From positions 90 to 64,089 of IMG/VR virus record IMGVR_UViG_3300035220_000425: DNA of 64,000 nt; one strand, given 5' to 3'. Both the position numbers and the translations under genes were made by a program. Below are positions 1 to 64,000 of this stretch, piece after piece; within the stretch, counting starts at the first letter, position 1; each line of letters begins with the position of its first letter. This DNA is from a virus. Taxonomy: Duplodnaviria > Caudoviricetes. Below the pieces are notes generated by a model. The model was not told where the DNA came from. It did not search any database and saw only the letters and a program-made list of their open reading frames with translations.

Positions 1-210
1 GCCAGAGGGAGAGGCACACTGTCCTTCTGTAGCATTGGAGAGTGCTGCGCATGCGTTCTCTTGGCCAGCATCACACCATGTAGCGAGGTGGTCGAGCTTA
101 CTTGAGGCTACATACTTCTCGCTGGCAGAATTAATTAAGGAGCCAGAAATAATTACTGCAGAAAATACTGCAGCGACAGACAGGCAGGAGGGGAGGAGTG
201 AGTGGTTCAT
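1..210 (-). CDS. Hypothetical exported/membrane protein, runs off left edge (MNHSLLPSCLSVAAVFSAVIISGS...)
   Basis: Hand-translated open frame from ATG at 210 to window edge; hydrophobic N-terminus; sigma70-like promoter upstream. Confidence 0.6.
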   Translation of the reverse strand, partial: MNHSLLPSCLSVAAVFSAVIISGSLINSASEKYVASSKLDHLATWCDAGQENACAALSNATEGQCASPSG

Positions 211-236
211 GGGATGGTTCCCTTGGTGATGTGTAG

Positions 237-265
237 ATCGTAGCATGTCGATAGCTATGGAGCAA
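237..265 (-). promoter_or_regulatory. Sigma70-type promoter TTGCTC-17-TACGAT with extended -10 TG
   Basis: Reverse complement reads TTGCTC catagctatcgacatgc TACGAT, upstream of ATG 210. Confidence 0.55.
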
Positions 266-618
266 GTGCGATAGTGACTGGCATACCTGACGGTTGCTCA
301 CGATCATGAGTAAGCAAAGAGAGTATGTCAATCGTTCATTATATATAATTAGACTATGCCGCACTAGCAGTAGCGGTAGCGACTAGGCATGGGACACCAC
401 TGCTCTGTTTGTGACTCCCCCACCCCGACTCACTGGCTTGTGGCTCCTGACAGACCCCTCTGAAAATCTGAGCAATTTTCCAAAACAGCTTTTACGGCGA
501 GGGAGGGACCGAGGAGGGTATTAGGGATATGAGGGGGCAACCAGGAGGATGGGACTAGGGGTGGATGTTTACGTTGATGAGAGGAGAAGGGATGAGGAGC
601 GAAGGAGGGCATTATTAA

Positions 619-849
619 TTAGTAGAGTGATTTAAGGAGGTCACGTTGTTTCGGAGAGAGGAGGTTAATAGATTTGAGGAGAAGTTTTTTAGATTTATCA
701 GGACCGAGCATATGGTACATAATAGAGAGGATTTGTTTAGTGGAGATAATAGAAGGATGAGAGAGGTCTGGGAGTTTAGAGGAAGGGGAGGGGTAATAGT
801 TTACTGAGACGACGAGAGTTAGAGGTAGGACTAAGGAGGGAGGGAGCAA
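619..849 (-). CDS. Hypothetical protein
   Basis: ORF track only; lies in a highly skewed region; start uncertain. Confidence 0.3.
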   Translation of the reverse strand: MLPPSLVLPLTLVVSVNYYPSPSSKLPDLSHPSIISTKQILSIMYHMLGPDKSKKLLLKSINLLSPKQRDLLKSLY

Positions 850-909
850 GGGGAGTGGAGCATGTAAATATAGTTTAGTGGAAGAATAGGATACTAAAGG
901 TAAAATCCG

Positions 910-1311
910 ATGGCGAGTTTAGATCTTAGTTTAGGATGGGTGGGGGGAGATGTGGAGAGGATATTATTAGCATTAGGGGTAGGATTCAGTCGATATACGT
1001 TAAATGAGATGACGATTGGATGTAATGAGCTAGGGGCTATTGCATCAACTCAAGTGACAGTAGTACGAGTATTATTAGGGGAGTATGACACTGCGATGTT
1101 GCATCAAAAGAAGGCTGGGCATGAGGATGAAGCGGGAAAGATGCTAGTAAAGGCTGATGTATTGGAGTTTGAGAAAGAGAATGGCGGAAAATATGCGACT
1201 ATATTGAAAGAAAAGGCTAGGATTGTGGGTGAATTACAAAAAGTATTTGCATTTTCGAACATTATTGGATCAAGTACTGGTAATATAGGGTCAGTAACTT
1301 ATAGATCTTAA
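910..1311 (+). CDS. Putative virion protein, possible head-tail adaptor
   Basis: 133 aa with KADVLEF motif; late-type motif GGAAGAATAG at 880. Confidence 0.45.
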   Translation: MASLDLSLGWVGGDVERILLALGVGFSRYTLNEMTIGCNELGAIASTQVTVVRVLLGEYDTAMLHQKKAGHEDEAGKMLVKADVLEFEKENGGKYATILKEKARIVGELQKVFAFSNIIGSSTGNIGSVTYRS

Positions 1312-1315
1312 GACC

Positions 1316-1495
1316 ATGGGTATGGAGCATCCTGAGGCCGATCCTGAGATGAATAATTTAATTCAGTACGTACATAGTGTTGATATGTGCGATATATGGT
1401 GTACAGGGTGTGAAAGTTGGCAGAAGATGAATGCTAGCTATGCGAAGTATTTGAATGGTGAGATTGAGTCATGCGGGAGTTGCCGAAAGGTTTAA
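1316..1495 (+). CDS. Small Zn-finger-like protein, 59 aa (CxxC...CxxC)
   Basis: Hand translation MGMEHPEADP...WCTGCESW...ESCGSCRKV; below ORF-track cutoff. Confidence 0.6.
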   Translation: MGMEHPEADPEMNNLIQYVHSVDMCDIWCTGCESWQKMNASYAKYLNGEIESCGSCRKV

Positions 1496-1783
1496 AGGTT
1501 GGATCAAGTGCCACTGAGACTGGAGGGAGTTAAGCGCTTCCTGCATATGAAAAGGTGTTGTACCAATGTATTGATTGGTTTTACAGCACATCAGGAGTGA
1601 AGTTTCGTAAGATATCCTGTAAAGAGGTGAAGTCCAGTGGCAGATCAATTTATTTCGATAATTGTGGGAGAGAACGAAGGGCTCTTTGAGGATAACGACA
1701 ACAGCATTTCTTTCTTCGACAGCAAAATAGGATTCAACGCAAGGGGAATCGCTAACTTGATTCCAGGTGTATGGTGTCTTCAT
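1469..1783 (-). CDS. Hypothetical protein
   Basis: 104 aa ORF directly downstream of a near-consensus sigma70 promoter. Confidence 0.65.
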   Translation of the reverse strand: MKTPYTWNQVSDSPCVESYFAVEERNAVVVILKEPFVLSHNYRNKLICHWTSPLYRISYETSLLMCCKTNQYIGTTPFHMQEALNSLQSQWHLIQPLNLSATPA

Positions 1784-1803
1784 GGTAGCTGCGGGAAAAT
1801 GAG

Positions 1804-1832
1804 AGTATAAAGCTGATAGGAGTTTTTGTCAA
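1804..1832 (-). promoter_or_regulatory. Sigma70 promoter TTGACA-17-TATACT
   Basis: Reverse complement of AGTATA (1804-1809) and TGTCAA (1827-1832), 17-nt spacer. Confidence 0.8.
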
Positions 1833-1909
1833 TATCTTGGTTCAGAAATAAGTCATTTTTTTCATTATGAACGCCATAGAGGAGGGGAAGTATAGGTCAA
1901 AGCAGTCAG

Positions 1910-2134
1910 ATGATGCGAAAAAGCTGTTTGATCTATTTTTTGACTGTTTTTGGGATGAATAAGACCTATTGGAGGGTACTATATTGCTTAGTATTCTTTG
2001 TAGCTAGCTATAGTCTTGGTATGATCCTAGAAAATATAAGTAGCTGGGGTTATTTAAACCCATTAATCATAATGGCCTGGATTTCAGTTATGCCAGTATC
2101 AATAATTTGCTGGAAGATTGACAGTCAAGACTAA
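1910..2134 (+). CDS. Small membrane protein
   Basis: Hydrophobic segments; true start may be MNKTYW. Confidence 0.5.
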   Translation: MMRKSCLIYFLTVFGMNKTYWRVLYCLVFFVASYSLGMILENISSWGYLNPLIIMAWISVMPVSIICWKIDSQD

Positions 2135-2202
2135 TCTTTTGTCGTCAGCAGTGTTTGAAGGGCGGATAATACGCCTTTTGGCAATCTAGTATGTTCGGGA
2201 TG

Positions 2203-2225
2203 GACCCACTTCGGTGGGTTTTTTA
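2203..2225 (+). terminator. Intrinsic terminator with UUCG tetraloop
   Basis: ACCCAC-TTCG-GTGGGT followed by T run. Confidence 0.8.
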
Positions 2226-2255
2226 TTGGAAATATAGTGTGCATTATACAGTCTT

Positions 2256-2378
2256 ATGGAACAACAAGATCATTTTGAGTTAGCAGAGAGAGTTAATGGT
2301 CGAATTTCAATGCTAGGTGTAATTGCAGCTATTGGTGCTTACGCCATGACTGGTCAAATCATCCCTGGAGTATTCTAA
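2256..2378 (+). CDS. hli: High-light-inducible protein (HLIP), 40 aa
   Basis: MEQQDHFELAERVNGRISMLGVIAAIGAYAMTGQIIPGVF: AExxNGRxxMxG chlorophyll-binding motif plus TGQIIPGxF tail typical of phage-type HLIPs. Confidence 0.95.
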   Translation: MEQQDHFELAERVNGRISMLGVIAAIGAYAMTGQIIPGVF

Positions 2379-2458
2379 TGCCATACGGACCTGGAACATA
2401 CGGCACCAAAAAAGGTCGTCCACCCAAGAAAGGAGGGAAGAAAGGCACAAAGAAATAA
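2378..2458 (+). CDS. 26-aa basic peptide with AT-hook-like KKGRPPKK
   Basis: MPYGPGTYGTKKGRPPKKGGKKGTKK; ATG overlaps hli stop (TAATG); terminator follows. Confidence 0.75.
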   Translation: MPYGPGTYGTKKGRPPKKGGKKGTKK

Positions 2459-2463
2459 AAATT

Positions 2464-2496
2464 AAGACTCTTTCTTTTGAAGAAAGGGTCTTTTTC
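2464..2496 (+). terminator. Intrinsic terminator after hli operon
   Basis: AAGACTCTTTC...GAAAGGGTCTT followed by T run. Confidence 0.65.
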
Positions 2497-2530
2497 TTGA
2501 GGTAAAATATGCATAGTTTCAAAAATTTTC

Positions 2531-2812
2531 GTGCTTTACCTCTTTCACAAATCGGCTTGTGGCCCTTGTCAAGTCGTTGACGAATTTATTGAAAAAACTG
2601 GAGACACTAGAGTCGACAGAATAGTAAAAGTCAATCTCGAGGAAGGCGTAGCGACAGAAGAAGAGATTCAGATCGGAACAAAGTATGGGATTATAGCAAC
2701 TCCTGTCTTAACTGTCACTAATCATGATGATGTTGTCGTAGAAGAGCACGTAGGGGCTCTGAGCATCACTAGAAATCTAAGGAGAATATTAGAACTTCGG
2801 CTAGGAGCTTGA
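2531..2812 (+). CDS. Thioredoxin/glutaredoxin-fold protein
   Basis: CGPC active site and cis-Pro motif YGIIATP. Confidence 0.85.
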   Translation: MLYLFHKSACGPCQVVDEFIEKTGDTRVDRIVKVNLEEGVATEEEIQIGTKYGIIATPVLTVTNHDDVVVEEHVGALSITRNLRRILELRLGA

Positions 2813-2841
2813 CAGTTAAGAGTTTATACCTAATATGGTTT

Positions 2842-2872
2842 CAGGAGGTCCGTGGGGAGCCTCCTTTTTTTT
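2842..2872 (+). terminator. Intrinsic terminator
   Basis: AGGAGG...CCTCCT stem followed by T run. Confidence 0.7.
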
Positions 2873-2918
2873 GTCCGATCGCATTAGTAGATACACTGAA
2901 ATAGCGTCTAATTATTTA

Positions 2919-3350
2919 GTGGGCTTATTCGATCTGTTCTATTCTTCTTGTGAGCTAGAAGAATTCACAAGTATTCAGTGTCAAACTAAAAGCATGGAAT
3001 CAGAGATAGGCGGAACTTTGTCACAGTTCTGGCTGGCTCCAAATGGCATTCTTTATGTCATTGACTATAGTCACACCTCTGATTTTATAGAGATAGGTCC
3101 AGAGGATCCTCGTTACGATAAAGGGGCTAAGGCAAGCATCTATCGAGGCAATCAGTATCGGTGGCAGCCAAACGGTAATCATGGGAGAGTTCGATTCTAC
3201 CCTAAAACTGACTTCATAGAGATTTATCCTGATTCTTATGTAGGGGGATGGGAAAATTCACCTATTGCCCGGTTGCATTTTCTTGAAGGGGTGCTACAAG
3301 GTTATTGCATTTCAACAAAGGGCAAAGGATTTGACCATTCAGAGTTTTAA
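2919..3350 (+). CDS. Conserved phage hypothetical protein (MGLFD...CQTK...FWLAPNG)
   Basis: In-frame GTG at 2919 gives an MGxFD start; the track's start at 2835 lies upstream of a terminator. Confidence 0.7.
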   Translation: MGLFDLFYSSCELEEFTSIQCQTKSMESEIGGTLSQFWLAPNGILYVIDYSHTSDFIEIGPEDPRYDKGAKASIYRGNQYRWQPNGNHGRVRFYPKTDFIEIYPDSYVGGWENSPIARLHFLEGVLQGYCISTKGKGFDHSEF

Positions 3351-3363
3351 GGGCGTACATAAG

Positions 3364-3624
3364 ATGACAATTAACATTTACGATAGATTTGACGAGGCTT
3401 ACTCTAAAGAGCTCAGAAGCGTCTCAGTCGATCAAAAACTCTCATTAGTCCAGATGCAAGCCATGACCATTGCAGCGGCAGCAGAGGCTCTTGCGGACAC
3501 TTCTGACGGTCTTATAAACATTGAAGACCTGTATACAATTGTCACGGGGCTTTACGAGGAACATTATGAGTTCGAAAGGCTTATGAAACTCCACTACAAA
3601 AATAAAACCAATCGTCAATGGTAG
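3364..3624 (+). CDS. Hypothetical protein
   Basis: ATG 3364 within track ORF 3265..3624 avoids overlap with the previous gene. Confidence 0.6.
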   Translation: MTINIYDRFDEAYSKELRSVSVDQKLSLVQMQAMTIAAAAEALADTSDGLINIEDLYTIVTGLYEEHYEFERLMKLHYKNKTNRQW

Positions 3625-3627
3625 AAT
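3619..3627 (+). promoter_or_regulatory. Extended -10 promoter TGgTAGAAT for the riboswitch transcript
   Basis: TG-N-TAGAAT ends 7 nt before the first aptamer. Confidence 0.6.
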
Positions 3628-3633
3628 AAAGTA

Positions 3634-3858
3634 CGTTCACCTCGAAAGAGGCGGAAGTAAGACAACGCGGAACGGGTCCGTTCATTCCATGTTGGAATTT
3701 TTAATTGCCTCTATCGTCTCTTGCTCAGACGCTAAAGATGTCATAGACAGGGTTCTGCTTAACGAATCTTTGTCAAATAGCACCAAAGCCGAATTAGTAA
3801 GTGAATTGATCAAGCATTCGAAATGTGACAGGAACGCAACCGTTGACTGAAGGAACGC
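3634..3858 (+). ncRNA. Tandem glutamine riboswitch (glnA-like / Downstream-peptide motif)
   Basis: Unit 1: CGTTCA-CCTC-GAAA-GAGG-CGGAAGTAAG-ACAACG-CGGAACGG (3634-3676). Unit 2: CGTTCA-TTCC...GGAA-CGCAA-CCGTTGAC-TGAAGGAACGC (3679-3858). Lies upstream of a YRG peptide. Confidence 0.85.
3689..3850 (+). CDS. 53-aa protein encoded within the loop of riboswitch aptamer 2
   Basis: MLEFLIASIVSCSDAKDVIDRVLLNESLSNSTKAELVSELIKHSKCDRNATVD; the stop TGA is part of the conserved TGAAGGAACG. Confidence 0.7.
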   Translation: MLEFLIASIVSCSDAKDVIDRVLLNESLSNSTKAELVSELIKHSKCDRNATVD

Positions 3859-3896
3859 GCTTTTGGTGTAAAATTCACTTCTAGCGGAGCTTTCTC

Positions 3897-4037
3897 ATGT
3901 CTACACTGACTTATCGTGGTACACAGTACCAAACTAGATCAAACTATAACGAACTTCTCCTCATTCGCAAGAAGTTGAAGCAGCAGGAAAAAGAAATCCA
4001 AGTCCTGAAACAAATTGCTCGGGCTCAATACGATTAA
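3897..4037 (+). CDS. DUF4278-like 'downstream peptide', 46 aa
   Basis: MSTLTYRGTQY...; LTYRGxxY motif, GGAG RBS, directly behind the riboswitch. Confidence 0.85.
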   Translation: MSTLTYRGTQYQTRSNYNELLLIRKKLKQQEKEIQVLKQIARAQYD

Positions 4038-4046
4038 ACCACTAAA

Positions 4047-4071
4047 CAGGCCCTTTTGGGCCTGGTTTTTT
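4047..4071 (+). terminator. Intrinsic terminator
   Basis: CAGGCCC-TTTT-GGGCCTG plus T run. Confidence 0.85.
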
Positions 4072-4112
4072 CCTCCGTTAGACTTTTGGAAGACTAATTC
4101 AATGGTGCCAGC

Positions 4113-4424
4113 ATGAGCGCAGAGGACCAGAAAAAGAAGACTTTGTATCTTTTTAGGACTGGAGAAACAACATGCGTTTCTCATGATAGTTATATTCAGA
4201 TGGGAGCCATGTCTCATTCTGTTGAGCATCATATTAAACTAAATCCAAAAATTAATTGGGTAGAAACACACTGGTTGCCTGACATCTTCAAAAACAGATA
4301 CAAACGGGCCTCGTTTCAGGCTCATGAGAGAGTATCGGGAGGAAAAGAAAGCATTGAAGAGAGACCTCGAGATTTTCCGGAGGAAGGAGCGTCAAGAGGT
4401 CTATTGAGTGGTAAACCTATTTAA
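4113..4424 (+). CDS. Hypothetical phage protein
   Basis: 103 aa; late-type motif GGAAGACTAA at 4088. Confidence 0.65.
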   Translation: MSAEDQKKKTLYLFRTGETTCVSHDSYIQMGAMSHSVEHHIKLNPKINWVETHWLPDIFKNRYKRASFQAHERVSGGKESIEERPRDFPEEGASRGLLSGKPI

Positions 4425-4451
4425 AATTTGGAAAAATAGACTAGGCATCGT

Positions 4452-4961
4452 GTGATCATGGCCAGTCCTCTATTAGCATATGCCAATTCCCGAGTCAGGG
4501 TAAATATAACCGATGTAGTAGTAAGAGACGCAAACGGTCGATTGACTGTTAATGATACGAGCTACTATTTAGTTGTTTGTTATTTAAAAAGAACTCAATA
4601 TTCTGGGGTGACCTCTGGATCAAGAAAGATCCCATTAGCCTCTGAACTGTTTGGGGAAATGCTTCCAGGCGCGAGTGCCGATGAGTTTTACTACAGAGGA
4701 TATGCACTGCAGTATGTGGCTATAGCAGCAGATGATGACTGGACTTCGATGGATTTAGTGCAGTCCAGTATGACCGACATAAGTACAAATCAAAGCTATT
4801 TTCAGCCAATGAAGGAAGTTGATCTTTTCTTTGGAGCCGAGGAGATGAGAGCAACTATTCAAAGGTGTACTGGAGTCTTTGGGGGAGAAGGTATAGACAA
4901 AATTATCTATCCAAGTATCGGACTACAATTACAACTAACTGCTGCAGAAATACTTAATTAA
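4452..4961 (+). CDS. Putative head closure/neck protein
   Basis: Size and position before a gp10-like gene; likely start ATG 4458. Confidence 0.5.
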   Translation: MIMASPLLAYANSRVRVNITDVVVRDANGRLTVNDTSYYLVVCYLKRTQYSGVTSGSRKIPLASELFGEMLPGASADEFYYRGYALQYVAIAADDDWTSMDLVQSSMTDISTNQSYFQPMKEVDLFFGAEEMRATIQRCTGVFGGEGIDKIIYPSIGLQLQLTAAEILN

Positions 4962-4966
4962 GTGAC

Positions 4967-5542
4967 ATGGCAAATAAATCAATACGTAAAGTTATTAAAA
5001 ATTTAGAACAATTGCAGCGAGAAATGAAAAGACTTGAGAGGAAAGAAAAATTCAAGATACCAAGCCCTGCGCCAGATATTAAAGGGATAGGCCTTAACAA
5101 AGTGCTGAATGAATTTCGTGACTTAGTTAAAACTATAGAAGGGATGGAGGAAATCTTTGAAGAATGTGTAGACCAGGCTGCTGAAGAAATTATTCCTTTG
5201 TTGTCTGAGGCCCTTGACGAGGCTATGGAATCGTCTATTTGGCCTTGGGATGGCTCAACTCGGGACATTGTCGATACGGGCGCTCTCAGGGACTCTAAAG
5301 ACGTTTCTTGGAACAGTGGAAAGAAGTCTATTGTGATTCAATACAATGAACCGTACGCTGACTTAGTCCAGTATGGCGGATATATTAAGTCTGGATATAA
5401 CCCGAAGGTATCAATATACATTCCTCCTCGGCCATGGATTGATGCAGTCATTTATGGGGGGCATGGTATTCAACAATTCCCTTTTTACGAGTTAGTGCAA
5501 CGTCGAGCTATGGAGTTATTGAATAAAAAGATTGAACTGTAA
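4967..5542 (+). CDS. HK97 gp10-like neck/tail completion protein
   Basis: DIVDTGALRDS, PYAxxVxYG and PPRPW motifs. Confidence 0.75.
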   Translation: MANKSIRKVIKNLEQLQREMKRLERKEKFKIPSPAPDIKGIGLNKVLNEFRDLVKTIEGMEEIFEECVDQAAEEIIPLLSEALDEAMESSIWPWDGSTRDIVDTGALRDSKDVSWNSGKKSIVIQYNEPYADLVQYGGYIKSGYNPKVSIYIPPRPWIDAVIYGGHGIQQFPFYELVQRRAMELLNKKIEL

Positions 5543-5548
5543 GTTTCT

Positions 5549-5558
5549 GGAACACTAG
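5549..5558 (+). promoter_or_regulatory. Representative late-promoter motif GGAACACTAG (consensus GGMANNMTA)
   Basis: One of about 20 copies located 25-35 nt before start codons; see finding. Confidence 0.7.
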
Positions 5559-5576
5559 CGTGCTTTTGTCAAGCAT

Positions 5577-6128
5577 ATGCGAACTTTACCTTTTATTGTC
5601 AAACCAAAAGTTAAGTCTTTTATTGAAAAAATCGGAAACGAATCTATCGGGATTATCGAGATCGAAAGAAGAGGTTTCTTGAATGTTTCTGAAAAAGCTT
5701 TCGTAGATCAGGTCTCTCAAAGCGCCGAAACAGTCGCTACGACTGTAGCTTTAGCCACTAAACTGTCGAGCAAAACAAAAAAGACAGTAGAAGAGTGTTA
5801 CACTGCAATCATGGAAGCGGTGCAAGGGATTAGCGACAATAAATTCGCGATGAAAATTAAAGAAGAATATCCGGAAGAGCTCGGGTCAATTATGGCGGCC
5901 TTGATTGAAACAGCGAGCAAGCGAAATCTGGCTTGTGCCAACATCCTGCTTGTCAGCAGAATCGATCCAGAGTGGGGCATTGACGACACCATGGACCAGC
6001 ATCCAGAGATGATTGACGCCCTGGCCGCTTTTTACAATGAAGAGGAACGTGGATATATGGGCGAGCCTGAGTCTTCGGAGCAGAATCCTGACGGAGGAGA
6101 AGATGTCGCTGACATTGTGGGAAAGTAA
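5577..6128 (+). CDS. Tail assembly chaperone (gpG-like)
   Basis: Ends G GGA AAG TAA, the lambda G-T slippery heptamer. Confidence 0.75.
   Translation: MRTLPFIVKPKVKSFIEKIGNESIGIIEIERRGFLNVSEKAFVDQVSQSAETVATTVALATKLSSKTKKTVEECYTAIMEAVQGISDNKFAMKIKEEYPEELGSIMAALIETASKRNLACANILLVSRIDPEWGIDDTMDQHPEMIDALAAFYNEEERGYMGEPESSEQNPDGGEDVADIVGK
6119..6125 (+). other. Programmed -1 ribosomal frameshift site GGGAAAG
   Basis: The -1 frame is open from here into ORF 6233..6757. Confidence 0.85.
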
Positions 6129-6757
6129 AGAGAGGAGAACATCAAGAGACTGTAGATTTTGAGTATTTATTCTGGGAGCTAAAATCCGGTTACCCCGGTG
6201 ATAGTGAGTTTTCTTATTCTAATTTTTGGAGCTTGCCTTATCTTTACGTTGTTGATGCCTTTCAGAATCTTAAGAAGAAAGAGCAACTGCGATATCATAA
6301 CAATGAAGCACCTGTAGCGCTGTTAACGTCCTTGACAGCCAATTTGAACAGAGACGCAAAGAAGAGAAGAGAACCTTACACTATTGAGGACTTTTTTCTG
6401 TTTCAGCCAAAAGATTTCAAAGACGGCCCAGCACAGTCTTATGGATCGGCTGCTATGGCTCTTGTCGAATTGGAACTATTCCCTTCATGGGCATTGTTTG
6501 TATACAAGGCTTTAAAAGAATCCTCAGAAGGAAACGCTCCGAGCTTATTGGCCTTTATCTGCGAAGACGCAATATTATTAGCCCCCAGGGAAAATCATGA
6601 GAACAGTATCAAGTCGATGTTTATCGGACTAGAATCAGCTAGTGGGGCAAGGAGAAAGATGAAATCTCCTTGCGGTCTTGAGGTTTACATGCAACTGCCG
6701 AAGGCAAATGGCAAAGCTTTTGCAGAAGAAGACGTTATTAGTTACGTCATTAGCTAA
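6125..6757 (+). CDS. Frameshift extension of tail assembly chaperone (gpT-like part of G-T)
   Basis: VKRGEHQETVDFEYLFWELK...LPYLYVV reads without a stop; the track's TTG start is probably not used. Confidence 0.75.
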   Translation, partial: VKRGEHQETVDFEYLFWELKSGYPGDSEFSYSNFWSLPYLYVVDAFQNLKKKEQLRYHNNEAPVALLTSLTANLNRDAKKRREPYTIEDFFLFQPKDFKDGPAQSYGSAAMALVELELFPSWALFVYKALKESSEGNAPSLLAFICEDAILLAPRENHENSIKSMFIGLESASGARRKMKSPCGLEVYMQLPKANGKAFAEEDVISYVIS

Positions 6758-7232
6758 CTCTTTCGTAAAAAGTTTCGTAATGGTAAGAGCCAATTCTTCC
6801 AGTACGAAGCCACTCTTTGATCAGAATCTCTGTCTCCATTGAGTAAAATGGTTGCATTCTGAACCATGCAATCCAGTTTTCGCTGCCTTTGTTTGCATTG
6901 CAACTCCGACATGCTGGAATACAATTTTTGGTTACATCCTCGCCTCCTTTACATTTGGGCTTAACATGGTCAAGAGTTAAACTTTTTGAATCTATTGGAG
7001 TTGCTCCACAGTAAGCGCATTGGTTGTTCCAGGCCTCTCTAATCGCTTTTCTCCAAAGCCTTTTAGCATCTTTTGAATTCATAGCCTCTAGGTTGTAAAG
7101 GTAATCTTTAGCCATATCTCTTGGCCAAATTAAGAGGCTCGTTATCATTGTTGCGGAAACAAAGAAACGATGACTCGATCGAACGTCATAAGCATTTCCG
7201 CATCTGCCTTTATTGTTCCTTATATGGCACAC
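6750..7232 (-). CDS. HNH endonuclease (likely start MAKDY at 7115)
   Basis: CAYCG...TLDHVKPKCKGG...NCIPACRSCNANKG. Confidence 0.9.
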   Translation of the reverse strand: MCHIRNNKGRCGNAYDVRSSHRFFVSATMITSLLIWPRDMAKDYLYNLEAMNSKDAKRLWRKAIREAWNNQCAYCGATPIDSKSLTLDHVKPKCKGGEDVTKNCIPACRSCNANKGSENWIAWFRMQPFYSMETEILIKEWLRTGRIGSYHYETFYERVS

Positions 7233-7257
7233 TAGAACGCAATGATAACGTAGAAAA

Positions 7258-8166
7258 ATGTCCCAGGTTTTCGCAGATTCTCCGGGATTAATTTATAGAA
7301 TCTTAGACTCTGATGCTGAGTTCTCTGGATATGTTGGAAACTATAAGCTAAACGGTGGTCAAACTTTAAATGCGATAAGTGTCAACACTCCAGGTCAGGA
7401 TATTCCTAGAATCTCAGATATTAATGGCGTAGAATGTGTGATACACGATGTTTCCGATGTCAGGAGGCCAGTCGAGTTTATTACCGATGACCCAGAAGTA
7501 CTCGTAAATACTTGGAAGGTATTTTTAATTTGCTGGGATCCGGCGACAGGAAAAGATCTAAATAATGCGGCACATAGAATTATGGAATTATTCAAAGGTT
7601 CAACTTCTATACAAACTGTAAAAACCAGCGAAGGAGCCAGAGCTCGGGCTCAGACACTTGTCCTCATCCCAGCAGATCAACCTTTAACTTCAGCAGGTAT
7701 GGCGGTTTACGGCCCCGAGCCTGCTATTACATTAAATGCAAGTCTATTAAATGTTGCTCCAGGTAGTAGCGTTGACCTGACATGGACATTAACCGAAACG
7801 ACAGTCGCAACCATGGATCAAGGCGTCGGAGCTATAGCAACAACCGGGACTACTGCGGTAACTGTAAATCAGACAACGACTTATACTATTACTGCTAACA
7901 ATGATTTCACTACAAAGACTGGCGGGATACAAATAACAGTAATTGAACCTGCTATCGAGTCATTCTCTTCTACGGCTACGAGCAATCCCAACGAATACAC
8001 CCTGGCCTGGGCGACTTCCTTCGCTCAAGAGATACGGCTAGACGGCCGATATGACTGGCCGAGCAGTGGTACTACCACCGTAACAGTTTCAACTCCAACT
8101 ACTTTTACTTTAGAGGCAAAAAGTACACAAGGTGTGGTAACTCAAACTTTAACAATTACACCTTAA
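7258..8166 (+). CDS. Putative tail terminator protein with C-terminal Ig-like repeats
   Basis: Precedes the tube gene; two Thr-rich LxW...TTYTITA beta-sandwich-like repeats. Confidence 0.55.
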   Translation: MSQVFADSPGLIYRILDSDAEFSGYVGNYKLNGGQTLNAISVNTPGQDIPRISDINGVECVIHDVSDVRRPVEFITDDPEVLVNTWKVFLICWDPATGKDLNNAAHRIMELFKGSTSIQTVKTSEGARARAQTLVLIPADQPLTSAGMAVYGPEPAITLNASLLNVAPGSSVDLTWTLTETTVATMDQGVGAIATTGTTAVTVNQTTTYTITANNDFTTKTGGIQITVIEPAIESFSSTATSNPNEYTLAWATSFAQEIRLDGRYDWPSSGTTTVTVSTPTTFTLEAKSTQGVVTQTLTITP

Positions 8167-8267
8167 TAACTGTGGGAATCAATAGTGTTCCTGATCGGCA
8201 CTCTATTAAAGAGGGGTGAATCCCTAACATTGTCGTATCGACCGGATTCATTCCGGGGTTTGAATCC

Positions 8268-8903
8268 GTGGCAAACTATTCAGCAGCCTTTGGGTATGAT
8301 GTCTACATGCTCCCAGTGGCCTCATCTCAGGTTAACATCGCTTTTCCTAGTGTCACAGCAGCGAAAGGCTTAACACAGCCAGCAGCATTTTTAAAAACTG
8401 ATTCCTCTTCGGCTGGCGATGCAGGAAACATTGCAGCAGCAAACTCAACAGTCGCCTTTAATACCGCTACTGGTGTTTTCACTATAGAAGGAGTTACCTA
8501 CGCTATGGACGGGACCGATGGTCCTTTCCGCCTTTATGGGCTGACCAATGCTGCTCTTGAAACTGATACATCGTCAGAAGATGTCATCACTTATGATGAC
8601 GAGACAGCAGGCTTCAGTACTTCTATTGCTACTTCCAAGTCTTGGAGTATCAGTCTTGAAGGTGTAGCTGACTTCCGCGATTCTGGCTACCAAGTGCTGC
8701 GCTTGACAGAGCAAAATACTGTTGCTAACAGCTTGCGTGTCAAATTTGCTCGTTGTGGCCCTACAGGCACGGACGAGGAAGTCTACGGTTATGGAACGCT
8801 TCAAGGGTATAGTGAAAGCATCGAAGCTGGGTCTATTGTGTCCTGGAGCGCAACCTTGACCGGCTATGGTCCATACAAATTGAATATTGACGCAAACCCC
8901 TGA
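8268..8903 (+). CDS. Major tail tube protein
   Basis: SEDVITYDD, SKSWSISLEG and VSWSATLTGYG tube motifs; upstream of tape measure; followed by terminator. Confidence 0.85.
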   Translation: MANYSAAFGYDVYMLPVASSQVNIAFPSVTAAKGLTQPAAFLKTDSSSAGDAGNIAAANSTVAFNTATGVFTIEGVTYAMDGTDGPFRLYGLTNAALETDTSSEDVITYDDETAGFSTSIATSKSWSISLEGVADFRDSGYQVLRLTEQNTVANSLRVKFARCGPTGTDEEVYGYGTLQGYSESIEAGSIVSWSATLTGYGPYKLNIDANP

Positions 8904-8924
8904 TAATAACTAGGGTTTATATTT

Positions 8925-8951
8925 AAGGGGCCTTACGGGGCCTCTTTTTTT
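8925..8951 (+). terminator. Intrinsic terminator
   Basis: AAGGGGCC-TTACGG-GGCCTCTT plus T run. Confidence 0.8.
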
Positions 8952-8986
8952 GTAGGCAGACTAATTTAGCTTTTAAGGACGAAAGA

Positions 8987-11900
8987 GTGCCAGACTTTAG
9001 GGAAATTGGTTTTTCCGTAGAAGCAAAGAATGCTGCGGCAGCCAGAAGGGCACTAGAAAGCTTTATAGGAACTTTTGAAGAGCTTGGTGAACTAATTGCA
9101 AAGTTTGGGGGGACGATAGGAAAGTTTGACGGCGATATAAATATGTTCGCGAAGATTGAGACAGCCGGAGCGCATAAGGCTATAAGAGATTTAACAACGG
9201 ATACTAATAAACTTGGTACTGCTTTAAGCAAGCGAGAGCAATCTAATAAAAGACAATTAAAACTTGAAGAGCAAGGAGCGACACTTGCAAGACAAAGGCT
9301 TAGTCAAGCAAAGCAAGAATTAGGGGCCTTGGGGCCATTAACTAGTGGATATAAAATACAAGCAGAAAGGGTTCAGCAGCTTACTGAGGAGCATCGAAGA
9401 GCACAGGGCATAATGCCTAATAGTGTCCAAGATATACAGGAGATTGGATCAGCACTGCAAGCTCAGGCAAGCAAGCTGACACTGGCAGAGCAAAAAACCA
9501 GTGGGTTGACTAATGAGATCGATATCAATGCGCGTTCACTGCTTAGGGCACAAGGAATACAGAAGGGGAGCGTACAAAGCCTTCAGTTCATGCAAGCCAA
9601 GCAACTAAAGCTTGCTACCAGTCTTAAGCTAGGAAGTAAAGCTCAGATTGCGGCTTCTAAAGCAGCGCAACTCTACGGCCAAAGAATCGCTGCGGCTAGT
9701 GGAAAAACCACAAGTTTTATAAGTATTTTAGGAAAACTCGGAACTATTCAGTCTGGTATTCTTGCTATAAGTTCTGCCTTTGGACAAGTAGGTGGAGCGA
9801 TAAACCAAGTCGTAAACAGAACTAAATCAGTAGAAGCCTTCTCATTAGCGCTGCAAAATGTTGGGTTATCTTCCGTTGAAACAGCACAAAAATTCAATGT
9901 TGCTGCTCAGTCTGCTATCAACCTAGGGGCTCCAGTAGAACAGGTTGAAAAGGCTTTTAAAAGAATTGTGCCAGCGCTAAGGGCTATTGGCTCCAGTTCT
10001 AGCGATACTAATAAATTCATCGAAGGCTTAACGGCGAGAACCCAAGTCTTAGGATTGACTACAGAAGAATCAGGACGATTGCAAGAGGCATTTGCTCAGG
10101 TTCTAAGCAAAGGCAAACTTCAAGCAGAAGAACTTACTCAACAGATATCTGAAGTTGATGGTGCCTTCAGGACTCAGTTCGCAGATGCTTTAGGCGTCAG
10201 CATAGATAAGCTAGGGGAGCTTGTTGAAAGCGGCCAAGTCACAAGTACTGTCTTTGTCGACGCTTTCCTTAAGATGGAAAATGGCGCTGAGAGACTAAAA
10301 GGGAAGATTGAGAATGGTACTGCTACTGTTCAGCAACTGCAAAACAATATCGCAAACATACAAACTAAGACATTAGAATCTCTTGGTGCTGCGGCTGAGC
10401 CGGGGATCCGTGCAATACTAGAATTGTCAAATGCAGTAGCGAAATTTATACAAGAAGCCGTAGACAGTCCTTGGGGTCAAGCGTTAATAAATGCTTTTAA
10501 CAGTATTGCTGGAGCAATAAAAAATCTTGGGAAATTGTTCATAGGTTTAGCTAAAGCTTTAGGGACTATATTGGCCCCTTTAGGACCATTAGTTCAAGCA
10601 TTCTCTAATTTAGCTGGACCGCTCGCGGCGATTCTTGCGCCTCTAGTTGCTTTAAGACTAGCAAGTATTGCCTTCACGAAGGTCAATGACAAGATGGCTG
10701 AGTCTATAGGGAATGGCAATAAAACTCTTCAGTTGTTTAGAATATCAGTTAAACAATTAAAAGGTTCGCTTCTTAAATTAATAAAGGGAGATGTTTCTGG
10801 ATTTTTTAACGGATTGACTCAATCCTTTAGGAGTTTAGGTAAAGCGACATCTAAGGGTTTATTAGGTGACTTCCCTTCCAAGTTGAAGGGTCTTATCGAC
10901 CTAAGAAAAAAAGCAGCCGCCCCAGTAGCAGGAGATGCTGGTGCTAAGAAATATGAGGCAGCAGCCGCCAGTGCTAAATTGCTCGCCGCCAAGAGCGCCG
11001 GCATAAAAGCTGCGGCACTCGGTGCTAAGGCTGCGATAGTTGGAATAGGAGCGGCAGGTCTAGGTGCCTTTGCTGTCGTTGGCTTGGCCGCCGCCGCAGG
11101 CGCCCTCGCGTTTAATGAATATCAGAAATCAATAGGAGCGTTAATTAAGCCTATCAAAGAGTCTGAGAGCACTCTCAAGTCGCTAGGAATTGAATCAGAA
11201 AAGGCTACTACCTTTGTAGAAAGGTTGAAGGATGGGTTTATAAGCGTAATACCTTTTGCTCGTCAATTAATACAGGGGATTGGTTCTTTAGTTTCTGGTA
11301 TAAAAAGATTTGGGAGGGAACGAGCTTTTGAAGATGCCATGGCACAAAACCAAAAGCAGCTAAAAGGGCTTAGTGATTTTCTTGACAAAAAGGGAGCTCA
11401 AAGCTTCTTAGACTACGGCAAGATTGCAAAGATGTCAGCAGAAGATCTTGTGAAATTCAGGAAAGGATCGGGTGCTGTAAAAACTAGCTTAGAAGCTCAG
11501 GCTGGCGCGTTGCAGCAGCAGATAGATAAGATGAAAGCAGCAGGCAACGTTAATGTACAAGAAGTCCAGCAATTAGAGAGGCAGAAGGATGCCTTCTTAG
11601 AGAAGGCAGCAGCAATAGAAATTGCGATGGACGGCACCCGACGTTTCACCGGAATAATTCACACAGCAGTGGACGGCGAAGGAACGCTAACAGAAAAACT
11701 TGAAGCTTCTAACAAAGCATTAGAAACGAGAAAGCAAAAACTAGAGGCAGTAACAGCCGCCTTAGGAGCAGCAGGACAAGAAAAACTTAATCAAGGTTTA
11801 ATAACCGAAGGGCAATTAGCAGTAAGGAATGCAGCTATTAGAGAAGCTGCCGCAAAATCTAACTTAGACGCCATCCAAAAGGAGATAGATCTCAACTTCA

Positions 11901-13480
11901 AACGTCAGGCTGAAAGCAACCAAGATGTAGTTGCTTTGAGAACCCGAGCTCGGGAACTAGGCGCCGATCGAGTCGCTGCAGCGAAAGAAGCCCAAGCTGC
12001 TGAGCAAGAATTGAGCAAAGCTATGCTCGACAGGATTAAAGAAGTTAAGCAAGAAAATGATACACTTATCCAGAGCTATAGCAAACTTAAAGACCTACAA
12101 AAAGGTGGCTTCAACGACTTAACCTCAGGGATCACTTCTGCTTTTGATACATTTAAGACCGCCATAAATAAGGCTGCTACAATTGAATTTTTGGTTACAG
12201 GTGATAAAAGCATCTTAGACGATGCCTTGAGGCTTGAGAAGGATATGTTTGAGTTGCAATTTGAAATTGATAAAATCAAAAGGCAGGTTCAGCAGGCTGA
12301 GAAGCAGCACAAGTTGGAGATGATAAGCCTGGAGACTCAGGCTCAAATAGCAATGCTAAAAGCCGAGCCTGCAACTGTACAGAATCAAGCCAGGATTCAG
12401 GCGCTGCAAAAAGTAATAGGAATGACTGAAACGCTTTCGAAAGCGAATGCACAAATGTTTAGGGTGGAAAACTTTGCGGCTGAACTACAAGTTTCACAAG
12501 CCCAACAAGCTTTAAATACAAGACTTAAAGCAGCAGGTATTCAGCCAACTAATTTAGTTCCAAAGAGTAATTTAACTGACATTAAAAACTTTGTTCAAAA
12601 CATTGGCGGCGACCTGCGGAGTTCCCTTAACGAGATGGGCAGTGGGACTATAGAAGCTTTGCGTGACGTTGAGAGCATTGGCCAGCAGGGCTTAGACAAC
12701 ATTAAAGATGCCGGAGCAGCAAGCAAGAAAGAGGTTCAAGCTTCTGTCAAGGCATTGCAGACTGGTGCAGAGAAACTCGCTACAGACGGACAAGCTATTG
12801 ACCAAAACTTCTTTGGATTAGATGTGAAAAAGGTGAAAGCCGCTCTTGGCGAATCCGTCAACACAATGAATGCTGGCCTTTCTAATGTGCAGGGCAACGT
12901 TCAAAAACTGAATACAGAGTTTGGAAATACAAGTACAGCCATCCAAAAAATGGGGACTGATTCTGAGAACTCTCTAAAAAATATCAGCAAAGCTATTAGT
13001 GCAACCAATAGCTTGAAAACCGCGATGGAAGGCGTCCCCTTCGGCTCCAGGGCGACTGGCGGTCCAGTTACTGGTGGTGCTACCTACAAGGTTAATGATG
13101 GAGGAGGCCGAGAGTCGTTCGTTGACACTTCAGGGAAGGTTTCGCTTCTCCCTGCTGCTAGAAACGTTAAGTGGAGGGCTCCAAAATCTGGATATGTCCT
13201 AAATGCTAACGACACAAGCACGCTTATTAAAAACCAAAAAATTAATGCATCTATCACTGCAGCGACACGGTCTGCTAAGCCGGCTAGAGAGTCGCAAGGG
13301 GTTACTGGAATAGTTCCTTCTGGAACACTAATTAAGCAAATGGGGTCAATGATGAAAGGAGGTGATACCCAGAGAATTACTAATAATGTAACAATACAAA
13401 GTCAATCTCCAGTAATGGATGCCAGCAAGCTTCTGACTGACATTAATATCATGAAAGCAAGAAGAGGAGGAAGGCTGTGA
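8987..13480 (+). CDS. Tail tape measure protein
   Basis: 1497 aa, Ala/Gly-rich helical; QVLSKGKLQAEEL tape-measure motif; RATGGPV C-terminal motif. Confidence 0.95.
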   Translation: MPDFREIGFSVEAKNAAAARRALESFIGTFEELGELIAKFGGTIGKFDGDINMFAKIETAGAHKAIRDLTTDTNKLGTALSKREQSNKRQLKLEEQGATLARQRLSQAKQELGALGPLTSGYKIQAERVQQLTEEHRRAQGIMPNSVQDIQEIGSALQAQASKLTLAEQKTSGLTNEIDINARSLLRAQGIQKGSVQSLQFMQAKQLKLATSLKLGSKAQIAASKAAQLYGQRIAAASGKTTSFISILGKLGTIQSGILAISSAFGQVGGAINQVVNRTKSVEAFSLALQNVGLSSVETAQKFNVAAQSAINLGAPVEQVEKAFKRIVPALRAIGSSSSDTNKFIEGLTARTQVLGLTTEESGRLQEAFAQVLSKGKLQAEELTQQISEVDGAFRTQFADALGVSIDKLGELVESGQVTSTVFVDAFLKMENGAERLKGKIENGTATVQQLQNNIANIQTKTLESLGAAAEPGIRAILELSNAVAKFIQEAVDSPWGQALINAFNSIAGAIKNLGKLFIGLAKALGTILAPLGPLVQAFSNLAGPLAAILAPLVALRLASIAFTKVNDKMAESIGNGNKTLQLFRISVKQLKGSLLKLIKGDVSGFFNGLTQSFRSLGKATSKGLLGDFPSKLKGLIDLRKKAAAPVAGDAGAKKYEAAAASAKLLAAKSAGIKAAALGAKAAIVGIGAAGLGAFAVVGLAAAAGALAFNEYQKSIGALIKPIKESESTLKSLGIESEKATTFVERLKDGFISVIPFARQLIQGIGSLVSGIKRFGRERAFEDAMAQNQKQLKGLSDFLDKKGAQSFLDYGKIAKMSAEDLVKFRKGSGAVKTSLEAQAGALQQQIDKMKAAGNVNVQEVQQLERQKDAFLEKAAAIEIAMDGTRRFTGIIHTAVDGEGTLTEKLEASNKALETRKQKLEAVTAALGAAGQEKLNQGLITEGQLAVRNAAIREAAAKSNLDAIQKEIDLNFKRQAESNQDVVALRTRARELGADRVAAAKEAQAAEQELSKAMLDRIKEVKQENDTLIQSYSKLKDLQKGGFNDLTSGITSAFDTFKTAINKAATIEFLVTGDKSILDDALRLEKDMFELQFEIDKIKRQVQQAEKQHKLEMISLETQAQIAMLKAEPATVQNQARIQALQKVIGMTETLSKANAQMFRVENFAAELQVSQAQQALNTRLKAAGIQPTNLVPKSNLTDIKNFVQNIGGDLRSSLNEMGSGTIEALRDVESIGQQGLDNIKDAGAASKKEVQASVKALQTGAEKLATDGQAIDQNFFGLDVKKVKAALGESVNTMNAGLSNVQGNVQKLNTEFGNTSTAIQKMGTDSENSLKNISKAISATNSLKTAMEGVPFGSRATGGPVTGGATYKVNDGGGRESFVDTSGKVSLLPAARNVKWRAPKSGYVLNANDTSTLIKNQKINASITAATRSAKPARESQGVTGIVPSGTLIKQMGSMMKGGDTQRITNNVTIQSQSPVMDASKLLTDINIMKARRGGRL

Positions 13481-13890
13481 GTGTTCCGGTAAATAGTCAC
13501 TATTTAGAATTAAAATATGACAGCACCTTCGTAAGATTTTACAATTTTGCTGATGACTCTTATCCTATCCAATATCTGTCAGAAGCTTCTTTTGAATACA
13601 CAGCACAAGGGGCCGCTATTGCAACAGGCCCGGTAAGAAGGCAGAAGAGGATATTTACTATATCAGCGTATGCAAGTTATGACGACTGGGTTAGCTTAGA
13701 CTCTGTCTTCAGGCAGTGGGATATCGCCAGAGGTGAAGGACAAATTGCAAAAATTGATATTGCTAGCACTTTATTGACTGGAAGTGCTGAACAATATTTT
13801 GGATTTTTTACGACTCCCCCTAACCTTCAAAAGATTGGCCCGTCAAATCAAAAAGTTTTTTTAATTACCACTGCTTTATCTGAGGTATAA
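13477..13890 (+). CDS. Putative distal tail (Dit-like) protein
   Basis: Overlaps the TMP stop; size and position. Confidence 0.55.
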   Translation: MSVPVNSHYLELKYDSTFVRFYNFADDSYPIQYLSEASFEYTAQGAAIATGPVRRQKRIFTISAYASYDDWVSLDSVFRQWDIARGEGQIAKIDIASTLLTGSAEQYFGFFTTPPNLQKIGPSNQKVFLITTALSEV

Positions 13891-13892
13891 GA

Positions 13893-16800
13893 ATGACTAA
13901 TATCAACTCAGGGCCTTCTTATGTTTCTACTAACAAGAAAACAAAAATAGTCATTGGAGGGAAAAATGTTAGTCAAAATTTAATAGGAGGGACTGTCTCC
14001 GACTCCGACATTACTAGTGGAGGTATTGTTTTTACTACAGGTTCTCTTGAGTTAGCTGGTTATACCGTTGGTGGCGAGCCTATAGTAGAATCTAAATTTT
14101 CTCTTGGCGATCTTGTTACAATAAGTGCATCTTTTGCCGGGGGGCACTGTGCTAAGCACCCACGTAGCAATTTATATGTTGTAAATATCAAAAGAAATTT
14201 TACGACTCAGTCAGTAACTATTGAGGTTGCCTGCCGATTATCCGTAATTAAAGATTTCGGAACAAATGACAACGACGAGGTCAAAGGCTATATACAAAGT
14301 CTCAGCGGAATTGACAGCATTCTAGATGTCTGCCAGATAGATACTTTTGATCTCAACGCTCTTGATAGCGCCTTAAGGGCGATAGGTAGTTTTGCTTATA
14401 TGGCTCATGGTAGATTTACTGTTCAGAGATGGGAAGAAGTATTTTTAACGAACCCTGCTTTTACTTCATGGACAGAAAGATCGAGCCTATCAGTTGAAGA
14501 CTTGGAGGACGTAATTATTCCGCCTACAACACTTTCTCTTACAGAAGAAATTGAGACTCCGGGCTATCCAGAGACAGACCCCGACGAGGATGAAACAGCA
14601 ACCGATCCGACTCAATGTGTAAGTGCGGAGGACTGTAGGGGCGCGGATATTTGTCTTGAGGGGTTCTGTGAAACAGTTGAATGCGGGGACACAGACGATT
14701 GCCCTGAGGGATATACTTGCTTAAATGGTCTTTGCACGGCAATGCCGTGTTCTGGAACCGACGATTGCCCGACTGGATTCATTTGTGTCGACGGGACTTG
14801 CCAAGACGAGTATTGTGGAGATGACAACAGTTGCCCAACTGATTTTGTTTGTGTTGATAAAAAATGTCAGCAATTAAGTTGCAGCACTACGAACGACTGC
14901 CCTTCTGGTTATCTATGTGACGACGGTACGTGTGTAGAAATTGAATGCGAAGATGAAAGAGACTGTCGCAGCAGAGGAGGTGGCCTTTGCGTTAACGGTA
15001 AATGCATTAGCGTTGATTGCAAAGACTCAAGTGACTGTGGTGAAGGTTTTCAGTGTGTTGACAATGAATGCTATTTGCTCCCGAAATTTTGTACGAATGG
15101 GGACATTGAATGCGCTGAAGATGAGAAATGCGTGAATGGTCAATGCGTAAAATCGCCTAATGACTGTGTGGACGGAGATGATTGTGAAGAAGGGTTTATC
15201 TGCGTGGACGGTCATTGTATAGAAGACGAAATCGATGAATGCAGAAGGTCTAGCCAATGTCATACCGGATTTTCTTGTGTCGACGGAATTTGCGTCTCAG
15301 ACGATGAGGAAGAGGATGAGGATGAGAATCCTGACGAGATAAAAGATGACGTTTTGTCTGACAAAATGTTTATGCAGACTAAGGCCTTAAGATTAAAACC
15401 TTTCTCTGAATGCTTGCAAATGAGACAAGGAAAATTTGACCCTAGTGAACTAGAAAGGCTAGACAACGCCGAAGGACTCCCTGGGGTAGGGGAAGATCCT
15501 GATGTCTATAATGGAGTCGATAGAAGAGACAATGGGCTGAGGTGTGGAATCTATGTCAATCCGACAATAAGGAGTGAACAGGCTGAGGCAATTTTAAGGG
15601 CAGGCGGTGGAGGTAGTTCGGAATGTACTACAGAAGTAAATCTAGATGATATTGAGAAAATACTTCCAATAGAAAGTGTCTATGGCTATAAAACTACTGG
15701 ATCTTTGTTTACAGAAGAATATTATTTTGATGATCATGTTGAGAAAATCCAAGAATTCGAGTATGAAGGCCCTGGAAATCAATTAAGTCACGAGAAAACA
15801 TTAGAAAATATGAGCGTTTGGAGATCTTCTGAGTCAAGTATCTCTGCATTTTTAGATCAAGTAAATGAAGCGTATGAAATACGTATCAATGGTATGCAAG
15901 AAGTTTGTGACCAGATAAATGAATACGGTCAGCTTCGAGATGATAACGACCCTTCGAAGTTTAGGATAATAGTAGAGTGTTTAGACAATGACACTGTAAG
16001 GAAAATGTTAGCGGCAAGAGATTTCTATGATTGCATGATGGCCGACGCTCAGATAAATCTATTGAGACTTAAAGCTCAGTGCGGACGCCTTTATGATTTC
16101 GCCAGATCCTTCCTGGCTGAAATGGAAGGCCATAGAGTTTTAACAAATATTACGAAAACAGATATGTACTTCGGAGCAGAGGGGGGTGAAGTCATCAGGA
16201 AAGAACAAAAAAATTATATACATGGAGGAACAGGCAAGCCACTCACTGATGCTATAAAAGAAATTATATTTACATCCGAGGGTGCATATAGAGGCCCTGA
16301 TGTAGTCAAAGGGTTGATAATGCATAGAAATCGCTTTGCGAATAATTCCGTTTCCGGCTTAAGTACATACAAAAGGCAACATTTACGTCAGGAGAGTATT
16401 GACGAATACGAGTATGGAGTAGGGACAGTCAAACATACAAATACAAAGATTGATTATGACAATCCATTAAATAATACTACTCATATTGTATTGTCTACAG
16501 ACAATGCCGCTGCCCCTGAGGCGCCTCCTCGCAATGCTCCTTACGACCCAAGATTCTACGACTTAGACGAAGATGGAACAACTGATGATTTAGACCCAGA
16601 TATTGACGGAGACAACATCCTGAACGAAGACGATCCAAACCCAAGACGCTTTGATCAAGATATTGATCGAGATGGTCTTCGTAATGCACCTCAAGAAGAA
16701 GACCCTAATCCTATTACCCCTGATTTGGATTCAGATGGAGACGGGTTCTATGATTTCGAAGATCCAGACATTGACGGTGATGGAATTCCTAATGACAGTG

Positions 16801-18203
16801 ACCCGAGGCCTGAGGTAGCTGATTCTGACATTGATGGGGATCAGATAGCCGATTTCGAAGATCCAGACATTGACGGTGATGGGATCCCTAATGAGCTAGA
16901 TCCCCAACCGCAGAGAGCAGACACTATCGACACTGACGGCGATGGATATATAAACAAATTAGACGATGATATAGACGGCGACGGTTTCTTGAATGCTGAC
17001 GACCCCGACATGGATGGCGATGGCACCATTAACGACCTTGACTCTGACATAGATGGTGATGGGGCTAGCAATGCGAACGATCCTGACATGGACGCGGATG
17101 GGCTTGCCAATGCAAACGACCCCAATCCTAAGAATTCATTCACTGATACTGACGATGACGGAACAGTTGACGCTACTGATACTGACGATGACGGAGATGG
17201 CCTAGAAGATACTGTAGACCCAAATCCTCTTGTGTTTGATTATGACACGGATGGGGACGGCCTGTATGACTTTGAAGACCCCGATATCGACGGAGATGGC
17301 CTGCTGAATGGTGCCGACCCTGATCCGCTTGTTGTCGCAGGAGATATTGACGAAGATGGATTATTTGATTATGAAGATGATGACATGGATGGAGACGGAG
17401 TACTTAATGTAGATGATCCAAATCCATCAACTGCAGATGAAGATGATTTAGACGGAGATGGTATTTTAGATATTGTAGACCCTAATATTGATGGAGACGC
17501 TCTTCCTAACACTAGCGATCCCAGGCCTTTAGTCTTTGACGTAGACACTGACGGAGATGGCATTCCTGACTTCCAAGATTCTGATTTAGATGGGGATGGC
17601 ATATTAAATAGCAGCGATCCTGATGCTGATGGTGATGATATTCCTGGATATGCAGATTTGGATGACCGGGATCCTAGTCAAGGCTTTAGATCTGGACAAA
17701 GACTGAGTCCATGTAACATAGAAACAGAGAGTTATACGATTAATTTAAGTGTTACAGTTAGTGGTAATCAGACTGAAATTGCTTCAATTAATGTAGGAGG
17801 CTCGGAGGAAGTTAGCTTCCCTCTGCCATTCTTACCCCTCATCCCAGAAAGCCTGACAGCCTTGACTCTTGATCAGTTTGGAGATCCGTTGTTCATGGAT
17901 AGAGGAGACTGCAACGTCATAGGATCAACGTACCGAGAAGCCGCCAGTACAAGGCTTGCTTCTATAGAGAGGCTGTGCAGCGTCTATATGGGCCATGAGG
18001 CTCGTCGTCACAGTCTTAGGGGGAATGCTGTCAGAGTCGTAGAAACAATGCGACCAGAACTATTTAGCTGGACTCCTGGAATGCCCGTTTCGGTTACATC
18101 TAAAGGCAAGACGCAAGGCAAGTATTACACAACTTCCACCACCTGGGGCTTCGATCCATACAACATGATCGTTTCCCTTAACTTAATTGGTTACACATCA
18201 TGA
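13893..18203 (+). CDS. Tail tip/hub (Tal-like) protein with inserted Cys-rich and DxDxDG repeat blocks
   Basis: Position after TMP/Dit; non-repetitive N- and C-termini flank two repeat arrays. Confidence 0.65.
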   Translation: MTNINSGPSYVSTNKKTKIVIGGKNVSQNLIGGTVSDSDITSGGIVFTTGSLELAGYTVGGEPIVESKFSLGDLVTISASFAGGHCAKHPRSNLYVVNIKRNFTTQSVTIEVACRLSVIKDFGTNDNDEVKGYIQSLSGIDSILDVCQIDTFDLNALDSALRAIGSFAYMAHGRFTVQRWEEVFLTNPAFTSWTERSSLSVEDLEDVIIPPTTLSLTEEIETPGYPETDPDEDETATDPTQCVSAEDCRGADICLEGFCETVECGDTDDCPEGYTCLNGLCTAMPCSGTDDCPTGFICVDGTCQDEYCGDDNSCPTDFVCVDKKCQQLSCSTTNDCPSGYLCDDGTCVEIECEDERDCRSRGGGLCVNGKCISVDCKDSSDCGEGFQCVDNECYLLPKFCTNGDIECAEDEKCVNGQCVKSPNDCVDGDDCEEGFICVDGHCIEDEIDECRRSSQCHTGFSCVDGICVSDDEEEDEDENPDEIKDDVLSDKMFMQTKALRLKPFSECLQMRQGKFDPSELERLDNAEGLPGVGEDPDVYNGVDRRDNGLRCGIYVNPTIRSEQAEAILRAGGGGSSECTTEVNLDDIEKILPIESVYGYKTTGSLFTEEYYFDDHVEKIQEFEYEGPGNQLSHEKTLENMSVWRSSESSISAFLDQVNEAYEIRINGMQEVCDQINEYGQLRDDNDPSKFRIIVECLDNDTVRKMLAARDFYDCMMADAQINLLRLKAQCGRLYDFARSFLAEMEGHRVLTNITKTDMYFGAEGGEVIRKEQKNYIHGGTGKPLTDAIKEIIFTSEGAYRGPDVVKGLIMHRNRFANNSVSGLSTYKRQHLRQESIDEYEYGVGTVKHTNTKIDYDNPLNNTTHIVLSTDNAAAPEAPPRNAPYDPRFYDLDEDGTTDDLDPDIDGDNILNEDDPNPRRFDQDIDRDGLRNAPQEEDPNPITPDLDSDGDGFYDFEDPDIDGDGIPNDSDPRPEVADSDIDGDQIADFEDPDIDGDGIPNELDPQPQRADTIDTDGDGYINKLDDDIDGDGFLNADDPDMDGDGTINDLDSDIDGDGASNANDPDMDADGLANANDPNPKNSFTDTDDDGTVDATDTDDDGDGLEDTVDPNPLVFDYDTDGDGLYDFEDPDIDGDGLLNGADPDPLVVAGDIDEDGLFDYEDDDMDGDGVLNVDDPNPSTADEDDLDGDGILDIVDPNIDGDALPNTSDPRPLVFDVDTDGDGIPDFQDSDLDGDGILNSSDPDADGDDIPGYADLDDRDPSQGFRSGQRLSPCNIETESYTINLSVTVSGNQTEIASINVGGSEEVSFPLPFLPLIPESLTALTLDQFGDPLFMDRGDCNVIGSTYREAASTRLASIERLCSVYMGHEARRHSLRGNAVRVVETMRPELFSWTPGMPVSVTSKGKTQGKYYTTSTTWGFDPYNMIVSLNLIGYTS
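14616..15293 (+). repeat. Ten 4-Cys repeats, approximately C-x5-C-x5-C-x4-C
   Basis: e.g. CGDTDDCPEGYTCLNGLC and CSGTDDCPTGFICVDGTC. Confidence 0.9.
16560..17670 (+). repeat. Thrombospondin type-3-like Ca-binding DxDxDG repeats
   Basis: More than 20 D-x-D-x-D-G-like units; exact DNA duplication GATTTCGAAGATCCAGACATTGACGGTGATGG at 16752 and 16851. Confidence 0.9.
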
Positions 18204-19087
18204 CTTATACCACTAACTTGGTCTACGATCCAGACAAGTATCATTATTCTTATGTTCGAGATGTTGACAGTACTGGATTCGTTCCACTTACTGTTAATGA
18301 TTTAAATCTGCCTAGTAGATGTGTGTACATTGAAGTAGATACGCCTCCAGATTACGGAACATTGAAGCTAAATGGCGTTACTATTCTTGATAGTCGCAAC
18401 AACGCAATCCCAACGCAAATAAGCAAAGCGGATATCGCTTTGGGACTGCTGGTTTGGGACGCCAATGCATCAGACGTGTCTATACGTTTAAATTTTGACT
18501 ACTTTGCGTATGATTCTCAAGGTGAGACTCAGTCGATGCTGTATAACTGGCTGCCAATAACTATTCAGCTTGAGCCCACAGAAGAGGTAGATGGTGGTGA
18601 TTTTGATTCCGGAGAAAGTCTAGGAGGAGTCTCAAGTGATGGCGGTGATTTCGTAATCGGAGGTAGTGCGGCATTATTGCAGTCATACGATGGCGGAAAC
18701 TTTGATACAGGAGAGTCAAGCTATCCGGAAACCCCAGATCTAGGGTTATACGAAGCTACTATCAATACACCTTTAAAAGTAGTAGACCCTGACACTCTGG
18801 CACCTGTTACTGTTAGCTCGTTACCCTCAACCCATGAGGTTTTCCCAAGAAATTCTGATGTCTTTAGGTATGAGTTTAAGACAGAATACACATACGAATA
18901 TAAATTTTCTTTTAAAAAGAAATTGTTCAAAGGATGGAACTATGGGGCTAATGTCCCGAACTTTGGGTATTCAAGCGATTACGGATCGATCTCAAATCCC
19001 ACGACAAATTTAACAGTTGATTTCAATAATATAGTTGAGTACAACTATCCTTATCCTCCTAGTCGTTTGAAGCCCTCGGCACACTAA
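18200..19087 (+). CDS. Tail protein with cadherin-like domain and three DGGxF motifs
   Basis: PDYGTLKLNG...ADIALGLLVW cadherin-like pattern; VDGGDF, SDGGDF, YDGGNF. Confidence 0.6.
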   Translation: MTYTTNLVYDPDKYHYSYVRDVDSTGFVPLTVNDLNLPSRCVYIEVDTPPDYGTLKLNGVTILDSRNNAIPTQISKADIALGLLVWDANASDVSIRLNFDYFAYDSQGETQSMLYNWLPITIQLEPTEEVDGGDFDSGESLGGVSSDGGDFVIGGSAALLQSYDGGNFDTGESSYPETPDLGLYEATINTPLKVVDPDTLAPVTVSSLPSTHEVFPRNSDVFRYEFKTEYTYEYKFSFKKKLFKGWNYGANVPNFGYSSDYGSISNPTTNLTVDFNNIVEYNYPYPPSRLKPSAH

Positions 19088-19106
19088 CTCAGCGCCAGGG
19101 GTTGAG

Positions 19107-19538
19107 ATGTCTGTAGTCTCTGAAACTGAACTAGATAAGAACATCAAAGCGATTGTAAATAATAGGCAGTTTGAAGCTGGCTTGTTTCTAAGTAGTGGAA
19201 CTCCTTTCAGCCCAACGACTGATCATGCATCTTTAACGACAAAAGAAGTCCCTCCTTCCGCGGGAGGTTATATCAGGCTGAGCTATACCTATACGGAGAA
19301 TGACGTATCTGTTTTAGTTGGAAAAGCTACGACTACCTCTAAATATTTTGAGTTCATACACAATGGGAATTCAATCCCTATGAGATTTGATACATTTATT
19401 GTATTTGAAAGGATAGCAGCGCAACCGTTAGACGTAGTAAACGTTGTTTCTATTCATAGCCTAGGAGGGGTTCAAGAGCTTACATCAGGAGGCAATATCG
19501 CCAGATTTAATTTACAAGTCAACATTAAAACACAATGA
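19107..19538 (+). CDS. Minor tail protein
   Basis: EV...GGYxR motif; position in tail module. Confidence 0.55.
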   Translation: MSVVSETELDKNIKAIVNNRQFEAGLFLSSGTPFSPTTDHASLTTKEVPPSAGGYIRLSYTYTENDVSVLVGKATTTSKYFEFIHNGNSIPMRFDTFIVFERIAAQPLDVVNVVSIHSLGGVQELTSGGNIARFNLQVNIKTQ

Positions 19539-19819
19539 CTCTTATCAATCCAAACAATGCGATTAGCTTGTTAGAGCTAGTAGCAAGAACTGCCCAAGCC
19601 GAAAGGATAAATTCTATCGAAAATTCAGTAGGAGGAGGTGCTTTTGGACAAAGAAACTTTGAAGGAAAGTGGGAGGGCTACGAACTAAACAATCAACCGA
19701 CAGTCTCTTACAAAGGTACAAAATATAATGTTCAGAGTGCCGCATACGCGAGTAAACGTAAGAAAGATAAAATTAATATTAGGAGTGGGGAGAAATTCTT
19801 AGGAGCGGCATGGAGGTAG
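19535..19819 (+). CDS. Small tail protein
   Basis: Coupled ORF in the tail operon; GKWEGY resembles AKWHGF at the start of the next gene. Confidence 0.5.
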   Translation: MTLINPNNAISLLELVARTAQAERINSIENSVGGGAFGQRNFEGKWEGYELNNQPTVSYKGTKYNVQSAAYASKRKKDKINIRSGEKFLGAAWR

Positions 19820-22756
19820 ATGGACACTCCTCTTATTAAGCAATTAGTAGCAAAAGTAGATGCAGTTGCAGCAGCAGCAAGAGCCTTGCTGTCAGCAGAT
19901 GAGTACAGCAAGAAAAGAGGCATCCCTGGGATGGCCAAGTGGCATGGCTTTAATGAATCAGGTTCTGCTACTGTAAAAATCGATGATCAAATCTATATCG
20001 TAAACCTTGTAACTAATACAATACCTCCGATAGGGACAAAAGTATATGTCGATGAATCGTTCAATGTAATGCATAAAAACGTCAAACCAAAAGAACCTAT
20101 AAAAATCGTTGAAGAAAAAAAGCTGCCAAGAGAAAAAGCAAGCAAAAGAAAGAAAAGAACAAAACATCCAGTTTTCTTAGATGTGGGCGAGATACCGTCA
20201 GGAGCGACTTGGCTCGTCTACCCAGAAATCTTAAAAAGATTAGAGGTAAAAAGTGAAGTCGGAAGCGCCACAAATCCAGAAGGCTATGGATACAATCTTT
20301 TCTTAAATTTATATGCGGCACTTGCTCTCGGTTCAGGCGTATTGATTGGGATAATGCTTGGGTCTTTGGAAGAAAGTATATCAATTTTTGAAGTAGATCT
20401 TTTGAGTCTGCCACACCCTAATGATCATGACGCAATTCCTTCCGGGCTCTCTGGAGACGATTATACAAAATTTGTAATGATCCAAGGCATGTTGGACTCA
20501 GCCTCTATTGACACGCCTCTTTGGCTTCCTATCGACGGACTGTATGCTGGGATAGGAGGTATCTTTACTACCAGTCTCTTAAGTTTTTTAATTAATAATA
20601 AAGGAGGAGAAGGCGTACATTTCACAGAGATCAAGGCGATCAATCCAGACAATATTAATGGACCTTTAGACGCTGCTTTATATATGTTTGAAATAGCGAC
20701 TTTAGTGACTGGAAAAAAAATTCAAGCTTCAATAATAAGAGCAAATGCGGTGTATCCAGGTAAGCGTATCAATGTAAATGTACATGGCTGGCCTGCTCTA
20801 GTTAACCGGCCTATCGACCCAGCTAATGATGCTACTCTTCCAAACGGAAGCGTAGTACAATTCCAGATACCAGACGATATTCCTGAATGGGAGTTTTTAT
20901 CAGGTGCTGGGCCTGTAGATTACGGCCTTACTAATGGCCCTAACAATTTTGCTTACGATTTAGTCCCTATACATCGTCTTCATGAACATTTAGATAATGT
21001 ACCTTTACTTGATCACACAAAGTTTGCTAGCTATGAAAGAAATAACCTTTACTTGCATTATGTATTGATTACATACGCCCCATGGACAGGGTTAGGCGAA
21101 GATCTAAGGATTAATTATTATAACCTAAACCTTAAATTTGCATTGACTGTTGACGACACTTTTATCCCTTTTATTGAAAAAAGTTACACCCTTAATCCGG
21201 CCTCGTTCAACCTACCTGAATATTTTGAAATCCTAGGAGACAACATCCTTGAGATGAAAGAGTTTCCGTTACAAGCCGGAGACAGAAACGAATTTACAAA
21301 AACAGTTACTTTTAAAATAGAAGGAATAGACAACGTCCCTGTCGTTCAGCCGATCCAGAATATATTTGCACGAAAAGGGAGTTCTGAGAAGTATGGATAT
21401 GTTTCTATGCTTTCTGAAGACAGTAATTACTTAGAGGAGGAAGACGGAGTATTGTACTACCATCCCCACCGAGCTCCTCATTTTACGTCTACAGAATTGG
21501 CAGGTTTTGTTATTCATCCGAGGTCAGGGAGGTGGGCCTTTGATCAAAATTACAGCACTTATGCCGGACTTACTGAAGGACAGGTTTTAGAAGTTAGCAC
21601 TACAGTTTTCATAAGGCCGCTTAGCTTTGACAGTGCAGTACCCCCTTTAGAACAACAAATTAACATTACAATTGTTGGGAGTGTTACTAATTACGTATCG
21701 CCATACACTCCTTCTGTTGAAGCATTCGCAGTCGAGTACGTTGACGTAGATGAACCTCCAAGCAATGAATATGATCCAGAAGCATTTACTGAAGACTCTG
21801 AACTTTTGTCTGGGGCTTTGCAGGAGTTTGAGGAAGTGGAAGTATTTGTGCCGTTCCCTTCGGTGACTAATGATGGGAACGTCTTTGGATGGCAAGGCCA
21901 AGAGCCTGTATTCTCTTTTGAAGAAGTAGGGGCGCCTGTAATTTCTTTGGCTATTCCCGACAACAATGGCTCTTTCAGATATATACAGTCAGACGCTAAT
22001 TACGTGTCCGCAAATGACTTTACCTTTAGTTTTGCAACAAGTGATGGTCCAGTGTCGTCAACCGGCGGGGGCTATATCGTCAAGTTTAAGCCAAAGAATA
22101 AGGACTATGATTTCCTATATGGGACTGAAACTTTACACATAACATATAGTATTACAGCAAGATATAACGAAGCTCCTTATGTAGGCAATTTTGAAAATTT
22201 AAATGAGTTTCAGCGAAAGTCTATAAGAGGCAGCGCTATCTACCATGCAGACCCTCTCGACTGGAGATATGAAATCTTTAACCCAGTCTCAGAGCATCAG
22301 TTTGATGGGTATATATTTTCGGTTGGAGATTCTGTGATGAGAGATACGACTTTCCCGGAACTAAACATTTCCGTTACGTCGCAAACCATTTCTGCTGATT
22401 ATTTGCATGAGTTTAAGTTAAACTATGAAGATCCAAAAGATGACTTACTTCAAATTGATCAAGGGTTCGTCTACTGGACTTCTAGACTCAGGTACGAATT
22501 CGACGAAGAGGCCGAAACAATCTTGTTCTACGACAAGGACGCAGAGGGGAATGCAGCGAATGTTCCTCTAGACAGTTCGGCTATGACAGAAATTTTATTT
22601 GGATCAAACAATACGCCTAAATCCACACACTTCAGCATTGAGAAAATGTTTCCGTCAGGGTTTGATCGCACTGACACTACTGGTGCTTCTTGGAGGAAAC
22701 ACATAGAAAGCAAAGAGGTTTATGCATACTTAATTTATGGATACTTGCCTGTCTAG
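19820..22756 (+). CDS. Large tail protein with VCBS-like repeats
   Basis: GRWAFDQNYSTYAGLTEGQVLEVS and LQAGDRNEFTKTVTFKIEGIDNVP. Confidence 0.6.
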   Translation: MDTPLIKQLVAKVDAVAAAARALLSADEYSKKRGIPGMAKWHGFNESGSATVKIDDQIYIVNLVTNTIPPIGTKVYVDESFNVMHKNVKPKEPIKIVEEKKLPREKASKRKKRTKHPVFLDVGEIPSGATWLVYPEILKRLEVKSEVGSATNPEGYGYNLFLNLYAALALGSGVLIGIMLGSLEESISIFEVDLLSLPHPNDHDAIPSGLSGDDYTKFVMIQGMLDSASIDTPLWLPIDGLYAGIGGIFTTSLLSFLINNKGGEGVHFTEIKAINPDNINGPLDAALYMFEIATLVTGKKIQASIIRANAVYPGKRINVNVHGWPALVNRPIDPANDATLPNGSVVQFQIPDDIPEWEFLSGAGPVDYGLTNGPNNFAYDLVPIHRLHEHLDNVPLLDHTKFASYERNNLYLHYVLITYAPWTGLGEDLRINYYNLNLKFALTVDDTFIPFIEKSYTLNPASFNLPEYFEILGDNILEMKEFPLQAGDRNEFTKTVTFKIEGIDNVPVVQPIQNIFARKGSSEKYGYVSMLSEDSNYLEEEDGVLYYHPHRAPHFTSTELAGFVIHPRSGRWAFDQNYSTYAGLTEGQVLEVSTTVFIRPLSFDSAVPPLEQQINITIVGSVTNYVSPYTPSVEAFAVEYVDVDEPPSNEYDPEAFTEDSELLSGALQEFEEVEVFVPFPSVTNDGNVFGWQGQEPVFSFEEVGAPVISLAIPDNNGSFRYIQSDANYVSANDFTFSFATSDGPVSSTGGGYIVKFKPKNKDYDFLYGTETLHITYSITARYNEAPYVGNFENLNEFQRKSIRGSAIYHADPLDWRYEIFNPVSEHQFDGYIFSVGDSVMRDTTFPELNISVTSQTISADYLHEFKLNYEDPKDDLLQIDQGFVYWTSRLRYEFDEEAETILFYDKDAEGNAANVPLDSSAMTEILFGSNNTPKSTHFSIEKMFPSGFDRTDTTGASWRKHIESKEVYAYLIYGYLPV

Positions 22757-22789
22757 TGGCGGTATCCTATTGGCAGACTGGCTTTATAG

Positions 22790-25700
22790 ATGGCTCTTCA
22801 GATTAGAAAAGTTACTGAGTCACAACGTGAACAGTTGATACTTAAGGCAGGCGAGCCCTTATATACAATAGATACAAATAAACTTTACATTGGCGACGGA
22901 CAGACGAGGGGTGGCTTTGGACTTCTGGATGGACTTACTCTTTTAGAGTTTCTTGACGCTGACATAGATCATAATCCTCTTGAAGATAATGACTTTATTT
23001 ACTGGAAGCCGAGCAGTAATAGATGGGCTATTGGCAAGAGGTACAAATCTCTGCAGGATTTGGCTGACGTTGATCTCGAAACAGATGCTACGAATGCCCA
23101 AGACAAGCAGATCCTGATGTATAGTCAGGAGACTGGCAAATGGACAATAAAATATGACACAGCAGATGAATTCGGGCTGGAGGATCTTGAAGACGTTTCT
23201 GGAAGCCCTTCTAGTTTTTACGATTCTGAACGTACTGAAACGCACTATTCAAGCCTGCAATATAATGCTACAACTGCGAAATGGGATGTTATCGAGTTAC
23301 CTCGAACTCCTAATGTTGGAGAGATGGAGGAAGTTACTTTAACGGCTAATCCTCAGCTAGGTCAAATGCTTTTCATTGATCCGTCTACTCAGAAATATGT
23401 TAATGACTACGCTAATCAAAATTTATCGCCAGCTTATAACTGTGGACTTTACCAAATTGAAAACAAAGACATAATAAAATTCAGCAGTAGCGTCGGTAAG
23501 TTTGTCAATCATACTCCGAAACTTGCAGAAGACGTTCCTGAAATATCTATATCTGCTCTTAGCTCCTGGGAGCCGACTGATCAAGAATATAGTGTGATGA
23601 TGTTTGGCGAAAATGCAGCATTTGCTATTAACAATGAGAGAGCTCATACATTAACAGCTTTCAAAAATCGCAAGCTAGTTTTTGACCTTTCTGACGCAAC
23701 TCTTTTAAACTTAACTTTTAAATTTTCCGCTCAACCTGACGGAACACATAGCTTAGATCCGGTTGGATCTATCTGGTCGAGCTCCTTGGTAACTGAGACT
23801 GGTACTCCTGGCGTCGATGGCCGGGTTGAGATTGATCTACCAACTTACTTTGAAGATAAGGCCACCTCAAGCTACTGGATTAACACTGAGACTGACCCAG
23901 ATTTCCCTCCAGTCTATTCACTCCCTAGTGGTGATGACGAAATCCCTGAGATAACATTTAATGTCTTAGGGAGCGTCCCAGACCCTAATGCATCGCAAGA
24001 GGAGTTAGATTCTGGCGGAGGGAATGTTCAAGATGCAGATATTGAACAAGACTTGCCTGGTCTCTACTATTTCTCTCCCGAGAATGCAGAATTTGGGGCT
24101 AAGATCCAGATTAACGAGGCAGAAGACTTGCCTCCATTTGTCCTCTTCTGGGACGCAACTGCTAATGAATTTAATGTAAAAAGGTTTGATGTTACTGTTG
24201 GCTCTTTAGGTGATGTAGAGATCATCCCTGACACAGATGGATTCTTGTTTGACAATCAAATGCTGTCATTTGATAGCTCAACGCAGAAATGGACAACGCC
24301 CCTTGACAGAGTTGTTGGCCTGGGTATAGCGAGTTCTTTGCCAAGAAGATTCCAAGAGTTTGCAAACATGCTTTGGGCCGGTGGTGCTTCGGGACTAGGG
24401 GAATTTACCTACAGTATGCCTAGAGGAGCGGAGATTGAAAGCATAACGATTAATCTTAATGAGCTTGAAGTAGAAGGCTCTGATGAAGAATTTGATGCTT
24501 TCTTCTTTGATACGGAAGAAGACAGAGAATATTTCTATGAATTGCTAGAAGAAGCTGAGACTGCTGACGTAGTAGCCGGAGGCACAGGAGAATTGTCTCG
24601 TCAAGTCATAAATGATCTTGCTTCAGACGCTAACGCAAGAGTTATGAGAATAAGAACGAGAAAAAAATCTTATTCAAGGGAAGGCAGAAGTAGGTCTAAT
24701 ACCAGTCAAAGCTATGCAGGTGTTATAGCAGAATACAGCCAAGGAGGCATAGGAGGTGGCTCCATGTTTTCAGGAGGCCCTAACATAGGAGGCTCTGGCT
24801 TAGGTTCCGGTTCTGGTGGTCTAGGCGGGAATGGTCGAGAAAGTGCTCAAGGAGCCGGTTTTGGTGGCGACGGCTGGTCAGGCTCCTCAGAAGGGCAAAC
24901 AGAGCCGTCTCTAGATGATTTAGTCGAAAGCGAAGAGTTTCCCGATCCTGCTCGTACAGCAGAAGTTTTTGTAGAAGCATATCAAAACTTTGGCAACAAT
25001 ACTAAGCAAATATTTGGAGTAATGCTGGCCAGGAACAGAGCTTTTGAGGCCCTCATGCCAAGAAGCACTAGAGATCCAAATGATTCAAGTGTTACCGATT
25101 CGACTATTGACGCAAGTGACAGGTTCTCCAATGAATTACAGTTGGAATTTAATTTAATTGATGTATCTAGCGATCCAACTCCTCCTCAAATGTTTGGATG
25201 GAGACAGAGTACTGATACTTACGGATATTATTACTTTACATTTGCTCAAAGAAATTCACAGCTTACGTTTAACACTAGAAATCATGAACTAATAGCACAT
25301 TCTTACATGAGGCGAGTTGGTTGCACTCACACAAGGACTGGCAGATTCCAAGTTGAGTTCTACTACGATGCAGATGACAGCACTAAAATGGCAGGAGAGT
25401 GGCTAAGAATAGTAGAGTTTCAATCTGCTCAATCTGCTTATAATGGCACGATAACAGAAGTTGCATCTACAACAATTAGAGAAGGTTTAGAAGAATGGAG
25501 TGACGTAGTTCTATATCAAAAAGGCAATCGTGTCCTTTACCAAGATAAGGTTTGGGAATGCCTGGTGAGGACGACAAAGGGATTCCCTCCTGCTTCAGGA
25601 ACTGCGGCAGTACCTACTCAGGTGGTGGATGTTATTCAAGGAACACTTGCTATTAGTACATTCGTTGAGATTCCGCGTTTTAGCATTAAATCACAAAGAT

Positions 25701-28243
25701 TCGAGGGGGTGTATCAACTTAGATGTACATACGGGAGCAACACTCAGGGAGGCAAGACACACCCTGCTTTCAGGTTCTCTGAGGATGCTGGAGACGAGGC
25801 TGACTATATTTACATAGGGGCTGACTTAATGACTTCTAACAGTCCATCAGACATATCGACAAACTTGGGAGTTCAATCATATGTAGCATCCAGATCGTCA
25901 GTAAAAGCACAAATGGAAACCATGCTTTTAGACACTGGGATATACCTGTTCGACATAAATGTTCATTCGTTGCTTCAGCACTTAATGGTTTCCGAGTTTC
26001 AAACCATGAATATTGAGAAAGCCTTGGGAGAAGATAACGGGACATACCTGCAACCTTTAAGCAATTCACACTCGGGCTTTATTCGTTCTGTCGGCAACGG
26101 CTCTGGGTATTATCCTTACGAGAATCAACTACTTGGAGGAACTTCTGTTTACAGAGGGATCCATAGAATCTATGGCAATACTGGCTATCACATTGACGGA
26201 ATGAATATAGACCCCACTACGCTGGAGGTCTATTATCAGGTAGACAATTTTCTCTATAATTCACAATCAATCAAACCTGAAGGCTATCTTGACTTGCATC
26301 CATTGCCCCAGATGACGCTTAACAGTAGCGGGGATGCCTCAGACTGGATCAGGGATTTCTGGAATTTTATCAGGGAAGACTTTAGTGATTTTGTATATTA
26401 CCTGCCAAGATATGCTGGAGGGAATAGAGACTTGTATTTGGCTGACAAGCTGTATTACAGAAACTTAAATTCCGCAAATTCTCAGCTACCATTAAAAGCG
26501 GTAATAGGCAAAAATATACACAATAGGACAGGCGCGGAGAATGGAGGATATGGCCCTCATAGTATTACTATTCACCCAGATCCCACAGCCGCTGCTAGGC
26601 TTATCGTCAGGAGAAAAGGAGCCGCGCTAGTCCCGTCGACTCAAGGGACAGGGCAGACGATTACTTATGGCAACTTATTCAATATAGATGATGAAATTTT
26701 AATATCTGGCATTCCACAACCGGATACCGGCGATTTGGCTGCAGGAGATTACTGGGTGAGTGATTTTGTTATCGAGAAGCAGCAGACGGTGGTGGGAAAA
26801 TCATCTGTAACAGGTAAGACGGGAGCCAGGACAATAAGTCTTGCTCGACTTTTAGCTAGTAAGTCAGCAATATGTATAGGGATAACTGATGAATCTGACG
26901 CTCAAACCGTTAGTGGAATGTACGACAAGTGGGAAGAATTTAGAAATTTATTCCCTCGCAGAAACTTCAATTTGCTAGTACCTGCACAATTTCAATCCAC
27001 TTTTTCGGCCGCGGATATGAGTAGTTTTGGGATAACCAACCCAGGTACTGCCGATGTTTCCGCAGATGCTGCTGACTTAACTAATCCCATACATATATGC
27101 CCGAAGACAAAAAACACTTTGACAGTGCCTCATATCTATAGAGAATTCTATTCAGTCTATAGTGATGGACTCATGGTAGAAAGGGCCTGTTATTTAGATA
27201 CGCTTTTTCCAAATATTACAGAATTTTTCCCAACAAGCGAGAATGCCCGATCGTCGTTCCCTATGTCGTATAGATGGGCGGCATCTGCACACTATTTGTC
27301 ACAAGTCGTTGAAGTGCAAGATACGTCTTATGCTAGATCTACGATGGCCTCTGGAGGTTATACTGATTTTCTAAAAGATAATGCAGTTACTGCTTATGAT
27401 TTATATTCTCGGATAAGCAATAACCTACCTCTATCGACAGGAAACCGAGACGAAGTGCCTAGCTTACAAGGTCGAACTTTTACCTTCCGATACAAAGTTA
27501 GGATCCCTGCATATGTATCGACGACGACTAATCAAGTTTCAGATGGAGTATTGTTTAAATACGTTTGTGATGGTAATATGACCGTTGACGTTTACAATCC
27601 ACATACCGATAACACTGTAAATATTGTCACCGATTACAATAGCTATTCTGCGGATGGAACAACATCGTTTACTGGGACTCAAGTTGAAAGCAATTTCACT
27701 CCTGTAGATCTTGCGAATGATGACGATTTCCTAGAGATCAGGGTAGAGTTCACTCATAACACTGGTTCAGAGATTTGGTTCGACAATCCTGGATTATTTG
27801 CACTAAGCCTTTATGTAGTCGATAATACTGATAGTACTTCTAGTCCGTATCATGTACCAATCTTTATGGCTCAAGACTATACTTCTCCGTTCACTCAACT
27901 CTATGGGTCTCCCACTAAGGAGGTGGGCTTTCTGGTCAGGCAGCCGATGAATCATGCATTGGACCCGCACTCTACGGGAAGATCCTATGGCCCTTTCAAT
28001 CTTGGAAGAGACAGCGGAACTGCGGCTAACATGACAGATATCTTCGAGTTGTGCGGGCTACAAAACGCTCTACCAGGAACATTGGTTGGTTTATTTGTAG
28101 ACAGATCAGGGTCAATGACTCAATCTACAATCCAGTCGGCATATACTTTGTTGTATCAAAAATGTGCTGTAGCGCAATTGGAAATTATAGAAGTGCAAAA
28201 TAGTGCCGAAGACTGGATCCTTCCATTCATACAAGAAATATAA
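22790..28243 (+). CDS. Giant multidomain tail fibre/adhesin (1817 aa)
   Basis: Mtd_N-like GEPLYTIDTNKLYIGDG N-terminus, LxDLxDV repeats, CBM-like WxxxxLYxKGxRVLY, C-terminal vWA-like DRSGSM. Confidence 0.75.
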   Translation: MALQIRKVTESQREQLILKAGEPLYTIDTNKLYIGDGQTRGGFGLLDGLTLLEFLDADIDHNPLEDNDFIYWKPSSNRWAIGKRYKSLQDLADVDLETDATNAQDKQILMYSQETGKWTIKYDTADEFGLEDLEDVSGSPSSFYDSERTETHYSSLQYNATTAKWDVIELPRTPNVGEMEEVTLTANPQLGQMLFIDPSTQKYVNDYANQNLSPAYNCGLYQIENKDIIKFSSSVGKFVNHTPKLAEDVPEISISALSSWEPTDQEYSVMMFGENAAFAINNERAHTLTAFKNRKLVFDLSDATLLNLTFKFSAQPDGTHSLDPVGSIWSSSLVTETGTPGVDGRVEIDLPTYFEDKATSSYWINTETDPDFPPVYSLPSGDDEIPEITFNVLGSVPDPNASQEELDSGGGNVQDADIEQDLPGLYYFSPENAEFGAKIQINEAEDLPPFVLFWDATANEFNVKRFDVTVGSLGDVEIIPDTDGFLFDNQMLSFDSSTQKWTTPLDRVVGLGIASSLPRRFQEFANMLWAGGASGLGEFTYSMPRGAEIESITINLNELEVEGSDEEFDAFFFDTEEDREYFYELLEEAETADVVAGGTGELSRQVINDLASDANARVMRIRTRKKSYSREGRSRSNTSQSYAGVIAEYSQGGIGGGSMFSGGPNIGGSGLGSGSGGLGGNGRESAQGAGFGGDGWSGSSEGQTEPSLDDLVESEEFPDPARTAEVFVEAYQNFGNNTKQIFGVMLARNRAFEALMPRSTRDPNDSSVTDSTIDASDRFSNELQLEFNLIDVSSDPTPPQMFGWRQSTDTYGYYYFTFAQRNSQLTFNTRNHELIAHSYMRRVGCTHTRTGRFQVEFYYDADDSTKMAGEWLRIVEFQSAQSAYNGTITEVASTTIREGLEEWSDVVLYQKGNRVLYQDKVWECLVRTTKGFPPASGTAAVPTQVVDVIQGTLAISTFVEIPRFSIKSQRFEGVYQLRCTYGSNTQGGKTHPAFRFSEDAGDEADYIYIGADLMTSNSPSDISTNLGVQSYVASRSSVKAQMETMLLDTGIYLFDINVHSLLQHLMVSEFQTMNIEKALGEDNGTYLQPLSNSHSGFIRSVGNGSGYYPYENQLLGGTSVYRGIHRIYGNTGYHIDGMNIDPTTLEVYYQVDNFLYNSQSIKPEGYLDLHPLPQMTLNSSGDASDWIRDFWNFIREDFSDFVYYLPRYAGGNRDLYLADKLYYRNLNSANSQLPLKAVIGKNIHNRTGAENGGYGPHSITIHPDPTAAARLIVRRKGAALVPSTQGTGQTITYGNLFNIDDEILISGIPQPDTGDLAAGDYWVSDFVIEKQQTVVGKSSVTGKTGARTISLARLLASKSAICIGITDESDAQTVSGMYDKWEEFRNLFPRRNFNLLVPAQFQSTFSAADMSSFGITNPGTADVSADAADLTNPIHICPKTKNTLTVPHIYREFYSVYSDGLMVERACYLDTLFPNITEFFPTSENARSSFPMSYRWAASAHYLSQVVEVQDTSYARSTMASGGYTDFLKDNAVTAYDLYSRISNNLPLSTGNRDEVPSLQGRTFTFRYKVRIPAYVSTTTNQVSDGVLFKYVCDGNMTVDVYNPHTDNTVNIVTDYNSYSADGTTSFTGTQVESNFTPVDLANDDDFLEIRVEFTHNTGSEIWFDNPGLFALSLYVVDNTDSTSSPYHVPIFMAQDYTSPFTQLYGSPTKEVGFLVRQPMNHALDPHSTGRSYGPFNLGRDSGTAANMTDIFELCGLQNALPGTLVGLFVDRSGSMTQSTIQSAYTLLYQKCAVAQLEIIEVQNSAEDWILPFIQEI

Positions 28244-28276
28244 TAAAGGAAACCTATTACGATTATAGGGTATGTT

Positions 28277-30304
28277 GTGGCGTTACAGATCCGTAGAGGT
28301 ACTGAGGCAGAAAGGAGTAGTGGATCTTTTATTCCGCTCTTAGGAGAACCAGTATTTACTACCGACGAAAAAAAATTATACGTCGGAGATGGCAGTACGG
28401 CTGGAGGTATTAGTGTAGGGAAAGGTCAAAGACTTGGAGATTTGAGCGATGTGGTTCTGGAGTCAGATACAGTACGAACGATTACTAGCATTGCCATTGC
28501 CTCAAATGTTGCAATAGTAACCACTGTTGAGCCTCATGGCTTCTCTACTGGAGATACTATTAATATACAAGTCACAGGTCAATCTAGTGTAAATGGACTG
28601 CAAGTTCTTACTGGAATCACAGCTATTACTTTTACGTTTGCTTTTGCCAGCGCCGACCTTGCTGACACAGCAGATGTAGGTACGGCTACTTTCCGTGCGG
28701 CGGATGAGTCAATACTTGCTTTTAATCAAACAACTGGCGTATTTGGCGAACAAGATTTTGTATACAATCTAGATGGTCTTGGTGATGTAGAAGTTGATAA
28801 CGTTCAAGACCAAGATATTATACAAGCCGTCTCAACTGCTGTAGGAGACATTACTCTGGACGTGGATGCAACGATCGTATCCTCTGCGGTGGTTGATCCC
28901 GGCAGTGCTATCCCTGCTGGTCAGACCTGGACTCAAACAGGAGTTGTTACTAAATTTAAAAATCAACCATTCAGAATTTCTTTCAGTAATATCAATGACA
29001 CTCTTATAGTCCCATCGACTTTAGCGAATAACCAAATATTGGCATATGACTCTACTCTAAATTTTTGGGTGAATAAACATTATGTTAACTCATTTGAGGA
29101 TTTAAATGATGTAGTAACCAATCTACCAAGCGCATACGAAACAGAATACGCCGTGACAGTAGATGGTCTATATGTACAGGAAGACGTACCGAAGATAGTC
29201 ATAAACGATAGATTATTTCAGTTTGCGATAACTATGCCGCATCTCCAAGAGGCGGAGTCTAGAGCCATCGCTAATGGCACAAACTTGGACACTGAACTAA
29301 GGATTTACATAGCTGAACTTTTGACAGCATTAATAAATGCTGATACAGAACTGTCGGTCGTTGCCACACAAACTGCCAACAGGATCGTCTTTACAGATTC
29401 GACAAGCACTTCAATAAGAATACATACACTTATTGATCAACCGGTCACTGATAATTTTGATCCGACGCTCACGCTCGCTATCCCGACGCCAAGCCAAGTA
29501 TTGATGCATGATGGGACAAATTGGATTAATGGAGGATTCTCTTTTAATAATTTTAATATTAACGCTTTATATGATGTCAGCCTTATAAATCCCGCTGACG
29601 GCGATATTATTCAATATAATAACGCAACTGGCTTCTGGGAAAATAGCTCAAACTTCATAAGTCTTACGCAGTTTAATGACGTTGAGATTGGGTCTGCTCT
29701 TACTAATGACGCCCCCACAGGGGGAGAAGCCATTATTTACGACACAAGTGATACTTTATTTAAGGTGAAAAAGTTTGAGCTAACGGATCTTGACGATGTC
29801 TCAACAGACATGGGTTTAGGCTTTGTAGCAGGAGTCGTTCCTGATGGCAGCGTCCTTGCTTACGATACTGGCCTGAATAGATGGCACCCCAAACAGTTCT
29901 CAACGATTGCCTCTCGCAATGTTATAAACATCTTTACCAATCCGACCGAAGCTTTAGGCATAGCTGAGGTTGACTTTGATGCTTTTACTGGATATGGGAT
30001 ACTGAAAATACAAACTGTCCCAAGAGCTACTGTCACTTTTTACACTAACGCTTTTGCTAGAACTCAAGATCTGAACCGAGCTCATGACGCTTTTTCTCCT
30101 CCAAATAGTGGCATTTTTTCGGAGTTGACGCCGCCTGACGAGAATGCACACCAAGTTGCTCCTATCGTCTATGGATTCAATGACGATATTCCTATCTCCA
30201 GAAGAGCCTATGCAAAGGTGAGAAACAGAAGCGGTTTTTACTCTAGTTCTATTCAAATAACCTTGACCTTGTTGCAGATTGAGGACGATCCTCCTTCAGC
30301 ATGA
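28277..30304 (+). CDS. Tail fibre with Mtd_N-like N-terminus and LxDLxDV repeats
   Basis: MALQIRRGT...GEPVFTTDEKKLYVGDG. Confidence 0.75.
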   Translation: MALQIRRGTEAERSSGSFIPLLGEPVFTTDEKKLYVGDGSTAGGISVGKGQRLGDLSDVVLESDTVRTITSIAIASNVAIVTTVEPHGFSTGDTINIQVTGQSSVNGLQVLTGITAITFTFAFASADLADTADVGTATFRAADESILAFNQTTGVFGEQDFVYNLDGLGDVEVDNVQDQDIIQAVSTAVGDITLDVDATIVSSAVVDPGSAIPAGQTWTQTGVVTKFKNQPFRISFSNINDTLIVPSTLANNQILAYDSTLNFWVNKHYVNSFEDLNDVVTNLPSAYETEYAVTVDGLYVQEDVPKIVINDRLFQFAITMPHLQEAESRAIANGTNLDTELRIYIAELLTALINADTELSVVATQTANRIVFTDSTSTSIRIHTLIDQPVTDNFDPTLTLAIPTPSQVLMHDGTNWINGGFSFNNFNINALYDVSLINPADGDIIQYNNATGFWENSSNFISLTQFNDVEIGSALTNDAPTGGEAIIYDTSDTLFKVKKFELTDLDDVSTDMGLGFVAGVVPDGSVLAYDTGLNRWHPKQFSTIASRNVINIFTNPTEALGIAEVDFDAFTGYGILKIQTVPRATVTFYTNAFARTQDLNRAHDAFSPPNSGIFSELTPPDENAHQVAPIVYGFNDDIPISRRAYAKVRNRSGFYSSSIQITLTLLQIEDDPPSA

Positions 30305-30352
30305 TTATTGGAACAATATAGCGCCTAACTGAGCAGGGATTGCTCTTTATAG

Positions 30353-31087
30353 ATGTCTGAAGAACTTAAATCGGCTATTGAAACAGAAGCCGTGTCCATT
30401 CCAGAGTCAACATTTGACACTGAGAACCAAGGACAAGAAAAGGAAGATGTTACCAATCTTCTAAAAGCCTTAAAGTCTGAGAGAGAAGCTCGTAAGACTT
30501 ATGAGCGACAAATCAAAGAGAAAGAAAAGCAGCTTGAAAAGTTTGCTGAGATCAACCCAGAAGAGTACAAAGTCTTACAGGCTGATGCAGCAAAAGCCGC
30601 AGAAACGGAGTCTCGCTATGGCGAATCAATTAGAGCTATTGAAGAGAAATATGGCCGACAGGCTGCGGAAGCCGAGGCTAAAGCGAAGGCCGCTGAAGTT
30701 CAGATTGCATCGTTTCAGAAGAAGTATGCTTTAGAAAAGGTATTTAATTCTGCCGGAGGCAGGACTGATGCAGCCGATGGCGTATCTTTCTTCGATATGT
30801 TCGCAGAGCAACTAAGCAGTAGATTCACTTTAGAATCTGACGGAATTGTCGTAGTAGTTGATGGTCAAGGCGACCCTGTCTTGGATTCTGAGACCGGAAA
30901 AAGAATTACCCCAGAAGAATTCATCAGTAGTTTTAAGATTCATCCTGTTTACGGTACTTTCTTCAAAGGAGTTAAAGGTACTGGGGCAGGTTTAACTTAC
31001 GGAGGAACTGACTCTAACGGTCAGCCAGTTGAAGACCTCAGCGGAATGTCTAATGACGAATTATTTATGAAAGCTTTTGGTAATTAA
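30353..31087 (+). CDS. Capsid scaffolding protein
   Basis: Acidic coiled coil LLKALKSEREARK; FFKG..GTGAG tail; immediately upstream of the capsid gene. Confidence 0.8.
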   Translation: MSEELKSAIETEAVSIPESTFDTENQGQEKEDVTNLLKALKSEREARKTYERQIKEKEKQLEKFAEINPEEYKVLQADAAKAAETESRYGESIRAIEEKYGRQAAEAEAKAKAAEVQIASFQKKYALEKVFNSAGGRTDAADGVSFFDMFAEQLSSRFTLESDGIVVVVDGQGDPVLDSETGKRITPEEFISSFKIHPVYGTFFKGVKGTGAGLTYGGTDSNGQPVEDLSGMSNDELFMKAFGN

Positions 31088-31149
31088 CCTACAGGCTGCC
31101 TATTTCTAGATTAAGAAATGGGAAGAATATTTATTTTCGGAATTATATG

Positions 31150-31240
31150 TTAGAAAGCACCCGGTTTAGTGCGACCGAGATGGTTGACCTGGGCAGGGTG
31201 TATCGAGTTGGAGCGAGACGCTCTGAACACGTTTCACCTT
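31150..31240 (+). promoter_or_regulatory. Structured 5' leader of the capsid gene with two GAGAY-pentaloop hairpins
   Basis: CGACC-GAGAT-GGTTG (31172-31186) inside CACCC/GGGTG; GGAGC-GAGAC-GCTCT (31210-31224). Confidence 0.55.
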
Positions 31241-31272
31241 TTCCTTGTTCACCCTATTCAACTTGAGTTAAA

Positions 31273-32175
31273 ATGGCTCTTACACTGACCGAAGCCAAGA
31301 AGCATTCAGCTAACCCCCAACAGTTAGCCGTGGTATCTGAGTTAGCCGCTGGATCCTTGCTCAGCGTGCTGCCCTTCAGAGACATCCAAGGTAATGGACT
31401 CTTCTGGAAAAGAGAAGAAAGCCTGGGCGAAGTAGGTTTCAGGAACTACAACTCTAACTATTCAGAAAGCTACGCTGAAATCAGCCAACAGTCGGAATCT
31501 CTCCGCCTGTTTGGTGGTGATATCAAAATTGATCGGGCAATTCTTTCCTTGGAAGGAAACGAGTCTCGTGCCTATCAAGTGCAGTCAAAGACTCGCGCAA
31601 TGCGTCTGTCTTGGGAATCACTGTTCATCAACGGCGACTCCAATCAGTCCCCTTCTGAGTTTGACGGCCTAGCCGCTCGACTTCCTGCCGCTAGCTACGC
31701 TACAAACTCTCAGGTCATTCGCAACGCCTCTTCTGCTGCTGCTCTTGATCTTGCTGCTCTCGACGAAGCCGTCGATGCTGTCGACGCCCAAGGTGGTCGC
31801 AAGTATCTCGTGATGTCTAAGTCGATGCGTCGTCATCTGACTAAGCAAGCTCGGGCAAATGCTCAGATCGAGATTACTCGTAACGAGTTTGGCTATCAGC
31901 AGATGGTTTACGCCGGCCTGCCTGTCGTTGAACTGGATCGGGATCATGCAAACACTCCCATCCTTGACGGAACCCCTGGAGATCAGTCCATCTATGTCGC
32001 ATCTTTCGGCAATGATTTGTTGACTGGTATTCAGAACGGTGGCGTTCAAGTCCGCGATTTGGGAGAGTCTTCTGCCTCACCTCAAATTGTAATCAGAGTT
32101 GAATGGTATTGCGGTTTAGCTCTGATCAATGGAAGAGCAGTCTCTCGTCTATGTAATGTTGACGCAACTGCTTGA
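31273..32175 (+). CDS. Major capsid protein
   Basis: MALTLTEAKK, GGDIKIDR, FINGD...EFDGL and RVEWYCGL motifs; strong codon bias; terminator follows. Confidence 0.9.
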   Translation: MALTLTEAKKHSANPQQLAVVSELAAGSLLSVLPFRDIQGNGLFWKREESLGEVGFRNYNSNYSESYAEISQQSESLRLFGGDIKIDRAILSLEGNESRAYQVQSKTRAMRLSWESLFINGDSNQSPSEFDGLAARLPAASYATNSQVIRNASSAAALDLAALDEAVDAVDAQGGRKYLVMSKSMRRHLTKQARANAQIEITRNEFGYQQMVYAGLPVVELDRDHANTPILDGTPGDQSIYVASFGNDLLTGIQNGGVQVRDLGESSASPQIVIRVEWYCGLALINGRAVSRLCNVDATA

Positions 32176-32195
32176 TCTTTTGAAAGATTAACAAT

Positions 32196-32219
32196 AAAGG
32201 GGCTTCGGCCCCTTTTTTT
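32196..32219 (+). terminator. Intrinsic terminator with UUCG loop
   Basis: AAAGGGGC-TTCG-GCCCCTTT plus T run. Confidence 0.9.
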
Positions 32220-32311
32220 ATGCAATATATACCTCTATATATTAGGAACCATAAGATAGGCTTTGTGCGTTGCAGATAGCGCCCTAGCTGTTCCTTTACC
32301 TTTAATTCATC

Positions 32312-32656
32312 ATGGCTGCACGTTCAACGGGAATGTTCCCCCGCGAAGGTTTTGATCTTGACGCAAACCTCGAAGTGACCACAAGTGATACTGCTTCTGC
32401 AGTAATGCTTAAGAATATCAAAACTATTCGCGTTGTCGTCATCGGCGCTGCTATCACCGGCAACGGCGATGTTACTTTCAACATTGGCGGTAAGGATGTC
32501 AGCTTTGGCGCTGGCGACCTTGATTTAAACGGAGTTGGCATTGCTCACGTCCGTGGAGCACTCTGTGACGCTGACAACAATGTCAAGTATACTCTTACTC
32601 CTGGATCAGGAACAGCAACTGTTACCAAGGCTTTCCTTGACATGGTTGACGGTTGA
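32312..32656 (+). CDS. Probable capsid decoration/cement protein
   Basis: Small beta-rich protein with capsid-like codon bias directly after the capsid gene. Confidence 0.55.
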   Translation: MAARSTGMFPREGFDLDANLEVTTSDTASAVMLKNIKTIRVVVIGAAITGNGDVTFNIGGKDVSFGAGDLDLNGVGIAHVRGALCDADNNVKYTLTPGSGTATVTKAFLDMVDG

Positions 32657-32677
32657 TCGTTCCTTTTAGGGAATAAT

Positions 32678-32704
32678 AAAGGGTGCTCTGTCACCCTTTT
32701 TATT
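32678..32704 (+). terminator. Intrinsic terminator
   Basis: AAAGGGTG-CTCTGT-CACCCTTT plus T run. Confidence 0.7.
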
Positions 32705-32956
32705 ATGCATTTAAACAATCCATTAGTTTTTGTTAAAAACGGATCTAAGCGTACTGCTTATTTCACGGTTGAAGCTAGAGAGTTTCGATTGGCTGGCTGG
32801 GTAGAAGAATCTGAAGAGAAAGAAGCTAAGCCCGCAAAAATCGAAGAAAAATCGCAAGCCAAAGCTAAGCCTGTAGAGAAGAGTACAAGCAAGTTCACTG
32901 CTATCAAGAGATCCGTGACACAGCCTAAGTCTTCTGAGGAAAAATCAGATGAATGA
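32705..32956 (+). CDS. Hypothetical protein
   Basis: 83 aa with Lys/Glu-rich tail, after head genes. Confidence 0.65.
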   Translation: MHLNNPLVFVKNGSKRTAYFTVEAREFRLAGWVEESEEKEAKPAKIEEKSQAKAKPVEKSTSKFTAIKRSVTQPKSSEEKSDE

Positions 32957-33131
32957 TGTTGTCTACACTAATGGTCCCAGGATTATTGACGGTGTCAATA
33001 TTGACGCCACCGTAGATGCGTCTCATCCTGTAATCAGGGAAAGAGGGATAGCAGACCCAGTGAACGACGGGAGCCTGGGAACCCCTGCTTACGTCCCTGA
33101 GTCAAAGAACAAAGATGGGACGCCTCTTTAA
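32949..33131 (+). CDS. Hypothetical protein
   Basis: 60 aa, overlapping the previous stop. Confidence 0.6.
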   Translation: MNDVVYTNGPRIIDGVNIDATVDASHPVIRERGIADPVNDGSLGTPAYVPESKNKDGTPL

Positions 33132-33163
33132 CCACGGAAAACTAATTTATTGGAGGACTGAGA

Positions 33164-33316
33164 ATGCCTTTACCTTTGTCTACAGCTAAAATGACTTCCA
33201 AACGAAAAGGATCAGGGAAAGTTATAACGGAGTATAAAGGTAAAGCCAGTCCTAAGCGTACCGGTGCCTTTAACGGCGCTACGACTCGTAGACAAAAAGG
33301 GACTGGTAAAAAGTAA
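33164..33316 (+). CDS. 50-aa highly basic protein
   Basis: MPLPLSTAKMTSKRKGSGK...QKGTGKK; GGAGG RBS; late motif at 33136; TAATG coupling to next gene. Confidence 0.7.
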   Translation: MPLPLSTAKMTSKRKGSGKVITEYKGKASPKRTGAFNGATTRRQKGTGKK

Positions 33317-33615
33317 TGGCACCAAAGAAAAGGTCTACTGCTTCTTTTTACGCAAGCAATCCTGAATCCTATAAAAAGAAACTAGCTTACGACAAGCAAC
33401 GAAATTCTTCGTCTAAGCAAAAGAAGTATAGAGCAGACCTGTCAAGGGAGCGTCGCGCCCGTGGCATTATGGGTAAGGGTGGAAAGGACGTAAGTCATGC
33501 TAGTGGCGGTGGTTTCAAGCTAGAAGATCCAAAGAAAAATAGAGCAAGAAATGGCCACGGGAAAAACTCCCGATTAGCACCAGGGAAAGGCACTAGGAAA
33601 CAAAAAAAGAAGTGA
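33316..33615 (+). CDS. Basic protein with degenerate HNH-like GKDVSH...NRARN motif
   Basis: GGKDVSHASGGGFKLEDPKKNRARNG. Confidence 0.65.
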   Translation: MAPKKRSTASFYASNPESYKKKLAYDKQRNSSSKQKKYRADLSRERRARGIMGKGGKDVSHASGGGFKLEDPKKNRARNGHGKNSRLAPGKGTRKQKKK

Positions 33616-33621
33616 TTTATT

Positions 33622-33810
33622 ATGGATGAACAGTCTTATGTCACTTCAATGCAGATGAACAAAATGGCACTACGACTGCTCTACCGAACTGTTTCTGAGG
33701 GGCTCGATCGTTGGCCTGGAGGGGCGCCTGAGGAGCAAGAGTGCCTTTCTTCTATGAAGATGCAGCTATACGCTGCTCTTATGGAACATTTATACGATGC
33801 GGAATACTAA
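33622..33810 (+). CDS. Hypothetical protein (WPGGxPEEQ)
   Basis: 62 aa ORF in the operon. Confidence 0.65.
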   Translation: MDEQSYVTSMQMNKMALRLLYRTVSEGLDRWPGGAPEEQECLSSMKMQLYAALMEHLYDAEY

Positions 33811-33828
33811 CACAGCAAAAAAAGACAG

Positions 33829-35358
33829 ATGCCAGTACCCGCTAATCGAGCAAAAATCCAGTTAGCAAGGGGAACTGCTGCAAACTTACTAGCAGCGCCC
33901 ACCTCTTTCGAAGAGGGAGAGTTGGCGTATGCAACTGACGAAAATCTTTTATATATTAAAGAAGGCCTTGCTTTAGAAAGGTTAGAATATGTAACTTCAG
34001 CAGATTTACAGATTGCAATATCCGCCGCGATTGCCTTAGTTGTTATTGCTGAAGACGGGGTCATTCATAATTCAGCATCTAGTCAGACTGTCATTACACT
34101 CGACGAACCGTATGTCAGGAATTTAACAGGCATTACAGATTCATCAGGCCCTTCTGGGTTTGTGGATAAAGACAGTACTGTTGTTGCTTACCGCTCAACA
34201 GAGCAGCAAATCTGGCTATACCCCGTAGGAGCGTCCGCGGCGGTGTGGTGTCGGGGACTTAAGCATACGTTTACAAGCTATAAGTTTGTACCTCAGCCCA
34301 CGGCGACTGGAATATACAACATTTACTTAGATGAAACTTTTACCTTGCAGATAAAAACTACTGCTTTTGACTACAAGTTAGACACCCCCGTCTGTGTTCT
34401 TTGGTGGGATCAAACTAATGGCGTGCCATTGATGATCAATGACAACAGGCATGGAATCACCATGGACTGGAATACCTTAGGGTATTTAAAATCAGCCAGA
34501 TCAGCAACAGTCGCAGGCTTTGACGTTGGCAATATCACTACGAGTAATGATGGCTCGGCAGATAGTCAGGCCAAGTTCTCGTTAAACAACGGTACTGGTC
34601 GTTTTCACGATTTGCAAATACCTGCGACTCATTCCGCCACACCAGCAGCAAATACCGCTCAGAATTTATTTCAGCAAGTACTTTCTCCGGCCGCTAAAAT
34701 TCCAGTTTTCTATCAAGTAACTAATAGCGGAGCATCCGAGTGGAGTCACACGACTCCTACCGAGTATGCTTGGGTCGACTCTGCAGGTGTACCCACTTAT
34801 AATTCTAACGCGGGATCATGGGCAAATACTGCAGTTACTAATGGAGCCTACTTTATTACTTTTGTCTGCATAACACAAAACACATTATACCCTATCATTG
34901 GTGTTACAGGTCAAGGTACGTATGACTCTGTCAATTCAGCGTCTGTAGTCAGAATTGCAGATTTAGACCTTGGCACTATGGCGGACATAGAAATCAAAGA
35001 ACTATATAAAATTATCTATAAATATGACACAAGCTATGCTAATACAAGCAATGTTGTCGTGGAAGCCTACGAAGATCTTCGTAAATACGATAAGAACATT
35101 CATGTTAGCGAAGATTTTATAGACCATGGTCGACTCAAGGGTTTAGGTAATGATGACCATTTACAATACGTACACATTAGCAATGCAAGAACAATCACGG
35201 CTACTCACACTTTTGGAGGTCGTCTAGATGTTCAAAATGCAACCTCAAGCACTAGCTCTACTACCGGTGCAGTAACAGTTAATGGTGGAATGGGTGTCTC
35301 TGGTGATTTTCATTTAGACGGCGATCTGGACGCAGTTATTAATGGCGGGAACTTCTGA
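33829..35358 (+). CDS. Fibre/adaptor protein (GELA N-terminus, NGGNF C-terminus)
   Basis: KIQLARGT...GELAYATDENLLYI; DDHLQY; SSTTGAVTVNGGMGV. Confidence 0.7.
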   Translation: MPVPANRAKIQLARGTAANLLAAPTSFEEGELAYATDENLLYIKEGLALERLEYVTSADLQIAISAAIALVVIAEDGVIHNSASSQTVITLDEPYVRNLTGITDSSGPSGFVDKDSTVVAYRSTEQQIWLYPVGASAAVWCRGLKHTFTSYKFVPQPTATGIYNIYLDETFTLQIKTTAFDYKLDTPVCVLWWDQTNGVPLMINDNRHGITMDWNTLGYLKSARSATVAGFDVGNITTSNDGSADSQAKFSLNNGTGRFHDLQIPATHSATPAANTAQNLFQQVLSPAAKIPVFYQVTNSGASEWSHTTPTEYAWVDSAGVPTYNSNAGSWANTAVTNGAYFITFVCITQNTLYPIIGVTGQGTYDSVNSASVVRIADLDLGTMADIEIKELYKIIYKYDTSYANTSNVVVEAYEDLRKYDKNIHVSEDFIDHGRLKGLGNDDHLQYVHISNARTITATHTFGGRLDVQNATSSTSSTTGAVTVNGGMGVSGDFHLDGDLDAVINGGNF

Positions 35359-35391
35359 TTCGGAATGATATAATGATGATCTAGAGCTAAA

Positions 35392-36543
35392 ATGGCGACT
35401 TCCGTAAGAATCAAGAGAAGAGATGCCAGCGGCAGCGCGGGAGCACCTTCGACATTGCTGAATGGAGAATTAGCCTATAATGAAAATGACAATACTCTTT
35501 ACTATGGTTTCGGGGTTGGTTCTGGAACCACCGCTGCAAGCGTTAAGTCTATTGCTGGCGAAGGTTCTTACTTCAGTCGAAGCGAAAACATACAAGCGAA
35601 TAGGATCCTTGCAGGCCCTGCATCAGGCCTCGCCGCAAGCTCGACCTATAGGTTATTAGTCTCTGACGATATTCCTAGCATTGCTCATACCAAAATAAGC
35701 GATTTTGATGCTGGTGTTCAGGCTAATACTTTAGATACATTGGCTGCTGCTGCTGCTAATGTAGCTCTAGGTTCTAATAGAATTGTTGGTTTAGCTGATC
35801 CAGTAGACGCTACTGACGCTGCGAATAAACAGTATGTAGATGCTGCAAGATCTGGACTGGATGTCAAGCCTAGCGTTAGAGCGGCTACTACCGCAAATAT
35901 TACGCTTTCAAATACACAGACAGTCGATGGAGTAAGCCTTGCTGCCGGCGACAGAATCCTTGTCAAAGATCAAACAGATGGCTCAGAGAATGGCCTTTAT
36001 GCTGTCGTAAGTGGTGGTGCTTGGACTAGAACTTCAGACGCCAATGTTTCTGCAGAAGTCACCCCAGGATTGTTTACATTTGTAGAAGATGGCACAGTAA
36101 GCGCTAATAAAGGCTTTGTGCTAACAAATACAGGTAGTGTTAACCTTGGCACTGACAGCTTAGTCTTCGCGCAATTCTCTGACACGGGGATCATCACGGC
36201 TGGCAATGGATTAACTCAATCAGGACAAACTTTTAACATCGGCCAAGGTACTGGCATAACGGTGAACGCAAGTTCAATCCGTATATCTAGCAGCTATAGT
36301 GGTCAAAGCTCCATCACTACAGTTGGGACAATCAGCAGCGGAGCGTGGGGCGGTAATGCTATCGGAGCAGCTTACGGAGGAACAGGGCTAACTTCTGTCG
36401 CTAAGGGGTCGGTCCTTGTATCCAACACTGCGAATCAATTTACAGCTTTGGATGGTGGCGGATCGAATGACGGCCTTTTAGCCTACGACCAAGCAACTGA
36501 TACCATTTCATGGAGCAGTGTCATCGATGGTGGAGTTTTCTAA
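35392..36543 (+). CDS. Fibre/adaptor protein (GELA N-terminus, IDGGVF C-terminus)
   Basis: DAANKQYVD and VRAATTANITLS...GDRILVKDQT...NGLY domain. Confidence 0.75.
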   Translation: MATSVRIKRRDASGSAGAPSTLLNGELAYNENDNTLYYGFGVGSGTTAASVKSIAGEGSYFSRSENIQANRILAGPASGLAASSTYRLLVSDDIPSIAHTKISDFDAGVQANTLDTLAAAAANVALGSNRIVGLADPVDATDAANKQYVDAARSGLDVKPSVRAATTANITLSNTQTVDGVSLAAGDRILVKDQTDGSENGLYAVVSGGAWTRTSDANVSAEVTPGLFTFVEDGTVSANKGFVLTNTGSVNLGTDSLVFAQFSDTGIITAGNGLTQSGQTFNIGQGTGITVNASSIRISSSYSGQSSITTVGTISSGAWGGNAIGAAYGGTGLTSVAKGSVLVSNTANQFTALDGGGSNDGLLAYDQATDTISWSSVIDGGVF

Positions 36544-36590
36544 GATATAATTAATATATACGGCAGAATATGTGTAGCGAAGGTTAGGAC

Positions 36591-39500
36591 ATGCCCGATT
36601 TTGTGATCAAGCTAAGAAGATCGGGGACTACGGGCAATACTCCTGATGTTAATGATTTGCAATTAGGCGAATTAGCTGTAAATACTTATGATGGTAAGCT
36701 TTTTTTAAAAAAAGATGATGGAACCCCGGGCGTTATCGAAGTTGGGCAAGGATGTGACTTAACATGGACTGCAAGTACTAGAACTATATCTTCTAGCTCA
36801 GGGAATAATGCTGTCATAACTAATGTTACGACAAGTAATTCTGGGCTTATGTCCAGTACAGATAAGAGCAAGTTGGATGGCATAGCTGCTGGGGCTGAAG
36901 TAAATATAGGGACTGGCTTAAGTTACGTAGCTAACAGTCGAGAAATCCAATCATCTACTGGGGGCAATGCCACGCTGCCTGAAGTCGTAGCGGGCAGTAC
37001 GTCAGGACTTATGACGGGTTCGGACAAGACTAAGCTTGACGGGATAGCCACTGGCGCCGAAACTAACGTAGGGACAGACTTAACATACACTTCAGCTACA
37101 AGATCATTGAACTCATCTACGGGTTCAAATGTAGCGCTACCCCTTGTTGGTGCTGGCGGAACCGCTGGCTTAATGTCAGGGACTGATAAGACAAAGCTTG
37201 ACAGCATTCAATCGAATGCAGAAATTAATGTAAAAGCGGATTTTAATGCAACATCTGGTGACGCTCAGATCTTAAACAAGCCAACTATTCCAAGCAATCT
37301 TGGAGACTTAAGTAACGTAGATTCTACTACTCCTGCTAATGGTCAGGTCTTGACATGGGACGATACTAATTCTTACTGGGAAGCTGCAGATGCAGTAGCA
37401 GTAGCAGATTCAGGTAATGCTGATACTGTAGATAATCTACACGCATCTAGTTTCTTAAGGTCCGACACGTCAGACAGCATGACCGGATCCTTAACCGTAT
37501 CCGGGAATGTTTCCGCAGCCGGTACGATTTCTACCTCAGGACAAAACACCATAAATGAAGCCAGCACATTAAAATTTAGTCAAGAAACTACAACTCTTTC
37601 TCAAATCAGAGCTTACGGCTCAAATGCTTCTACGTTTGGAAGTCTTGAGTTTAAAGTTGGTCCTAGCACCGGAGCACCTCATACTCCGCTGACATTAACC
37701 AGTACAGGGGGCGCCATATTTACGGGTGATGTTCAAACAGGGGAGCGTGTTTATAGGACAGGTAAAACTGGTTTCTATCTTGACGCTACTTACATTCTTC
37801 CTGTAAAAAATGGCGCAGAATCAACCGATGGCTCAGTTAATTTTGGCAGTGCAACTTACCCTTTTGGATCCGCCACATTTGCGGGACGCTGTAATTTTGG
37901 TAGTAGTAGCGTTGCCGATGTTTCTGGCAAATTTAGCAATAGTGACGCAGCGTCAGCCACTTTATACGTCACAAACCATAACGCTTCAGGCACTCTTTTT
38001 TCAGGAAGAAATTCAAGCAACACTGAAGTAATTGATCTCGGAGTGGATGGAGCCGCCACATTTGCGGGGTCTGTCTACTCAGGAGGTGAAGCCTATAATG
38101 GTTCAGCTAATGGCGTCAGGCTGTATGAAAGCGGCACGATCTATGCGTCCAGATCCTCATCCAACGTTTTTACTGGATATACGACCGGAAGCTCAACGGA
38201 GACAAGCGTCATCACAGCCGCAGGAGCCGCCACATTTAAGGGTACCGTGTCAACAGAGAATTATTACACAGTTGATCGTAACATAACTCCTGGTACCGGC
38301 GCTTTATACCTAGGTTTCACTCAAGGAGTTCAGAAGTTTAAAGTAGGAACCGATGGATCCGCCACACTTGGGGGATCGATTGATTTAACCGACAGTACGG
38401 TAGATCTTTATTCACAAACTACCAACGCAAATTCAAAAACTTTTCAACTGTTTTCTGATATAGGCGGAACAAAAGTAGAAAAAGCCTTCATCAAAGCATC
38501 AGGCGACGCCACATTTGCCAATATTTATACTGATGGATGGTATAGAAATAATCAGGCAGGTGAAGGTTTATACAACCAATCAACTGATTCACATTTTTAC
38601 AGTGCCGGGTCTAACTATTGGCACATAAATGGAGACGATGGGGCATTGGGGGGCGGGGGTTTGATTCTTTATGATCGGTACCAACCAACGCAGGCCAGCG
38701 CAACTGGAAGAAAGGGTTATTTGTATTGGGACTCGACTGGCTTTGGTCTATTAAGTAATAATGGATCTTGGGCGTACCGACATAACAATACTCAGGCCGA
38801 TATTTATGGCACAATCAGGCAAGGCGGCACTAACATCGTCTGGCACGCAGGAAATGACGGCGCAGGTTCAGGCTTGGATGCTGACTTGTTAGACGGATTG
38901 CAAGGTTCTGTTTATATGAACAAGGGCTCTAGTAGTTCTTATTATCAGCCTGATAATTGGATTGATTTTAATACAACTAATGACGGTTTATATTGGTCTG
39001 GAAGCACGTCGGCTGGATGGCACATTTACCCAGCAGACGCTAATAACATGCGATTCAGAACGTCAGGCAATACATGCGGCTTAAGGCTGGATACCAATAA
39101 TGGCACTATCAGAGGGGTTCTTTATGCGGACAACAGCAATAACATTGGCATCTTGAACCAGAACGGAAATTGGCGGCTAAAATGTCCATCTAGTGGCTCA
39201 CTTTCTAGGGATGGTACCCAAACGATCTGGGACTCAGGTAATGACGGGTCGGGGTCAGGCCTAGATGCTGACACTGTAGATGGTGTGCATGCATCATCAT
39301 TCATACAGACAGATTCTAGTGGCAATTTATTATTGGCCGATGGAAAAGCTATTTTCATGTCAGGATTTACAGATGCTAATACTTTTAACATAGCATCATT
39401 GTTCGTTGATGCAATTAAGTGTGGCAACCTCCGCATTCATGATGGCCGCGAAACAACCGCCGGATCTGGCTTGATGCACAACACGATAATTGGAAATTCT

Positions 39501-40283
39501 GCTAGAACATTTACTACTGCTAGCGGAGATGTTAATACAGTAGTTGGGTCGTTTGCTGGTTACAGCATGTCTACCGGCCACGAAAACACTTTGATAGGAG
39601 CTAGGGCACAACAAGCGGTTACGACAGGTGGTTATGGGACTTATGTCGGTGTTGATGCAGGAAAAAATAAAAAATATGGTGATTACTGTACTGGAATTGG
39701 CTACAGATCAGACTTTTACACTACCGGTGGTAGCACTAACAATACTGAAAACTATTCAAATACAACCTGCCTAGGGTATGATTCTCGACCTAGTGGTAGC
39801 AATCAAGTGGTTGCTGGTAACACAAATGCTACCTTGCATTATTATGGTTTAAGTAACCGATCTGATGAACGTGACAAGATTGATATACAAGACGAATTCC
39901 TCGGATTAGATTTTATCAAAAAATTAAAACCGCGTGCTTATAAATGGGATTACCGTGATAATTACTTTGATGAGGTATTTGACGAAGTAGAAAACCCGGA
40001 CAATCCCGGCCAATTTGACAAAGAAGCAAGGCTTGTGCCTGTGCCTAAAGACGGGTCTCGCAGTGGTACTCGTTTACATCACGGTCTAATCGCACAAGAG
40101 GTAAAAGAAATAATTGATGAAACAGGCGTGGATTTTGCAGGCTATCAAGATAGTAAAGTCAAAGATGGTCAAGATGTTTTAAGCATGAACTATTTAGAAT
40201 TAATAGCACCTATGATCAAAGCAATTCAGGAGCAACAGGTGCAAATTGACTCTTTGAGTAAAACGATTGAGTCGATGAAATAA
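36591..40283 (+). CDS. Tail fibre A with C-terminal peptidase S74 chaperone
   Basis: GLMSxxDKxKLD x3, GSGLDAD repeats, GxATFxG junctions, SDERDK...GLIAQEV. Confidence 0.9.
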   Translation: MPDFVIKLRRSGTTGNTPDVNDLQLGELAVNTYDGKLFLKKDDGTPGVIEVGQGCDLTWTASTRTISSSSGNNAVITNVTTSNSGLMSSTDKSKLDGIAAGAEVNIGTGLSYVANSREIQSSTGGNATLPEVVAGSTSGLMTGSDKTKLDGIATGAETNVGTDLTYTSATRSLNSSTGSNVALPLVGAGGTAGLMSGTDKTKLDSIQSNAEINVKADFNATSGDAQILNKPTIPSNLGDLSNVDSTTPANGQVLTWDDTNSYWEAADAVAVADSGNADTVDNLHASSFLRSDTSDSMTGSLTVSGNVSAAGTISTSGQNTINEASTLKFSQETTTLSQIRAYGSNASTFGSLEFKVGPSTGAPHTPLTLTSTGGAIFTGDVQTGERVYRTGKTGFYLDATYILPVKNGAESTDGSVNFGSATYPFGSATFAGRCNFGSSSVADVSGKFSNSDAASATLYVTNHNASGTLFSGRNSSNTEVIDLGVDGAATFAGSVYSGGEAYNGSANGVRLYESGTIYASRSSSNVFTGYTTGSSTETSVITAAGAATFKGTVSTENYYTVDRNITPGTGALYLGFTQGVQKFKVGTDGSATLGGSIDLTDSTVDLYSQTTNANSKTFQLFSDIGGTKVEKAFIKASGDATFANIYTDGWYRNNQAGEGLYNQSTDSHFYSAGSNYWHINGDDGALGGGGLILYDRYQPTQASATGRKGYLYWDSTGFGLLSNNGSWAYRHNNTQADIYGTIRQGGTNIVWHAGNDGAGSGLDADLLDGLQGSVYMNKGSSSSYYQPDNWIDFNTTNDGLYWSGSTSAGWHIYPADANNMRFRTSGNTCGLRLDTNNGTIRGVLYADNSNNIGILNQNGNWRLKCPSSGSLSRDGTQTIWDSGNDGSGSGLDADTVDGVHASSFIQTDSSGNLLLADGKAIFMSGFTDANTFNIASLFVDAIKCGNLRIHDGRETTAGSGLMHNTIIGNSARTFTTASGDVNTVVGSFAGYSMSTGHENTLIGARAQQAVTTGGYGTYVGVDAGKNKKYGDYCTGIGYRSDFYTTGGSTNNTENYSNTTCLGYDSRPSGSNQVVAGNTNATLHYYGLSNRSDERDKIDIQDEFLGLDFIKKLKPRAYKWDYRDNYFDEVFDEVENPDNPGQFDKEARLVPVPKDGSRSGTRLHHGLIAQEVKEIIDETGVDFAGYQDSKVKDGQDVLSMNYLELIAPMIKAIQEQQVQIDSLSKTIESMK
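37866..38519 (+). repeat. Five in-frame GGNNNCGCCACAYTT junction repeats (fibre A)
   Basis: Copies at 37866, 38049, 38223, 38355, 38502. Confidence 0.85.
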
Positions 40284-40314
40284 CTGGTATAATGAAAGCA
40301 GCTAAATTACTAAA

Positions 40315-40488
40315 ATGGCTGAAACCAACCCTGAACTCACAAAGCTTCAAGAGTCTCAAAAAGTCCTTATTAGCGAGATTGAATCGCTAAACTCACAAGC
40401 AATGCAAAAACGTGAATTGCTTTTGAAGTATCAAGGAGTTATTGAGTATCTAAGTGCTCGGGAGGCTCAAGAGGAGTCAGATGAATAA
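40315..40488 (+). CDS. 57-aa coiled-coil protein, likely fibre assembly chaperone
   Basis: MAETNPELTKLQESQK...LLKYQGVIEYL; TGgTATAAT extended -10 at 40285-40293. Confidence 0.7.
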   Translation: MAETNPELTKLQESQKVLISEIESLNSQAMQKRELLLKYQGVIEYLSAREAQEESDE

Positions 40489-40542
40489 TAGTGTCAAAAT
40501 AATGGCAATATAACATAGCAAGACCGCCAAAGGAGACGATAA

Positions 40543-43500
40543 ATGACAGACACTACTGTCAAACTTAAAAGAAGTTCGACCTCTGGCGGCGTTCCAAATA
40601 TTTCGGATTTATCTCTGGGTGAGCTAGCAGTAAACACTTTTGACGGTAAATTATTTTTCAAGAAGGATAATGGAACCGCGTCGATCATAGAGGTTGGATC
40701 CGGCAGTGGTGGTGGTAGCGGGCCTTCAGCAGCAGTTAAGGTCTTGCTTTATGAAAAGACAAATAGTGGGAACGCTGACAGTTTTGATGGATCAGAGACC
40801 CAATTTCAACTACGCGACGATAGCGGCACAGTTATTAGCAACCTTTCGTCAGCATCTCAACTATTAATTAGCATTGACGGGGTAGTCCAAGAGCCTAATT
40901 CAAGTTCATCAGGCACTGACGGTTTCTATATTTCAAACACGGCAAGCGGAACAGACATTATCTTTCTAGCAGCCCCTGCATCGGGCTCAGATTTTTTCGG
41001 CATGGTGGGCATCCTTAGCGGAAGCTTTGCGACGGTTGCTACTTCAGGCGATTACGACGACTTAACGAATAAACCAACGTTATCTCCAGTAATGTCTGTT
41101 GCTGGTAAGACGGGTACGGTAGCACTGATACAGAGTGACATTGGTAGTGGCGCTGTAACTGCCACTACAGGCACCTACGCAAACGGTGCTACGTTTGGGG
41201 ACAGCGTAGGGATTGGCGGCTCACCAACTGGAGCCTTTGGTGCTATTGACAAAGGACTTTTGATTACTGGGACAAATACTTCAGTAGGACTACGTGTTCA
41301 TACATCTCATGGCAATTCCGGCATTTTAGAAATGTACGCTGAAAGCGGCGGATGCGTTTTTGATACACGCGGCAGTGACTATATTCGATTCGCAAGCGCC
41401 GGAACTGAGTTCATGCGAATCGATAGCTCGGGCAGCGTCAGTGTTGGTAGTACAGCCACATCTGGCACAGGTGTGCATCTCCGTCCATTTGGTAATGTTA
41501 TTTCACGCAGGGCTAGCGGTTCTTTGCAAGTCTTCGAAGGATATCAAGGGTCAACTTTAACTTCTGAGATCCTGGCTAATGGCAACGCTAGGTTTGGGGG
41601 CAAGGTAGGTATCGGTTGCACACCTGTTCGAGATCTTCAGTTACATACTTCTGACGCATCAAGTGAACTGATGCTTTCAAATAGCACTACTGGAGCAACC
41701 GCAGGTAGTGGCTTTATGATCCAGCAGGATGGTAACGATAATTATATTTGGAATAAAGAAAATAGTTTTATGTCGTTCGGGACTAATGCTCTCGAGCGGA
41801 TGCGAATCGACAGCACGGGCGACTTAAAGCTTCAGTATACGGGTAAGTTTATTCTGACTGAAGGTACTAATAGCGCTTTTTCAATATCCACAAACGGTGC
41901 AAATGGTCATTTTCTGATTAGAGATGAATATAATAGTTCAGATCGAATGATAATTAACAATTCTGGTCGCGTTGGAATCGGAACATCAAATCCCTCCCAT
42001 GCGTTACATGTAACTGGGGATATTAGGGCTGGCACAACTTCATATAATGATTACGGAATCAAAGCTTATACGAACTCTGCTTCTTATGGTGGAATCTATG
42101 CACAAAATAACAATCCCTCTGGATTTGTGTTCACTGGAAATAATGGTTCAGCCAACACAATTCTTATCAAGGCTGACGGGAAAGTTGAGACTACTGGCAG
42201 TGGCTCTTTCTATACAGTCAACCGCACAGGCACTCTATCTCCGACTGCTGCCTTATATCTTGGATTTGCTGATGGCAGTCAAAAGTTCAAGGTTGGAACT
42301 GACGGAACGGGGACATTCGCTGGCAAGCTTGGCGTTGGAACCACGACCCCAGCAAAAGACCTAGAGATTTTTAATGACAGTTTCCCGTGTCTCATGCTGA
42401 ATGATGGCAATCAGTATAAATCTTATATGCAACTAGGTGGCAATGACTTAGAAATTCGAGGAAGTTCAGGAAAACTTGAGTTTTACACAGGTGCAGCCGA
42501 TGGCTTGTCATCAGACGAGAGAATGTGCATTACTAACGCGGGCAAGGTTGGAATTGGTAACGCAGATCCAGGTGCTTTACTTCAGGTAGCAAACTCCAGC
42601 AACCACGGTGTAGTTCGTGTTGGAGGAAACAATGATGGAGCGACTGGTCTTGACATTAATTACTCAAATGGTGGCACTACCTCTACAACTATTAAGCAGA
42701 ATTACCGCGCAACTAATGGAAATGCATTATTAAATATTGATACTGGTATCTTTACGGTTTCGACCGGAACTAGTGGCGACGAGCATATGCGAATCGATGG
42801 CACGGGCAGGTTGTTAGTAGGTACGACTTCACCAACAACATCTAGCGTTACAACACGAATAAGTGCTTATTCAGATACTAATGACTGGATGTTGATGGAC
42901 ATTGGAGCCACACAGAGTGGCAATACGGGTGGAGTTTATGGAGTCAGGAGTAGATCAGCATCAAACAATCCGATTGCCGTAGCTAGTGCTTTTGAAAGTG
43001 CTACTGAAGTTGTATGTTATTACGGTGGTGGTTGGGGTGGTTACGGTCGATCGGCTAATAATTTAAGGTTTTATACATCCGCCGCTGTAGATAACGCATC
43101 TGGAACATCTGGGAACGAGCGAATGAGGATTCGCCCGGATGGCAGCGTGCTTATTGGCACTACTACCGCTTCCTCTCATGGGAATAGACTTCTACAGATT
43201 GGAAAAACAGACAGAAGTGAGACTTATCTAGAACTTAGAACGGCAACAACTGGAGTATCAGGACTTTTATTTAGCAGAGGAACTGGTGGAGGCACATCAG
43301 GATACAAAGGGACTATTGAATACAATCAATCTAGTGACTATATGCTGTTTAAGACTGAACATACCGAGCGGATGCGAATCGACAGTAATGGTACATTGCG
43401 TACTCTCATGACGGGTGGTTCAGGAAGACTTCACCTTGCAACTGATCAAGGGGCTGGAAGTACTATTCTTTTAAATGTTGTTAACAGTAGGACTGTCATT

Positions 43501-43908
43501 AATAGTGGTGGTTCTGCATCTTGCAGGATTTACTCAGACGGTGATATTGAAAATAGCAACAATTCCTACGAAGTCCTCTCTGACGAAAATTTGAAAGAAA
43601 ACATTGTCGATGCAAATTCACAATGGGATGACATCAAAAGCTTGAGAATCCGTAAATTTAACTTTAAAGAAGAAACAGGTAATTCAATGCACACGCAAAT
43701 TGGTGTTGTTGCACAAGAGGTTGAACTTGTTTCCCCAGGATTGGTCAAAGTCAGACCTGCTCTTACCGAAGAAGGTGAGGAAGCAGGAGATACGGTTAAG
43801 ACTGTTAGCTCCTCTGTGCTCTACATGAAAGCAGTCAAAGCTCTTCAAGAAGCAATGGAGCGGATCGAAACCCTTGAGCAGCGTTTATCTGATGCTAGTA
43901 TCGCCTAG
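40543..43908 (+). CDS. Tail fibre B with ERMRI repeats and C-terminal peptidase S74 chaperone
   Basis: GELAVNTFDGKLF N-terminus; seven ERMRI-like units; SDENLK...GVVAQEV. Confidence 0.9.
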   Translation: MTDTTVKLKRSSTSGGVPNISDLSLGELAVNTFDGKLFFKKDNGTASIIEVGSGSGGGSGPSAAVKVLLYEKTNSGNADSFDGSETQFQLRDDSGTVISNLSSASQLLISIDGVVQEPNSSSSGTDGFYISNTASGTDIIFLAAPASGSDFFGMVGILSGSFATVATSGDYDDLTNKPTLSPVMSVAGKTGTVALIQSDIGSGAVTATTGTYANGATFGDSVGIGGSPTGAFGAIDKGLLITGTNTSVGLRVHTSHGNSGILEMYAESGGCVFDTRGSDYIRFASAGTEFMRIDSSGSVSVGSTATSGTGVHLRPFGNVISRRASGSLQVFEGYQGSTLTSEILANGNARFGGKVGIGCTPVRDLQLHTSDASSELMLSNSTTGATAGSGFMIQQDGNDNYIWNKENSFMSFGTNALERMRIDSTGDLKLQYTGKFILTEGTNSAFSISTNGANGHFLIRDEYNSSDRMIINNSGRVGIGTSNPSHALHVTGDIRAGTTSYNDYGIKAYTNSASYGGIYAQNNNPSGFVFTGNNGSANTILIKADGKVETTGSGSFYTVNRTGTLSPTAALYLGFADGSQKFKVGTDGTGTFAGKLGVGTTTPAKDLEIFNDSFPCLMLNDGNQYKSYMQLGGNDLEIRGSSGKLEFYTGAADGLSSDERMCITNAGKVGIGNADPGALLQVANSSNHGVVRVGGNNDGATGLDINYSNGGTTSTTIKQNYRATNGNALLNIDTGIFTVSTGTSGDEHMRIDGTGRLLVGTTSPTTSSVTTRISAYSDTNDWMLMDIGATQSGNTGGVYGVRSRSASNNPIAVASAFESATEVVCYYGGGWGGYGRSANNLRFYTSAAVDNASGTSGNERMRIRPDGSVLIGTTTASSHGNRLLQIGKTDRSETYLELRTATTGVSGLLFSRGTGGGTSGYKGTIEYNQSSDYMLFKTEHTERMRIDSNGTLRTLMTGGSGRLHLATDQGAGSTILLNVVNSRTVINSGGSASCRIYSDGDIENSNNSYEVLSDENLKENIVDANSQWDDIKSLRIRKFNFKEETGNSMHTQIGVVAQEVELVSPGLVKVRPALTEEGEEAGDTVKTVSSSVLYMKAVKALQEAMERIETLEQRLSDASIA
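41407..43385 (+). repeat. ERMRID junction repeats with DNA core ATGCGAATCGA
   Basis: Core at 41413, 41800, 42787, 43372; diverged copies at 41941, 42517, 43117. Confidence 0.8.
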
Positions 43909-43954
43909 CTCTTTCTGCTAGGCAGACTAGTGAAGATTTTTAGCCCTAAGTCAG

Positions 43955-46534
43955 ATGGGATTAAGTAAAATTAGCGGCTCGGGTATTGATGACAATGTAA
44001 TTGTACCTGCAAATCTACATTCTAGCTTTGTTCTACCTATTTCAAAACTTGCGACCGCTGGGGGTGTCACGTTTAATACGCTAGTTCAATGTGGTGGCGA
44101 CCCTAATGATGGCAGTGCTGTTGGGGCGAAGATGCTTCAAAGTGGGGTTATTCAGGCAACTAGAGCGTCTGGGTCAGGAACCAGTGCTGTTTATATGGGA
44201 TTTTTGCAGGGGACTTCTACTGCGACTTCAAGGATTAATGCAAACGGCAGTGCTACGTTTAGTGGTCAAGGTACTTTTAGTGGGGACTTAAGGGTTCAAG
44301 ATGGTGGAAATTTCAGAGTACGTAATGCTAGCAATGCAACTCAAGACGCTATTTTGCTCCAGAACAATGGCAACATAACAGCGGCAGGAGGAGCCACATT
44401 TGGTAGCGCAGTAAATGGACTTTATTTTTCAACAGACAGAACCAACGGCGGTAGTACTGTTCTTGAAGGCTACTTAAACGGCACAAAGAACGTAGATGTT
44501 AAGGCGAATGGCAGCGCCACGTTTGGCAATACAATCACATCGGGTTCCTCAACTGTTCGTGGTCAATTTCTAGGCAATTGTCCTTCAAGCATTACAGCAT
44601 CGGCCGCCGACGCTTTTATTGCTGATTACAATGGAACTACAGTCGCTCGTGTGAGATACGATGGATCCGCCACATTCAATGCCGGCAGCACTTTTGCTGG
44701 AATATGTGGGGGTTCGGCAGGAATTTACGTTGGAGACGCAACAACAACTAACCAAGGCAACGCCAAGGCTCGCATCAATTCCGACGGCAGTATCACTACT
44801 GTTAAATACATTACGAGCACTCGTTTCACAGTTAATGGTGCTCTAAGTTCTAATGTAAATGGCGTTAACTATCCTTTTGCTGCTTATGACGGCAGTAGCA
44901 ATCTTTATGCGTCGATTACCGAATCCGGGGACGCCACATTTGCTGGTGATGTAAATATCGGTAATTCGGCTAAAAATGCACAGTTGGCGGTTGGTGGTGT
45001 ATACAACCAAGTTGGTTTAGCGGTTAGTGCTGGTGGAGCCAGTTACTCAAATTGCGCTGAATTTTATAATTCAGGTAATGTCCTTGCTGCATCAATCGGA
45101 GGGGATGGAGCCTCCACATTTAAGGGAACGGTTACCAGTGGTGGGAATCCAGCCAGTGGTGCAGCCAGAGGTACTTCAATCAATGAGTACGGTACTTTAA
45201 GGGCTGCGAATACAAGTGGCACCGTATTTGAAGGCTACACTGTAGGGACTGCAGCAACCACTTCGCAAATAACAGCGGCAGGAGCCGCCACATTTGCGAC
45301 CAAGGTTACCGCCCCAGATTTTGATTCAAATCATCCAAATGATAGCAGATTCGGAAGATTTAACTGGGCAGGTATTCGTTTCACAAATACTTCTGGCAGC
45401 AACGTATTTCAGTTTGATGCTGATGCCGGTCAAATCACAACAAATGTTAAATCTGCTGGCCATATAGAACTTGACTCCACTGGATCTTTTAGTAGCCCTA
45501 AGGTAAAACTATTTGCTAACACTGGTGCCGCCACATTTGCGGGTACGTTGAACGTAGGTTCTGTTCTTACCGCTAGTGGAGGTTTTCGTGCTAATTCTGA
45601 GGGTACAGTCTTCATCAACCCTGCATCATCTTTAGCAAGTACTGCAACTGTATTTTCAGCCTACGTAGATAGGTCTACTGGTACAGCGACGGCAGTAACA
45701 TTCACGAAAGCAGGATCCGCCACATTTGCGGGTGTTCTTCAAGGTAATCAAAGAGTTGTAGTTAACGGTGCTGGGGGTAAATCAGGAACTGCAAATACTT
45801 TCTTGAACTATGCTGGAGACGCAACGACAGTAACAGCATCAATCGATGCTAATGGCTTGGGTGTTTTTGATGGAGGAGTAAGAGTTACGCATACAGCAAA
45901 TACAAGGCATTGTCGCATGCTTTATGACGGCATATATTCCACCGGTCAGGATCTGTATCTTTGGACAGGTACTACAAATAGCGTAATTTTTGGCAATAAC
46001 AGTTCAGCAAAAATGATGCTCCAGTGTTCTACTGGCGCTTTATTAATTAACCGCACTTCCCAGAATAATCTTGGCAAGCTTTGTCTGGACTTTTACGGCC
46101 AAACAGAAAACGGAATTGTTATAAAAAATACTTGGAATGCAAATAATGCCTACTTCGCTGTTTTTAGGAGTCAAGGTAATCACTTGGCTGGGGGCATTAT
46201 ACAAACGGCTTACAATGCAGTTAATTACAGCAGTGGCTCTGACTACCGCTTAAAAGAAAATGTTATCGACATGCCTGATCCCATTGTTCGCATCAAAAAA
46301 CTGAAGCCAAAACGCTTTAACTTTATATCCGATATTGACAAGAATGAGGTCGATGGATTTCTTGCCCACGAAGCACAAGAAGTCGTACCCGAAGCGGTTG
46401 TAGGAGAAAAGGACGGCAAAGAAATGCAATCCATTGACCACAGCAGATTGGTCCCGCTACTCACTGCTGCTTTGAAGGAAGCAATATCAAGCATCGAAGC
46501 ATTAGAATCAAGGGTGAAGACCCTTGAAAGCTAA
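43955..46534 (+). CDS. Tail fibre C with C-terminal peptidase S74 chaperone
   Basis: GxATFxG junctions; SDYRLKEN...GFLAHE. Confidence 0.9.
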   Translation: MGLSKISGSGIDDNVIVPANLHSSFVLPISKLATAGGVTFNTLVQCGGDPNDGSAVGAKMLQSGVIQATRASGSGTSAVYMGFLQGTSTATSRINANGSATFSGQGTFSGDLRVQDGGNFRVRNASNATQDAILLQNNGNITAAGGATFGSAVNGLYFSTDRTNGGSTVLEGYLNGTKNVDVKANGSATFGNTITSGSSTVRGQFLGNCPSSITASAADAFIADYNGTTVARVRYDGSATFNAGSTFAGICGGSAGIYVGDATTTNQGNAKARINSDGSITTVKYITSTRFTVNGALSSNVNGVNYPFAAYDGSSNLYASITESGDATFAGDVNIGNSAKNAQLAVGGVYNQVGLAVSAGGASYSNCAEFYNSGNVLAASIGGDGASTFKGTVTSGGNPASGAARGTSINEYGTLRAANTSGTVFEGYTVGTAATTSQITAAGAATFATKVTAPDFDSNHPNDSRFGRFNWAGIRFTNTSGSNVFQFDADAGQITTNVKSAGHIELDSTGSFSSPKVKLFANTGAATFAGTLNVGSVLTASGGFRANSEGTVFINPASSLASTATVFSAYVDRSTGTATAVTFTKAGSATFAGVLQGNQRVVVNGAGGKSGTANTFLNYAGDATTVTASIDANGLGVFDGGVRVTHTANTRHCRMLYDGIYSTGQDLYLWTGTTNSVIFGNNSSAKMMLQCSTGALLINRTSQNNLGKLCLDFYGQTENGIVIKNTWNANNAYFAVFRSQGNHLAGGIIQTAYNAVNYSSGSDYRLKENVIDMPDPIVRIKKLKPKRFNFISDIDKNEVDGFLAHEAQEVVPEAVVGEKDGKEMQSIDHSRLVPLLTAALKEAISSIEALESRVKTLES
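44387..45732 (+). repeat. Eight in-frame GCCACATT-type junction repeats (fibre C)
   Basis: Copies at 44387, 44510, 44663, 44927, 45107, 45281, 45524, 45713. Confidence 0.85.
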
Positions 46535-46593
46535 CTATTCTAGAATAAGATTTTAAAAAATAGTTATACTAAGTAGTAGTATTTAATTCTGAA

Positions 46594-47043
46594 GTGACTG
46601 ACACTTACACTTGGTCCGTGTCTAACATGGACTCTTCCACTGTTGACGGGGCCGTAAACACTGTCCACTGGAATCTCGAGGCCACACGTCCCAACCCTGT
46701 AGAAGGCGAATACGACTACAGAGCAGGCTCTTACGGGACAGTAGGTTTTATTCCAAACCCAGCGAGTAAAAAATTCATTAGTTATGATGACTTGACTGAA
46801 GAAACTTGCGTCAAGTGGGTTCTTGACTATTACGGGTCAGAACAAGTTGCCAGAATGCAATTAATGCAAAGCTCTGTTCTGGACGAGCAGCAAACTCCAA
46901 CTAAATTTTCAGGGACTCCCTGGGGAAGGGCTATCCAAGAAATGGACGAGCAAGAGGCAGCAGAACAAGAGGAGTCTACAGAACAAGAGGAGTCTGCTGA
47001 GGGAGAGGATTCTACTGAGGAAGAGGATGGAAGCCTAGAATAA
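46594..47043 (+). CDS. Tail fibre assembly protein (putative)
   Basis: TYTWSV...TVHW...FISYDDLTEE..VKWV...GTPW with acidic tail; follows the fibres. Confidence 0.65.
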   Translation: MTDTYTWSVSNMDSSTVDGAVNTVHWNLEATRPNPVEGEYDYRAGSYGTVGFIPNPASKKFISYDDLTEETCVKWVLDYYGSEQVARMQLMQSSVLDEQQTPTKFSGTPWGRAIQEMDEQEAAEQEESTEQEESAEGEDSTEEEDGSLE

Positions 47044-47061
47044 CTTAAGGTTTAGAATGCG

Positions 47062-47310
47062 GTGATTGAGATTTTAGCCGCTGTAACAGGAGCAATGGTA
47101 GGGGTCGCAGGCATTGGCGCGACCCAATTAATAAGAAAGAGTGGAGACAATAGAGAGGTGATTGCCAAGCTAACTGTGGGGGTTGACCACATCGGACAAG
47201 AACTCACAGCATTAAGGGCTGACATGAAGATGGATCGGCAGGAAATGTATTCACGTCTAAATGAATGCGAACAAAGATTATCGGTAATTGAGTCACAGAA
47301 GAAGCGTTAG
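47062..47310 (+). CDS. Single-TM plus coiled-coil protein (holin/antiholin-like)
   Basis: N-terminal TM segment and coiled coil; in lysis cassette. Confidence 0.55.
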   Translation: MIEILAAVTGAMVGVAGIGATQLIRKSGDNREVIAKLTVGVDHIGQELTALRADMKMDRQEMYSRLNECEQRLSVIESQKKR

Positions 47311-47345
47311 CAGCCTTGGCAGACTAGCGCAGTTACAGTAATACG

Positions 47346-47531
47346 ATGTCATTTATCACAACAGCAATCGACAAATCACCGGAATTTATCACAGCCTTAT
47401 TTACCATTCACGCTGCAGCAGTCGCTATTGTCAACCTGACGCCGACTCCTAAAGATGACGAGATTGTAGCTAAGTTTTACAGAATTATTGAAATTCTTGC
47501 AGGTCTCGTATCAAGAACTGCTAAGAGATGA
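47346..47531 (+). CDS. Putative holin
   Basis: TM segment followed by TPTPKDD; upstream of endolysin. Confidence 0.6.
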   Translation: MSFITTAIDKSPEFITALFTIHAAAVAIVNLTPTPKDDEIVAKFYRIIEILAGLVSRTAKR

Positions 47532-47707
47532 AAGAAATTGTACGTAATCCTTTAATGGCAGATAGGCCTTTAAGAGAAGCTCGAATGCGGATATGTAGAT
47601 CTTGTCCGTTCTACCAAAGGAATATAAAAAGATGTTCAAAGTGTGGCTGCATAGTGCCTGCAAAAGTATGGGTTCAAAATTCTAAGTGCCCTGTCAGTAA
47701 ATGGTAG
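47528..47707 (+). CDS. Cys-rich small protein 1 (DUF6171-like), 59 aa
   Basis: RMRICRSC...RCSKCGC..PAK.....KCPVSKW; ATGA overlap. Confidence 0.8.
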   Translation: MKEIVRNPLMADRPLREARMRICRSCPFYQRNIKRCSKCGCIVPAKVWVQNSKCPVSKW

Positions 47708-47853
47708 ATTTAGCTCAAGCCAAAGAGCGTTACAGCATTTGCAAGAAATGTGAGTACTTAGAAAGGAATCATAAGCGCTGCACCCTTTGCATGTGTTACG
47801 CAAATTGCAAAGTAGAAAAGCCAGAAGAAACCTGTCCACTCGGTAAGTGGTAA
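47701..47853 (+). CDS. Cys-rich small protein 2 (DUF6171-like), 50 aa
   Basis: RYSICKKC...RCTLCMC...K.....TCPLGKW. Confidence 0.8.
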   Translation: MVDLAQAKERYSICKKCEYLERNHKRCTLCMCYANCKVEKPEETCPLGKW

Positions 47854-47880
47854 GGAACACTAGCGAGCATAATTAGACCT

Positions 47881-49029
47881 ATGTCAAAAACAACCTGGGA
47901 TTCAATTTATACTATTGCTGAGAAGTTTGGCAGCAAATTTCCTGATGTCGTCAGCGCTCAGTGGAGTTTGGAGAGTGGCTTCGGAAAATTTACTTCAGGC
48001 GTCAATAACTTCTTTGGAATCAAGGGAGAGGGAACAAAAAAGACGACAAAAGAGTGGGATGGAGAAAAGTTTATAGAGATTATTGATGAGTTTAAAGATT
48101 TCGATTCTCCAGAACTTTGCGTCAAAGAGTTGGTTGAAAAGTGGTACAAGGATTATAAAGGTTATAGCGGTGTAAATAGGGCTAAATCTAGAAATGAGGC
48201 TGCTAGGCTTTTGATGAAGGAATCATACGCGACTGATCCTGAATATGCCGAAAAACTAATTAAACTTATGGATGAATACAGCAAAGATCACCCGGACCCT
48301 GTTGTAGCTGCCAATAGGCCGATCAAGTTACTAGAGGCTGCCAAACATTACAAAGGAGAAGTCCATCAGGATAGCGCCTGGCTGCTCCTGGACGGGCTTT
48401 TAACAGACGCTCAGAGGCAAGTCTTCACAACGGCCTACAGGAGGCCTCAGAAGCCCTCCAGAAGGGGTTACCAAGTCTTCTCACGCAATCCCTTAAATGT
48501 GGACTATTTCTGGCAAAGAGATTCCACTACAGGACACGGAGAAAGAAGTTGCCAGTCTTCAGCAGTCGCGATGGCCGTTGACTATATAAACCCAAACTTG
48601 ATTGAAGACGACGATGATTACTTGCGTTTAGTTTTTAGATTTGGCGATACGGTCTCGCAATCTGCTCACAAGTCAGCGCTGGAAAGCCTGGGGATGCAAA
48701 ACGAGTTCAAAATGAATGGATCAGAAGACGACATCGTAAATCTGATCGACAGGGGCTACCCAGTTCCTATAGGCATTTTGCATCGAGGCTACATCCATAG
48801 TCCGAATGGAGGGGGGCACTGGGTCACAATAATTGGATACACAAAGAAAGATTTCTTGGTCAATGATCCATTTGGTAAATTAGACATTATCTCGGGCGGA
48901 TATTCAAACGCAGAATACGGATCGGGGAACAGGGTGGCCTATCCTCGTGACATGCTAATGAAGCGTTGGTTGATTTCAAGCAATACTGACGGTTGGTATT
49001 GGGACTTAAGTGGTAATAAAATACATTAA
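47881..49029 (+). CDS. Endolysin: GH73 glucosaminidase plus C39-like peptidase
   Basis: AQWSLESGFG, NNFFGIKG and YATDPEY; QRD...SCQSS, GHWVTIIGY and NDP. Confidence 0.9.
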   Translation: MSKTTWDSIYTIAEKFGSKFPDVVSAQWSLESGFGKFTSGVNNFFGIKGEGTKKTTKEWDGEKFIEIIDEFKDFDSPELCVKELVEKWYKDYKGYSGVNRAKSRNEAARLLMKESYATDPEYAEKLIKLMDEYSKDHPDPVVAANRPIKLLEAAKHYKGEVHQDSAWLLLDGLLTDAQRQVFTTAYRRPQKPSRRGYQVFSRNPLNVDYFWQRDSTTGHGERSCQSSAVAMAVDYINPNLIEDDDDYLRLVFRFGDTVSQSAHKSALESLGMQNEFKMNGSEDDIVNLIDRGYPVPIGILHRGYIHSPNGGGHWVTIIGYTKKDFLVNDPFGKLDIISGGYSNAEYGSGNRVAYPRDMLMKRWLISSNTDGWYWDLSGNKIH

Positions 49030-49030
49030 C

Positions 49031-49237
49031 ATGAAACAAGTTATACTATATTTTCTTCCCGGATACTATTGGGACGGCCGAAGAGTTCTGAGTACAGGAG
49101 TTGCTCTAAGTCCAACGCAGCACATTAACAAAAAGAATGGAGAAGTTATGTACTATGTCAAGCCTGTAGGGTGGCCTCATTCTTTGTACATTCGACACCA
49201 GGGCATACTTGATTATGTAGAAACATTAAAGGTCTAG
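49031..49237 (+). CDS. Hypothetical protein
   Basis: ATG 49031 just after the endolysin stop. Confidence 0.55.
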   Translation: MKQVILYFLPGYYWDGRRVLSTGVALSPTQHINKKNGEVMYYVKPVGWPHSLYIRHQGILDYVETLKV

Positions 49238-49609
49238 TTATTCTACGCCTGGCCCGGTCTCAATAATTTCTATCAAATAATTCTCCACTTGGTCTATCTC
49301 CCAATCAAACGTATTCGCAAGCACATTGCCTAAAACATTAAGTTGCTGCTCATGACTGCCATTCCAGTGACCATTCTTCATGGCATCGTCTCGTATCTCT
49401 TTTATGCCAATAAGAACATTGAGCTCACATAACTCTTCATACTGTTCGTTGACTGTTTCATTGTGCTGTAATCTGTCTTTGTCTACAAGATGCAGCATTT
49501 TGTTTACAAAAAATGAAAAGATCTGTACAATAATCAAACAAATATTCTTTACGGATATGACGACAAAGTCATGCAAACTAACAATTGATGTAAAGAAAAA
49601 ATTTTTCAT
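49238..49609 (-). CDS. Hypothetical protein
   Basis: In-frame ATG 49609 follows the helicase stop. Confidence 0.6.
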   Translation of the reverse strand: MKNFFFTSIVSLHDFVVISVKNICLIIVQIFSFFVNKMLHLVDKDRLQHNETVNEQYEELCELNVLIGIKEIRDDAMKNGHWNGSHEQQLNVLGNVLANTFDWEIDQVENYLIEIIETGPGVE

Positions 49610-49610
49610 T

Positions 49611-51368
49611 TCAGATAATTGAGGTTGCTTTTCTGTGAACTTCTGACCTCGTATTGTCGCTTTCAACAAAAGAACATTCATAAGCGATACGAATTACACT
49701 TTTGTCAATAAAGCCTTTTACGCTGTCAAGTGTTCCTTTATCTTCTGACCATAAAGCTTGTCCGCCTCTGACTTTAGAGTGCCATATCTCAAGGTCTCTC
49801 TTAGGTGAATCTGCTTCTGTCCGTTCTTTCCTGACAAGCCAGCAAGCATGCGAGACATGAGCTAACGCATCGGTCCCTCTTATTTCATTCAATTGTGGCT
49901 CAGCATTAGAAGTGCTATCTAGTCCAATCCTGTTCATTTGAGCAAGAACAAAGAGATCAATGTCTAGCTCTTTAGCTGCTGTCATAAGTCGATAAGCTCT
50001 ATCCTCTAGCATTGAAGATTGGTTGCTGGCCGATCCACCTTTATGGCGAGCCAAAGCATGAAAATGATCCAGTACTATTGCTCTAAGCTCTGGATTTTTC
50101 GCTTTCATACTTCTCATGGTGTTTATGGCACTTTCAACGCAAGCACCCCACGGAGCTTCGACTAAAATGTTGCCGCCTCGGCTCTCAAGAGACATGGAGA
50201 CGTTGGAGACAATCTCTGCAATTTTTGATTGAGACTTGGTCGATCCAGGTAGTTCTAGTTCTCTGACTGTTACAAATCCTAAGTCGTCAGAATCAAGCCT
50301 GCTGTAATGTATAGGATGAAAAGTTTTTGTTAAGTTTGCGATTATTCTTGCTTCAATTGATCTGTTATCAAGCTCGGCCGATATAAACCCGACGGTTAAA
50401 GACCCGGCGGCTAGCTGGCAGGCAATATGGACCCCTAGAGCCGTCTTGCCTACCCCGGTTCTGGCGGCAATAGTCATAAGCCTTCCAGCCTTAGGCATAT
50501 TTGGCCTCGGCGGAGCCACTCCACCTTCAATGTCTAAGTCAAAAGCAAAAACTCCAGTCGAAACCGGTTTGTCTTGCTCTGCAGCATTCAAGATGTAGTC
50601 AGCCCAGTTCAACCGGTTAGACCCTGGACTTCCAGTAATGCTTTCCATTAAGTCTACGATTTGCCCTTGGTTCCCTATAGATCCACTAAGCATGCTTATG
50701 CATTCCATGCTTCTCTCATGCAGAAATTTCAGCGCTTTTTGAATATTAGGATCAGTTTTTAGATACTGATTGGATTCGTAAAGAGTATCTCTATAAAGAG
50801 AAGAAACACGCTTCTGCTTAAGGACATCGAGAGCGGTGTCCCATTCGATCTCTTCGTCACCATACCTATCAATAGTCTCTTGGTCCGAAAGCTCACTTAT
50901 GGTTTCGCAAAAGTCCATAAAAGAACAGAAAGAATTGTTGCTTATAATAGCTTCATAACCTGTTACTAAGCTATCTTTAGATATTAATTTGCCAGTACGT
51001 TCTCCTAGGAAAGTTAAATCAATTTCTCTTGCAATTGCTTTAAACTCGGTGCTTGACCAAAGAGTTGAAGGCAACTCCTGTCCATGCCCTACTCCAAAAG
51101 CCGTCCTGACTTGTGACCATAGTTCTTTCGCTAGACCAGAAGGCTTGCTAAGAACTCTAGTGAGAACGATTGCCTCTTGGTTCTTCGTGTCTTCACGTTC
51201 TAATATTGTCGAAGGTTGCAGTTTCTCTACAAGTCGTGCTGTTTTCGTTACAGATTCTACGGCTCCGACGTTGACTTCAACAATTTTTCCACCTTCTTCC
51301 TTTAGTAGCCCCAAGTCTAAGGCTTTTTGGATATAGTACGGAAATTCCATTTCAGAAAGGCTCCACAC
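49611..51368 (-). CDS. dnaB: DnaB-like replicative helicase
   Basis: Walker A AARTGVGKT, ISAEL, VLDHFH, LAQMNR, EIRGTDALAH. Confidence 0.9.
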   Translation of the reverse strand: MWSLSEMEFPYYIQKALDLGLLKEEGGKIVEVNVGAVESVTKTARLVEKLQPSTILEREDTKNQEAIVLTRVLSKPSGLAKELWSQVRTAFGVGHGQELPSTLWSSTEFKAIAREIDLTFLGERTGKLISKDSLVTGYEAIISNNSFCSFMDFCETISELSDQETIDRYGDEEIEWDTALDVLKQKRVSSLYRDTLYESNQYLKTDPNIQKALKFLHERSMECISMLSGSIGNQGQIVDLMESITGSPGSNRLNWADYILNAAEQDKPVSTGVFAFDLDIEGGVAPPRPNMPKAGRLMTIAARTGVGKTALGVHIACQLAAGSLTVGFISAELDNRSIEARIIANLTKTFHPIHYSRLDSDDLGFVTVRELELPGSTKSQSKIAEIVSNVSMSLESRGGNILVEAPWGACVESAINTMRSMKAKNPELRAIVLDHFHALARHKGGSASNQSSMLEDRAYRLMTAAKELDIDLFVLAQMNRIGLDSTSNAEPQLNEIRGTDALAHVSHACWLVRKERTEADSPKRDLEIWHSKVRGGQALWSEDKGTLDSVKGFIDKSVIRIAYECSFVESDNTRSEVHRKATSII

Positions 51369-52290
51369 TAATACTCGCTTGTTTTAATTCATCGTCAACT
51401 TTTTTCAAATACATAGTCCATTTTTTTATTTCATTTATATCGCCACTTACTTTTGCTTTTTCAAGCCTAAATGTATATTCTTTGTAGCTATTTATTAAAT
51501 CTTGATCATCCTGAGAGATGTAAGCATTATTTGACTCTTCATGCATGTCGATACCTAAGAAATATAGTAATTCGACGTTTCTAAGCTTTTTGTCAAGCGT
51601 CTTTCCGTATCCAAAAATAGTACTAAAAGTTTTAGAAGAATTTTTATTTAGCCAGAAGTCATCTTTATGAATACCTTCGCAGACCCCTTTTATAAATTCA
51701 GACAATTGTTTCCGTGACAAAGTTAAGTTTTTCAGATGCGCCAATACGGCTTCTTCTTGCTTCTTAGTTATTTTTCTTACAGACTGGTAACTTTTTGGCC
51801 TGTAAGTATTCCATGCATCCTTGCAAATTTCCATGTAATCAACCTCTTCTTTCTTGATTTTTTCCTGTACTTTTTGGATTTCTATTTTCGGTTCTTGAGA
51901 ATAATCAAACCGATGATCAATCCGTGTAATAGTTTCTTTGCTTATCTTGCAAAAAGCCTTGTATGGGTCATGCATTATAACTACTCCACAATTATCTATG
52001 GTTATAAATCCTTCTTCAACAAGTTGTGAAAGACAACTTCTCCGAGATTTTGTCCCGCAAGACAAAGAAGATTCGCAGTCAGACCAGTGTATATTCTTGT
52101 TCCCAGGATGTATTGAAGCTAGCCAGAGCCATAAAAGTCGAGCTTGCATCGTAAGCCGATCGTTGAAGATTATTTCCGCCTTAGGGGCTCTAACCCATCC
52201 TCCCTCATAGTCCCACGACCTTGAAATAGATGTCAGTGGACCCCTTGGCAGGGTGATCTCATCAACCATGAAAAATTCCTTATGAGCCAT
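51352..52290 (-). CDS. Putative replication initiator (N-terminal winged helix)
   Basis: LTMQARLLWLWL...LSQLVEEGFI HTH; co-transcribed with helicase; adjacent to iterons. Confidence 0.7.
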   Translation of the reverse strand: MAHKEFFMVDEITLPRGPLTSISRSWDYEGGWVRAPKAEIIFNDRLTMQARLLWLWLASIHPGNKNIHWSDCESSLSCGTKSRRSCLSQLVEEGFITIDNCGVVIMHDPYKAFCKISKETITRIDHRFDYSQEPKIEIQKVQEKIKKEEVDYMEICKDAWNTYRPKSYQSVRKITKKQEEAVLAHLKNLTLSRKQLSEFIKGVCEGIHKDDFWLNKNSSKTFSTIFGYGKTLDKKLRNVELLYFLGIDMHEESNNAYISQDDQDLINSYKEYTFRLEKAKVSGDINEIKKWTMYLKKVDDELKQASISVEPF

Positions 52291-52316
52291 GATAAAGACG
52301 ATGTCAAGTGTGTCTT

Positions 52317-52482
52317 GGGGGGGTGAACTGAGAGGTTACCTGCGGGAACCCTGGGGTGACCTAAAGCAATCCCTAAGGGTTACCTCAGTACAGGTTTGGG
52401 GTTTACTCAGGAAACCCCAGAGGGTGAACTGGGTACACCCCACTTATAAGATATATAATAAGATCAAATTAAGATTAGTAAT
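52317..52482. repeat. Iteron-like array plus AT-rich tract: putative replication origin
   Basis: GGGTKWMCT-like units at about 52320, 52332, 52353, 52376, 52398, 52421 with interleaved inverted copies; AT-rich 52444-52482. Confidence 0.7.
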
Positions 52483-52508
52483 CAGACCAAAAGTTGAGGA
52501 AGGATTAA

Positions 52509-52778
52509 ATGGCAGGACCAGGCAGGCCGAGAAGAAAGAGGGCTCTCACTCAGGCTCAGAAGGAGGAGCGGCGAGCTCGCTACAACAGCAATCGCCAGAA
52601 AGCTCGGGGCATTCAAGCCAAAGAGCTAAGGGAAGCCAGGAAAGAGTGGGAGGACATCGGCTGGATAGTCAGCAAGATGAGCAATCAAGCAAAAATGAGC
52701 CAAGAGGCTATCTATGAGGTATTAGGAGGAGTGTTTACAAAATCAAAAATTCTTGAATGGAGCAGAAAAGGTAGATAA
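52509..52778 (+). CDS. Small basic DNA-binding protein (putative)
   Basis: GPGRPRRKR N-terminus; GAGGAAGG RBS. Confidence 0.6.
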   Translation: MAGPGRPRRKRALTQAQKEERRARYNSNRQKARGIQAKELREARKEWEDIGWIVSKMSNQAKMSQEAIYEVLGGVFTKSKILEWSRKGR

Positions 52779-52811
52779 GACAAGTAAAGTACTTGTATTG
52801 ACATTTAATTC

Positions 52812-53576
52812 ATGACAGACAGCAATCCGTCGCCAAATCAGTTTCCTGTGGAGCTACCAAACCTCAAAGGCGTTGCAACCAATGACCTTGTGGAATCGAT
52901 CGGGACCGGTAAATACAGTGCTACCTATATCAACTGGAGCCGGACGATGCAGTTGCTCCGAGATCATGCACCTGGATGGATGCCTGAACTTGTTCCAAGC
53001 ACCAGAAATGGCGGTGTTCTGTGGGAATCGCCAGTAGGGTGCTACTTAATGCTTAGGTTTCAACACATTTCTGGCTACGTGACCCCGATGGTTCCGCAGG
53101 CGATTATGGATTACAAAAATAATTCCATTCCGCTTGCAAAAATTACATCTCGAGATATTACAGACACTGAAAGACGTGGTAGCTGTCTCCTAGCTTCTAA
53201 GCAATTCGGCCTAGCTTACGAACTATGGGCGAAAATGCCTCTCGAGAATCCCTACAGAGTCGTAGACGATCTCCCTAAAGAAGCCTCTTCGTCGTCTGCG
53301 AAACTGCCAATGAAGAAGCCTGAGAAGCCAAAAGCATCTCCTGTTCTTAAATCGGAACCTTTGATCCCGGACGATGGAAGTGAACTTCGCGAAACTTTCA
53401 TGAACGCCTTGCGTGGCATTGGTTTAATGGAAGAACTTATCGAAAGTTTTACTGACAAAGCCAGAGACGGCAAAGGGTATCAGGAGGGAATGTCTTCCAT
53501 ATACAGCTTCCCACAAGGATGGGCGGAGGAGCAGAACAAAAAATTTCGAGAAAAGCAAGAAGCTTCGGCATATTAG
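52812..53576 (+). CDS. Single-strand annealing protein, Sak3/DUF1071-like
   Basis: TYINWSR...QAIMDYKNNSI...DITDTERR...FGLAYELW. Confidence 0.7.
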   Translation: MTDSNPSPNQFPVELPNLKGVATNDLVESIGTGKYSATYINWSRTMQLLRDHAPGWMPELVPSTRNGGVLWESPVGCYLMLRFQHISGYVTPMVPQAIMDYKNNSIPLAKITSRDITDTERRGSCLLASKQFGLAYELWAKMPLENPYRVVDDLPKEASSSSAKLPMKKPEKPKASPVLKSEPLIPDDGSELRETFMNALRGIGLMEELIESFTDKARDGKGYQEGMSSIYSFPQGWAEEQNKKFREKQEASAY

Positions 53577-53639
53577 TCTTGAAGACGCAGCAGAAAGTCT
53601 TGCGACTTTCTTTTCAGGCAAAATAGTTATTTTAGAATC

Positions 53640-53663
53640 AAGGGGTTGACCAACCCCTTTTTT
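53640..53663 (+). terminator. Intrinsic terminator
   Basis: AAGGGGTT-GACC-AACCCCTT plus T run. Confidence 0.7.
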
Positions 53664-53697
53664 CTTCTAAAATTATCTCAGCAGTTTTTTTTTCATT

Positions 53698-54486
53698 TTG
53701 AAAGGTCGGGACGCAGTCTCCTTTTGGTTAGAGAACGCTGGTAGATATCCTGTTTTACCGGTAGCCACAGTACTTCATCTTTCAAAGCAAATCCAGACTT
53801 TGGAAGAAGATGACCCTCGAAGGAAGAAGGCTATAGATAAGCTTATTAAGCACAATTTGAAGCTAATTCCTCAACAGGTCCGAAGGATCGTAAAGGCGAG
53901 GAAGTGCTACACCACTCCAGGAGCGACTCAAGAGGATTTATTGCAAGCTGGTGTCCTTGGGCTGCAAAAGGCCGCTGAAAAATATGATTACACCAGAGGC
54001 TACGCTTTTAGCACGTATGCCGTGAATTGGATCTATCAGCAAATCCAAAGGACTTCATACGCAAACCTGTCGATCGTAAGAGTGCCAGAGAACACTCTTA
54101 ACGAGTTTTATAGAGCTCATAACTCTCAAAATAAAGCTGACATCTCTTCCCTTTCAGAAAACGTGAAAAAGCGCTTCGACGACGCGAAGCTTGCCTTATT
54201 TGTTCGCTCTGCTGATCAGACGCAGCACAACCGATTGACTCATGAAAGCTATGACTGTCACTTGGGATCTTATTATGACGCTCCGCTACTTGATTCTGTC
54301 ACTGACATATTCAAGTTATGCCCTGCCTTGAGCACCCTTGAGAAGAAATTGGTCATAGGACGCGCCATTGAGGGCAAGGACTACAAGGAACTAGGTGCCA
54401 AATACAGCATTTCATCTCATTATGCTTCTAAATTAATCAGAGGCGCACTGCAAAGGCTGCGCCAGGCTATGAACCAGATAGACTGA
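53698..54486 (+). CDS. RpoD/group-2-like RNA polymerase sigma factor
   Basis: GRYPVL region 1.2; HNLKLI; DLLQAGVLGLQKAAEKYDYTRGYAFSTYAVNWIYQ. Confidence 0.9.
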   Translation: MKGRDAVSFWLENAGRYPVLPVATVLHLSKQIQTLEEDDPRRKKAIDKLIKHNLKLIPQQVRRIVKARKCYTTPGATQEDLLQAGVLGLQKAAEKYDYTRGYAFSTYAVNWIYQQIQRTSYANLSIVRVPENTLNEFYRAHNSQNKADISSLSENVKKRFDDAKLALFVRSADQTQHNRLTHESYDCHLGSYYDAPLLDSVTDIFKLCPALSTLEKKLVIGRAIEGKDYKELGAKYSISSHYASKLIRGALQRLRQAMNQID

Positions 54487-54510
54487 CAATGTTAAATATT
54501 TATTCTGACT

Positions 54511-54885
54511 ATGGCAGAAGTCTCCGCTTACGGTCGGGTTACTTGCAAAACAGGAGAAAAGGCTTATACGTTAAGAGAGGGCGAAAAATACTCGTTCTTA
54601 ACGTTCAGCCTCCTTGACTCTAAACCCACAAAAAACTTTTTCAAAGATCCAGACGACAATCCTGGTCAATTTTATCAGGTCGAAGTTACTGGGAAAAAGT
54701 ACTGTGCTTATCTCTCTGAGCAAATTGAGAAAGGTCGAATTGTAGCCATCACTGGACAGGCTGTCTGGTCTCGCTACAACGACAAAAAGTACCTGACGGT
54801 AAAAAACAGTCAAGTTACTTTTCTTGATTGGCACTTACTGAAAGCTGCTGAAGAGAGCAAAGCTGCCTCTGATGATCCATTTTAA
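54511..54885 (+). CDS. ssb: Single-stranded DNA-binding protein
   Basis: OB-fold pattern and acidic DDPF C-terminus. Confidence 0.85.
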   Translation: MAEVSAYGRVTCKTGEKAYTLREGEKYSFLTFSLLDSKPTKNFFKDPDDNPGQFYQVEVTGKKYCAYLSEQIEKGRIVAITGQAVWSRYNDKKYLTVKNSQVTFLDWHLLKAAEESKAASDDPF

Positions 54886-54927
54886 GTCCTCTTAAAAAGA
54901 GTTCTTGAATAGGTAGATTAATTAATC

Positions 54928-54954
54928 GAGGCAGAACACTGCCTCTTTTCTTTT
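54928..54954 (+). terminator. Intrinsic terminator
   Basis: GAGGCAG-AACA-CTGCCTC plus T-rich tail. Confidence 0.7.
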
Positions 54955-54960
54955 ACCTAT

Positions 54961-55440
54961 GTGAAAATGACACAAGTTCAACATGAATGGGATGAGTCTG
55001 AGATGCCAGTGGACATTCCCGGATGTGTTGGCGCTTTCGTTGATGAGATTCCGTTGGTAACTCACGCGATGCTAAGGCCATACGTCATCGCTATTTTGCT
55101 TCATCGTAAGGCTGTAAGGCTGTCTGAGATAATGGCAGCAGTTACTCCGCATTGCTCTTCTATTGACTTGAAGATAGGAGCGTGGGGGGAGTACGAAGAT
55201 ACTGAGCCTAACAAGACAAGGCTTGAAATCATTGCAGAAGAAGTTTTAGGTAAAATGGTTGCAAGTGGTTTGATCGTCTACAATAAGAGTCAAGACTTTT
55301 GGGTCTTAACCAGAGGAGAAAAAGATCAAAATTTAACCACTGTCATAAGCTGGGTTTCCAGCCTGGATGCACAACTCCCTGTCGAATTCTTTAGAAATGC
55401 CACTCAACAAAAGCGGAACAAACAAAAAAACTGCTCTTGA
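54961..55440 (+). CDS. Hypothetical protein (possible winged helix)
   Basis: 159 aa ORF. Confidence 0.6.
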   Translation: MKMTQVQHEWDESEMPVDIPGCVGAFVDEIPLVTHAMLRPYVIAILLHRKAVRLSEIMAAVTPHCSSIDLKIGAWGEYEDTEPNKTRLEIIAEEVLGKMVASGLIVYNKSQDFWVLTRGEKDQNLTTVISWVSSLDAQLPVEFFRNATQQKRNKQKNCS

Positions 55441-55639
55441 CAATGCCGCATGGATGAATCAGTCTCCTCATCCTCTGCCAATTTTTAGACGCGATCAGTC
55501 TGTAATGGTTTACAGAGGTGCCGGATGGTCAAAAGGAATTGTAGTTAACAGCGCTAGGCAGGGTTGCAGAGTTAAACTATCACAAGATCAGCGTACTATC
55601 ACTGTTTACGATGCAAGATCTATTAAGCCCGTCGGGTGA
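55367..55639 (+). CDS. Small SH3-like hypothetical protein
   Basis: VMVYRGAGWSKGIVV; start uncertain. Confidence 0.55.
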   Translation: MHNSLSNSLEMPLNKSGTNKKTALDNAAWMNQSPHPLPIFRRDQSVMVYRGAGWSKGIVVNSARQGCRVKLSQDQRTITVYDARSIKPVG

Positions 55640-56027
55640 CACAAAGGAAGAAATTGCTGAGGTTTGTGACTCTATCAAAGAGTTGCTTCTGAGTAAAAAC
55701 AATCAGTATGGGGACAGCGCTTTAGATCCTATTAGGCTGTTCAGCGAAGCTAATGTTATTGAGCAATTGAAAGTGCGTATTGACGACAAACTTAGCAGAA
55801 TCTCTCGAGGTGGTGGGTGTACTGAGCGAGAAGAGGATGTCATCAACGATTTGATTGGTTATTTAGTCTTGCTAAAAATAGCCTTCAACCGTGATCTTGG
55901 CTTCAGCAATGCCTACAGGGATATCGTCTCTCAAGACTCCGAGTCATCCTTGAGTTGCCCATCTAATGAGTATTGGCCAAGCGATCCTTGGACAAAGACT
56001 TTCGGTAGATACAGGTACTCAGACTAA
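55611..56027 (+). CDS. DUF1599/Nmad1-like nucleotide-modification-associated protein
   Basis: KNNQYGDS...RIDDKLSRI...DLIGYLVL. Confidence 0.75.
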   Translation: MQDLLSPSGDTKEEIAEVCDSIKELLLSKNNQYGDSALDPIRLFSEANVIEQLKVRIDDKLSRISRGGGCTEREEDVINDLIGYLVLLKIAFNRDLGFSNAYRDIVSQDSESSLSCPSNEYWPSDPWTKTFGRYRYSD

Positions 56028-56380
56028 TGGAATATCCTGAAATAATCCTTCCGCTTAGGCTGATGTCTAAGGCGAGGCCCCGTGTAACGTCAAGGGGAAC
56101 CTACATGCCTAAATCCTACCAGGACTGGAGGAAAGAATGTCGATCCTTATTGCTTGAGGTTTGGAGGTTTGATCCCATTGCCACTCCTATTGCTGTTGAG
56201 ATAGATTGTTTTGGGGCTGCCAGAGGAGACGTGGACAACTATATGGGAGCCTTGTTTGATACGGCCAATAAAATACTATGGGCAGACGACAGGTCTACTA
56301 TCATCCAGAAAGCCTCTATATCTTTTGAAAAACGCCCCCTATCAGAAAGTTTATGGAAGATAAGAATATTTGACCTATAG
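56027..56380 (+). CDS. rusA: RusA-like Holliday junction resolvase
   Basis: SKARPR and GDVDNYMGALFD...WADD. Confidence 0.85.
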   Translation: MEYPEIILPLRLMSKARPRVTSRGTYMPKSYQDWRKECRSLLLEVWRFDPIATPIAVEIDCFGAARGDVDNYMGALFDTANKILWADDRSTIIQKASISFEKRPLSESLWKIRIFDL

Positions 56381-57287
56381 ACTAGTTAGAGGTATTTCTA
56401 ACATGACTACTTTGCCGGCGGATGTCTCTTACTTTCAATCTGATTTTTCTTACAGGAAGGCTGAAGGGGAAAGTCAAACGCAATTAAAGTCGATCTTGCA
56501 TAGTCCTGCTCATTATCAAGCGGCTGCAAAGAGGTTCTTTAGACCGTCTTCAGCTATGATTATTGGTACTGCTACTCACTGCAAGGTTTTAGAAGGCGAC
56601 GACAAGTTCAATGCTGATTTTATTAAAAAACCTTCCAATATTAAGTACACCAACAAAGAAGGCCGTGAATGGAAGGATGAGCAAAAAGGCAAGACGGTCT
56701 TAAGTAATGATGGTTACCACAGAGAATGGGATTCTGTCCAAGGTATGTCGGAGTCACTCAGACAGTTGGATTGGTTTAATCCAGAGCAGGATTACTACAG
56801 AAAATACAATGAGGTTTCTATTTACTGGATGGATCAAGGAATCCCTTGTAAAGCTCGGCTAGATCGAGTAATCGTCACAGATACTCACGTTCATGTTATT
56901 GACCTGAAAACTACTGACTCTGTTTCGACTGACAAGTTTCAAAGCAAACTCGTAGACTTGGGTTACGATTTTCAGGCAGGCTGGTATACCTGGGCTGCAT
57001 CGTTAGCATTTGGGCTCCCGGCCACATTCACTTTCGTTGCTGTCGAAAGGCAAGAACCTTGGTTGGTAAAGGTTTTTGACACTTCTCAAGATATGCTATC
57101 GGAGGCTCGAAGGAAAAACAAGAAAGCTTTGAGCCTTTTGAGAGGTTGTCGACAGGCTAATAATTGGCCTAAAGGAGAGGTGACAAGACAAACATTGCAA
57201 TATCCTCGCTGGTATGCAATGACGCAAGACCCTGCTAGTATTGATGCAGCTAACATGACTGCCGATGAACTTGCCGGAGTACTCTGA
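56370..57287 (+). CDS. PD-(D/E)XK exonuclease, RecE/ExoVIII-like (likely start 56403)
   Basis: SPAHY, GTATH, CKARLD, IDLKTT, YDFQAGWY, FVAVE. Confidence 0.9.
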   Translation: MTYRLVRGISNMTTLPADVSYFQSDFSYRKAEGESQTQLKSILHSPAHYQAAAKRFFRPSSAMIIGTATHCKVLEGDDKFNADFIKKPSNIKYTNKEGREWKDEQKGKTVLSNDGYHREWDSVQGMSESLRQLDWFNPEQDYYRKYNEVSIYWMDQGIPCKARLDRVIVTDTHVHVIDLKTTDSVSTDKFQSKLVDLGYDFQAGWYTWAASLAFGLPATFTFVAVERQEPWLVKVFDTSQDMLSEARRKNKKALSLLRGCRQANNWPKGEVTRQTLQYPRWYAMTQDPASIDAANMTADELAGVL

Positions 57288-57963
57288 TCCGTGTGAATTT
57301 ATAACTGTAACGCCAAAAGCAGAGCAGCATATTGTCTACTGCGCCAGAGTAAGTAATCCAGCGAATCAAAGAAATGATTTAACGGCTCCGAAGCTTATCC
57401 GGTTTTTAATTAGACAAGGCCATTGGTCCCCCTTGGAGCAGTCCTTCATGACTGTCGAGGTAAATACAACGAGAGCCATTGCTCCTCAGATTCTTCGGCA
57501 TGATTTTCACTTTCAAGAGTTTTCGCAAAGGTATCAAGATGTCGGAGCGCTAGGAGCGCCTGTAATGCCTCAATTAAGAAAGCAAGGAAAGACGAACCGT
57601 CAGACGAGTACTGACGATCTTGATCTTGCTTTGGCTTCTCAATATAGAAGAAGAATTAGTGAGATTTTTGAAAACTCTATGCATTTGTATCAAGAGATGG
57701 TAAGTAACGGAGTAGCTACAGAATGTGCGAGAGGCATTTTGCCTTTAAATATTCGAAGCAGACTTTACATGACAGGCAGTGTACGGAATTTTATGTTTTA
57801 TATAATGGTACGTCGCAGAGAAGATACGCAATATGAGCACAGGATCATTGCAAACAGTATAGAAAATATTTTCAAAGAACAATTTCCGATTGTTTGGGAA
57901 GCGTGCGACAGCCTAGACTGGAATCTCAATATTGAGACAAAAAGCCCTACGGCAAAAATATAG
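57265..57963 (+). CDS. thyX: Flavin-dependent thymidylate synthase (atypical signature)
   Basis: YCARVSNP, GHWSPLE, QILRH, FQEFSQRY, ECARGILP, TQxEHR. Confidence 0.9.
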   Translation: MNLPEYSDPCEFITVTPKAEQHIVYCARVSNPANQRNDLTAPKLIRFLIRQGHWSPLEQSFMTVEVNTTRAIAPQILRHDFHFQEFSQRYQDVGALGAPVMPQLRKQGKTNRQTSTDDLDLALASQYRRRISEIFENSMHLYQEMVSNGVATECARGILPLNIRSRLYMTGSVRNFMFYIMVRRREDTQYEHRIIANSIENIFKEQFPIVWEACDSLDWNLNIETKSPTAKI

Positions 57964-57992
57964 GCATCCTATCGAGATTCAGTGATTGGATC

Positions 57993-58577
57993 TTGACTGG
58001 GCATCAGTACGATTTCAGGCGTGGTTACGAAATTACCACAAGATATGGCAAGCATGAGTCTGCCACGCAATACAAAGCGTTTCAAGAATACTTGAAGCTT
58101 GGATCTGAACGTACCTATGCCAAGGTCGCAGATTTTGCTCGTGTCGATAGCTCAACAGTCAGAGCGTGGGCTAAAAAGTTTAAGTGGGAAAAAAGAGCCG
58201 CGCAATATGACAAGGATCAAGTCAACATTGTCTGGAGTTCGGCGGATAGATCAAGAGAGAGAAAACATAGACAATCTATAGTCGAATTTAGGGATGCTTC
58301 AGAGAGGCAAGCTAAAATGATGATGGAAATTTCTGAAAATTTATTAGAGGTTCTAATCAAAAGAATATTAGAAGCGCAAGTCGAGGGGGAAGAAATACCA
58401 ATGAACTTAGTATCTGGGCTAATGAGGGCGGCTGCTAATATCTCTGAGCAGTCAAGGCAGGCATGGTCTAGTGCTCTAGGTGTGGAAGATATGTTGCAAA
58501 TCATAGAACCTGAGCTAGAAAAGGTTAAAATAGAAGAAGTTACTGACGAAGAAGATGTCATCCTCATCGATGAATAA
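57993..58577 (+). CDS. terS: Terminase small subunit (putative)
   Basis: ESxxxYxAF..Y..LG.ER HTH and W.W..RA..YD; upstream of TerL. Confidence 0.65.
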   Translation: MTGHQYDFRRGYEITTRYGKHESATQYKAFQEYLKLGSERTYAKVADFARVDSSTVRAWAKKFKWEKRAAQYDKDQVNIVWSSADRSRERKHRQSIVEFRDASERQAKMMMEISENLLEVLIKRILEAQVEGEEIPMNLVSGLMRAAANISEQSRQAWSSALGVEDMLQIIEPELEKVKIEEVTDEEDVILIDE

Positions 58578-58755
58578 CATGACCGACAAAAAATTCAGAA
58601 CGTATTTTGACGAGGAGAACGACACTCTTGTTATAGAGTGGGACGATGACCACCCCGATGCATCAATATTCTCAGAATGGTCAGAGGAAGATTGGATTCA
58701 AGCTATAAAAAACGGCAGTAAGACCTACCAGGAGAATCAAGACAATGGCGAATAA
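58555..58755 (+). CDS. Small acidic hypothetical protein
   Basis: IEWDDDHP...WSEEDW; lies between terS and terL. Confidence 0.6.
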   Translation: MSSSSMNNMTDKKFRTYFDEENDTLVIEWDDDHPDASIFSEWSEEDWIQAIKNGSKTYQENQDNGE

Positions 58756-60268
58756 GCTCGGAAAAGATTACCTCAGAAGAGCCGCTCAATCTCAAGGGAT
58801 GCTTAAGTCTCTTAGAGAAAAGAAGCTCCAGCAACTTGAAAAAGGTAAAAGGATTCTACTGCATAAATTTATAAAACAAGTTTATCCTAGCTACAAGTTT
58901 TACAAATTTCACGCTACCCTGATAAATGAACTGCAAAAAATAATAGACGGCGATTGTACTCGCTTAATATTACAAGTTCCCCCAAGAACTGGGAAGAGTT
59001 TACTGACCTCACAGCTTCTGCCAGCAGCTTATTTATTAGCTCATCCTGAACGTTTTGTGGGCATTACAAGCTATTCTGCTGAATTAAGCCAAGGATTCTC
59101 TCGCAAGGCTCGCGACTTTTACCGAGAAGCGGGCGGACAGTTAGATCCTAACTCCCAAGCCGTCAACGCCTGGTCAACGCAAGGTAACGGTGGATTATGG
59201 GCGGCTGGCGTTGGTGGCGCTATAACTGGGCGCTCAGGACATCTTTTGATCATTGATGATGCTGTCAAAAACAGGGACGAAGCCCAATCTCCAAGGTTAA
59301 TGGAAAAACTATGGGATTGGTATGCTTCTACTCTTTATACAAGACTTGAACCAGAATGTTCAGCTATTTGTGTGATCCAAACTAGGTGGTCAGAAAATGA
59401 CATGATCGGTCAGTTGTTAGATAATGAGATGAATGTAAGCGAAAAGGGTCGAGAAAATTGGACAATTGTTGACTTGCCAGCTTTATCTGAAACGAGAGAC
59501 AATAGACCCCCACTGCCAGAGCATTGTGCGATCATTCAAGACTGGAGGGAAGAAGAAGGAAAGGCTGTCTGTCCTCAAAGATATGACGAATCCGATTACG
59601 AGAGGATAAGAGAAGCTATTGGTCCAAGGGAATTCGCCTCGCTTTACCAGCAGCGGCCCGCGCCGATAGGAGGCAACTTATTTAACCCAGAATGGTGGCA
59701 ATACTACGAGCACGATACAATTATGCCAGAATTTGATAGGACACTTCTATCTATTGACTGTACTTTTACTGATGCGAGCACAAGTGATTACGTCGTAGGC
59801 ACCGTAGTAGCACAAGCGGGCGCGTCTTTTTATGTACTAGATCTTTTCAGGGAAAAAGTTGACGTAATTGGAACCATGGCAATGATTTCTAGGATGTATA
59901 ATAGACATTACCTTGATGGTACTGTCATTGAATTAGCTGCTAGTGGCTTTGCTGTATATCAGATAGCAAAAAAGAAAGTTCCAGGATTGATAGGCTTCAA
60001 GCCAGAAAGGAGCAAAGAAGCCAGAGCTACTGGAATTGTTCCAGTTGTAGAAGCTGGAAACGTGTTCTTACCAGCTAGCGCTCCATGGCTGGATTCTTTC
60101 ATCTCTGAGTTTAGTCTTTTTCCTGCTTCTAAAAACGATGACCAAGTCGACTCATTAGTCATGGCTATAAACTATTGTATGCAGCGTGTCGCTCCACAAT
60201 TGACTCAAGTTACTTGGGGAAGAGGCACTAGGCCCATGCAAGATGTTAATTTTTTTGAATCATGGTGA
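58745..60268 (+). CDS. terL: Terminase large subunit
   Basis: PPRTGKS Walker A, LLIIDD Walker B, QTRW, YQQRP, DDQVD nuclease motif. Confidence 0.95.
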   Translation: MANKLGKDYLRRAAQSQGMLKSLREKKLQQLEKGKRILLHKFIKQVYPSYKFYKFHATLINELQKIIDGDCTRLILQVPPRTGKSLLTSQLLPAAYLLAHPERFVGITSYSAELSQGFSRKARDFYREAGGQLDPNSQAVNAWSTQGNGGLWAAGVGGAITGRSGHLLIIDDAVKNRDEAQSPRLMEKLWDWYASTLYTRLEPECSAICVIQTRWSENDMIGQLLDNEMNVSEKGRENWTIVDLPALSETRDNRPPLPEHCAIIQDWREEEGKAVCPQRYDESDYERIREAIGPREFASLYQQRPAPIGGNLFNPEWWQYYEHDTIMPEFDRTLLSIDCTFTDASTSDYVVGTVVAQAGASFYVLDLFREKVDVIGTMAMISRMYNRHYLDGTVIELAASGFAVYQIAKKKVPGLIGFKPERSKEARATGIVPVVEAGNVFLPASAPWLDSFISEFSLFPASKNDDQVDSLVMAINYCMQRVAPQLTQVTWGRGTRPMQDVNFFESW

Positions 60269-60295
60269 TAGACTTTAGGTAAAGCTTCAGTAGAA

Positions 60296-60925
60296 ATGGC
60301 AAGAAAAGCTAAGTCATTCAGGCTTAATGAAGTACAGCAGCGGCTAGCTTCAGATAATATAAATCTAGCCAGGAGAGAAGCTTGGCGATTGCAAAGAACT
60401 ACAGAAATTGACTATGATACTTTAGAAGGTGCAGCTTTGGAAGGTTTATGCAAGGCCGCATATAGATACGATGCTTCGTCGGGGTATAAATTTAGCAGTC
60501 TTGCCGTTCCTACAATAAGAGGTGAATTGCTTCATTATATAAGAGATCGCACTTATTCAATGAAACTAACTCATAGAATGCGCGAAACCTGGATAAAAGG
60601 AAGGCGTCTTATTTATAAAGGATTTACTGACACTGAGATAGCAATAGCTTTAGAGATAGACCAGCAAGATTGGCAGGAAATAAAAAGCGTTTGTTCTGGA
60701 CCTCCATTAGAACTGACAGATCAAGCAAAATCAAGAGAAGAACTGGAACCAGATGAAATTGATTTTTATCTAACCTTTAAGGAGATAGCCGAGCAGTCCT
60801 GGGACCGCTTAAAGGAAGAGGACCAATCGGCTATCTTGAAATATTATGAAGGCGCCTCGTCGAAGCCTCCTCATGGTTGCCTACAAAGGTTATTTGAATT
60901 AGCCTATGAGAGCGATCTTTTTTAG
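60296..60925 (+). CDS. SigB/F/G-type alternative sigma factor
   Basis: NINLA...EGLCKAAYRYD...KFSSLAVPTIRGELLHYIRD. Confidence 0.9.
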   Translation: MARKAKSFRLNEVQQRLASDNINLARREAWRLQRTTEIDYDTLEGAALEGLCKAAYRYDASSGYKFSSLAVPTIRGELLHYIRDRTYSMKLTHRMRETWIKGRRLIYKGFTDTEIAIALEIDQQDWQEIKSVCSGPPLELTDQAKSREELEPDEIDFYLTFKEIAEQSWDRLKEEDQSAILKYYEGASSKPPHGCLQRLFELAYESDLF

Positions 60926-60927
60926 CC

Positions 60928-62487
60928 TTGGCAATTTCAGATGAAAGTCTTGAGGCTATTAAGGAGCTAAAAATATCTTCTGTCTTAGAGAATCAAGGTA
61001 TTCGGCTAAAAAGAGTTGGCAGAGAATTTGTTACTCAATGCTGCTGGCATTCAGACACTAACCCTTCATTGACGATTTCTGATGACAAAGGATTCCTCTT
61101 TTGTCATGTATGCCGGGAAGGAGGAGATGTAATTAAATTTTTTATGAAAAAATATGGTCTTAGCTTCAGAGACGCTTGTGAGAAAATAGCCGGACAGAAC
61201 AATTTGTACCTTAATTTCAAGGAAGAAGACCCCGAAAAAGCTGCTGAAAGGAAAAAGTTAATTGCGAACGCTCTTTCTCAGACGACGCGACAACAGTCCT
61301 TATATAGATCTAGTCTAAAAGGGTCTACTGTTGCGATTGATTTTATAAAAGACCGTAAGATATTGCCTGAGACTTCTCGTTTGTTCGGGTTAGGCTTCGA
61401 TCGTAATCAGAACAGGATTACGATACCGATTCAAAACCGCCATGGCGATATTGTTGGGTTTACTGCCCGCTCTATTGGTGAAGAAAAACCAAAATACAAA
61501 AACACGGCTAACAATGAAATATTTACTAAATCAGATCTTGTCTTTAATGAGTTCAACGCGACTGAAAGCATCCGAGAGTTGGACTATTGTATTTTTGTAG
61601 AAGGACATTTTGATGTTATCTCTATGCGTCAGGCTGGTTTTGCAAATTGCGTAGCAATACAAGGGACAGCGTCTCCTTCTGATCAAGTAATTGAAAGGCT
61701 TAGCAGGAAATCTAATAAATTTATCCTTTGTATGGATGCAGACGCTGGAGGGGTCAAAGCTGTCGGCTTATTCTTGCAATCTATTCAAAAAAAAGCACTG
61801 CGTGGTGATTTGGATGTAAAAATAGCTGTTCTTCAGGGTTGTAAAGATCCTGATGAAGCAATAAAGCTAGGGCTAGATATGCACAACGTTATTTCTAATG
61901 CATCTCCATGGATCGACTGGATTCTAGATCAATGGCTCGGATCTTTAGATTTTTCAGACCAATCAAAATTGCAAGATGTGGAGAAAAAAATAAAGGCTTT
62001 GCTATCTCAGATAAGTAGTGCGGCGTTAAGAACTCATTATTTTGACAAGTGTGCAATTGCCTTGGCACAAAATCGCCAGAATGTGGCAGCACAAATACTT
62101 AAAAACTTTTTATCTGGGACAAAGTTACAAAGCAAAAGCAGTGTATGGCATAAACCTGAAAAAGGATGGACCAGGCAGGAAGCGGAAAAGAAATTGCTCA
62201 GACTTTACATTCACCATAATGATTTAAGGCAGCTACTTAGACCTATGATGGAGTTTTTAATAGTCCCTGACATGATATGGCTATGGAACCGCATTCTTGA
62301 ACTTGAGTCTCATTATACTATTGGGTTTACCAAAGAATCATTGATGGCAATTTTAGCAGTAGCAGAGCCTATCTATATGCAAAAACTTCGTCCGATAACT
62401 GTGCCAACTATTTCAATTAGTTCATCATTATCTGTAGTGATGCATATAGAAGATGTCATGTTTAGCCAATCTGCTTTGAACGCTTAA
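60928..62487 (+). CDS. dnaG: DnaG-type DNA primase
   Basis: CHC2 Zn finger CCWH...CHVC, PKYKN, VEGHFD, MDADAGG, KDPD. Confidence 0.95.
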   Translation: MAISDESLEAIKELKISSVLENQGIRLKRVGREFVTQCCWHSDTNPSLTISDDKGFLFCHVCREGGDVIKFFMKKYGLSFRDACEKIAGQNNLYLNFKEEDPEKAAERKKLIANALSQTTRQQSLYRSSLKGSTVAIDFIKDRKILPETSRLFGLGFDRNQNRITIPIQNRHGDIVGFTARSIGEEKPKYKNTANNEIFTKSDLVFNEFNATESIRELDYCIFVEGHFDVISMRQAGFANCVAIQGTASPSDQVIERLSRKSNKFILCMDADAGGVKAVGLFLQSIQKKALRGDLDVKIAVLQGCKDPDEAIKLGLDMHNVISNASPWIDWILDQWLGSLDFSDQSKLQDVEKKIKALLSQISSAALRTHYFDKCAIALAQNRQNVAAQILKNFLSGTKLQSKSSVWHKPEKGWTRQEAEKKLLRLYIHHNDLRQLLRPMMEFLIVPDMIWLWNRILELESHYTIGFTKESLMAILAVAEPIYMQKLRPITVPTISISSSLSVVMHIEDVMFSQSALNA

Positions 62488-62516
62488 GGCATCCTACTTC
62501 GGATCTTAAATTTTTC

Positions 62517-62738
62517 ATGTCAAGTATAGAATGGCTGTCTTTTTTGATACTTTCATACATTTTCTTTCAAGAGGAACTCGAAATAGGCTTGTCAATTTTA
62601 GTCCTGCGCTTGTTTGTTCTTTGTGCTAATACATACCTTTTGATTCGTTCGTATCTAATTTATCGTAAGCTAAAGAAAGGGATTGAAGCTAACGGGCTTC
62701 AGGTTCCTCCATTTAGGTTCACCTCAATTGACAAGTAA
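62517..62738 (+). CDS. Small membrane protein
   Basis: Hydrophobic; late motif GGCATCCTAC at 62488. Confidence 0.6.
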   Translation: MSSIEWLSFLILSYIFFQEELEIGLSILVLRLFVLCANTYLLIRSYLIYRKLKKGIEANGLQVPPFRFTSIDK

Positions 62739-62743
62739 CTCCA

Positions 62744-62893
62744 ATGTTCTCTGCTAACAAGGTTGAATTCACTCCAAGCACCCCAAAAAGAACCCGTATT
62801 GGATCAGGGAGACTTGTCCGTCACGCAAAACCTCAAGGTAGGACTAACAGAAGCTCGCCTAAAAAGCCATACAGAGGCCAGGGGCGGAGATGA
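62744..62893 (+). CDS. 49-aa basic protein ending YRGQGRR
   Basis: MFSANKVEFTPSTPKRTRIG...KKPYRGQGRR; ATGA coupling to next gene. Confidence 0.75.
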   Translation: MFSANKVEFTPSTPKRTRIGSGRLVRHAKPQGRTNRSSPKKPYRGQGRR

Positions 62894-63189
62894 ATGCTTA
62901 CGTTCTTCCAACAAATATTATCTACGAAACTTGGCTACGCTTAGAAGAAAACGATTTAGCCTCCGCAGCTTTCTTCCTTTGGTCGTTTCGTAACGACCAG
63001 CCTGAAGACTGGACTGAAGTTAAAGTTTTTCTATTAAAAGAGTCCAACGGACATAAGGAACTTTTTTTAATGGCAAACTTACTAGGAATTGCAGAGAAAG
63101 ATGACCTATCGGCCTCTTATCACCTAGTTCCTGGTCTTTCCTCCTTATATAAACGTATTCAAACGGCAAATCAAGATGACGAACCTTAA
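62890..63189 (+). CDS. Hypothetical protein
   Basis: 99 aa coupled ORF. Confidence 0.6.
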   Translation: MNAYVLPTNIIYETWLRLEENDLASAAFFLWSFRNDQPEDWTEVKVFLLKESNGHKELFLMANLLGIAEKDDLSASYHLVPGLSSLYKRIQTANQDDEP

Positions 63190-63310
63190 GTTTGTAACAG
63201 CTTTGGTCAAAAGATTGTTAGTCAATCAAAAAGAAAAGGATAAAGATAGCTGGGACAAGATTTGCATGAGGGATCCGAGAAATCCAGGTTGTAAGGTGTA
63301 CGACGTTTAG
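63176..63310 (+). CDS. CP12-like microprotein, 44 aa
   Basis: ...SWDKICMRDPRNPGCKVYDV: C-x8-C-x2-YD terminus. Confidence 0.65.
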   Translation: MTNLKFVTALVKRLLVNQKEKDKDSWDKICMRDPRNPGCKVYDV

Positions 63311-63359
63311 ATAATATGATGCCATTACCGGTAGACTGATCTTACGAATACCGGACGGA

Positions 63360-64000
63360 ATGGCTGAATTCAAGAACACAGCGCCTAGCGCAGAAGCTGT
63401 CTTTTACCGCACTTATAGCAGAAGAAAAACTGATGGCACCAGAGAAAACTTCGTCGAGGCGATGACTCGATGTGTCAAAGCAATTGCGAAGACTGGGAGC
63501 TTTACTGATGAGCAATATTCTTTTGTTCTAGAGCAGGCCCTTGGGCAGCATTGTTTCCCTTCAGGCAGATCTTTTTGGGTCGCTGGTACTGAATGGGCCG
63601 AACAGCAAGACAACTTTAGTGGTTGGTACAACTGCACTAGCACTAGGGTCGTTGACGTTGAAGCTTTCGAATTAATCATGGAACTTGCCATGATGGGTTC
63701 AGGAACTGGAGCGATGCTTGAAGAGAAATTTATCGAGAACCTTCCAGAGGTTTCTAGAAAAATCAACATTATCCTCACTACAGACATTGGATATTTGCCA
63801 GCGTCAGAAAGAAGTGACGAGACTGTATTGATTCACCCTGAAGATTCAGCAGACGGAGAATTTGTGCTTTCAGTCGGAGATAGCCGGCAAGGTTGGGTCA
63901 AGGCTTATAGCAATCTGATTTCGCTGGCGACAGATGGAGACTCTGAAGAAGCAACTGTAGTCATTGATTTAGGTAACGTCCGCCCTGCAGGCGAGCCGTT
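63360..64000 (+). CDS. nrdJ: Class II (B12-dependent) ribonucleotide reductase, 5' part
   Basis: Hand translation MAEFKNTAPSAEAVFYRTYSRR...FPSGRSFWVAGT...YNCTS...MELAMMGSGTG; runs off the window. Confidence 0.9.
   Translation, partial: MAEFKNTAPSAEAVFYRTYSRRKTDGTRENFVEAMTRCVKAIAKTGSFTDEQYSFVLEQALGQHCFPSGRSFWVAGTEWAEQQDNFSGWYNCTSTRVVDVEAFELIMELAMMGSGTGAMLEEKFIENLPEVSRKINIILTTDIGYLPASERSDETVLIHPEDSADGEFVLSVGDSRQGWVKAYSNLISLATDGDSEEATVVIDLGNVRPAGEP

Follow-up and report, generated by a model that had tools for sequence, protein, structure and literature searches.

Riboswitch aptamers are usually regarded as compact non-coding domains, and a locus in a 64,000-nucleotide stretch of viral DNA (IMG/VR record IMGVR_UViG_3300035220_000425, positions 90 to 64,089; hereafter the window) raises the question of whether one such domain can enclose a gene, and what would follow for both. 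The first-pass annotation had read the locus as a tandem glutamine riboswitch with an entire protein-coding gene inside its second aptamer, and the layout on which it relied is as it described. Unit 1 of the CGTTCA...GGAACG motif lies at 3634–3674, and sequence inspection places the opening CGTTCA of unit 2 at 3679–3684. TTCC (3685–3688) and GGAA (3831–3834) flank 142 nucleotides that start with the ATG at 3689; the 53-codon open reading frame (ORF) occupies 3689–3850, and its end, AAC GCA ACC GTT GAC TGA, falls within the 3′ strand of aptamer 2. AGACAACG (3660–3667) and CGTTGACT (3841–3848) are complementary at 7 of 8 positions. Unit 1 is the sole match to CGTTCA-N8-38-GGAACG in the window, where 0.09 were expected and where 8 of 100 shuffles gave at least one. 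The features are listed here.

3619–3627, + strand: putative extended -10 promoter element TGGTAGAAT, read from the sequence
3634–3674, + strand: aptamer 1, compact; RF01739 at 30.4 bits, full model aligned
3634–3638 with 3670–3674, + strand: P1 of aptamer 1, the CGUUC/GAACG closing helix
3640–3643 with 3648–3651, + strand: P1a of aptamer 1, an ordinary hairpin with a GAAA loop
3652–3659, + strand: junction of aptamer 1, CGGAAGTA
3660–3667, + strand: bridge strand a, proposed partner of 3841–3848 (covariation)
3679–3688, + strand: 5′ half of aptamer 2, with P1 CGTTC 3679–3683, A3684 and P1a TTCC 3685–3688 (alignment to covariance model R1; invariant in 17 of 17 relatives)
3689–3850, + strand: nested 53-codon gene, phrog_504, T4-GC 430-like (profile match, dN/dS, invariant cysteines)
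3831–3857, + strand: 3′ half of aptamer 2, in the order GGAA (P1a) 3831–3834, CGCA junction 3835–3838, bridge strand b, GAAG 3849–3852 and P1 GAACG 3853–3857 (R1 match; core shared with compact relatives that reach the RF01739 cut-off)
3841–3848, + strand: bridge strand b, which takes in the nested gene's final two sense codons and the first base of its stop codon (covariation)
3858–3889, + strand: conserved hairpin, CGCT 3858–3861 with AGCG 3883–3886 and GGTG 3865–3868 with CACT 3876–3879, then the Shine-Dalgarno GGAG 3886–3889 (MFE and centroid folds; kept in relatives)
3897–4037, + strand: downstream 46-codon peptide gene, MSTLTYRG..., DUF4278/IF17-like by its positional homologues
4047–4072, + strand: intrinsic terminator, a 7-bp stem with 6 G-C pairs, then a T run

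A glutamine-type switch and its putative transcription unit

The comparisons below establish, at the level of sequence, a two-aptamer glutamine-type (glnA, type 1-like) riboswitch at 3634–3857 of an S-CBS2-like Synechococcus siphovirus. At gathering thresholds, Rfam reported nothing in the whole window. Of the two Rfam models named in the first-pass annotation, the glnA type recognized aptamer 1 below its threshold (Glutamine, RF01739: 30.4 bits under a cut-off of 35, E = 1.6e-4 in 701 nt) and the Downstream-peptide type fell away (RF01704, Glutamine-II: 14.6 bits, E = 0.58, missing the cut-off of 33); the compact relatives score 22–32.1 bits with RF01704, likewise below 33. The P1a hairpin of aptamer 1 covaries among relatives, with both sides changed in 3 of 3 pairs and 100% pairing. 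Aptamer 1 carries the junction CGGAAGTA, and its 3′ strand CGCGGAACG stands where type 1 has GAAGGAACG.

The locus resembles the type 1 glutamine riboswitch (RF01739; gifB leader of Synechocystis) in its CGUUC/GAACG helix, in the hairpin that follows CGUUCA and in the DUF4278/IF17-like gene downstream; the resemblance of junction and 3′ strand is partial, the purine-rich junction being matched in aptamer 1 and the GAAGGAACG 3′ strand in aptamer 2. It differs in being phage-borne and in holding a gene in the hairpin loop of aptamer 2; moreover, an inter-aptamer helix takes the place of the P2 hairpins, and the junction of aptamer 2 begins CGCA rather than CGGAAGUA. Glutamine is the candidate ligand of both aptamers. 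A glutamine switch that turns on DUF4278/IF17 translation in cyanobacteria, for example of gifB, is described by Klähn and colleagues (2018; PMC6212724), and by analogy with gifB the switch in the window would be expected to be a translational ON switch.

The riboswitch sits in a small self-contained unit of ~440 nt, closed by the terminator at 4047–4072. At its upstream end, TGGTAGAAT, which shares bases with the stop of the preceding ORF, would set transcription off shortly before aptamer 1; relatives have a similar block ahead of that aptamer, and compact relatives possess a promoter-like TTGACT-N17-TAnnAT at the matching position. A consensus promoter scan, which requires a -35 box, did not find TGGTAGAAT. 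The hairpin and Shine-Dalgarno sequence at 3858–3889 are presumed to form the expression platform of the downstream gene, at which no convincing anti-Shine-Dalgarno pairing was found. The downstream peptide retains the first YRG motif only; it matched nothing in Pfam, DUF4278 included, and reached phrog_5049 at E = 0.0068. Its positional homologues in P-SSM7 and in loci L026 and L050 score 30.3, 25.9 and 25.5 bits against PF14105 (DUF4278; cut-off 25.3 bits), with others at 22.9, 19.8 and 17.2 bits, under that cut-off; in S-BM1 and S-8S55 a different kind of gene lies downstream of the switch.

Querying 3000–4500 against phage records by blastn returned no match, and thermodynamic folding was uninformative (z = 0.20 for 3628–3910; z = -1.25 for 3826–3910). 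RNA-library contigs lie on 3804–3984, 3865–4015, 3932–4165 and 4070–4220 at a depth of 3–4, from which transcription, its ends and its strand are not deducible; this cover is confined to 3804–4220, and the empty 3300–3800 carries no meaning.

Aptamer 2 and the inter-aptamer bridge

Aptamer 2 appears to keep every conserved core element, with its P1a closed by a long-range helix between 3685–3688 and 3831–3834. RF01739 does not report aptamer 2 as a whole and yields a weak 23-nt match at 3839–3861 (11.5 bits, E = 0.6). Where relatives have a compact aptamer 2, two copies exceed the cut-off of 35, with 40.8 and 39.1 bits, and two fall just short of it, with 34.4 and 34.2 bits. The 3′ strand of aptamer 2 is exactly GAAGGAACG, but CGCAAC stands where type 1 has CGGAAGUA, and the Rfam alignment of a compact homologue places a 2-nt deletion at this junction. 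We built a covariance model, R1, from 28 compact and 9 ORF-bearing aptamers, leaving out the window's family. R1 matched 3675–3861 at 37.2 bits over model positions 1–51 of 51, with an E-value of 9e-9 that is to be taken as rough; the tolerance of the model for long inserts was learned from the ORF-bearing relatives. No other match appeared at E up to 10 across the whole window.

The P1 helix, present in both aptamers (3679–3683 with 3853–3857 in aptamer 2), is the same in 33 of 33 aligned sequences and is therefore not judgeable by covariation. The P1a helix varies and is compensated. Matching of P1a strands across 48 distinct combinations, with the helix anchored at the junction, gave on average 5.6 pairs for cognate strands against 3.5 for non-cognate ones (permutation test, 0/10000). 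In alignment A2, 5 of 6 P1a pairs were changed on both sides and 93.6% of cells were paired; the covariation score was 0.278 against 0.109 for shuffled alignments (0/500), and at most 0.09 with the partner strand slid. A second analysis found 4 of 5 P1a pairs of aptamer 2 covarying and 98.8% paired. The window's own P1a comprises four pairs, followed by an A-A mismatch, and closes 142 nt; a local 5-bp hairpin, TTCCA-TGT-TGGAA at 3685–3697, competes with it.

An 8-nt bridge helix ties both aptamers together and, in the aligned sequences, stands where single aptamers have small P2 hairpins. The inter-aptamer pairing between 3660–3667 and 3841–3848, put forward in the first-pass annotation as a pseudoknot, covaries: its terminal pair, G3667:C3841, is paired in 166 of 171 loci, as T:A in 125, G:C in 20, A:T in 12 and T:G in 9, thus in three Watson-Crick types. 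A permutation test over 38 combinations gave 0/20000, and 87.9% of helix cells in the covariation alignment are paired. Support for the bridge comes mainly from one covarying pair, the helix contains a conserved C-A mismatch, and the commonest class, which has GCCGAC in each unit, pairs at only 6 of the 8 positions. Hairpins of the P2 kind within each aptamer were considered as the source of the bridge motifs and rejected; they are paired in 136 and 138 of the 171 loci and show no covariation.

The nested gene and its relatives

The nested gene fills the P1a loop. Its ATG lies directly 3′ of the P1a 5′ strand, its last 7 codons belong to the aptamer core, and its UGA falls within that core. 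The encoded protein matches phrog_504 (E = 4e-11, residues 1–47 on profile positions 1–48 of 53), as does gp205 of P-SSM7 (1.8e-19); phrog_504 is a family of cyanophage small proteins, T4-GC 430 in the record notes. Conservation of the ORF, on which the first-pass reading depended, is evident. The ORF is under purifying selection, with a median dN/dS of about 0.16 in the window's family (13 sequences, 42 pairs) and of 0.15, 0.27 and 0.49 in three other families, and cysteines C12 and C46 are invariant across 69 distinct homologues. An AlphaFold2 model (pLDDT 76.8) predicts a two-helix hairpin bearing the two invariant cysteines. Searches for a function found no match in Pfam, nothing in the PDB at E 0.001 or better by Foldseek, one nameless relative in a protein-cluster search and unnamed viral clusters only in the Atlas. 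Two candidate roles were rejected: a lipoprotein signal peptide (IVSC), because the protein begins with too short and too acidic a stretch and other families lack a lipobox, and a glutamine-codon sensor peptide, because the window's ORF contains no Gln codon.

Protein and RNA leave separate marks on the ORF. Third codon positions are variable in 39 of 41 codons of its middle, against 1 of 4 at one end and 1 of 8 at the other; synonymous sites freeze where the ORF overlaps the aptamer, an RNA constraint on the ORF ends. Likewise, the flanks and the two ends of the ORF hardly change across 17 of 17 relatives, whose ORF bodies share only 45–96% protein identity. In a frameshifted subgroup the nucleotides are preserved and read LERKR in place of WNAHVD.

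Marine cyanophages commonly show the arrangement. Scanning for the 3′ core, with most loci sampled via one fixed 16-nt motif, yielded 122 distinct loci (GCCGAC and shorter variants of the core were seen as well): both aptamers are compact in 39, an ORF lies in aptamer 2 in 66, in aptamer 1 in 5 and in both in 10, and the remainder are a single aptamer with an ORF and one locus cut by a contig end. When loci were sampled by protein instead of RNA motif, 83 of 85 distinct loci had both aptamer halves around the ORF. The ORF takes up the whole loop in every case. Its ATG, 3–8 nt downstream of CGTTCA, lies within the P1a 5′ strand or right next to it; nested ORFs have no separate leader or Shine-Dalgarno sequence, and the core supplies the stop codon. 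The frame ends in the aptamer core at 87 of 89 ORF-bearing loci; in L051, one of the other two, read by eye, it runs ~12 nt further. Myoviruses and siphoviruses both keep the split halves of the aptamer nearly unchanged, with compensatory substitutions. A free-standing homologue of the nested protein, with its own terminator, was found at locus L322. The cultured phages P-SSM7, P-HM1, P-SSM4, S-SSM7, S-BM1 and S-8S55 carry a gene in the aptamer, annotated merely as a hypothetical protein in, for example, the first three; record notes label these conserved cyanophage genes T4-GC 429, 430 and 541. Over one genome per prokaryote species, the 16-nt core scan returned 100 matches, of which one, on a 7-kb contig from a single-cell genome of Prochlorococcus, had an aptamer junction and 99 arose by chance; we therefore claim no cellular counterpart.

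Regulatory readings and precedents

Taken together, the compact ORF-less homologues, the loop-helix covariation, the covariance-model match across the ORF and the bridge covariation strongly support the earlier interpretation in its structural part, that is, a tandem glutamine-type switch, a genuine gene in the hairpin loop of aptamer 2 and pairing between the aptamers. Its functional part, with reciprocal control of two proteins, mutual gating and a nitrogen-status switch, is a structural reading of the geometry and keeps a conditional standing. A ribosome on the nested ORF would occupy P1, P1a, the core and the bridge of aptamer 2 together with the 3′ side of aptamer 1, so that nested translation and sensor folding would exclude each other on the same mRNA. 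At high glutamine, the ligand-bound, folded sensor would hide the nested start codon and open translation of the downstream peptide; at low glutamine, the nested protein would be made instead. We consider it probable that the locus is such a bridged tandem switch with a nested gene, in which nested translation and sensor folding are mutually exclusive and under opposite glutamine control. A more elaborate form, in which the two aptamers make one cooperative glutamine fold over one or two nested genes and set two-cysteine proteins against an IF17-like peptide while reading host nitrogen, is put forward tentatively, as possible but short of likely.

The gene may instead merely occupy a tolerant loop, where genome economy and the promoter of the switch would keep it, with the level of the nested protein independent of glutamine and the long-range P1a helix retained so that the riboswitch works after ribosomes clear. 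In compact copies the P1a loop is indeed free to differ in both length and sequence, either aptamer can hold an ORF, forms with and without one exist side by side, and the nested protein does not need the switch, because the free-standing homologue at L322 exists. Chance landing is hard to reconcile, however, with the nesting of 83 of 85 protein-sampled homologues. The ORF also fills the loop completely, lacks a leader and Shine-Dalgarno sequence of its own and takes its stop from the core, and we regard this account as rather unlikely.

Two readings would dispense with the overlap of sensor and gene altogether. If aptamer 1 alone controlled the nested ORF, with CGTTCATTCC in its expression platform, and 3831–3889 independently regulated the peptide gene, no aptamer would span the ORF; Rfam indeed detects aptamer 1 and the weak 3839–3861 match only, the TTCCA-TGT-TGGAA hairpin can sequester the nested start codon, and the long-range helix is not favoured in MFE folds. 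Yet the P1a strands covary across 150 nt, R1 aligns 51 of 51 positions across the ORF, in compact relatives precisely these two halves are joined and, as one aptamer, attain the Rfam cut-off, and the local hairpin is missing in other families (L050 and L065, for example), leaving this division into two ordinary units improbable. Still more remote, and disfavoured, is the proposal that an insertion broke up aptamer 2 and left a decayed remnant, or that the ORF is an untranslated spacer. The junction of aptamer 2 does depart from the type 1 consensus, but against the proposal stand the near-invariance and compensatory changes of the split halves across both virus groups, the low dN/dS, invariant cysteines and PHROG family of the ORF, and the 87 of 89 frames ending in the core.

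If the more elaborate, cooperative form is correct, a phage would toggle two small effectors by host nitrogen state from one 440-nt transcript. A ligand-binding domain that houses a conserved, translated gene would constitute a new coupling of sensing and translation. The arrangement also gives context and a testable regulatory logic to conserved cyanophage genes that have been called hypothetical since the first T4-like cyanophage genomes. Cultured phage-host pairs, such as P-SSM7, P-HM1 or P-SSM4 on Prochlorococcus, allow a direct test by nitrogen shifts. This arrangement seems not to have been described before; we found no published account of it in the literature that the search covered.

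The direct homologues of the locus are the compact tandem glutamine riboswitches of T4-like cyanophages (S-CREM1, where it is named 'glnA riboswitch', P-SSM2 and S-PM2), which share with the window two aptamers, a 2–4 nt linker, the cores, the downstream hairpin, the Shine-Dalgarno sequence and the peptide gene, and which have no ORF in the loop. In the tandem glycine riboswitch, two homologous aptamers for one ligand make inter-aptamer contacts and serve one shared downstream gene. Sherlock et al. (2022) list it as a 'dual aptamer', count 157 doublets, class glutamine doublets as independent 'pseudo-cooperative' units and describe a pipeline that discarded candidates with intervening ORFs. 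The conserved physical contact between aptamers that marks a glycine-like dual aptamer is found at the present locus as a Watson-Crick helix known by covariation only; fold and ligand differ. This bridge suggests that tandem glutamine aptamers act as a single bridged sensor and not as two separate units.

For a gene in the loop of a functional RNA, group I introns such as those of phage T4 td and nrdB offer a precedent, in that they carry homing-endonuclease ORFs in peripheral loops and a helix must close over the ORF. As in those introns, the translation start in the window overlaps RNA structure. The RNA here is nonetheless a putative ligand sensor instead of a ribozyme, no splicing is involved, and the nested protein, of 50–70 amino acids, is a predicted two-cysteine helical hairpin and not a nuclease. 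Leader-peptide attenuators (trp, erm) let ribosome occupancy of a short ORF decide RNA structure, and dual-function RNAs (SgrS/SgrT, RNAIII/hld) regulate and encode a protein in one transcript. Unlike either, the ORF in the window encodes a conserved protein, devoid of glutamine codons, inside a putative ligand-binding domain.

Layout of the switch in the window and its relatives

The first-pass annotation had described two units, the second enclosing an ORF between TTCC and GGAA, and the sequence matches that description. The elements, with unit boundaries read from the sequence, are as follows.

Features of the switch region in the window
3619-3627: TGGTAGAAT, by our reading a possible extended -10 element just 5' of unit 1; not called as a promoter by a consensus scan
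3634-3674: unit 1 (aptamer 1), from CGTTCA at 3634 to the end of GGAACG
3679-3688: 5' half of unit 2 (aptamer 2), from the second CGTTCA at 3679 to TTCC (3685-3688), immediately 5' of ATG 3689
3689-3850: nested ORF, 53 codons
3831-3857: 3' half of aptamer 2, starting with GGAA (3831-3834)
3897-4037: downstream peptide gene, 46 codons
4047-4064: clear intrinsic terminator, then a T run

Unit 1 is the sole match to CGTTCA-N8-38-GGAACG in the 64 kb, with 0.09 expected. The nested ORF ends ...AGG AAC GCA ACC GTT GAC TGA, so that GGAA, the stop codon and the AGGAACG after it all fall at the 3' end of the ORF. A whole-window Rfam search at curated thresholds gave no match; at relaxed thresholds, unit 1 aligned to the full Glutamine riboswitch model RF01739 with 30.4 bits (cut-off 35; E 1.6e-4 in 701 nt) and scored only 14.6 bits on Glutamine-II, and unit 2 as a whole went undetected by Rfam, its sole trace being a weak 11.5-bit match at 3839-3861.

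A scan for the 16-nt 3' core among viral contigs gave at least 118 stretches which, with earlier loci, comprised 122 distinct contexts among the matches listed. Among these listed matches, both aptamers are compact at 39 loci, aptamer 1 is compact and aptamer 2 carries an ORF at 66, the reverse holds at 5, and both carry an ORF at 10; one locus lacks aptamer 1 and has a single ORF-bearing aptamer, and one is cut by the contig end. The compact aptamer 2 consists of CGTTCA, a short hairpin, CGCA, three bases and GTTGACTGAAGGAACG, and copies of it score 40.8 and 39.1 bits (over the cut-off) or 34.4 and 34.2 bits (just under) on RF01739. Unit 2 of the window has identical parts in the same order, the sole difference being that an ORF replaces the hairpin loop.

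Protein-based sampling with two other nested proteins as queries yielded 110 loci, of which 85 were left after setting aside 22 duplicates, 2 loci cut at the 5' end and 1 without a stop codon within the locus. In 83 of the 85, CGTTCA lies just 5' of the ATG and the stop codon is covered by an aptamer core. Nesting is commoner than the 16-nt scan indicates, because the commonest core in this sample, the GCCGAC variant (54/83), escapes that motif. The first exception, L322 (301-477 of a viral contig), is a free-standing homologue of the MYHILL... family without aptamer halves, with a promoter-like TAATAT upstream, a terminator of its own and a C-terminal tail that differs, the sole such case among the 85 evaluable loci. 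At the second, L248 (301-560), everything between mid aptamer-2 core and the beginning of the DUF4278 gene is lost, so that the nested ORF reads through into the next gene; either a natural deletion or an error of assembly may account for this variant.

Among 100 prokaryote-genome matches to the 16-nt core, only L146, a 7-kb contig from a Prochlorococcus single-cell assembly, has a true aptamer junction, with a DUF4278 peptide 3' of it; a phage infecting the sorted cell is the probable source of this DNA. PhotoRC-II RNAs (62-84 bits) and one manA RNA (173 bits) also occur on related contigs, at L026 1397-1492, L073 5997-6089, L074 181-279 and L050 3979-4170, and since both are known cyanophage RNA motifs, the cyanomyovirus nature of these contigs is confirmed.

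A gene constrained as protein and as RNA

Comparative evidence shows the nested ORF to be a genuine gene: PHROG family 504 (function unknown in PHROG) matches it end to end (E 4e-11), its product has homologues on 17 viral contigs at 45-96% identity, and C12 and C46 are invariant among 69 distinct homologues. The comparison of dN/dS in relatives, proposed as a check on the ORF, indicated purifying selection: with the first 4 and last 8 codons excluded, pairwise values for the window's family have a median of 0.16 (13 sequences, 42 pairs), and those for three other families medians of 0.15, 0.27 and 0.49. AlphaFold2 with the homologue alignment predicts a two-helix hairpin (mean pLDDT 76.8); a Foldseek search of the PDB returned nothing at E <= 0.001, and Pfam, a protein-cluster search and Atlas offered no function.

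The ends of the ORF behave differently from its body. Across 17 relatives, the body has diverged while the flanks and the codons at either end stay near-invariant, with third positions variable in 39 of 41 core codons as against 1 of the 4 first and 1 of the 8 last codons. In one subgroup (L008-L011, L124), a one-base insertion causes the conserved nucleotides to be read as LERKR-stop instead of WNAHVD-stop; conservation in this subgroup is therefore of the RNA rather than of the peptide tail.

A second, longer nested family (about 65 aa, ...HW...C...YF..KV...C; T4-GC 429 in record notes) resides in aptamer 1 of L037, L042, L094, L112, L137 and L242 (P-HM1, 47-277), with the tail ...IGRK and a TAA stop within the CGCAAGTAAG junction. 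At L045 and L067, this protein type occupies an aptamer-2-type core and has a different tail.

A helix across the gene and a proposed one between the aptamers

The hairpin directly after CGTTCA, P1a, is closed across the ORF. Pairing of bases 3' of CGTTCA with bases 5' of CGCA was evaluated in 73 distinct ORF-bearing aptamers, and all 73 have at least 3 contiguous junction pairs. The helix is TTCC/GGAA in the window's family and TCTAT/ATAGA, TCACTAT/ATAGTGA, TCTC/GAGA, TCCTTA/TAAGGA, TCCTCAA/TTGAGGA or TCCCATG/CATGGGA in others. Cognate strands form 5.6 pairs on average versus 3.5 for non-cognate strands (48 distinct strand combinations), and the observed sum was reached in 0 of 10000 permutations. 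In A2, an alignment of 28 compact and 9 ORF-bearing aptamers with no member of the window's family, P1a shows two-sided changes in 5 of 6 pairs and 93.6% of cells paired, with a covariation score of 0.278 versus 0.109 when shuffled (0/500) and no more than 0.09 when the partners are slid. By these comparisons, the loop-closing helix covaries across the ORF; the aptamer closing helix P1 never varies and is therefore uninformative either way.

The first-pass annotation had also suggested searching with Infernal once the loop was taken out. Run instead with R1, an insert-tolerant covariance model built from A2 (51 positions, 13 pairs), the search recovered unit 2: all 51 positions aligned to 3675-3861 with 37.2 bits, the P1a loop accommodating the ORF as an insert. 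The E-values, 2e-10 (1.5 kb, unfiltered) and 9e-9 (whole window, sole match with E up to 10), are rough, and R1 learned long inserts from ORF-bearing relatives. A local hairpin, TTCCA-TGT-TGGAA (3685-3697), carries the start codon of the nested ORF in its loop and competes with P1a for a shared 5' strand; it is invariant across the window's family and missing from several others, and is possibly a component of the switch.

AGACAACG (3660-3667) and CGTTGACT (3841-3848) lie at the small P2 hairpin position of each aptamer in the Rfam alignments, and had been proposed to pair with each other. Across 171 distinct tandem loci, the 3'-terminal base of the first strand covaries with the 5'-terminal base of the second: T:A in 125, G:C in 20 (the window's family included), A:T in 12, T:G in 9, and unpaired in 5, at least 2 of which look like parsing slips. 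This position is paired in 35 of 38 distinct combinations, a number reached in 0 of 20000 permutations. In alignment A4, the 8-pair bridge has 87.9% of cells paired, one conserved C-A mismatch, and terminal pairs U:A (18), A:U (5), G:C (4) and U:G (2). Pairing of each motif within its own aptamer was rejected, leaving 11/33 and 10/33 unpaired with no covariation. In the commonest class, with both strands GCCGAC-type, only 6 of 8 positions pair, and the bridge is accordingly regarded as supported but not settled.

Proposed coupling, prior descriptions and phage context

The comparative data show a split aptamer, a helix across the gene, a gene under selection and gene ends that overlap the aptamer core. 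To initiate on ATG 3689, a ribosome would require about 3670-3705 to be single-stranded; to this stretch aptamer 1 contributes its P1 3' strand and aptamer 2 its P1 and P1a 5' strands. Termination at UGA 3848-3850 would place a ribosome over the bridge strand as well as GAAG and the P1 3' strand. With both footprints overlapping the sensor, a folded sensor and translation of the nested gene would be mutually exclusive. Mere hitchhiking is the alternative, and real coupling is favored over it because the nested start codon always lies 3-8 nt 3' of CGTTCA, in a loop without a separate leader. That the ligand-bound sensor represses the nested gene and opens the downstream gene, as in gifB of Synechocystis, has in our judgment about an even chance of being right.

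According to Klähn et al. (2018), both glutamine aptamer types precede DUF4278 genes in cyanobacteria, and DUF4278 marks the glutamine-synthetase inactivating factor IF17; their proposal is that the ribosome-binding site becomes free when glutamine binds. The peptides 3' of the phage switches have 36-54 residues and mostly two (T/V)YRG motifs; the DUF4278 cut-off (25.3 bits) is reached by P-SSM7 (30.3), L026 (25.9) and L050 (25.5). The window's 46-residue peptide has one such motif, and its Pfam search gave no match.

Earlier publications report tandem glnA RNAs and cyanophage RNA motifs (Weinberg et al. 2010), mention phage glutamine riboswitches for cyanophages and the OM43 phage Melnitz, and class 157 glutamine doublets as pseudo-cooperative, candidates with intervening ORFs or long gaps having been discarded (Sherlock et al. 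2022). Full-text literature searches turned up no account of an ORF within a glutamine aptamer, nor of a helix joining two such aptamers. The riboswitch class is known and its architecture new; comparative evidence supports this architecture well and indicates that it is widespread in marine cyanophages.

A 116-nt query from P-SSM7 located the module in 71 phage records. P-SSM7 has gene 205 (note: T4-GC 430) in aptamer 2 and the DUF4278 peptide as gene 206; annotated CDSs occupy both aptamers, followed by the peptide gene, in P-HM1 (179, 180, 181; sequence read) and P-SSM4 (169.2, 169.3, 170). S-SSM7 and S-BM1 have one nested ORF each, S-8S55 has one in aptamer 2 and apparently, by eye, another in aptamer 1, and P-SSM2, S-PM2 and S-CREM1 are compact. 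Among the inspected phages, only S-CREM1 is annotated with a 'glnA riboswitch'. In S-BM1 (L245) and S-8S55 (L246), the tandem switch with nested ORF (about 298-620) has shorter cores, CGCAAACGACTGAAGGAACG; the bridge motifs AGTCG/CGACT are complementary here too, and the downstream gene is not DUF4278-like, starting MNTLTLIKNQ... (T4-GC 937 in the S-BM1 record).

The window is nearly all of a 64,089-base IMG/VR virus record and encodes terminase, primase, a DnaB-like helicase (47-50% identity to helicases of Synechococcus siphoviruses S-CBS2 and S-CRES1-3), endolysin and tail proteins. Structural genes flank the switch unit, including a tail-completion protein (4967-5542). Just upstream lie a small thioredoxin/glutaredoxin-like ORF (2531-2812; Thioredoxin_2 E 1.6e-4, below cut-off; phrog_22) and a phrog_1615 protein (2835-3350), and an ORF at 4113-4424 (phrog_1134) is 3' of the terminator. 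Very large ORFs (1497, 1436, 978, 1817, 675, 1230, 1121 and 859 aa) at 8987-30304 and 36591-46534 on the + strand presumably encode tail or fibre proteins.

Follow-up and report, generated by a model that had tools for sequence, protein, structure and literature searches.

Module arrays joined by conserved in-frame seams in the tail fibre genes of an uncultured marine phage

The DNA analysed here, hereafter the window, is a stretch of 64,000 nucleotides (positions 90 to 64,089 of IMG/VR record IMGVR_UViG_3300035220_000425, ~79% complete) from an uncultured marine phage of the Caudoviricetes, and also contains tape-measure and tail-tube genes. Three tail fibre genes occur on its + strand, namely fibre A (36591..40283, 1230 aa), which combines an Mtd_N-like N-terminus with an array of seams and modules at aa 373-644, fibre B (40543..43908, 1121 aa), and fibre C (43955..46534, 859 aa), with an array at aa 98-593. 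All three fibres terminate in a Peptidase_S74 intramolecular chaperone (PF13884; 34.8, 41.9 and 32.2 bits for A, B and C, respectively, gathering cut-off 22) and are also matched by PHROG tail fibre and tail spike families.

The seam arrays of fibres A and C, which had been noticed from the sequence alone, are confirmed. They comprise, in frame and on the + strand, 14 seams of the form G-x-A-T-F-x-G and one G-G-A-I-F-T-G variant. In fibre A, the seams are A426 (37866..37886, GSATFAG), A487 (38049..38069, GAATFAG), A545 (38223..38243, GAATFKG), A589 (38355..38375, the L variant GSATLGG) and A638 (38502..38522, GDATFAN). Those of fibre C are C98 (44246..44266, GSATFSG), C145 (44387..44407, GGATFGS), C186 (44510..44530, GSATFGN), C237 (44663..44683, GSATFNA), C325 (44927..44947, GDATFAG), C385 (45107..45127, the S variant GASTFKG), C443 (45281..45301, GAATFAT), C524 (45524..45544, GAATFAG) and C587 (45713..45733, GSATFAG). 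The I variant A373 (37707..37727, GGAIFTG) was kept as a fifteenth seam because relatives break there, whereas A125 (GNATLPE) and A918 (GKAIFMS) were left out, being located beyond the arrays and devoid of the DNA signature; the pattern G.[AS][TI][FL].. yields 17 sites across A and C but does not match fibre B. The original prediction had counted 13 copies, with one S and one L variant; both variants hold, but the number rises to 14 plus the I variant. Seams follow each other at distances of 41-88 aa, in line with the predicted module length of about 40-90 aa. The modules were however wrongly taken as all unrelated, since at least six of them are diverged copies of a single ~44-aa repeat which is present in fibre B too.

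Fibre B takes part in the same organization, which had been rightly placed in fibres A and C but without B, through a second type of seam, E-R-M-R-I-D-S-S-G (DNA GAG CGG ATG CGA ATC GAC AG), accompanied by a few ATF-like seams. The second type is found on the + strand at B289 (41407..41433, EFMRIDSSG), B418 (41794..41820, ERMRIDSTG), B467 (41941..41967, DRMIINNSG), B659 (42517..42543, ERMCITNAG), B747 (42781..42807, EHMRIDGTG), B859 (43117..43143, ERMRIRPDG) and B942 (43366..43392, ERMRIDSNG). Four ends of alignment segments (HSPs) with other loci fall on these seams, at 41413 (B289, with a further start at 41419), at 41820 (B418, where contigs of runs X7 and X9 break or join), at 42525 (B659, where similarity to locus L019 stops) and at 43390 (B942, where the C-terminus reused by L053 and L057 begins).

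At the DNA level, the 20-mer GGATCCGCCACATTTGCGGG occurs exactly at 37866 (A426) and 45713 (C587), as first noticed, and with up to 3 mismatches it matches 7 times, exclusively on the + strand, while 100 dinucleotide shuffles give no match. The heptamer CCACATT is present in 11 of the 14 seams; the earlier numerator stands and the denominator of 13 is replaced. Silent positions are frozen. Measured against a codon background taken from 39 window ORFs, and with P values that assume independent copies, Ala3 is GCC in 12/13 seams (background 0.18, P=1.3e-8) and Thr4 is ACA in 12/14 (background 0.285, P=1.4e-5). At the second position, Ala is GCC in 5/5 cases (P=1.9e-4) and Ser is TCC in 4/6 (background 0.073, P=3.8e-4); at the sixth, Ala is GCG in 5/7 (background 0.136, P=7.8e-4); Gly1 is GGA in 9/14 seams (P=0.013) and Phe is TTT in 12/13 (P=0.037). 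The preference of the genome for GCT and GCA, assumed in the original prediction, was measured at 0.39 and 0.27, and the strong deviation of the seams from this background, especially at Ala3, is the outcome of a check set beforehand. Outside the seams, GCC-ACA encodes only 8% of 101 Ala-Thr dipeptides. The conserved DNA is only ~20 nt wide, with flanks that are unrelated at the DNA level, the longest exact string shared by pairs of seams measures 5-20 nt, and an independent repeat finder retrieved the same repeat families.

Comparison with other genomes reveals that modules have been exchanged within and between fibres and phages, with crossovers located inside the seam. The exchange partners are metagenome assemblies, except for one cultured phage genome. 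A close relative (L006/L019) is 97.7-98.1% identical to the window up to 37732, at seam A373, and then continues with window 44927-45121 (92.8%), a fibre-C module, called B53, which extends from seam C325 to seam C385; in a three-way alignment, the switch from A to C sequence sits within the seam. The same A373-to-B53 join occurs in L053 and L054, which derive from other assemblies. In L053 and L057, A and C modules are chained in a different order and the fibre terminates in the C-terminus of fibre B (43390-43877, 83%), while fibre C of L006 diverges from the window in seam C237 (44676) and L039 is collinear from seam C587 on. The predicted movements within fibres and between A and C are observed, and they are accompanied by transfers among unrelated phages. 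Locus L036 (GC 0.36), devoid of any nucleotide similarity to 34001-47500 beyond the shared fibre modules, carries 37866-38064 at 99% identity, a module that begins at seam A426 and stops at A487, and places it directly after 45286-45423. In the cultured cyanomyovirus Synechococcus phage ACG-2014i, the fibre-C modules 44084-44247 and 45414-45546 are adjacent (79-83%). Single modules are also shared as protein matches (C186-240, 78%; C96-149, 76%; C40-108, 81%). In run X9, one contig passes from 45103 (seam C385) to 38352 (seam A589), and its shorter arm measures 54 nt; such Logan contigs show joins and give no shuffling rates.

The distribution of breakpoints points in the same direction. From eight loci, 42 HSP ends were merged into 16 positions. 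A seam is no more than 6 nt away from 11 of them (null fraction 0.187, P=1.6e-5) and no more than 12 nt away from 13 of them (null fraction 0.255, P=4.7e-6), in a test devised after the first matches were known and with endpoints merged as several loci share ancestry. Collinearity is broken between homologous fibres, with an excess of breakpoints at the seams. Examples are found at A638 (38497, 38518), C98 (44247, 44252), C443 (45280, 45286) and C524 (45540-45546). Three positions (44352, 45151 and 45423) lie away from the seams of the window; 45423 recurs in several loci, and L036 possesses a seam at that point.

Both the frozen codons and the non-collinear relatives broken at seams support the original reading of the junctions as in-frame recombination sites, and the most likely process appears to be recombination through short homology at the seams, with selection then retaining the chimeras able to fold. 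Fibres A and C would be trimeric-fibre proteins made of chains of 41-88-aa modules, each ending in a short β-strand motif (D)G-x-A-T-F-x-G, and the ~20 nt coding for this motif (GGA KCC GCC ACA TTT GCG GG) would serve as an in-frame crossover site. Recombination between two seams, belonging to one gene, to paralogous fibre genes or to co-infecting phages, would allow whole modules to be inserted, deleted, reordered or swapped, and the chimeras that still fold would be kept by selection. Repeated exchange, or selection for exchangeability, would keep the silent positions alike within an exchange community, and fibre B would follow the same process with its second and far more widespread seam. 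We consider this explanation as a whole to be probable, even though an exact identity of 5-20 nt between seams is short for efficient homologous recombination and counts against it. DNA identity, beyond protein structure, probably guides the crossover, and the module content may alter receptor binding or fibre geometry, with a possible effect on host range; the designation of the modules as adhesion modules is similarly putative.

The reaction may be catalysed by recombination proteins of the phage, a RecE-like nuclease and a putative annealing protein, or by the host RecA. Among the catalysts originally put forward, the RecE/exonuclease VIII-like PD-(D/E)XK nuclease (56370..57287, + strand) is readily recognized (phrog_412, 2.3e-63; PF12684, 4.9e-27; NF007259, 2.6e-24, far below the equivalog cut-off). 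The possible Sak-like single-strand annealing protein (52812..53576, + strand) is a weak candidate, with a sub-threshold match to PF06378 SSAP_Sak (E=0.0086, 16.1 bits, cut-off 22.3) that covers profile positions 6-143 of 152 and no NCBIfam or PDB match, and no RusA was detected in the window. A possible SSB occurs at 54511..54885 on the + strand (PF00436, 23.4 bits, below the cut-off of 26).

An alternative that we regard as improbable assumes that random or illegitimate recombination is filtered by structure only, the survivors being joined at a structurally equivalent strand, and that the frozen codons result from gene conversion among repeats or from translation speed, via rare codons (TCC, GCC, GCG) at the module ends. 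The codons favoured in the seams are indeed rare ones, A-T-F is predicted as a β-strand at 4/5 seams in a structure model, and the amino-acid motif is ancient and common, distant fibres encoding it with codons of their own, e.g., GCA ACT TTT GCA or GCT ACA TTC TCT. Moreover, seam C98, written with off-dialect codons (GCT ACG), is nonetheless a breakpoint, so that structural selection alone can put breakpoints at seams. However, crossovers in the alignments occur inside shared nucleotides, at joints free of indels or duplications. In addition, the relaxed 20-mer was found in eight viral stretches (seven other contigs), in frame in seven of them within open frames of 592-1582 aa, and thus recurs across otherwise unrelated fibres from genomes with a GC content of 0.36-0.49, whereas a distinct group of fibres holds its own, different seam spelling of ~30 nt. 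Homology-dependent exchange accounts for this recurrence and for the separate spelling better than a common translational need.

It is very unlikely that an unrecognised recombinase acts on the 20-mer to move cassettes in the manner of an integron or a shufflon. Such a site-specific system would suit the cassette-like behaviour, the sharp boundaries and the defined DNA word, but no integrase, invertase or reverse transcriptase was found among the 40 ORFs scanned of the ~79% complete record, as expected from the original proposal of a route independent of a DGR reverse transcriptase or an invertase, and the seams are variable and all direct. A diversity-generating retroelement was also discarded with respect to repeats, no long repeat pair occurring in 36591-46534. 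A shufflon or a Gin/Cin-type switch was rejected on the orientation of the seams (the seam 14-mer occurs four times forward and never in reverse, and the only inverted pair in 36591-46534 is unrelated), and integron-like cassettes on seam hairpins that fold no better than shuffled sequences (z -1.19 to +1.54). An artefact, i.e., module orders mis-assembled at short repeats or seams left by recent tandem duplication in the absence of exchange, is equally implausible: repeats can cause breaks or false joins in short-read assemblies, and Logan contigs indeed end at seams, but the shared modules and their window copies differ by 1-20% and therefore belong to different molecules, three separately assembled loci contain the A373-to-B53 join, the cultured ACG-2014i genome contains rearranged modules, the seam flanks are unrelated, and contigs from runs besides the two possible source runs show 0 differences to the window over 44348-45313, 38202-39767 and 41763-44924.

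Conserved fibre motifs of T-even phages are known as 'His boxes'. The present system is regarded as a new variant of the conserved-motif exchange of these phages. According to Trojet et al. 2011 (PMC3157838), who cite Tetart (1996/1998), the T-even gp37 possesses conserved motifs, the glycine-rich motifs of gp38 flank hypervariable segments, and recombination at conserved motifs occurs in these distal fibre and adhesin genes. Both systems share short conserved in-frame motifs between variable segments of a host-recognition fibre and produce chimeras without a dedicated enzyme. The resemblance is one of mechanism and not of homology family: variable segments are separated by motifs, and exchanges fall at or near them (the 11/16 positions within 6 nt), but no sequence match to gp37/gp38 exists outside the C-terminal chaperone region, to which the Pfam and PHROG long-tail-fibre matches are confined; a match to PDB 6f45 (E=0.047) concerns aa 743-857 only. 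In contrast to the T-even phages, 15 seams are spread over two genes and a third gene has seams of another class, the units that change order and pass between paralogous fibres are whole structural modules instead of loops, the partner genomes (L036 and ACG-2014i) are otherwise unrelated, and the freezing of silent sites is quantified. The order of motifs in gp38 is fixed, whereas the order of modules is variable here.

Other known systems share part of these features. In the accessible portion of De Paepe et al. 2014 (PMC3945230), phage Rad52-like annealing proteins paired with an exonuclease recombine short, diverged sequences, and this relaxed recombination yields mosaics, including within-gene exchanges of ~100 bp. 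The window similarly encodes a RecE-like nuclease, but its annealing protein is a sub-threshold match and the seam identity of at most 20 nt is shorter than the substrates described there. Smug et al. 2023 (PMC10684548) describe an enrichment of recent sequence-level mosaicism in tail fibres, in a study whose available text defines no DNA seams and contains neither 'breakpoint' nor 'linker', whereas crossovers are mapped here to ~20 nt. Finally, DGRs and shufflon/invertase systems likewise diversify phage or pilus receptor-binding tips, but no reverse transcriptase, template/variable repeat pair, inverted repeats at seams or recombinase was found here.

These exchanges extend the fibre-rebuilding route of T4-type phages, related as well as unrelated phages having swapped, reordered and lost modules at seams. 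More tentatively, the seams could be selected, codon-locked recombination handles, each 'dialect' defining a community that trades fibre modules in frame, and fibres could be built combinatorially from an ocean-wide pool across phage families, without a dedicated recombinase. If so, the phage would carry both a local handle (GCC ACA TTT GCG, in about eight viral stretches) and a pan-virome handle (GAG CGG ATG CGA ATC GAC); at least 135 viral stretches contain the 20-mer of the second seam type, frequently with 2-5 copies on one contig.

Tail fibres largely set the host range of marine phages and, to our knowledge, the fast diversification of these proteins in uncultured phages is poorly resolved. 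The phage considered here comes from an IMG/VR record of 64,089 bases rated about 79% complete, nearly all of which is covered by the window, and its gene content includes a tape-measure protein, a tail tube protein, a terminase, a DnaB-like helicase, a primase, ThyX and an endolysin. Three consecutive long ORFs, fibre A (36591-40283), fibre B (40543-43908) and fibre C (43955-46534), match PHROG tail-fibre or tail-spike families and each carries a C-terminal Peptidase_S74 intramolecular-chaperone domain. Mtd_N-type N-termini occur on several fibre-like proteins of the window.

Fibres A and C contain arrays of in-frame G-x-A-T-F-x-G motifs, or seams (named by fibre and residue, e.g., A373 or C587), which delimit the modules and are spaced 41-88 aa apart. 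A loose regular expression returned 17 sites in the two fibres, 14 of which were taken as seams (five in A and nine in C, one L variant and one S variant included); a further site of fibre A, the G-G-A-I-F-T-G variant at residue 373, was added to these, and A125 and A918, located outside the arrays, were left out. The DNA-conserved seam arrays of the original prediction are real, although the 13 copies it reported become 14 plus the I variant A373; its count of 11 copies with the word CCACATT stands (11 of the 14). A 20-mer occurs in exact copies at 37866 and 45713 and, with up to three mismatches allowed, gives seven matches, all on the + strand, versus none in 100 shuffles. The comparison of seam codons with genome usage, a check set beforehand, revealed that the silent seam positions are far off the background: the motif Ala is GCC in 12/13 (background 0.18, P=1.3e-8) and the Thr is ACA in 12/14 (background 0.285, P=1.4e-5). 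Similarly, Ala at position x2 is GCC in all five cases, Ser at x2 is TCC in four of six (background 0.073), and Ala at x6 is GCG in five of seven (background 0.136), while GCC-ACA encodes 8% of the 101 Ala-Thr dipeptides located outside the seams. The conserved DNA is about 20 nt wide, with unrelated flanking DNA, and all the A/C seams are direct repeats.

Exchange at these seams is best illustrated by the nearest relative (loci L006/L019 of a single IMG/VR contig), which is 97.7-98.1% identical to the window up to 37732, i.e., seam A373. Past this point, its fibre A corresponds at 92.8% to window 44927-45121, a module which belongs here to fibre C, between C325 and C385; according to the alignment, the parental switch falls inside the seam. 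Its fibre C departs from the window at 44676, which corresponds to seam C237. This A373 join also occurs in L053 and L054, from other assemblies. The arrays of L053 and L057 mix A and C modules in an order (44927-45133, 38344-38518, 45428-45543, 45311-45423 and 44252-44352) differing from that of the window, and end with the C-terminus of fibre B, whereas locus L039 contains 45280-45544 and is then collinear from 45713, at seam C587. At the end of L054, the last 134 nt of the contig (7265-7398) align in reverse orientation with window 41634-41501 at 98.5%, directly behind a forward match to 41419-41477; the cause may be an inversion or, alternatively, an assembly artefact in which the contig end folds back.

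The exchange extends to otherwise unrelated phages. L036, a locus from an unrelated phage (GC 0.36), holds 37866-38064 at 99%, with edges at seams A426 and A487, directly behind 45286-45423. The GC content of this imported module pair (reverse strand, 5856-6199) reaches 0.45, whereas the remainder of the fibre ORF is at 0.39 and the locus at 0.36, a hint that the pair moved into L036 from a phage of higher GC, for example the window phage. The cultured Synechococcus phage ACG-2014i, which joins 44084-44247 to 45414-45546, is the only DNA-level match to the C array found by blastn among 50,697 cultured phage records; in the same records, no match was obtained with the fibre-A array (blastn) or with the 9.9-kb fibre region (megablast), and a scan of viral contigs with fibre A yielded no relative beyond L006/L019. 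A catalogue of modules clustered at ≥55% identity shows the same modules at differing positions in differing fibres and three C-terminal domains that recombine independently, and protein searches provided further single-module matches with seam-bounded edges.

As to the collinearity of homologous fibres, module order differs and breakpoints are enriched at seams. Depending on the distance allowed, 11 of 16 merged breakpoints lie ≤6 nt from a seam (null 0.187, P=1.6e-5) and 13 of 16 lie ≤12 nt from one (null 0.255, P=4.7e-6), in a test devised after the first matches were known and based on 42 HSP ends (≥75% identity and ≥90 nt) from eight loci. Three breakpoints lie off the seams, namely 44352, 45151 and 45423; the last one is recurrent and coincides with a seam of L036 that is missing from the window. 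Together with L006/L019, L036 and ACG-2014i, this enrichment supports the core of the original prediction, namely that the seams are in-frame exchange sites within and between fibres. The stretch is present in marine and seawater metagenomes and in viral metagenomes from 12 studies. A contig assembled from sequencing run X9 joins 45103 to 38352, hence C385 to A589, and its shorter side measures 54 nt. Contigs from runs X3 and X5 match parts of the window with 0 differences and confirm its order there. Other joints (38237 to 45711, 45544 to 45711, 45299 to 46236, 41820 to 43362, and others), in which the shorter side spans 20-27 nt, were left out of the count as too short. A loose contig end in X5 at 37665 opens with letters which we take to be sequencing-adapter sequence.

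A second class of seams occurs in fibre B, which contains seven E-R-M-R-I-D-type motifs (41407-43392), with ATGCGAATCGA in four of the seven and E-R-M-R-I-D-S-S-G spelled GAG CGG ATG CGA ATC GAC AGC. Four HSP ends (41413, 41820, 42525 and 43390) fall on these seams. The fibre-B 20-mer GAGCGNATGCGAATCGAYAG was found in at least 135 viral stretches, with 2-5 copies in many contigs; 80 loci (GC 0.40-0.55) provided 94 distinct contexts, the flanks of which have no consensus. The A/C spelling is rarer, the strict 20-mer occurring in three contigs and a relaxed form in eight stretches, in frame in seven of them (open frames of 592-1582 aa). In 596 Gb of genome contigs the A/C 20-mer gave nine single matches, most of them in high-GC genomes and in short frames; since about nine are expected by chance (both strands, 18 fixed bases and one two-fold base), they were rejected as a clue to the host. 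A distant fibre of a metagenome contig (L064:3307-4699) has its own spelling of about 30 nt, ACAGGAGCAGCTACATTCTCTAGTAGTGTA (T-G-A-A-T-F-S-S-S-V), in four copies separated by dissimilar segments, which suggests that seam dialects are group-specific. At the amino-acid level, the seam motif is widespread in distant fibres, each with its own codons.

With respect to the modules, which had been described as unrelated, an HMM built from six of them detected non-seed copies in fibre B at aa 321-355 (1.5e-8), 553-595 (6.6e-9) and 514-546 (4.4e-6), and matched only the last ~15-25 residues of the other modules. Some modules are thus diverged copies of a ~44-aa repeat, contrary to that description, and others have only the terminal strand in common. 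An AlphaFold model of residues 300-602 of fibre C (303 aa; pLDDT 67.6; best part aa 379-449), a monomer of a probably trimeric fibre used for local secondary structure only, predicts A-T-F as a short β-strand at four of five seams. A Foldseek search of the PDB with this model gave no match at E≤0.001, and a PDB sequence search with fibre C nothing below E=0.04. The recurrent breakpoint at 45423-45428, shared by L036, L046, L053 and L057, lies mid-way in the 81-aa stretch between C443 and C524, where L036 has a GGGSATFAG seam; this window module may consist of two modules fused after the loss of a seam.

The best reading of these arrays is short-homology recombination at the seams combined with selection for foldable chimeras; repeated exchange, or selection in favour of exchangeable seams, would maintain the similarity of the seam DNA. 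Exact identity between seams amounts to only 5-20 nt and seam C98 has off-dialect codons, yet is a breakpoint, both of which argue against a purely DNA-guided exchange. A CCGC...GCGG seam hairpin was rejected as a structural signal, since folding was no better than that of shuffles in six of six seams. The 40 ORFs scanned yielded no reverse transcriptase, integrase or invertase, in agreement with the proposed diversification without a DGR reverse transcriptase or invertase. Among the catalysts put forward, the RecE-like nuclease is encoded in the window, the Sak3-like annealing protein has a sub-threshold match only (the putative protein has no match in NCBIfam and PDB) and RusA was not found at 54961-56027; the RecE-like nuclease and the putative annealing protein are candidate catalysts. 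The module content would affect receptor binding.

Recombination at conserved motifs in T-even phages has been in print since the 1990s, so that the window fibres are a strong instance and an extension of this type of exchange and no new principle. Trojet et al. 2011 (PMC3157838) deal with it for the distal tail-fibre and adhesin genes of these phages. Topic-level literature searches listed no account of G-x-A-T-F-x-G or E-R-M-R-I-D seam arrays. Rad52-like phage recombinases are reported by De Paepe et al. 2014 (PMC3945230) to work on sequences that are short and diverged. Recent mosaicism in fibres is described, with no mapping of seams, in the survey of Smug et al. 2023 (PMC10684548), whereas the crossover sites are mapped here to about 20 nt. 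With such sites and a free module order, the locus offers a mapped, testable case in which exchange involves three paralogous fibres and extends to phages, a cultured cyanophage among them, whose genomes are otherwise unrelated. The freezing of silent sites provides a sequence signature for metagenome searches and, if identity of the seam DNA permits exchange, seam spelling would predict which phages can exchange receptor-binding parts with each other. In laboratory phage-host systems, the seams would offer natural splice points for the construction of chimeric fibres.

Three more large Mtd_N-type proteins (22790-28243, 28277-30304 and 33829-35358) have N-terminal domains like those of fibres A and B, so that the phage may have five or more fibre species. 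The DNA-conserved seam is absent from all three: 28277-30304 contains one G-T-A-T-F motif with ordinary codons, and the other two have no such motif. ORF 31273-32175, with matches to major capsid proteins (PF20911 GP7, PF17236 SU10_MCP), occupies an unusual position 3' of the tape-measure gene, among fibre-like genes. Two genes for sigma-70-like factors (Sigma70_r2; one also r4) occur at 53698-54486 and 60296-60925.
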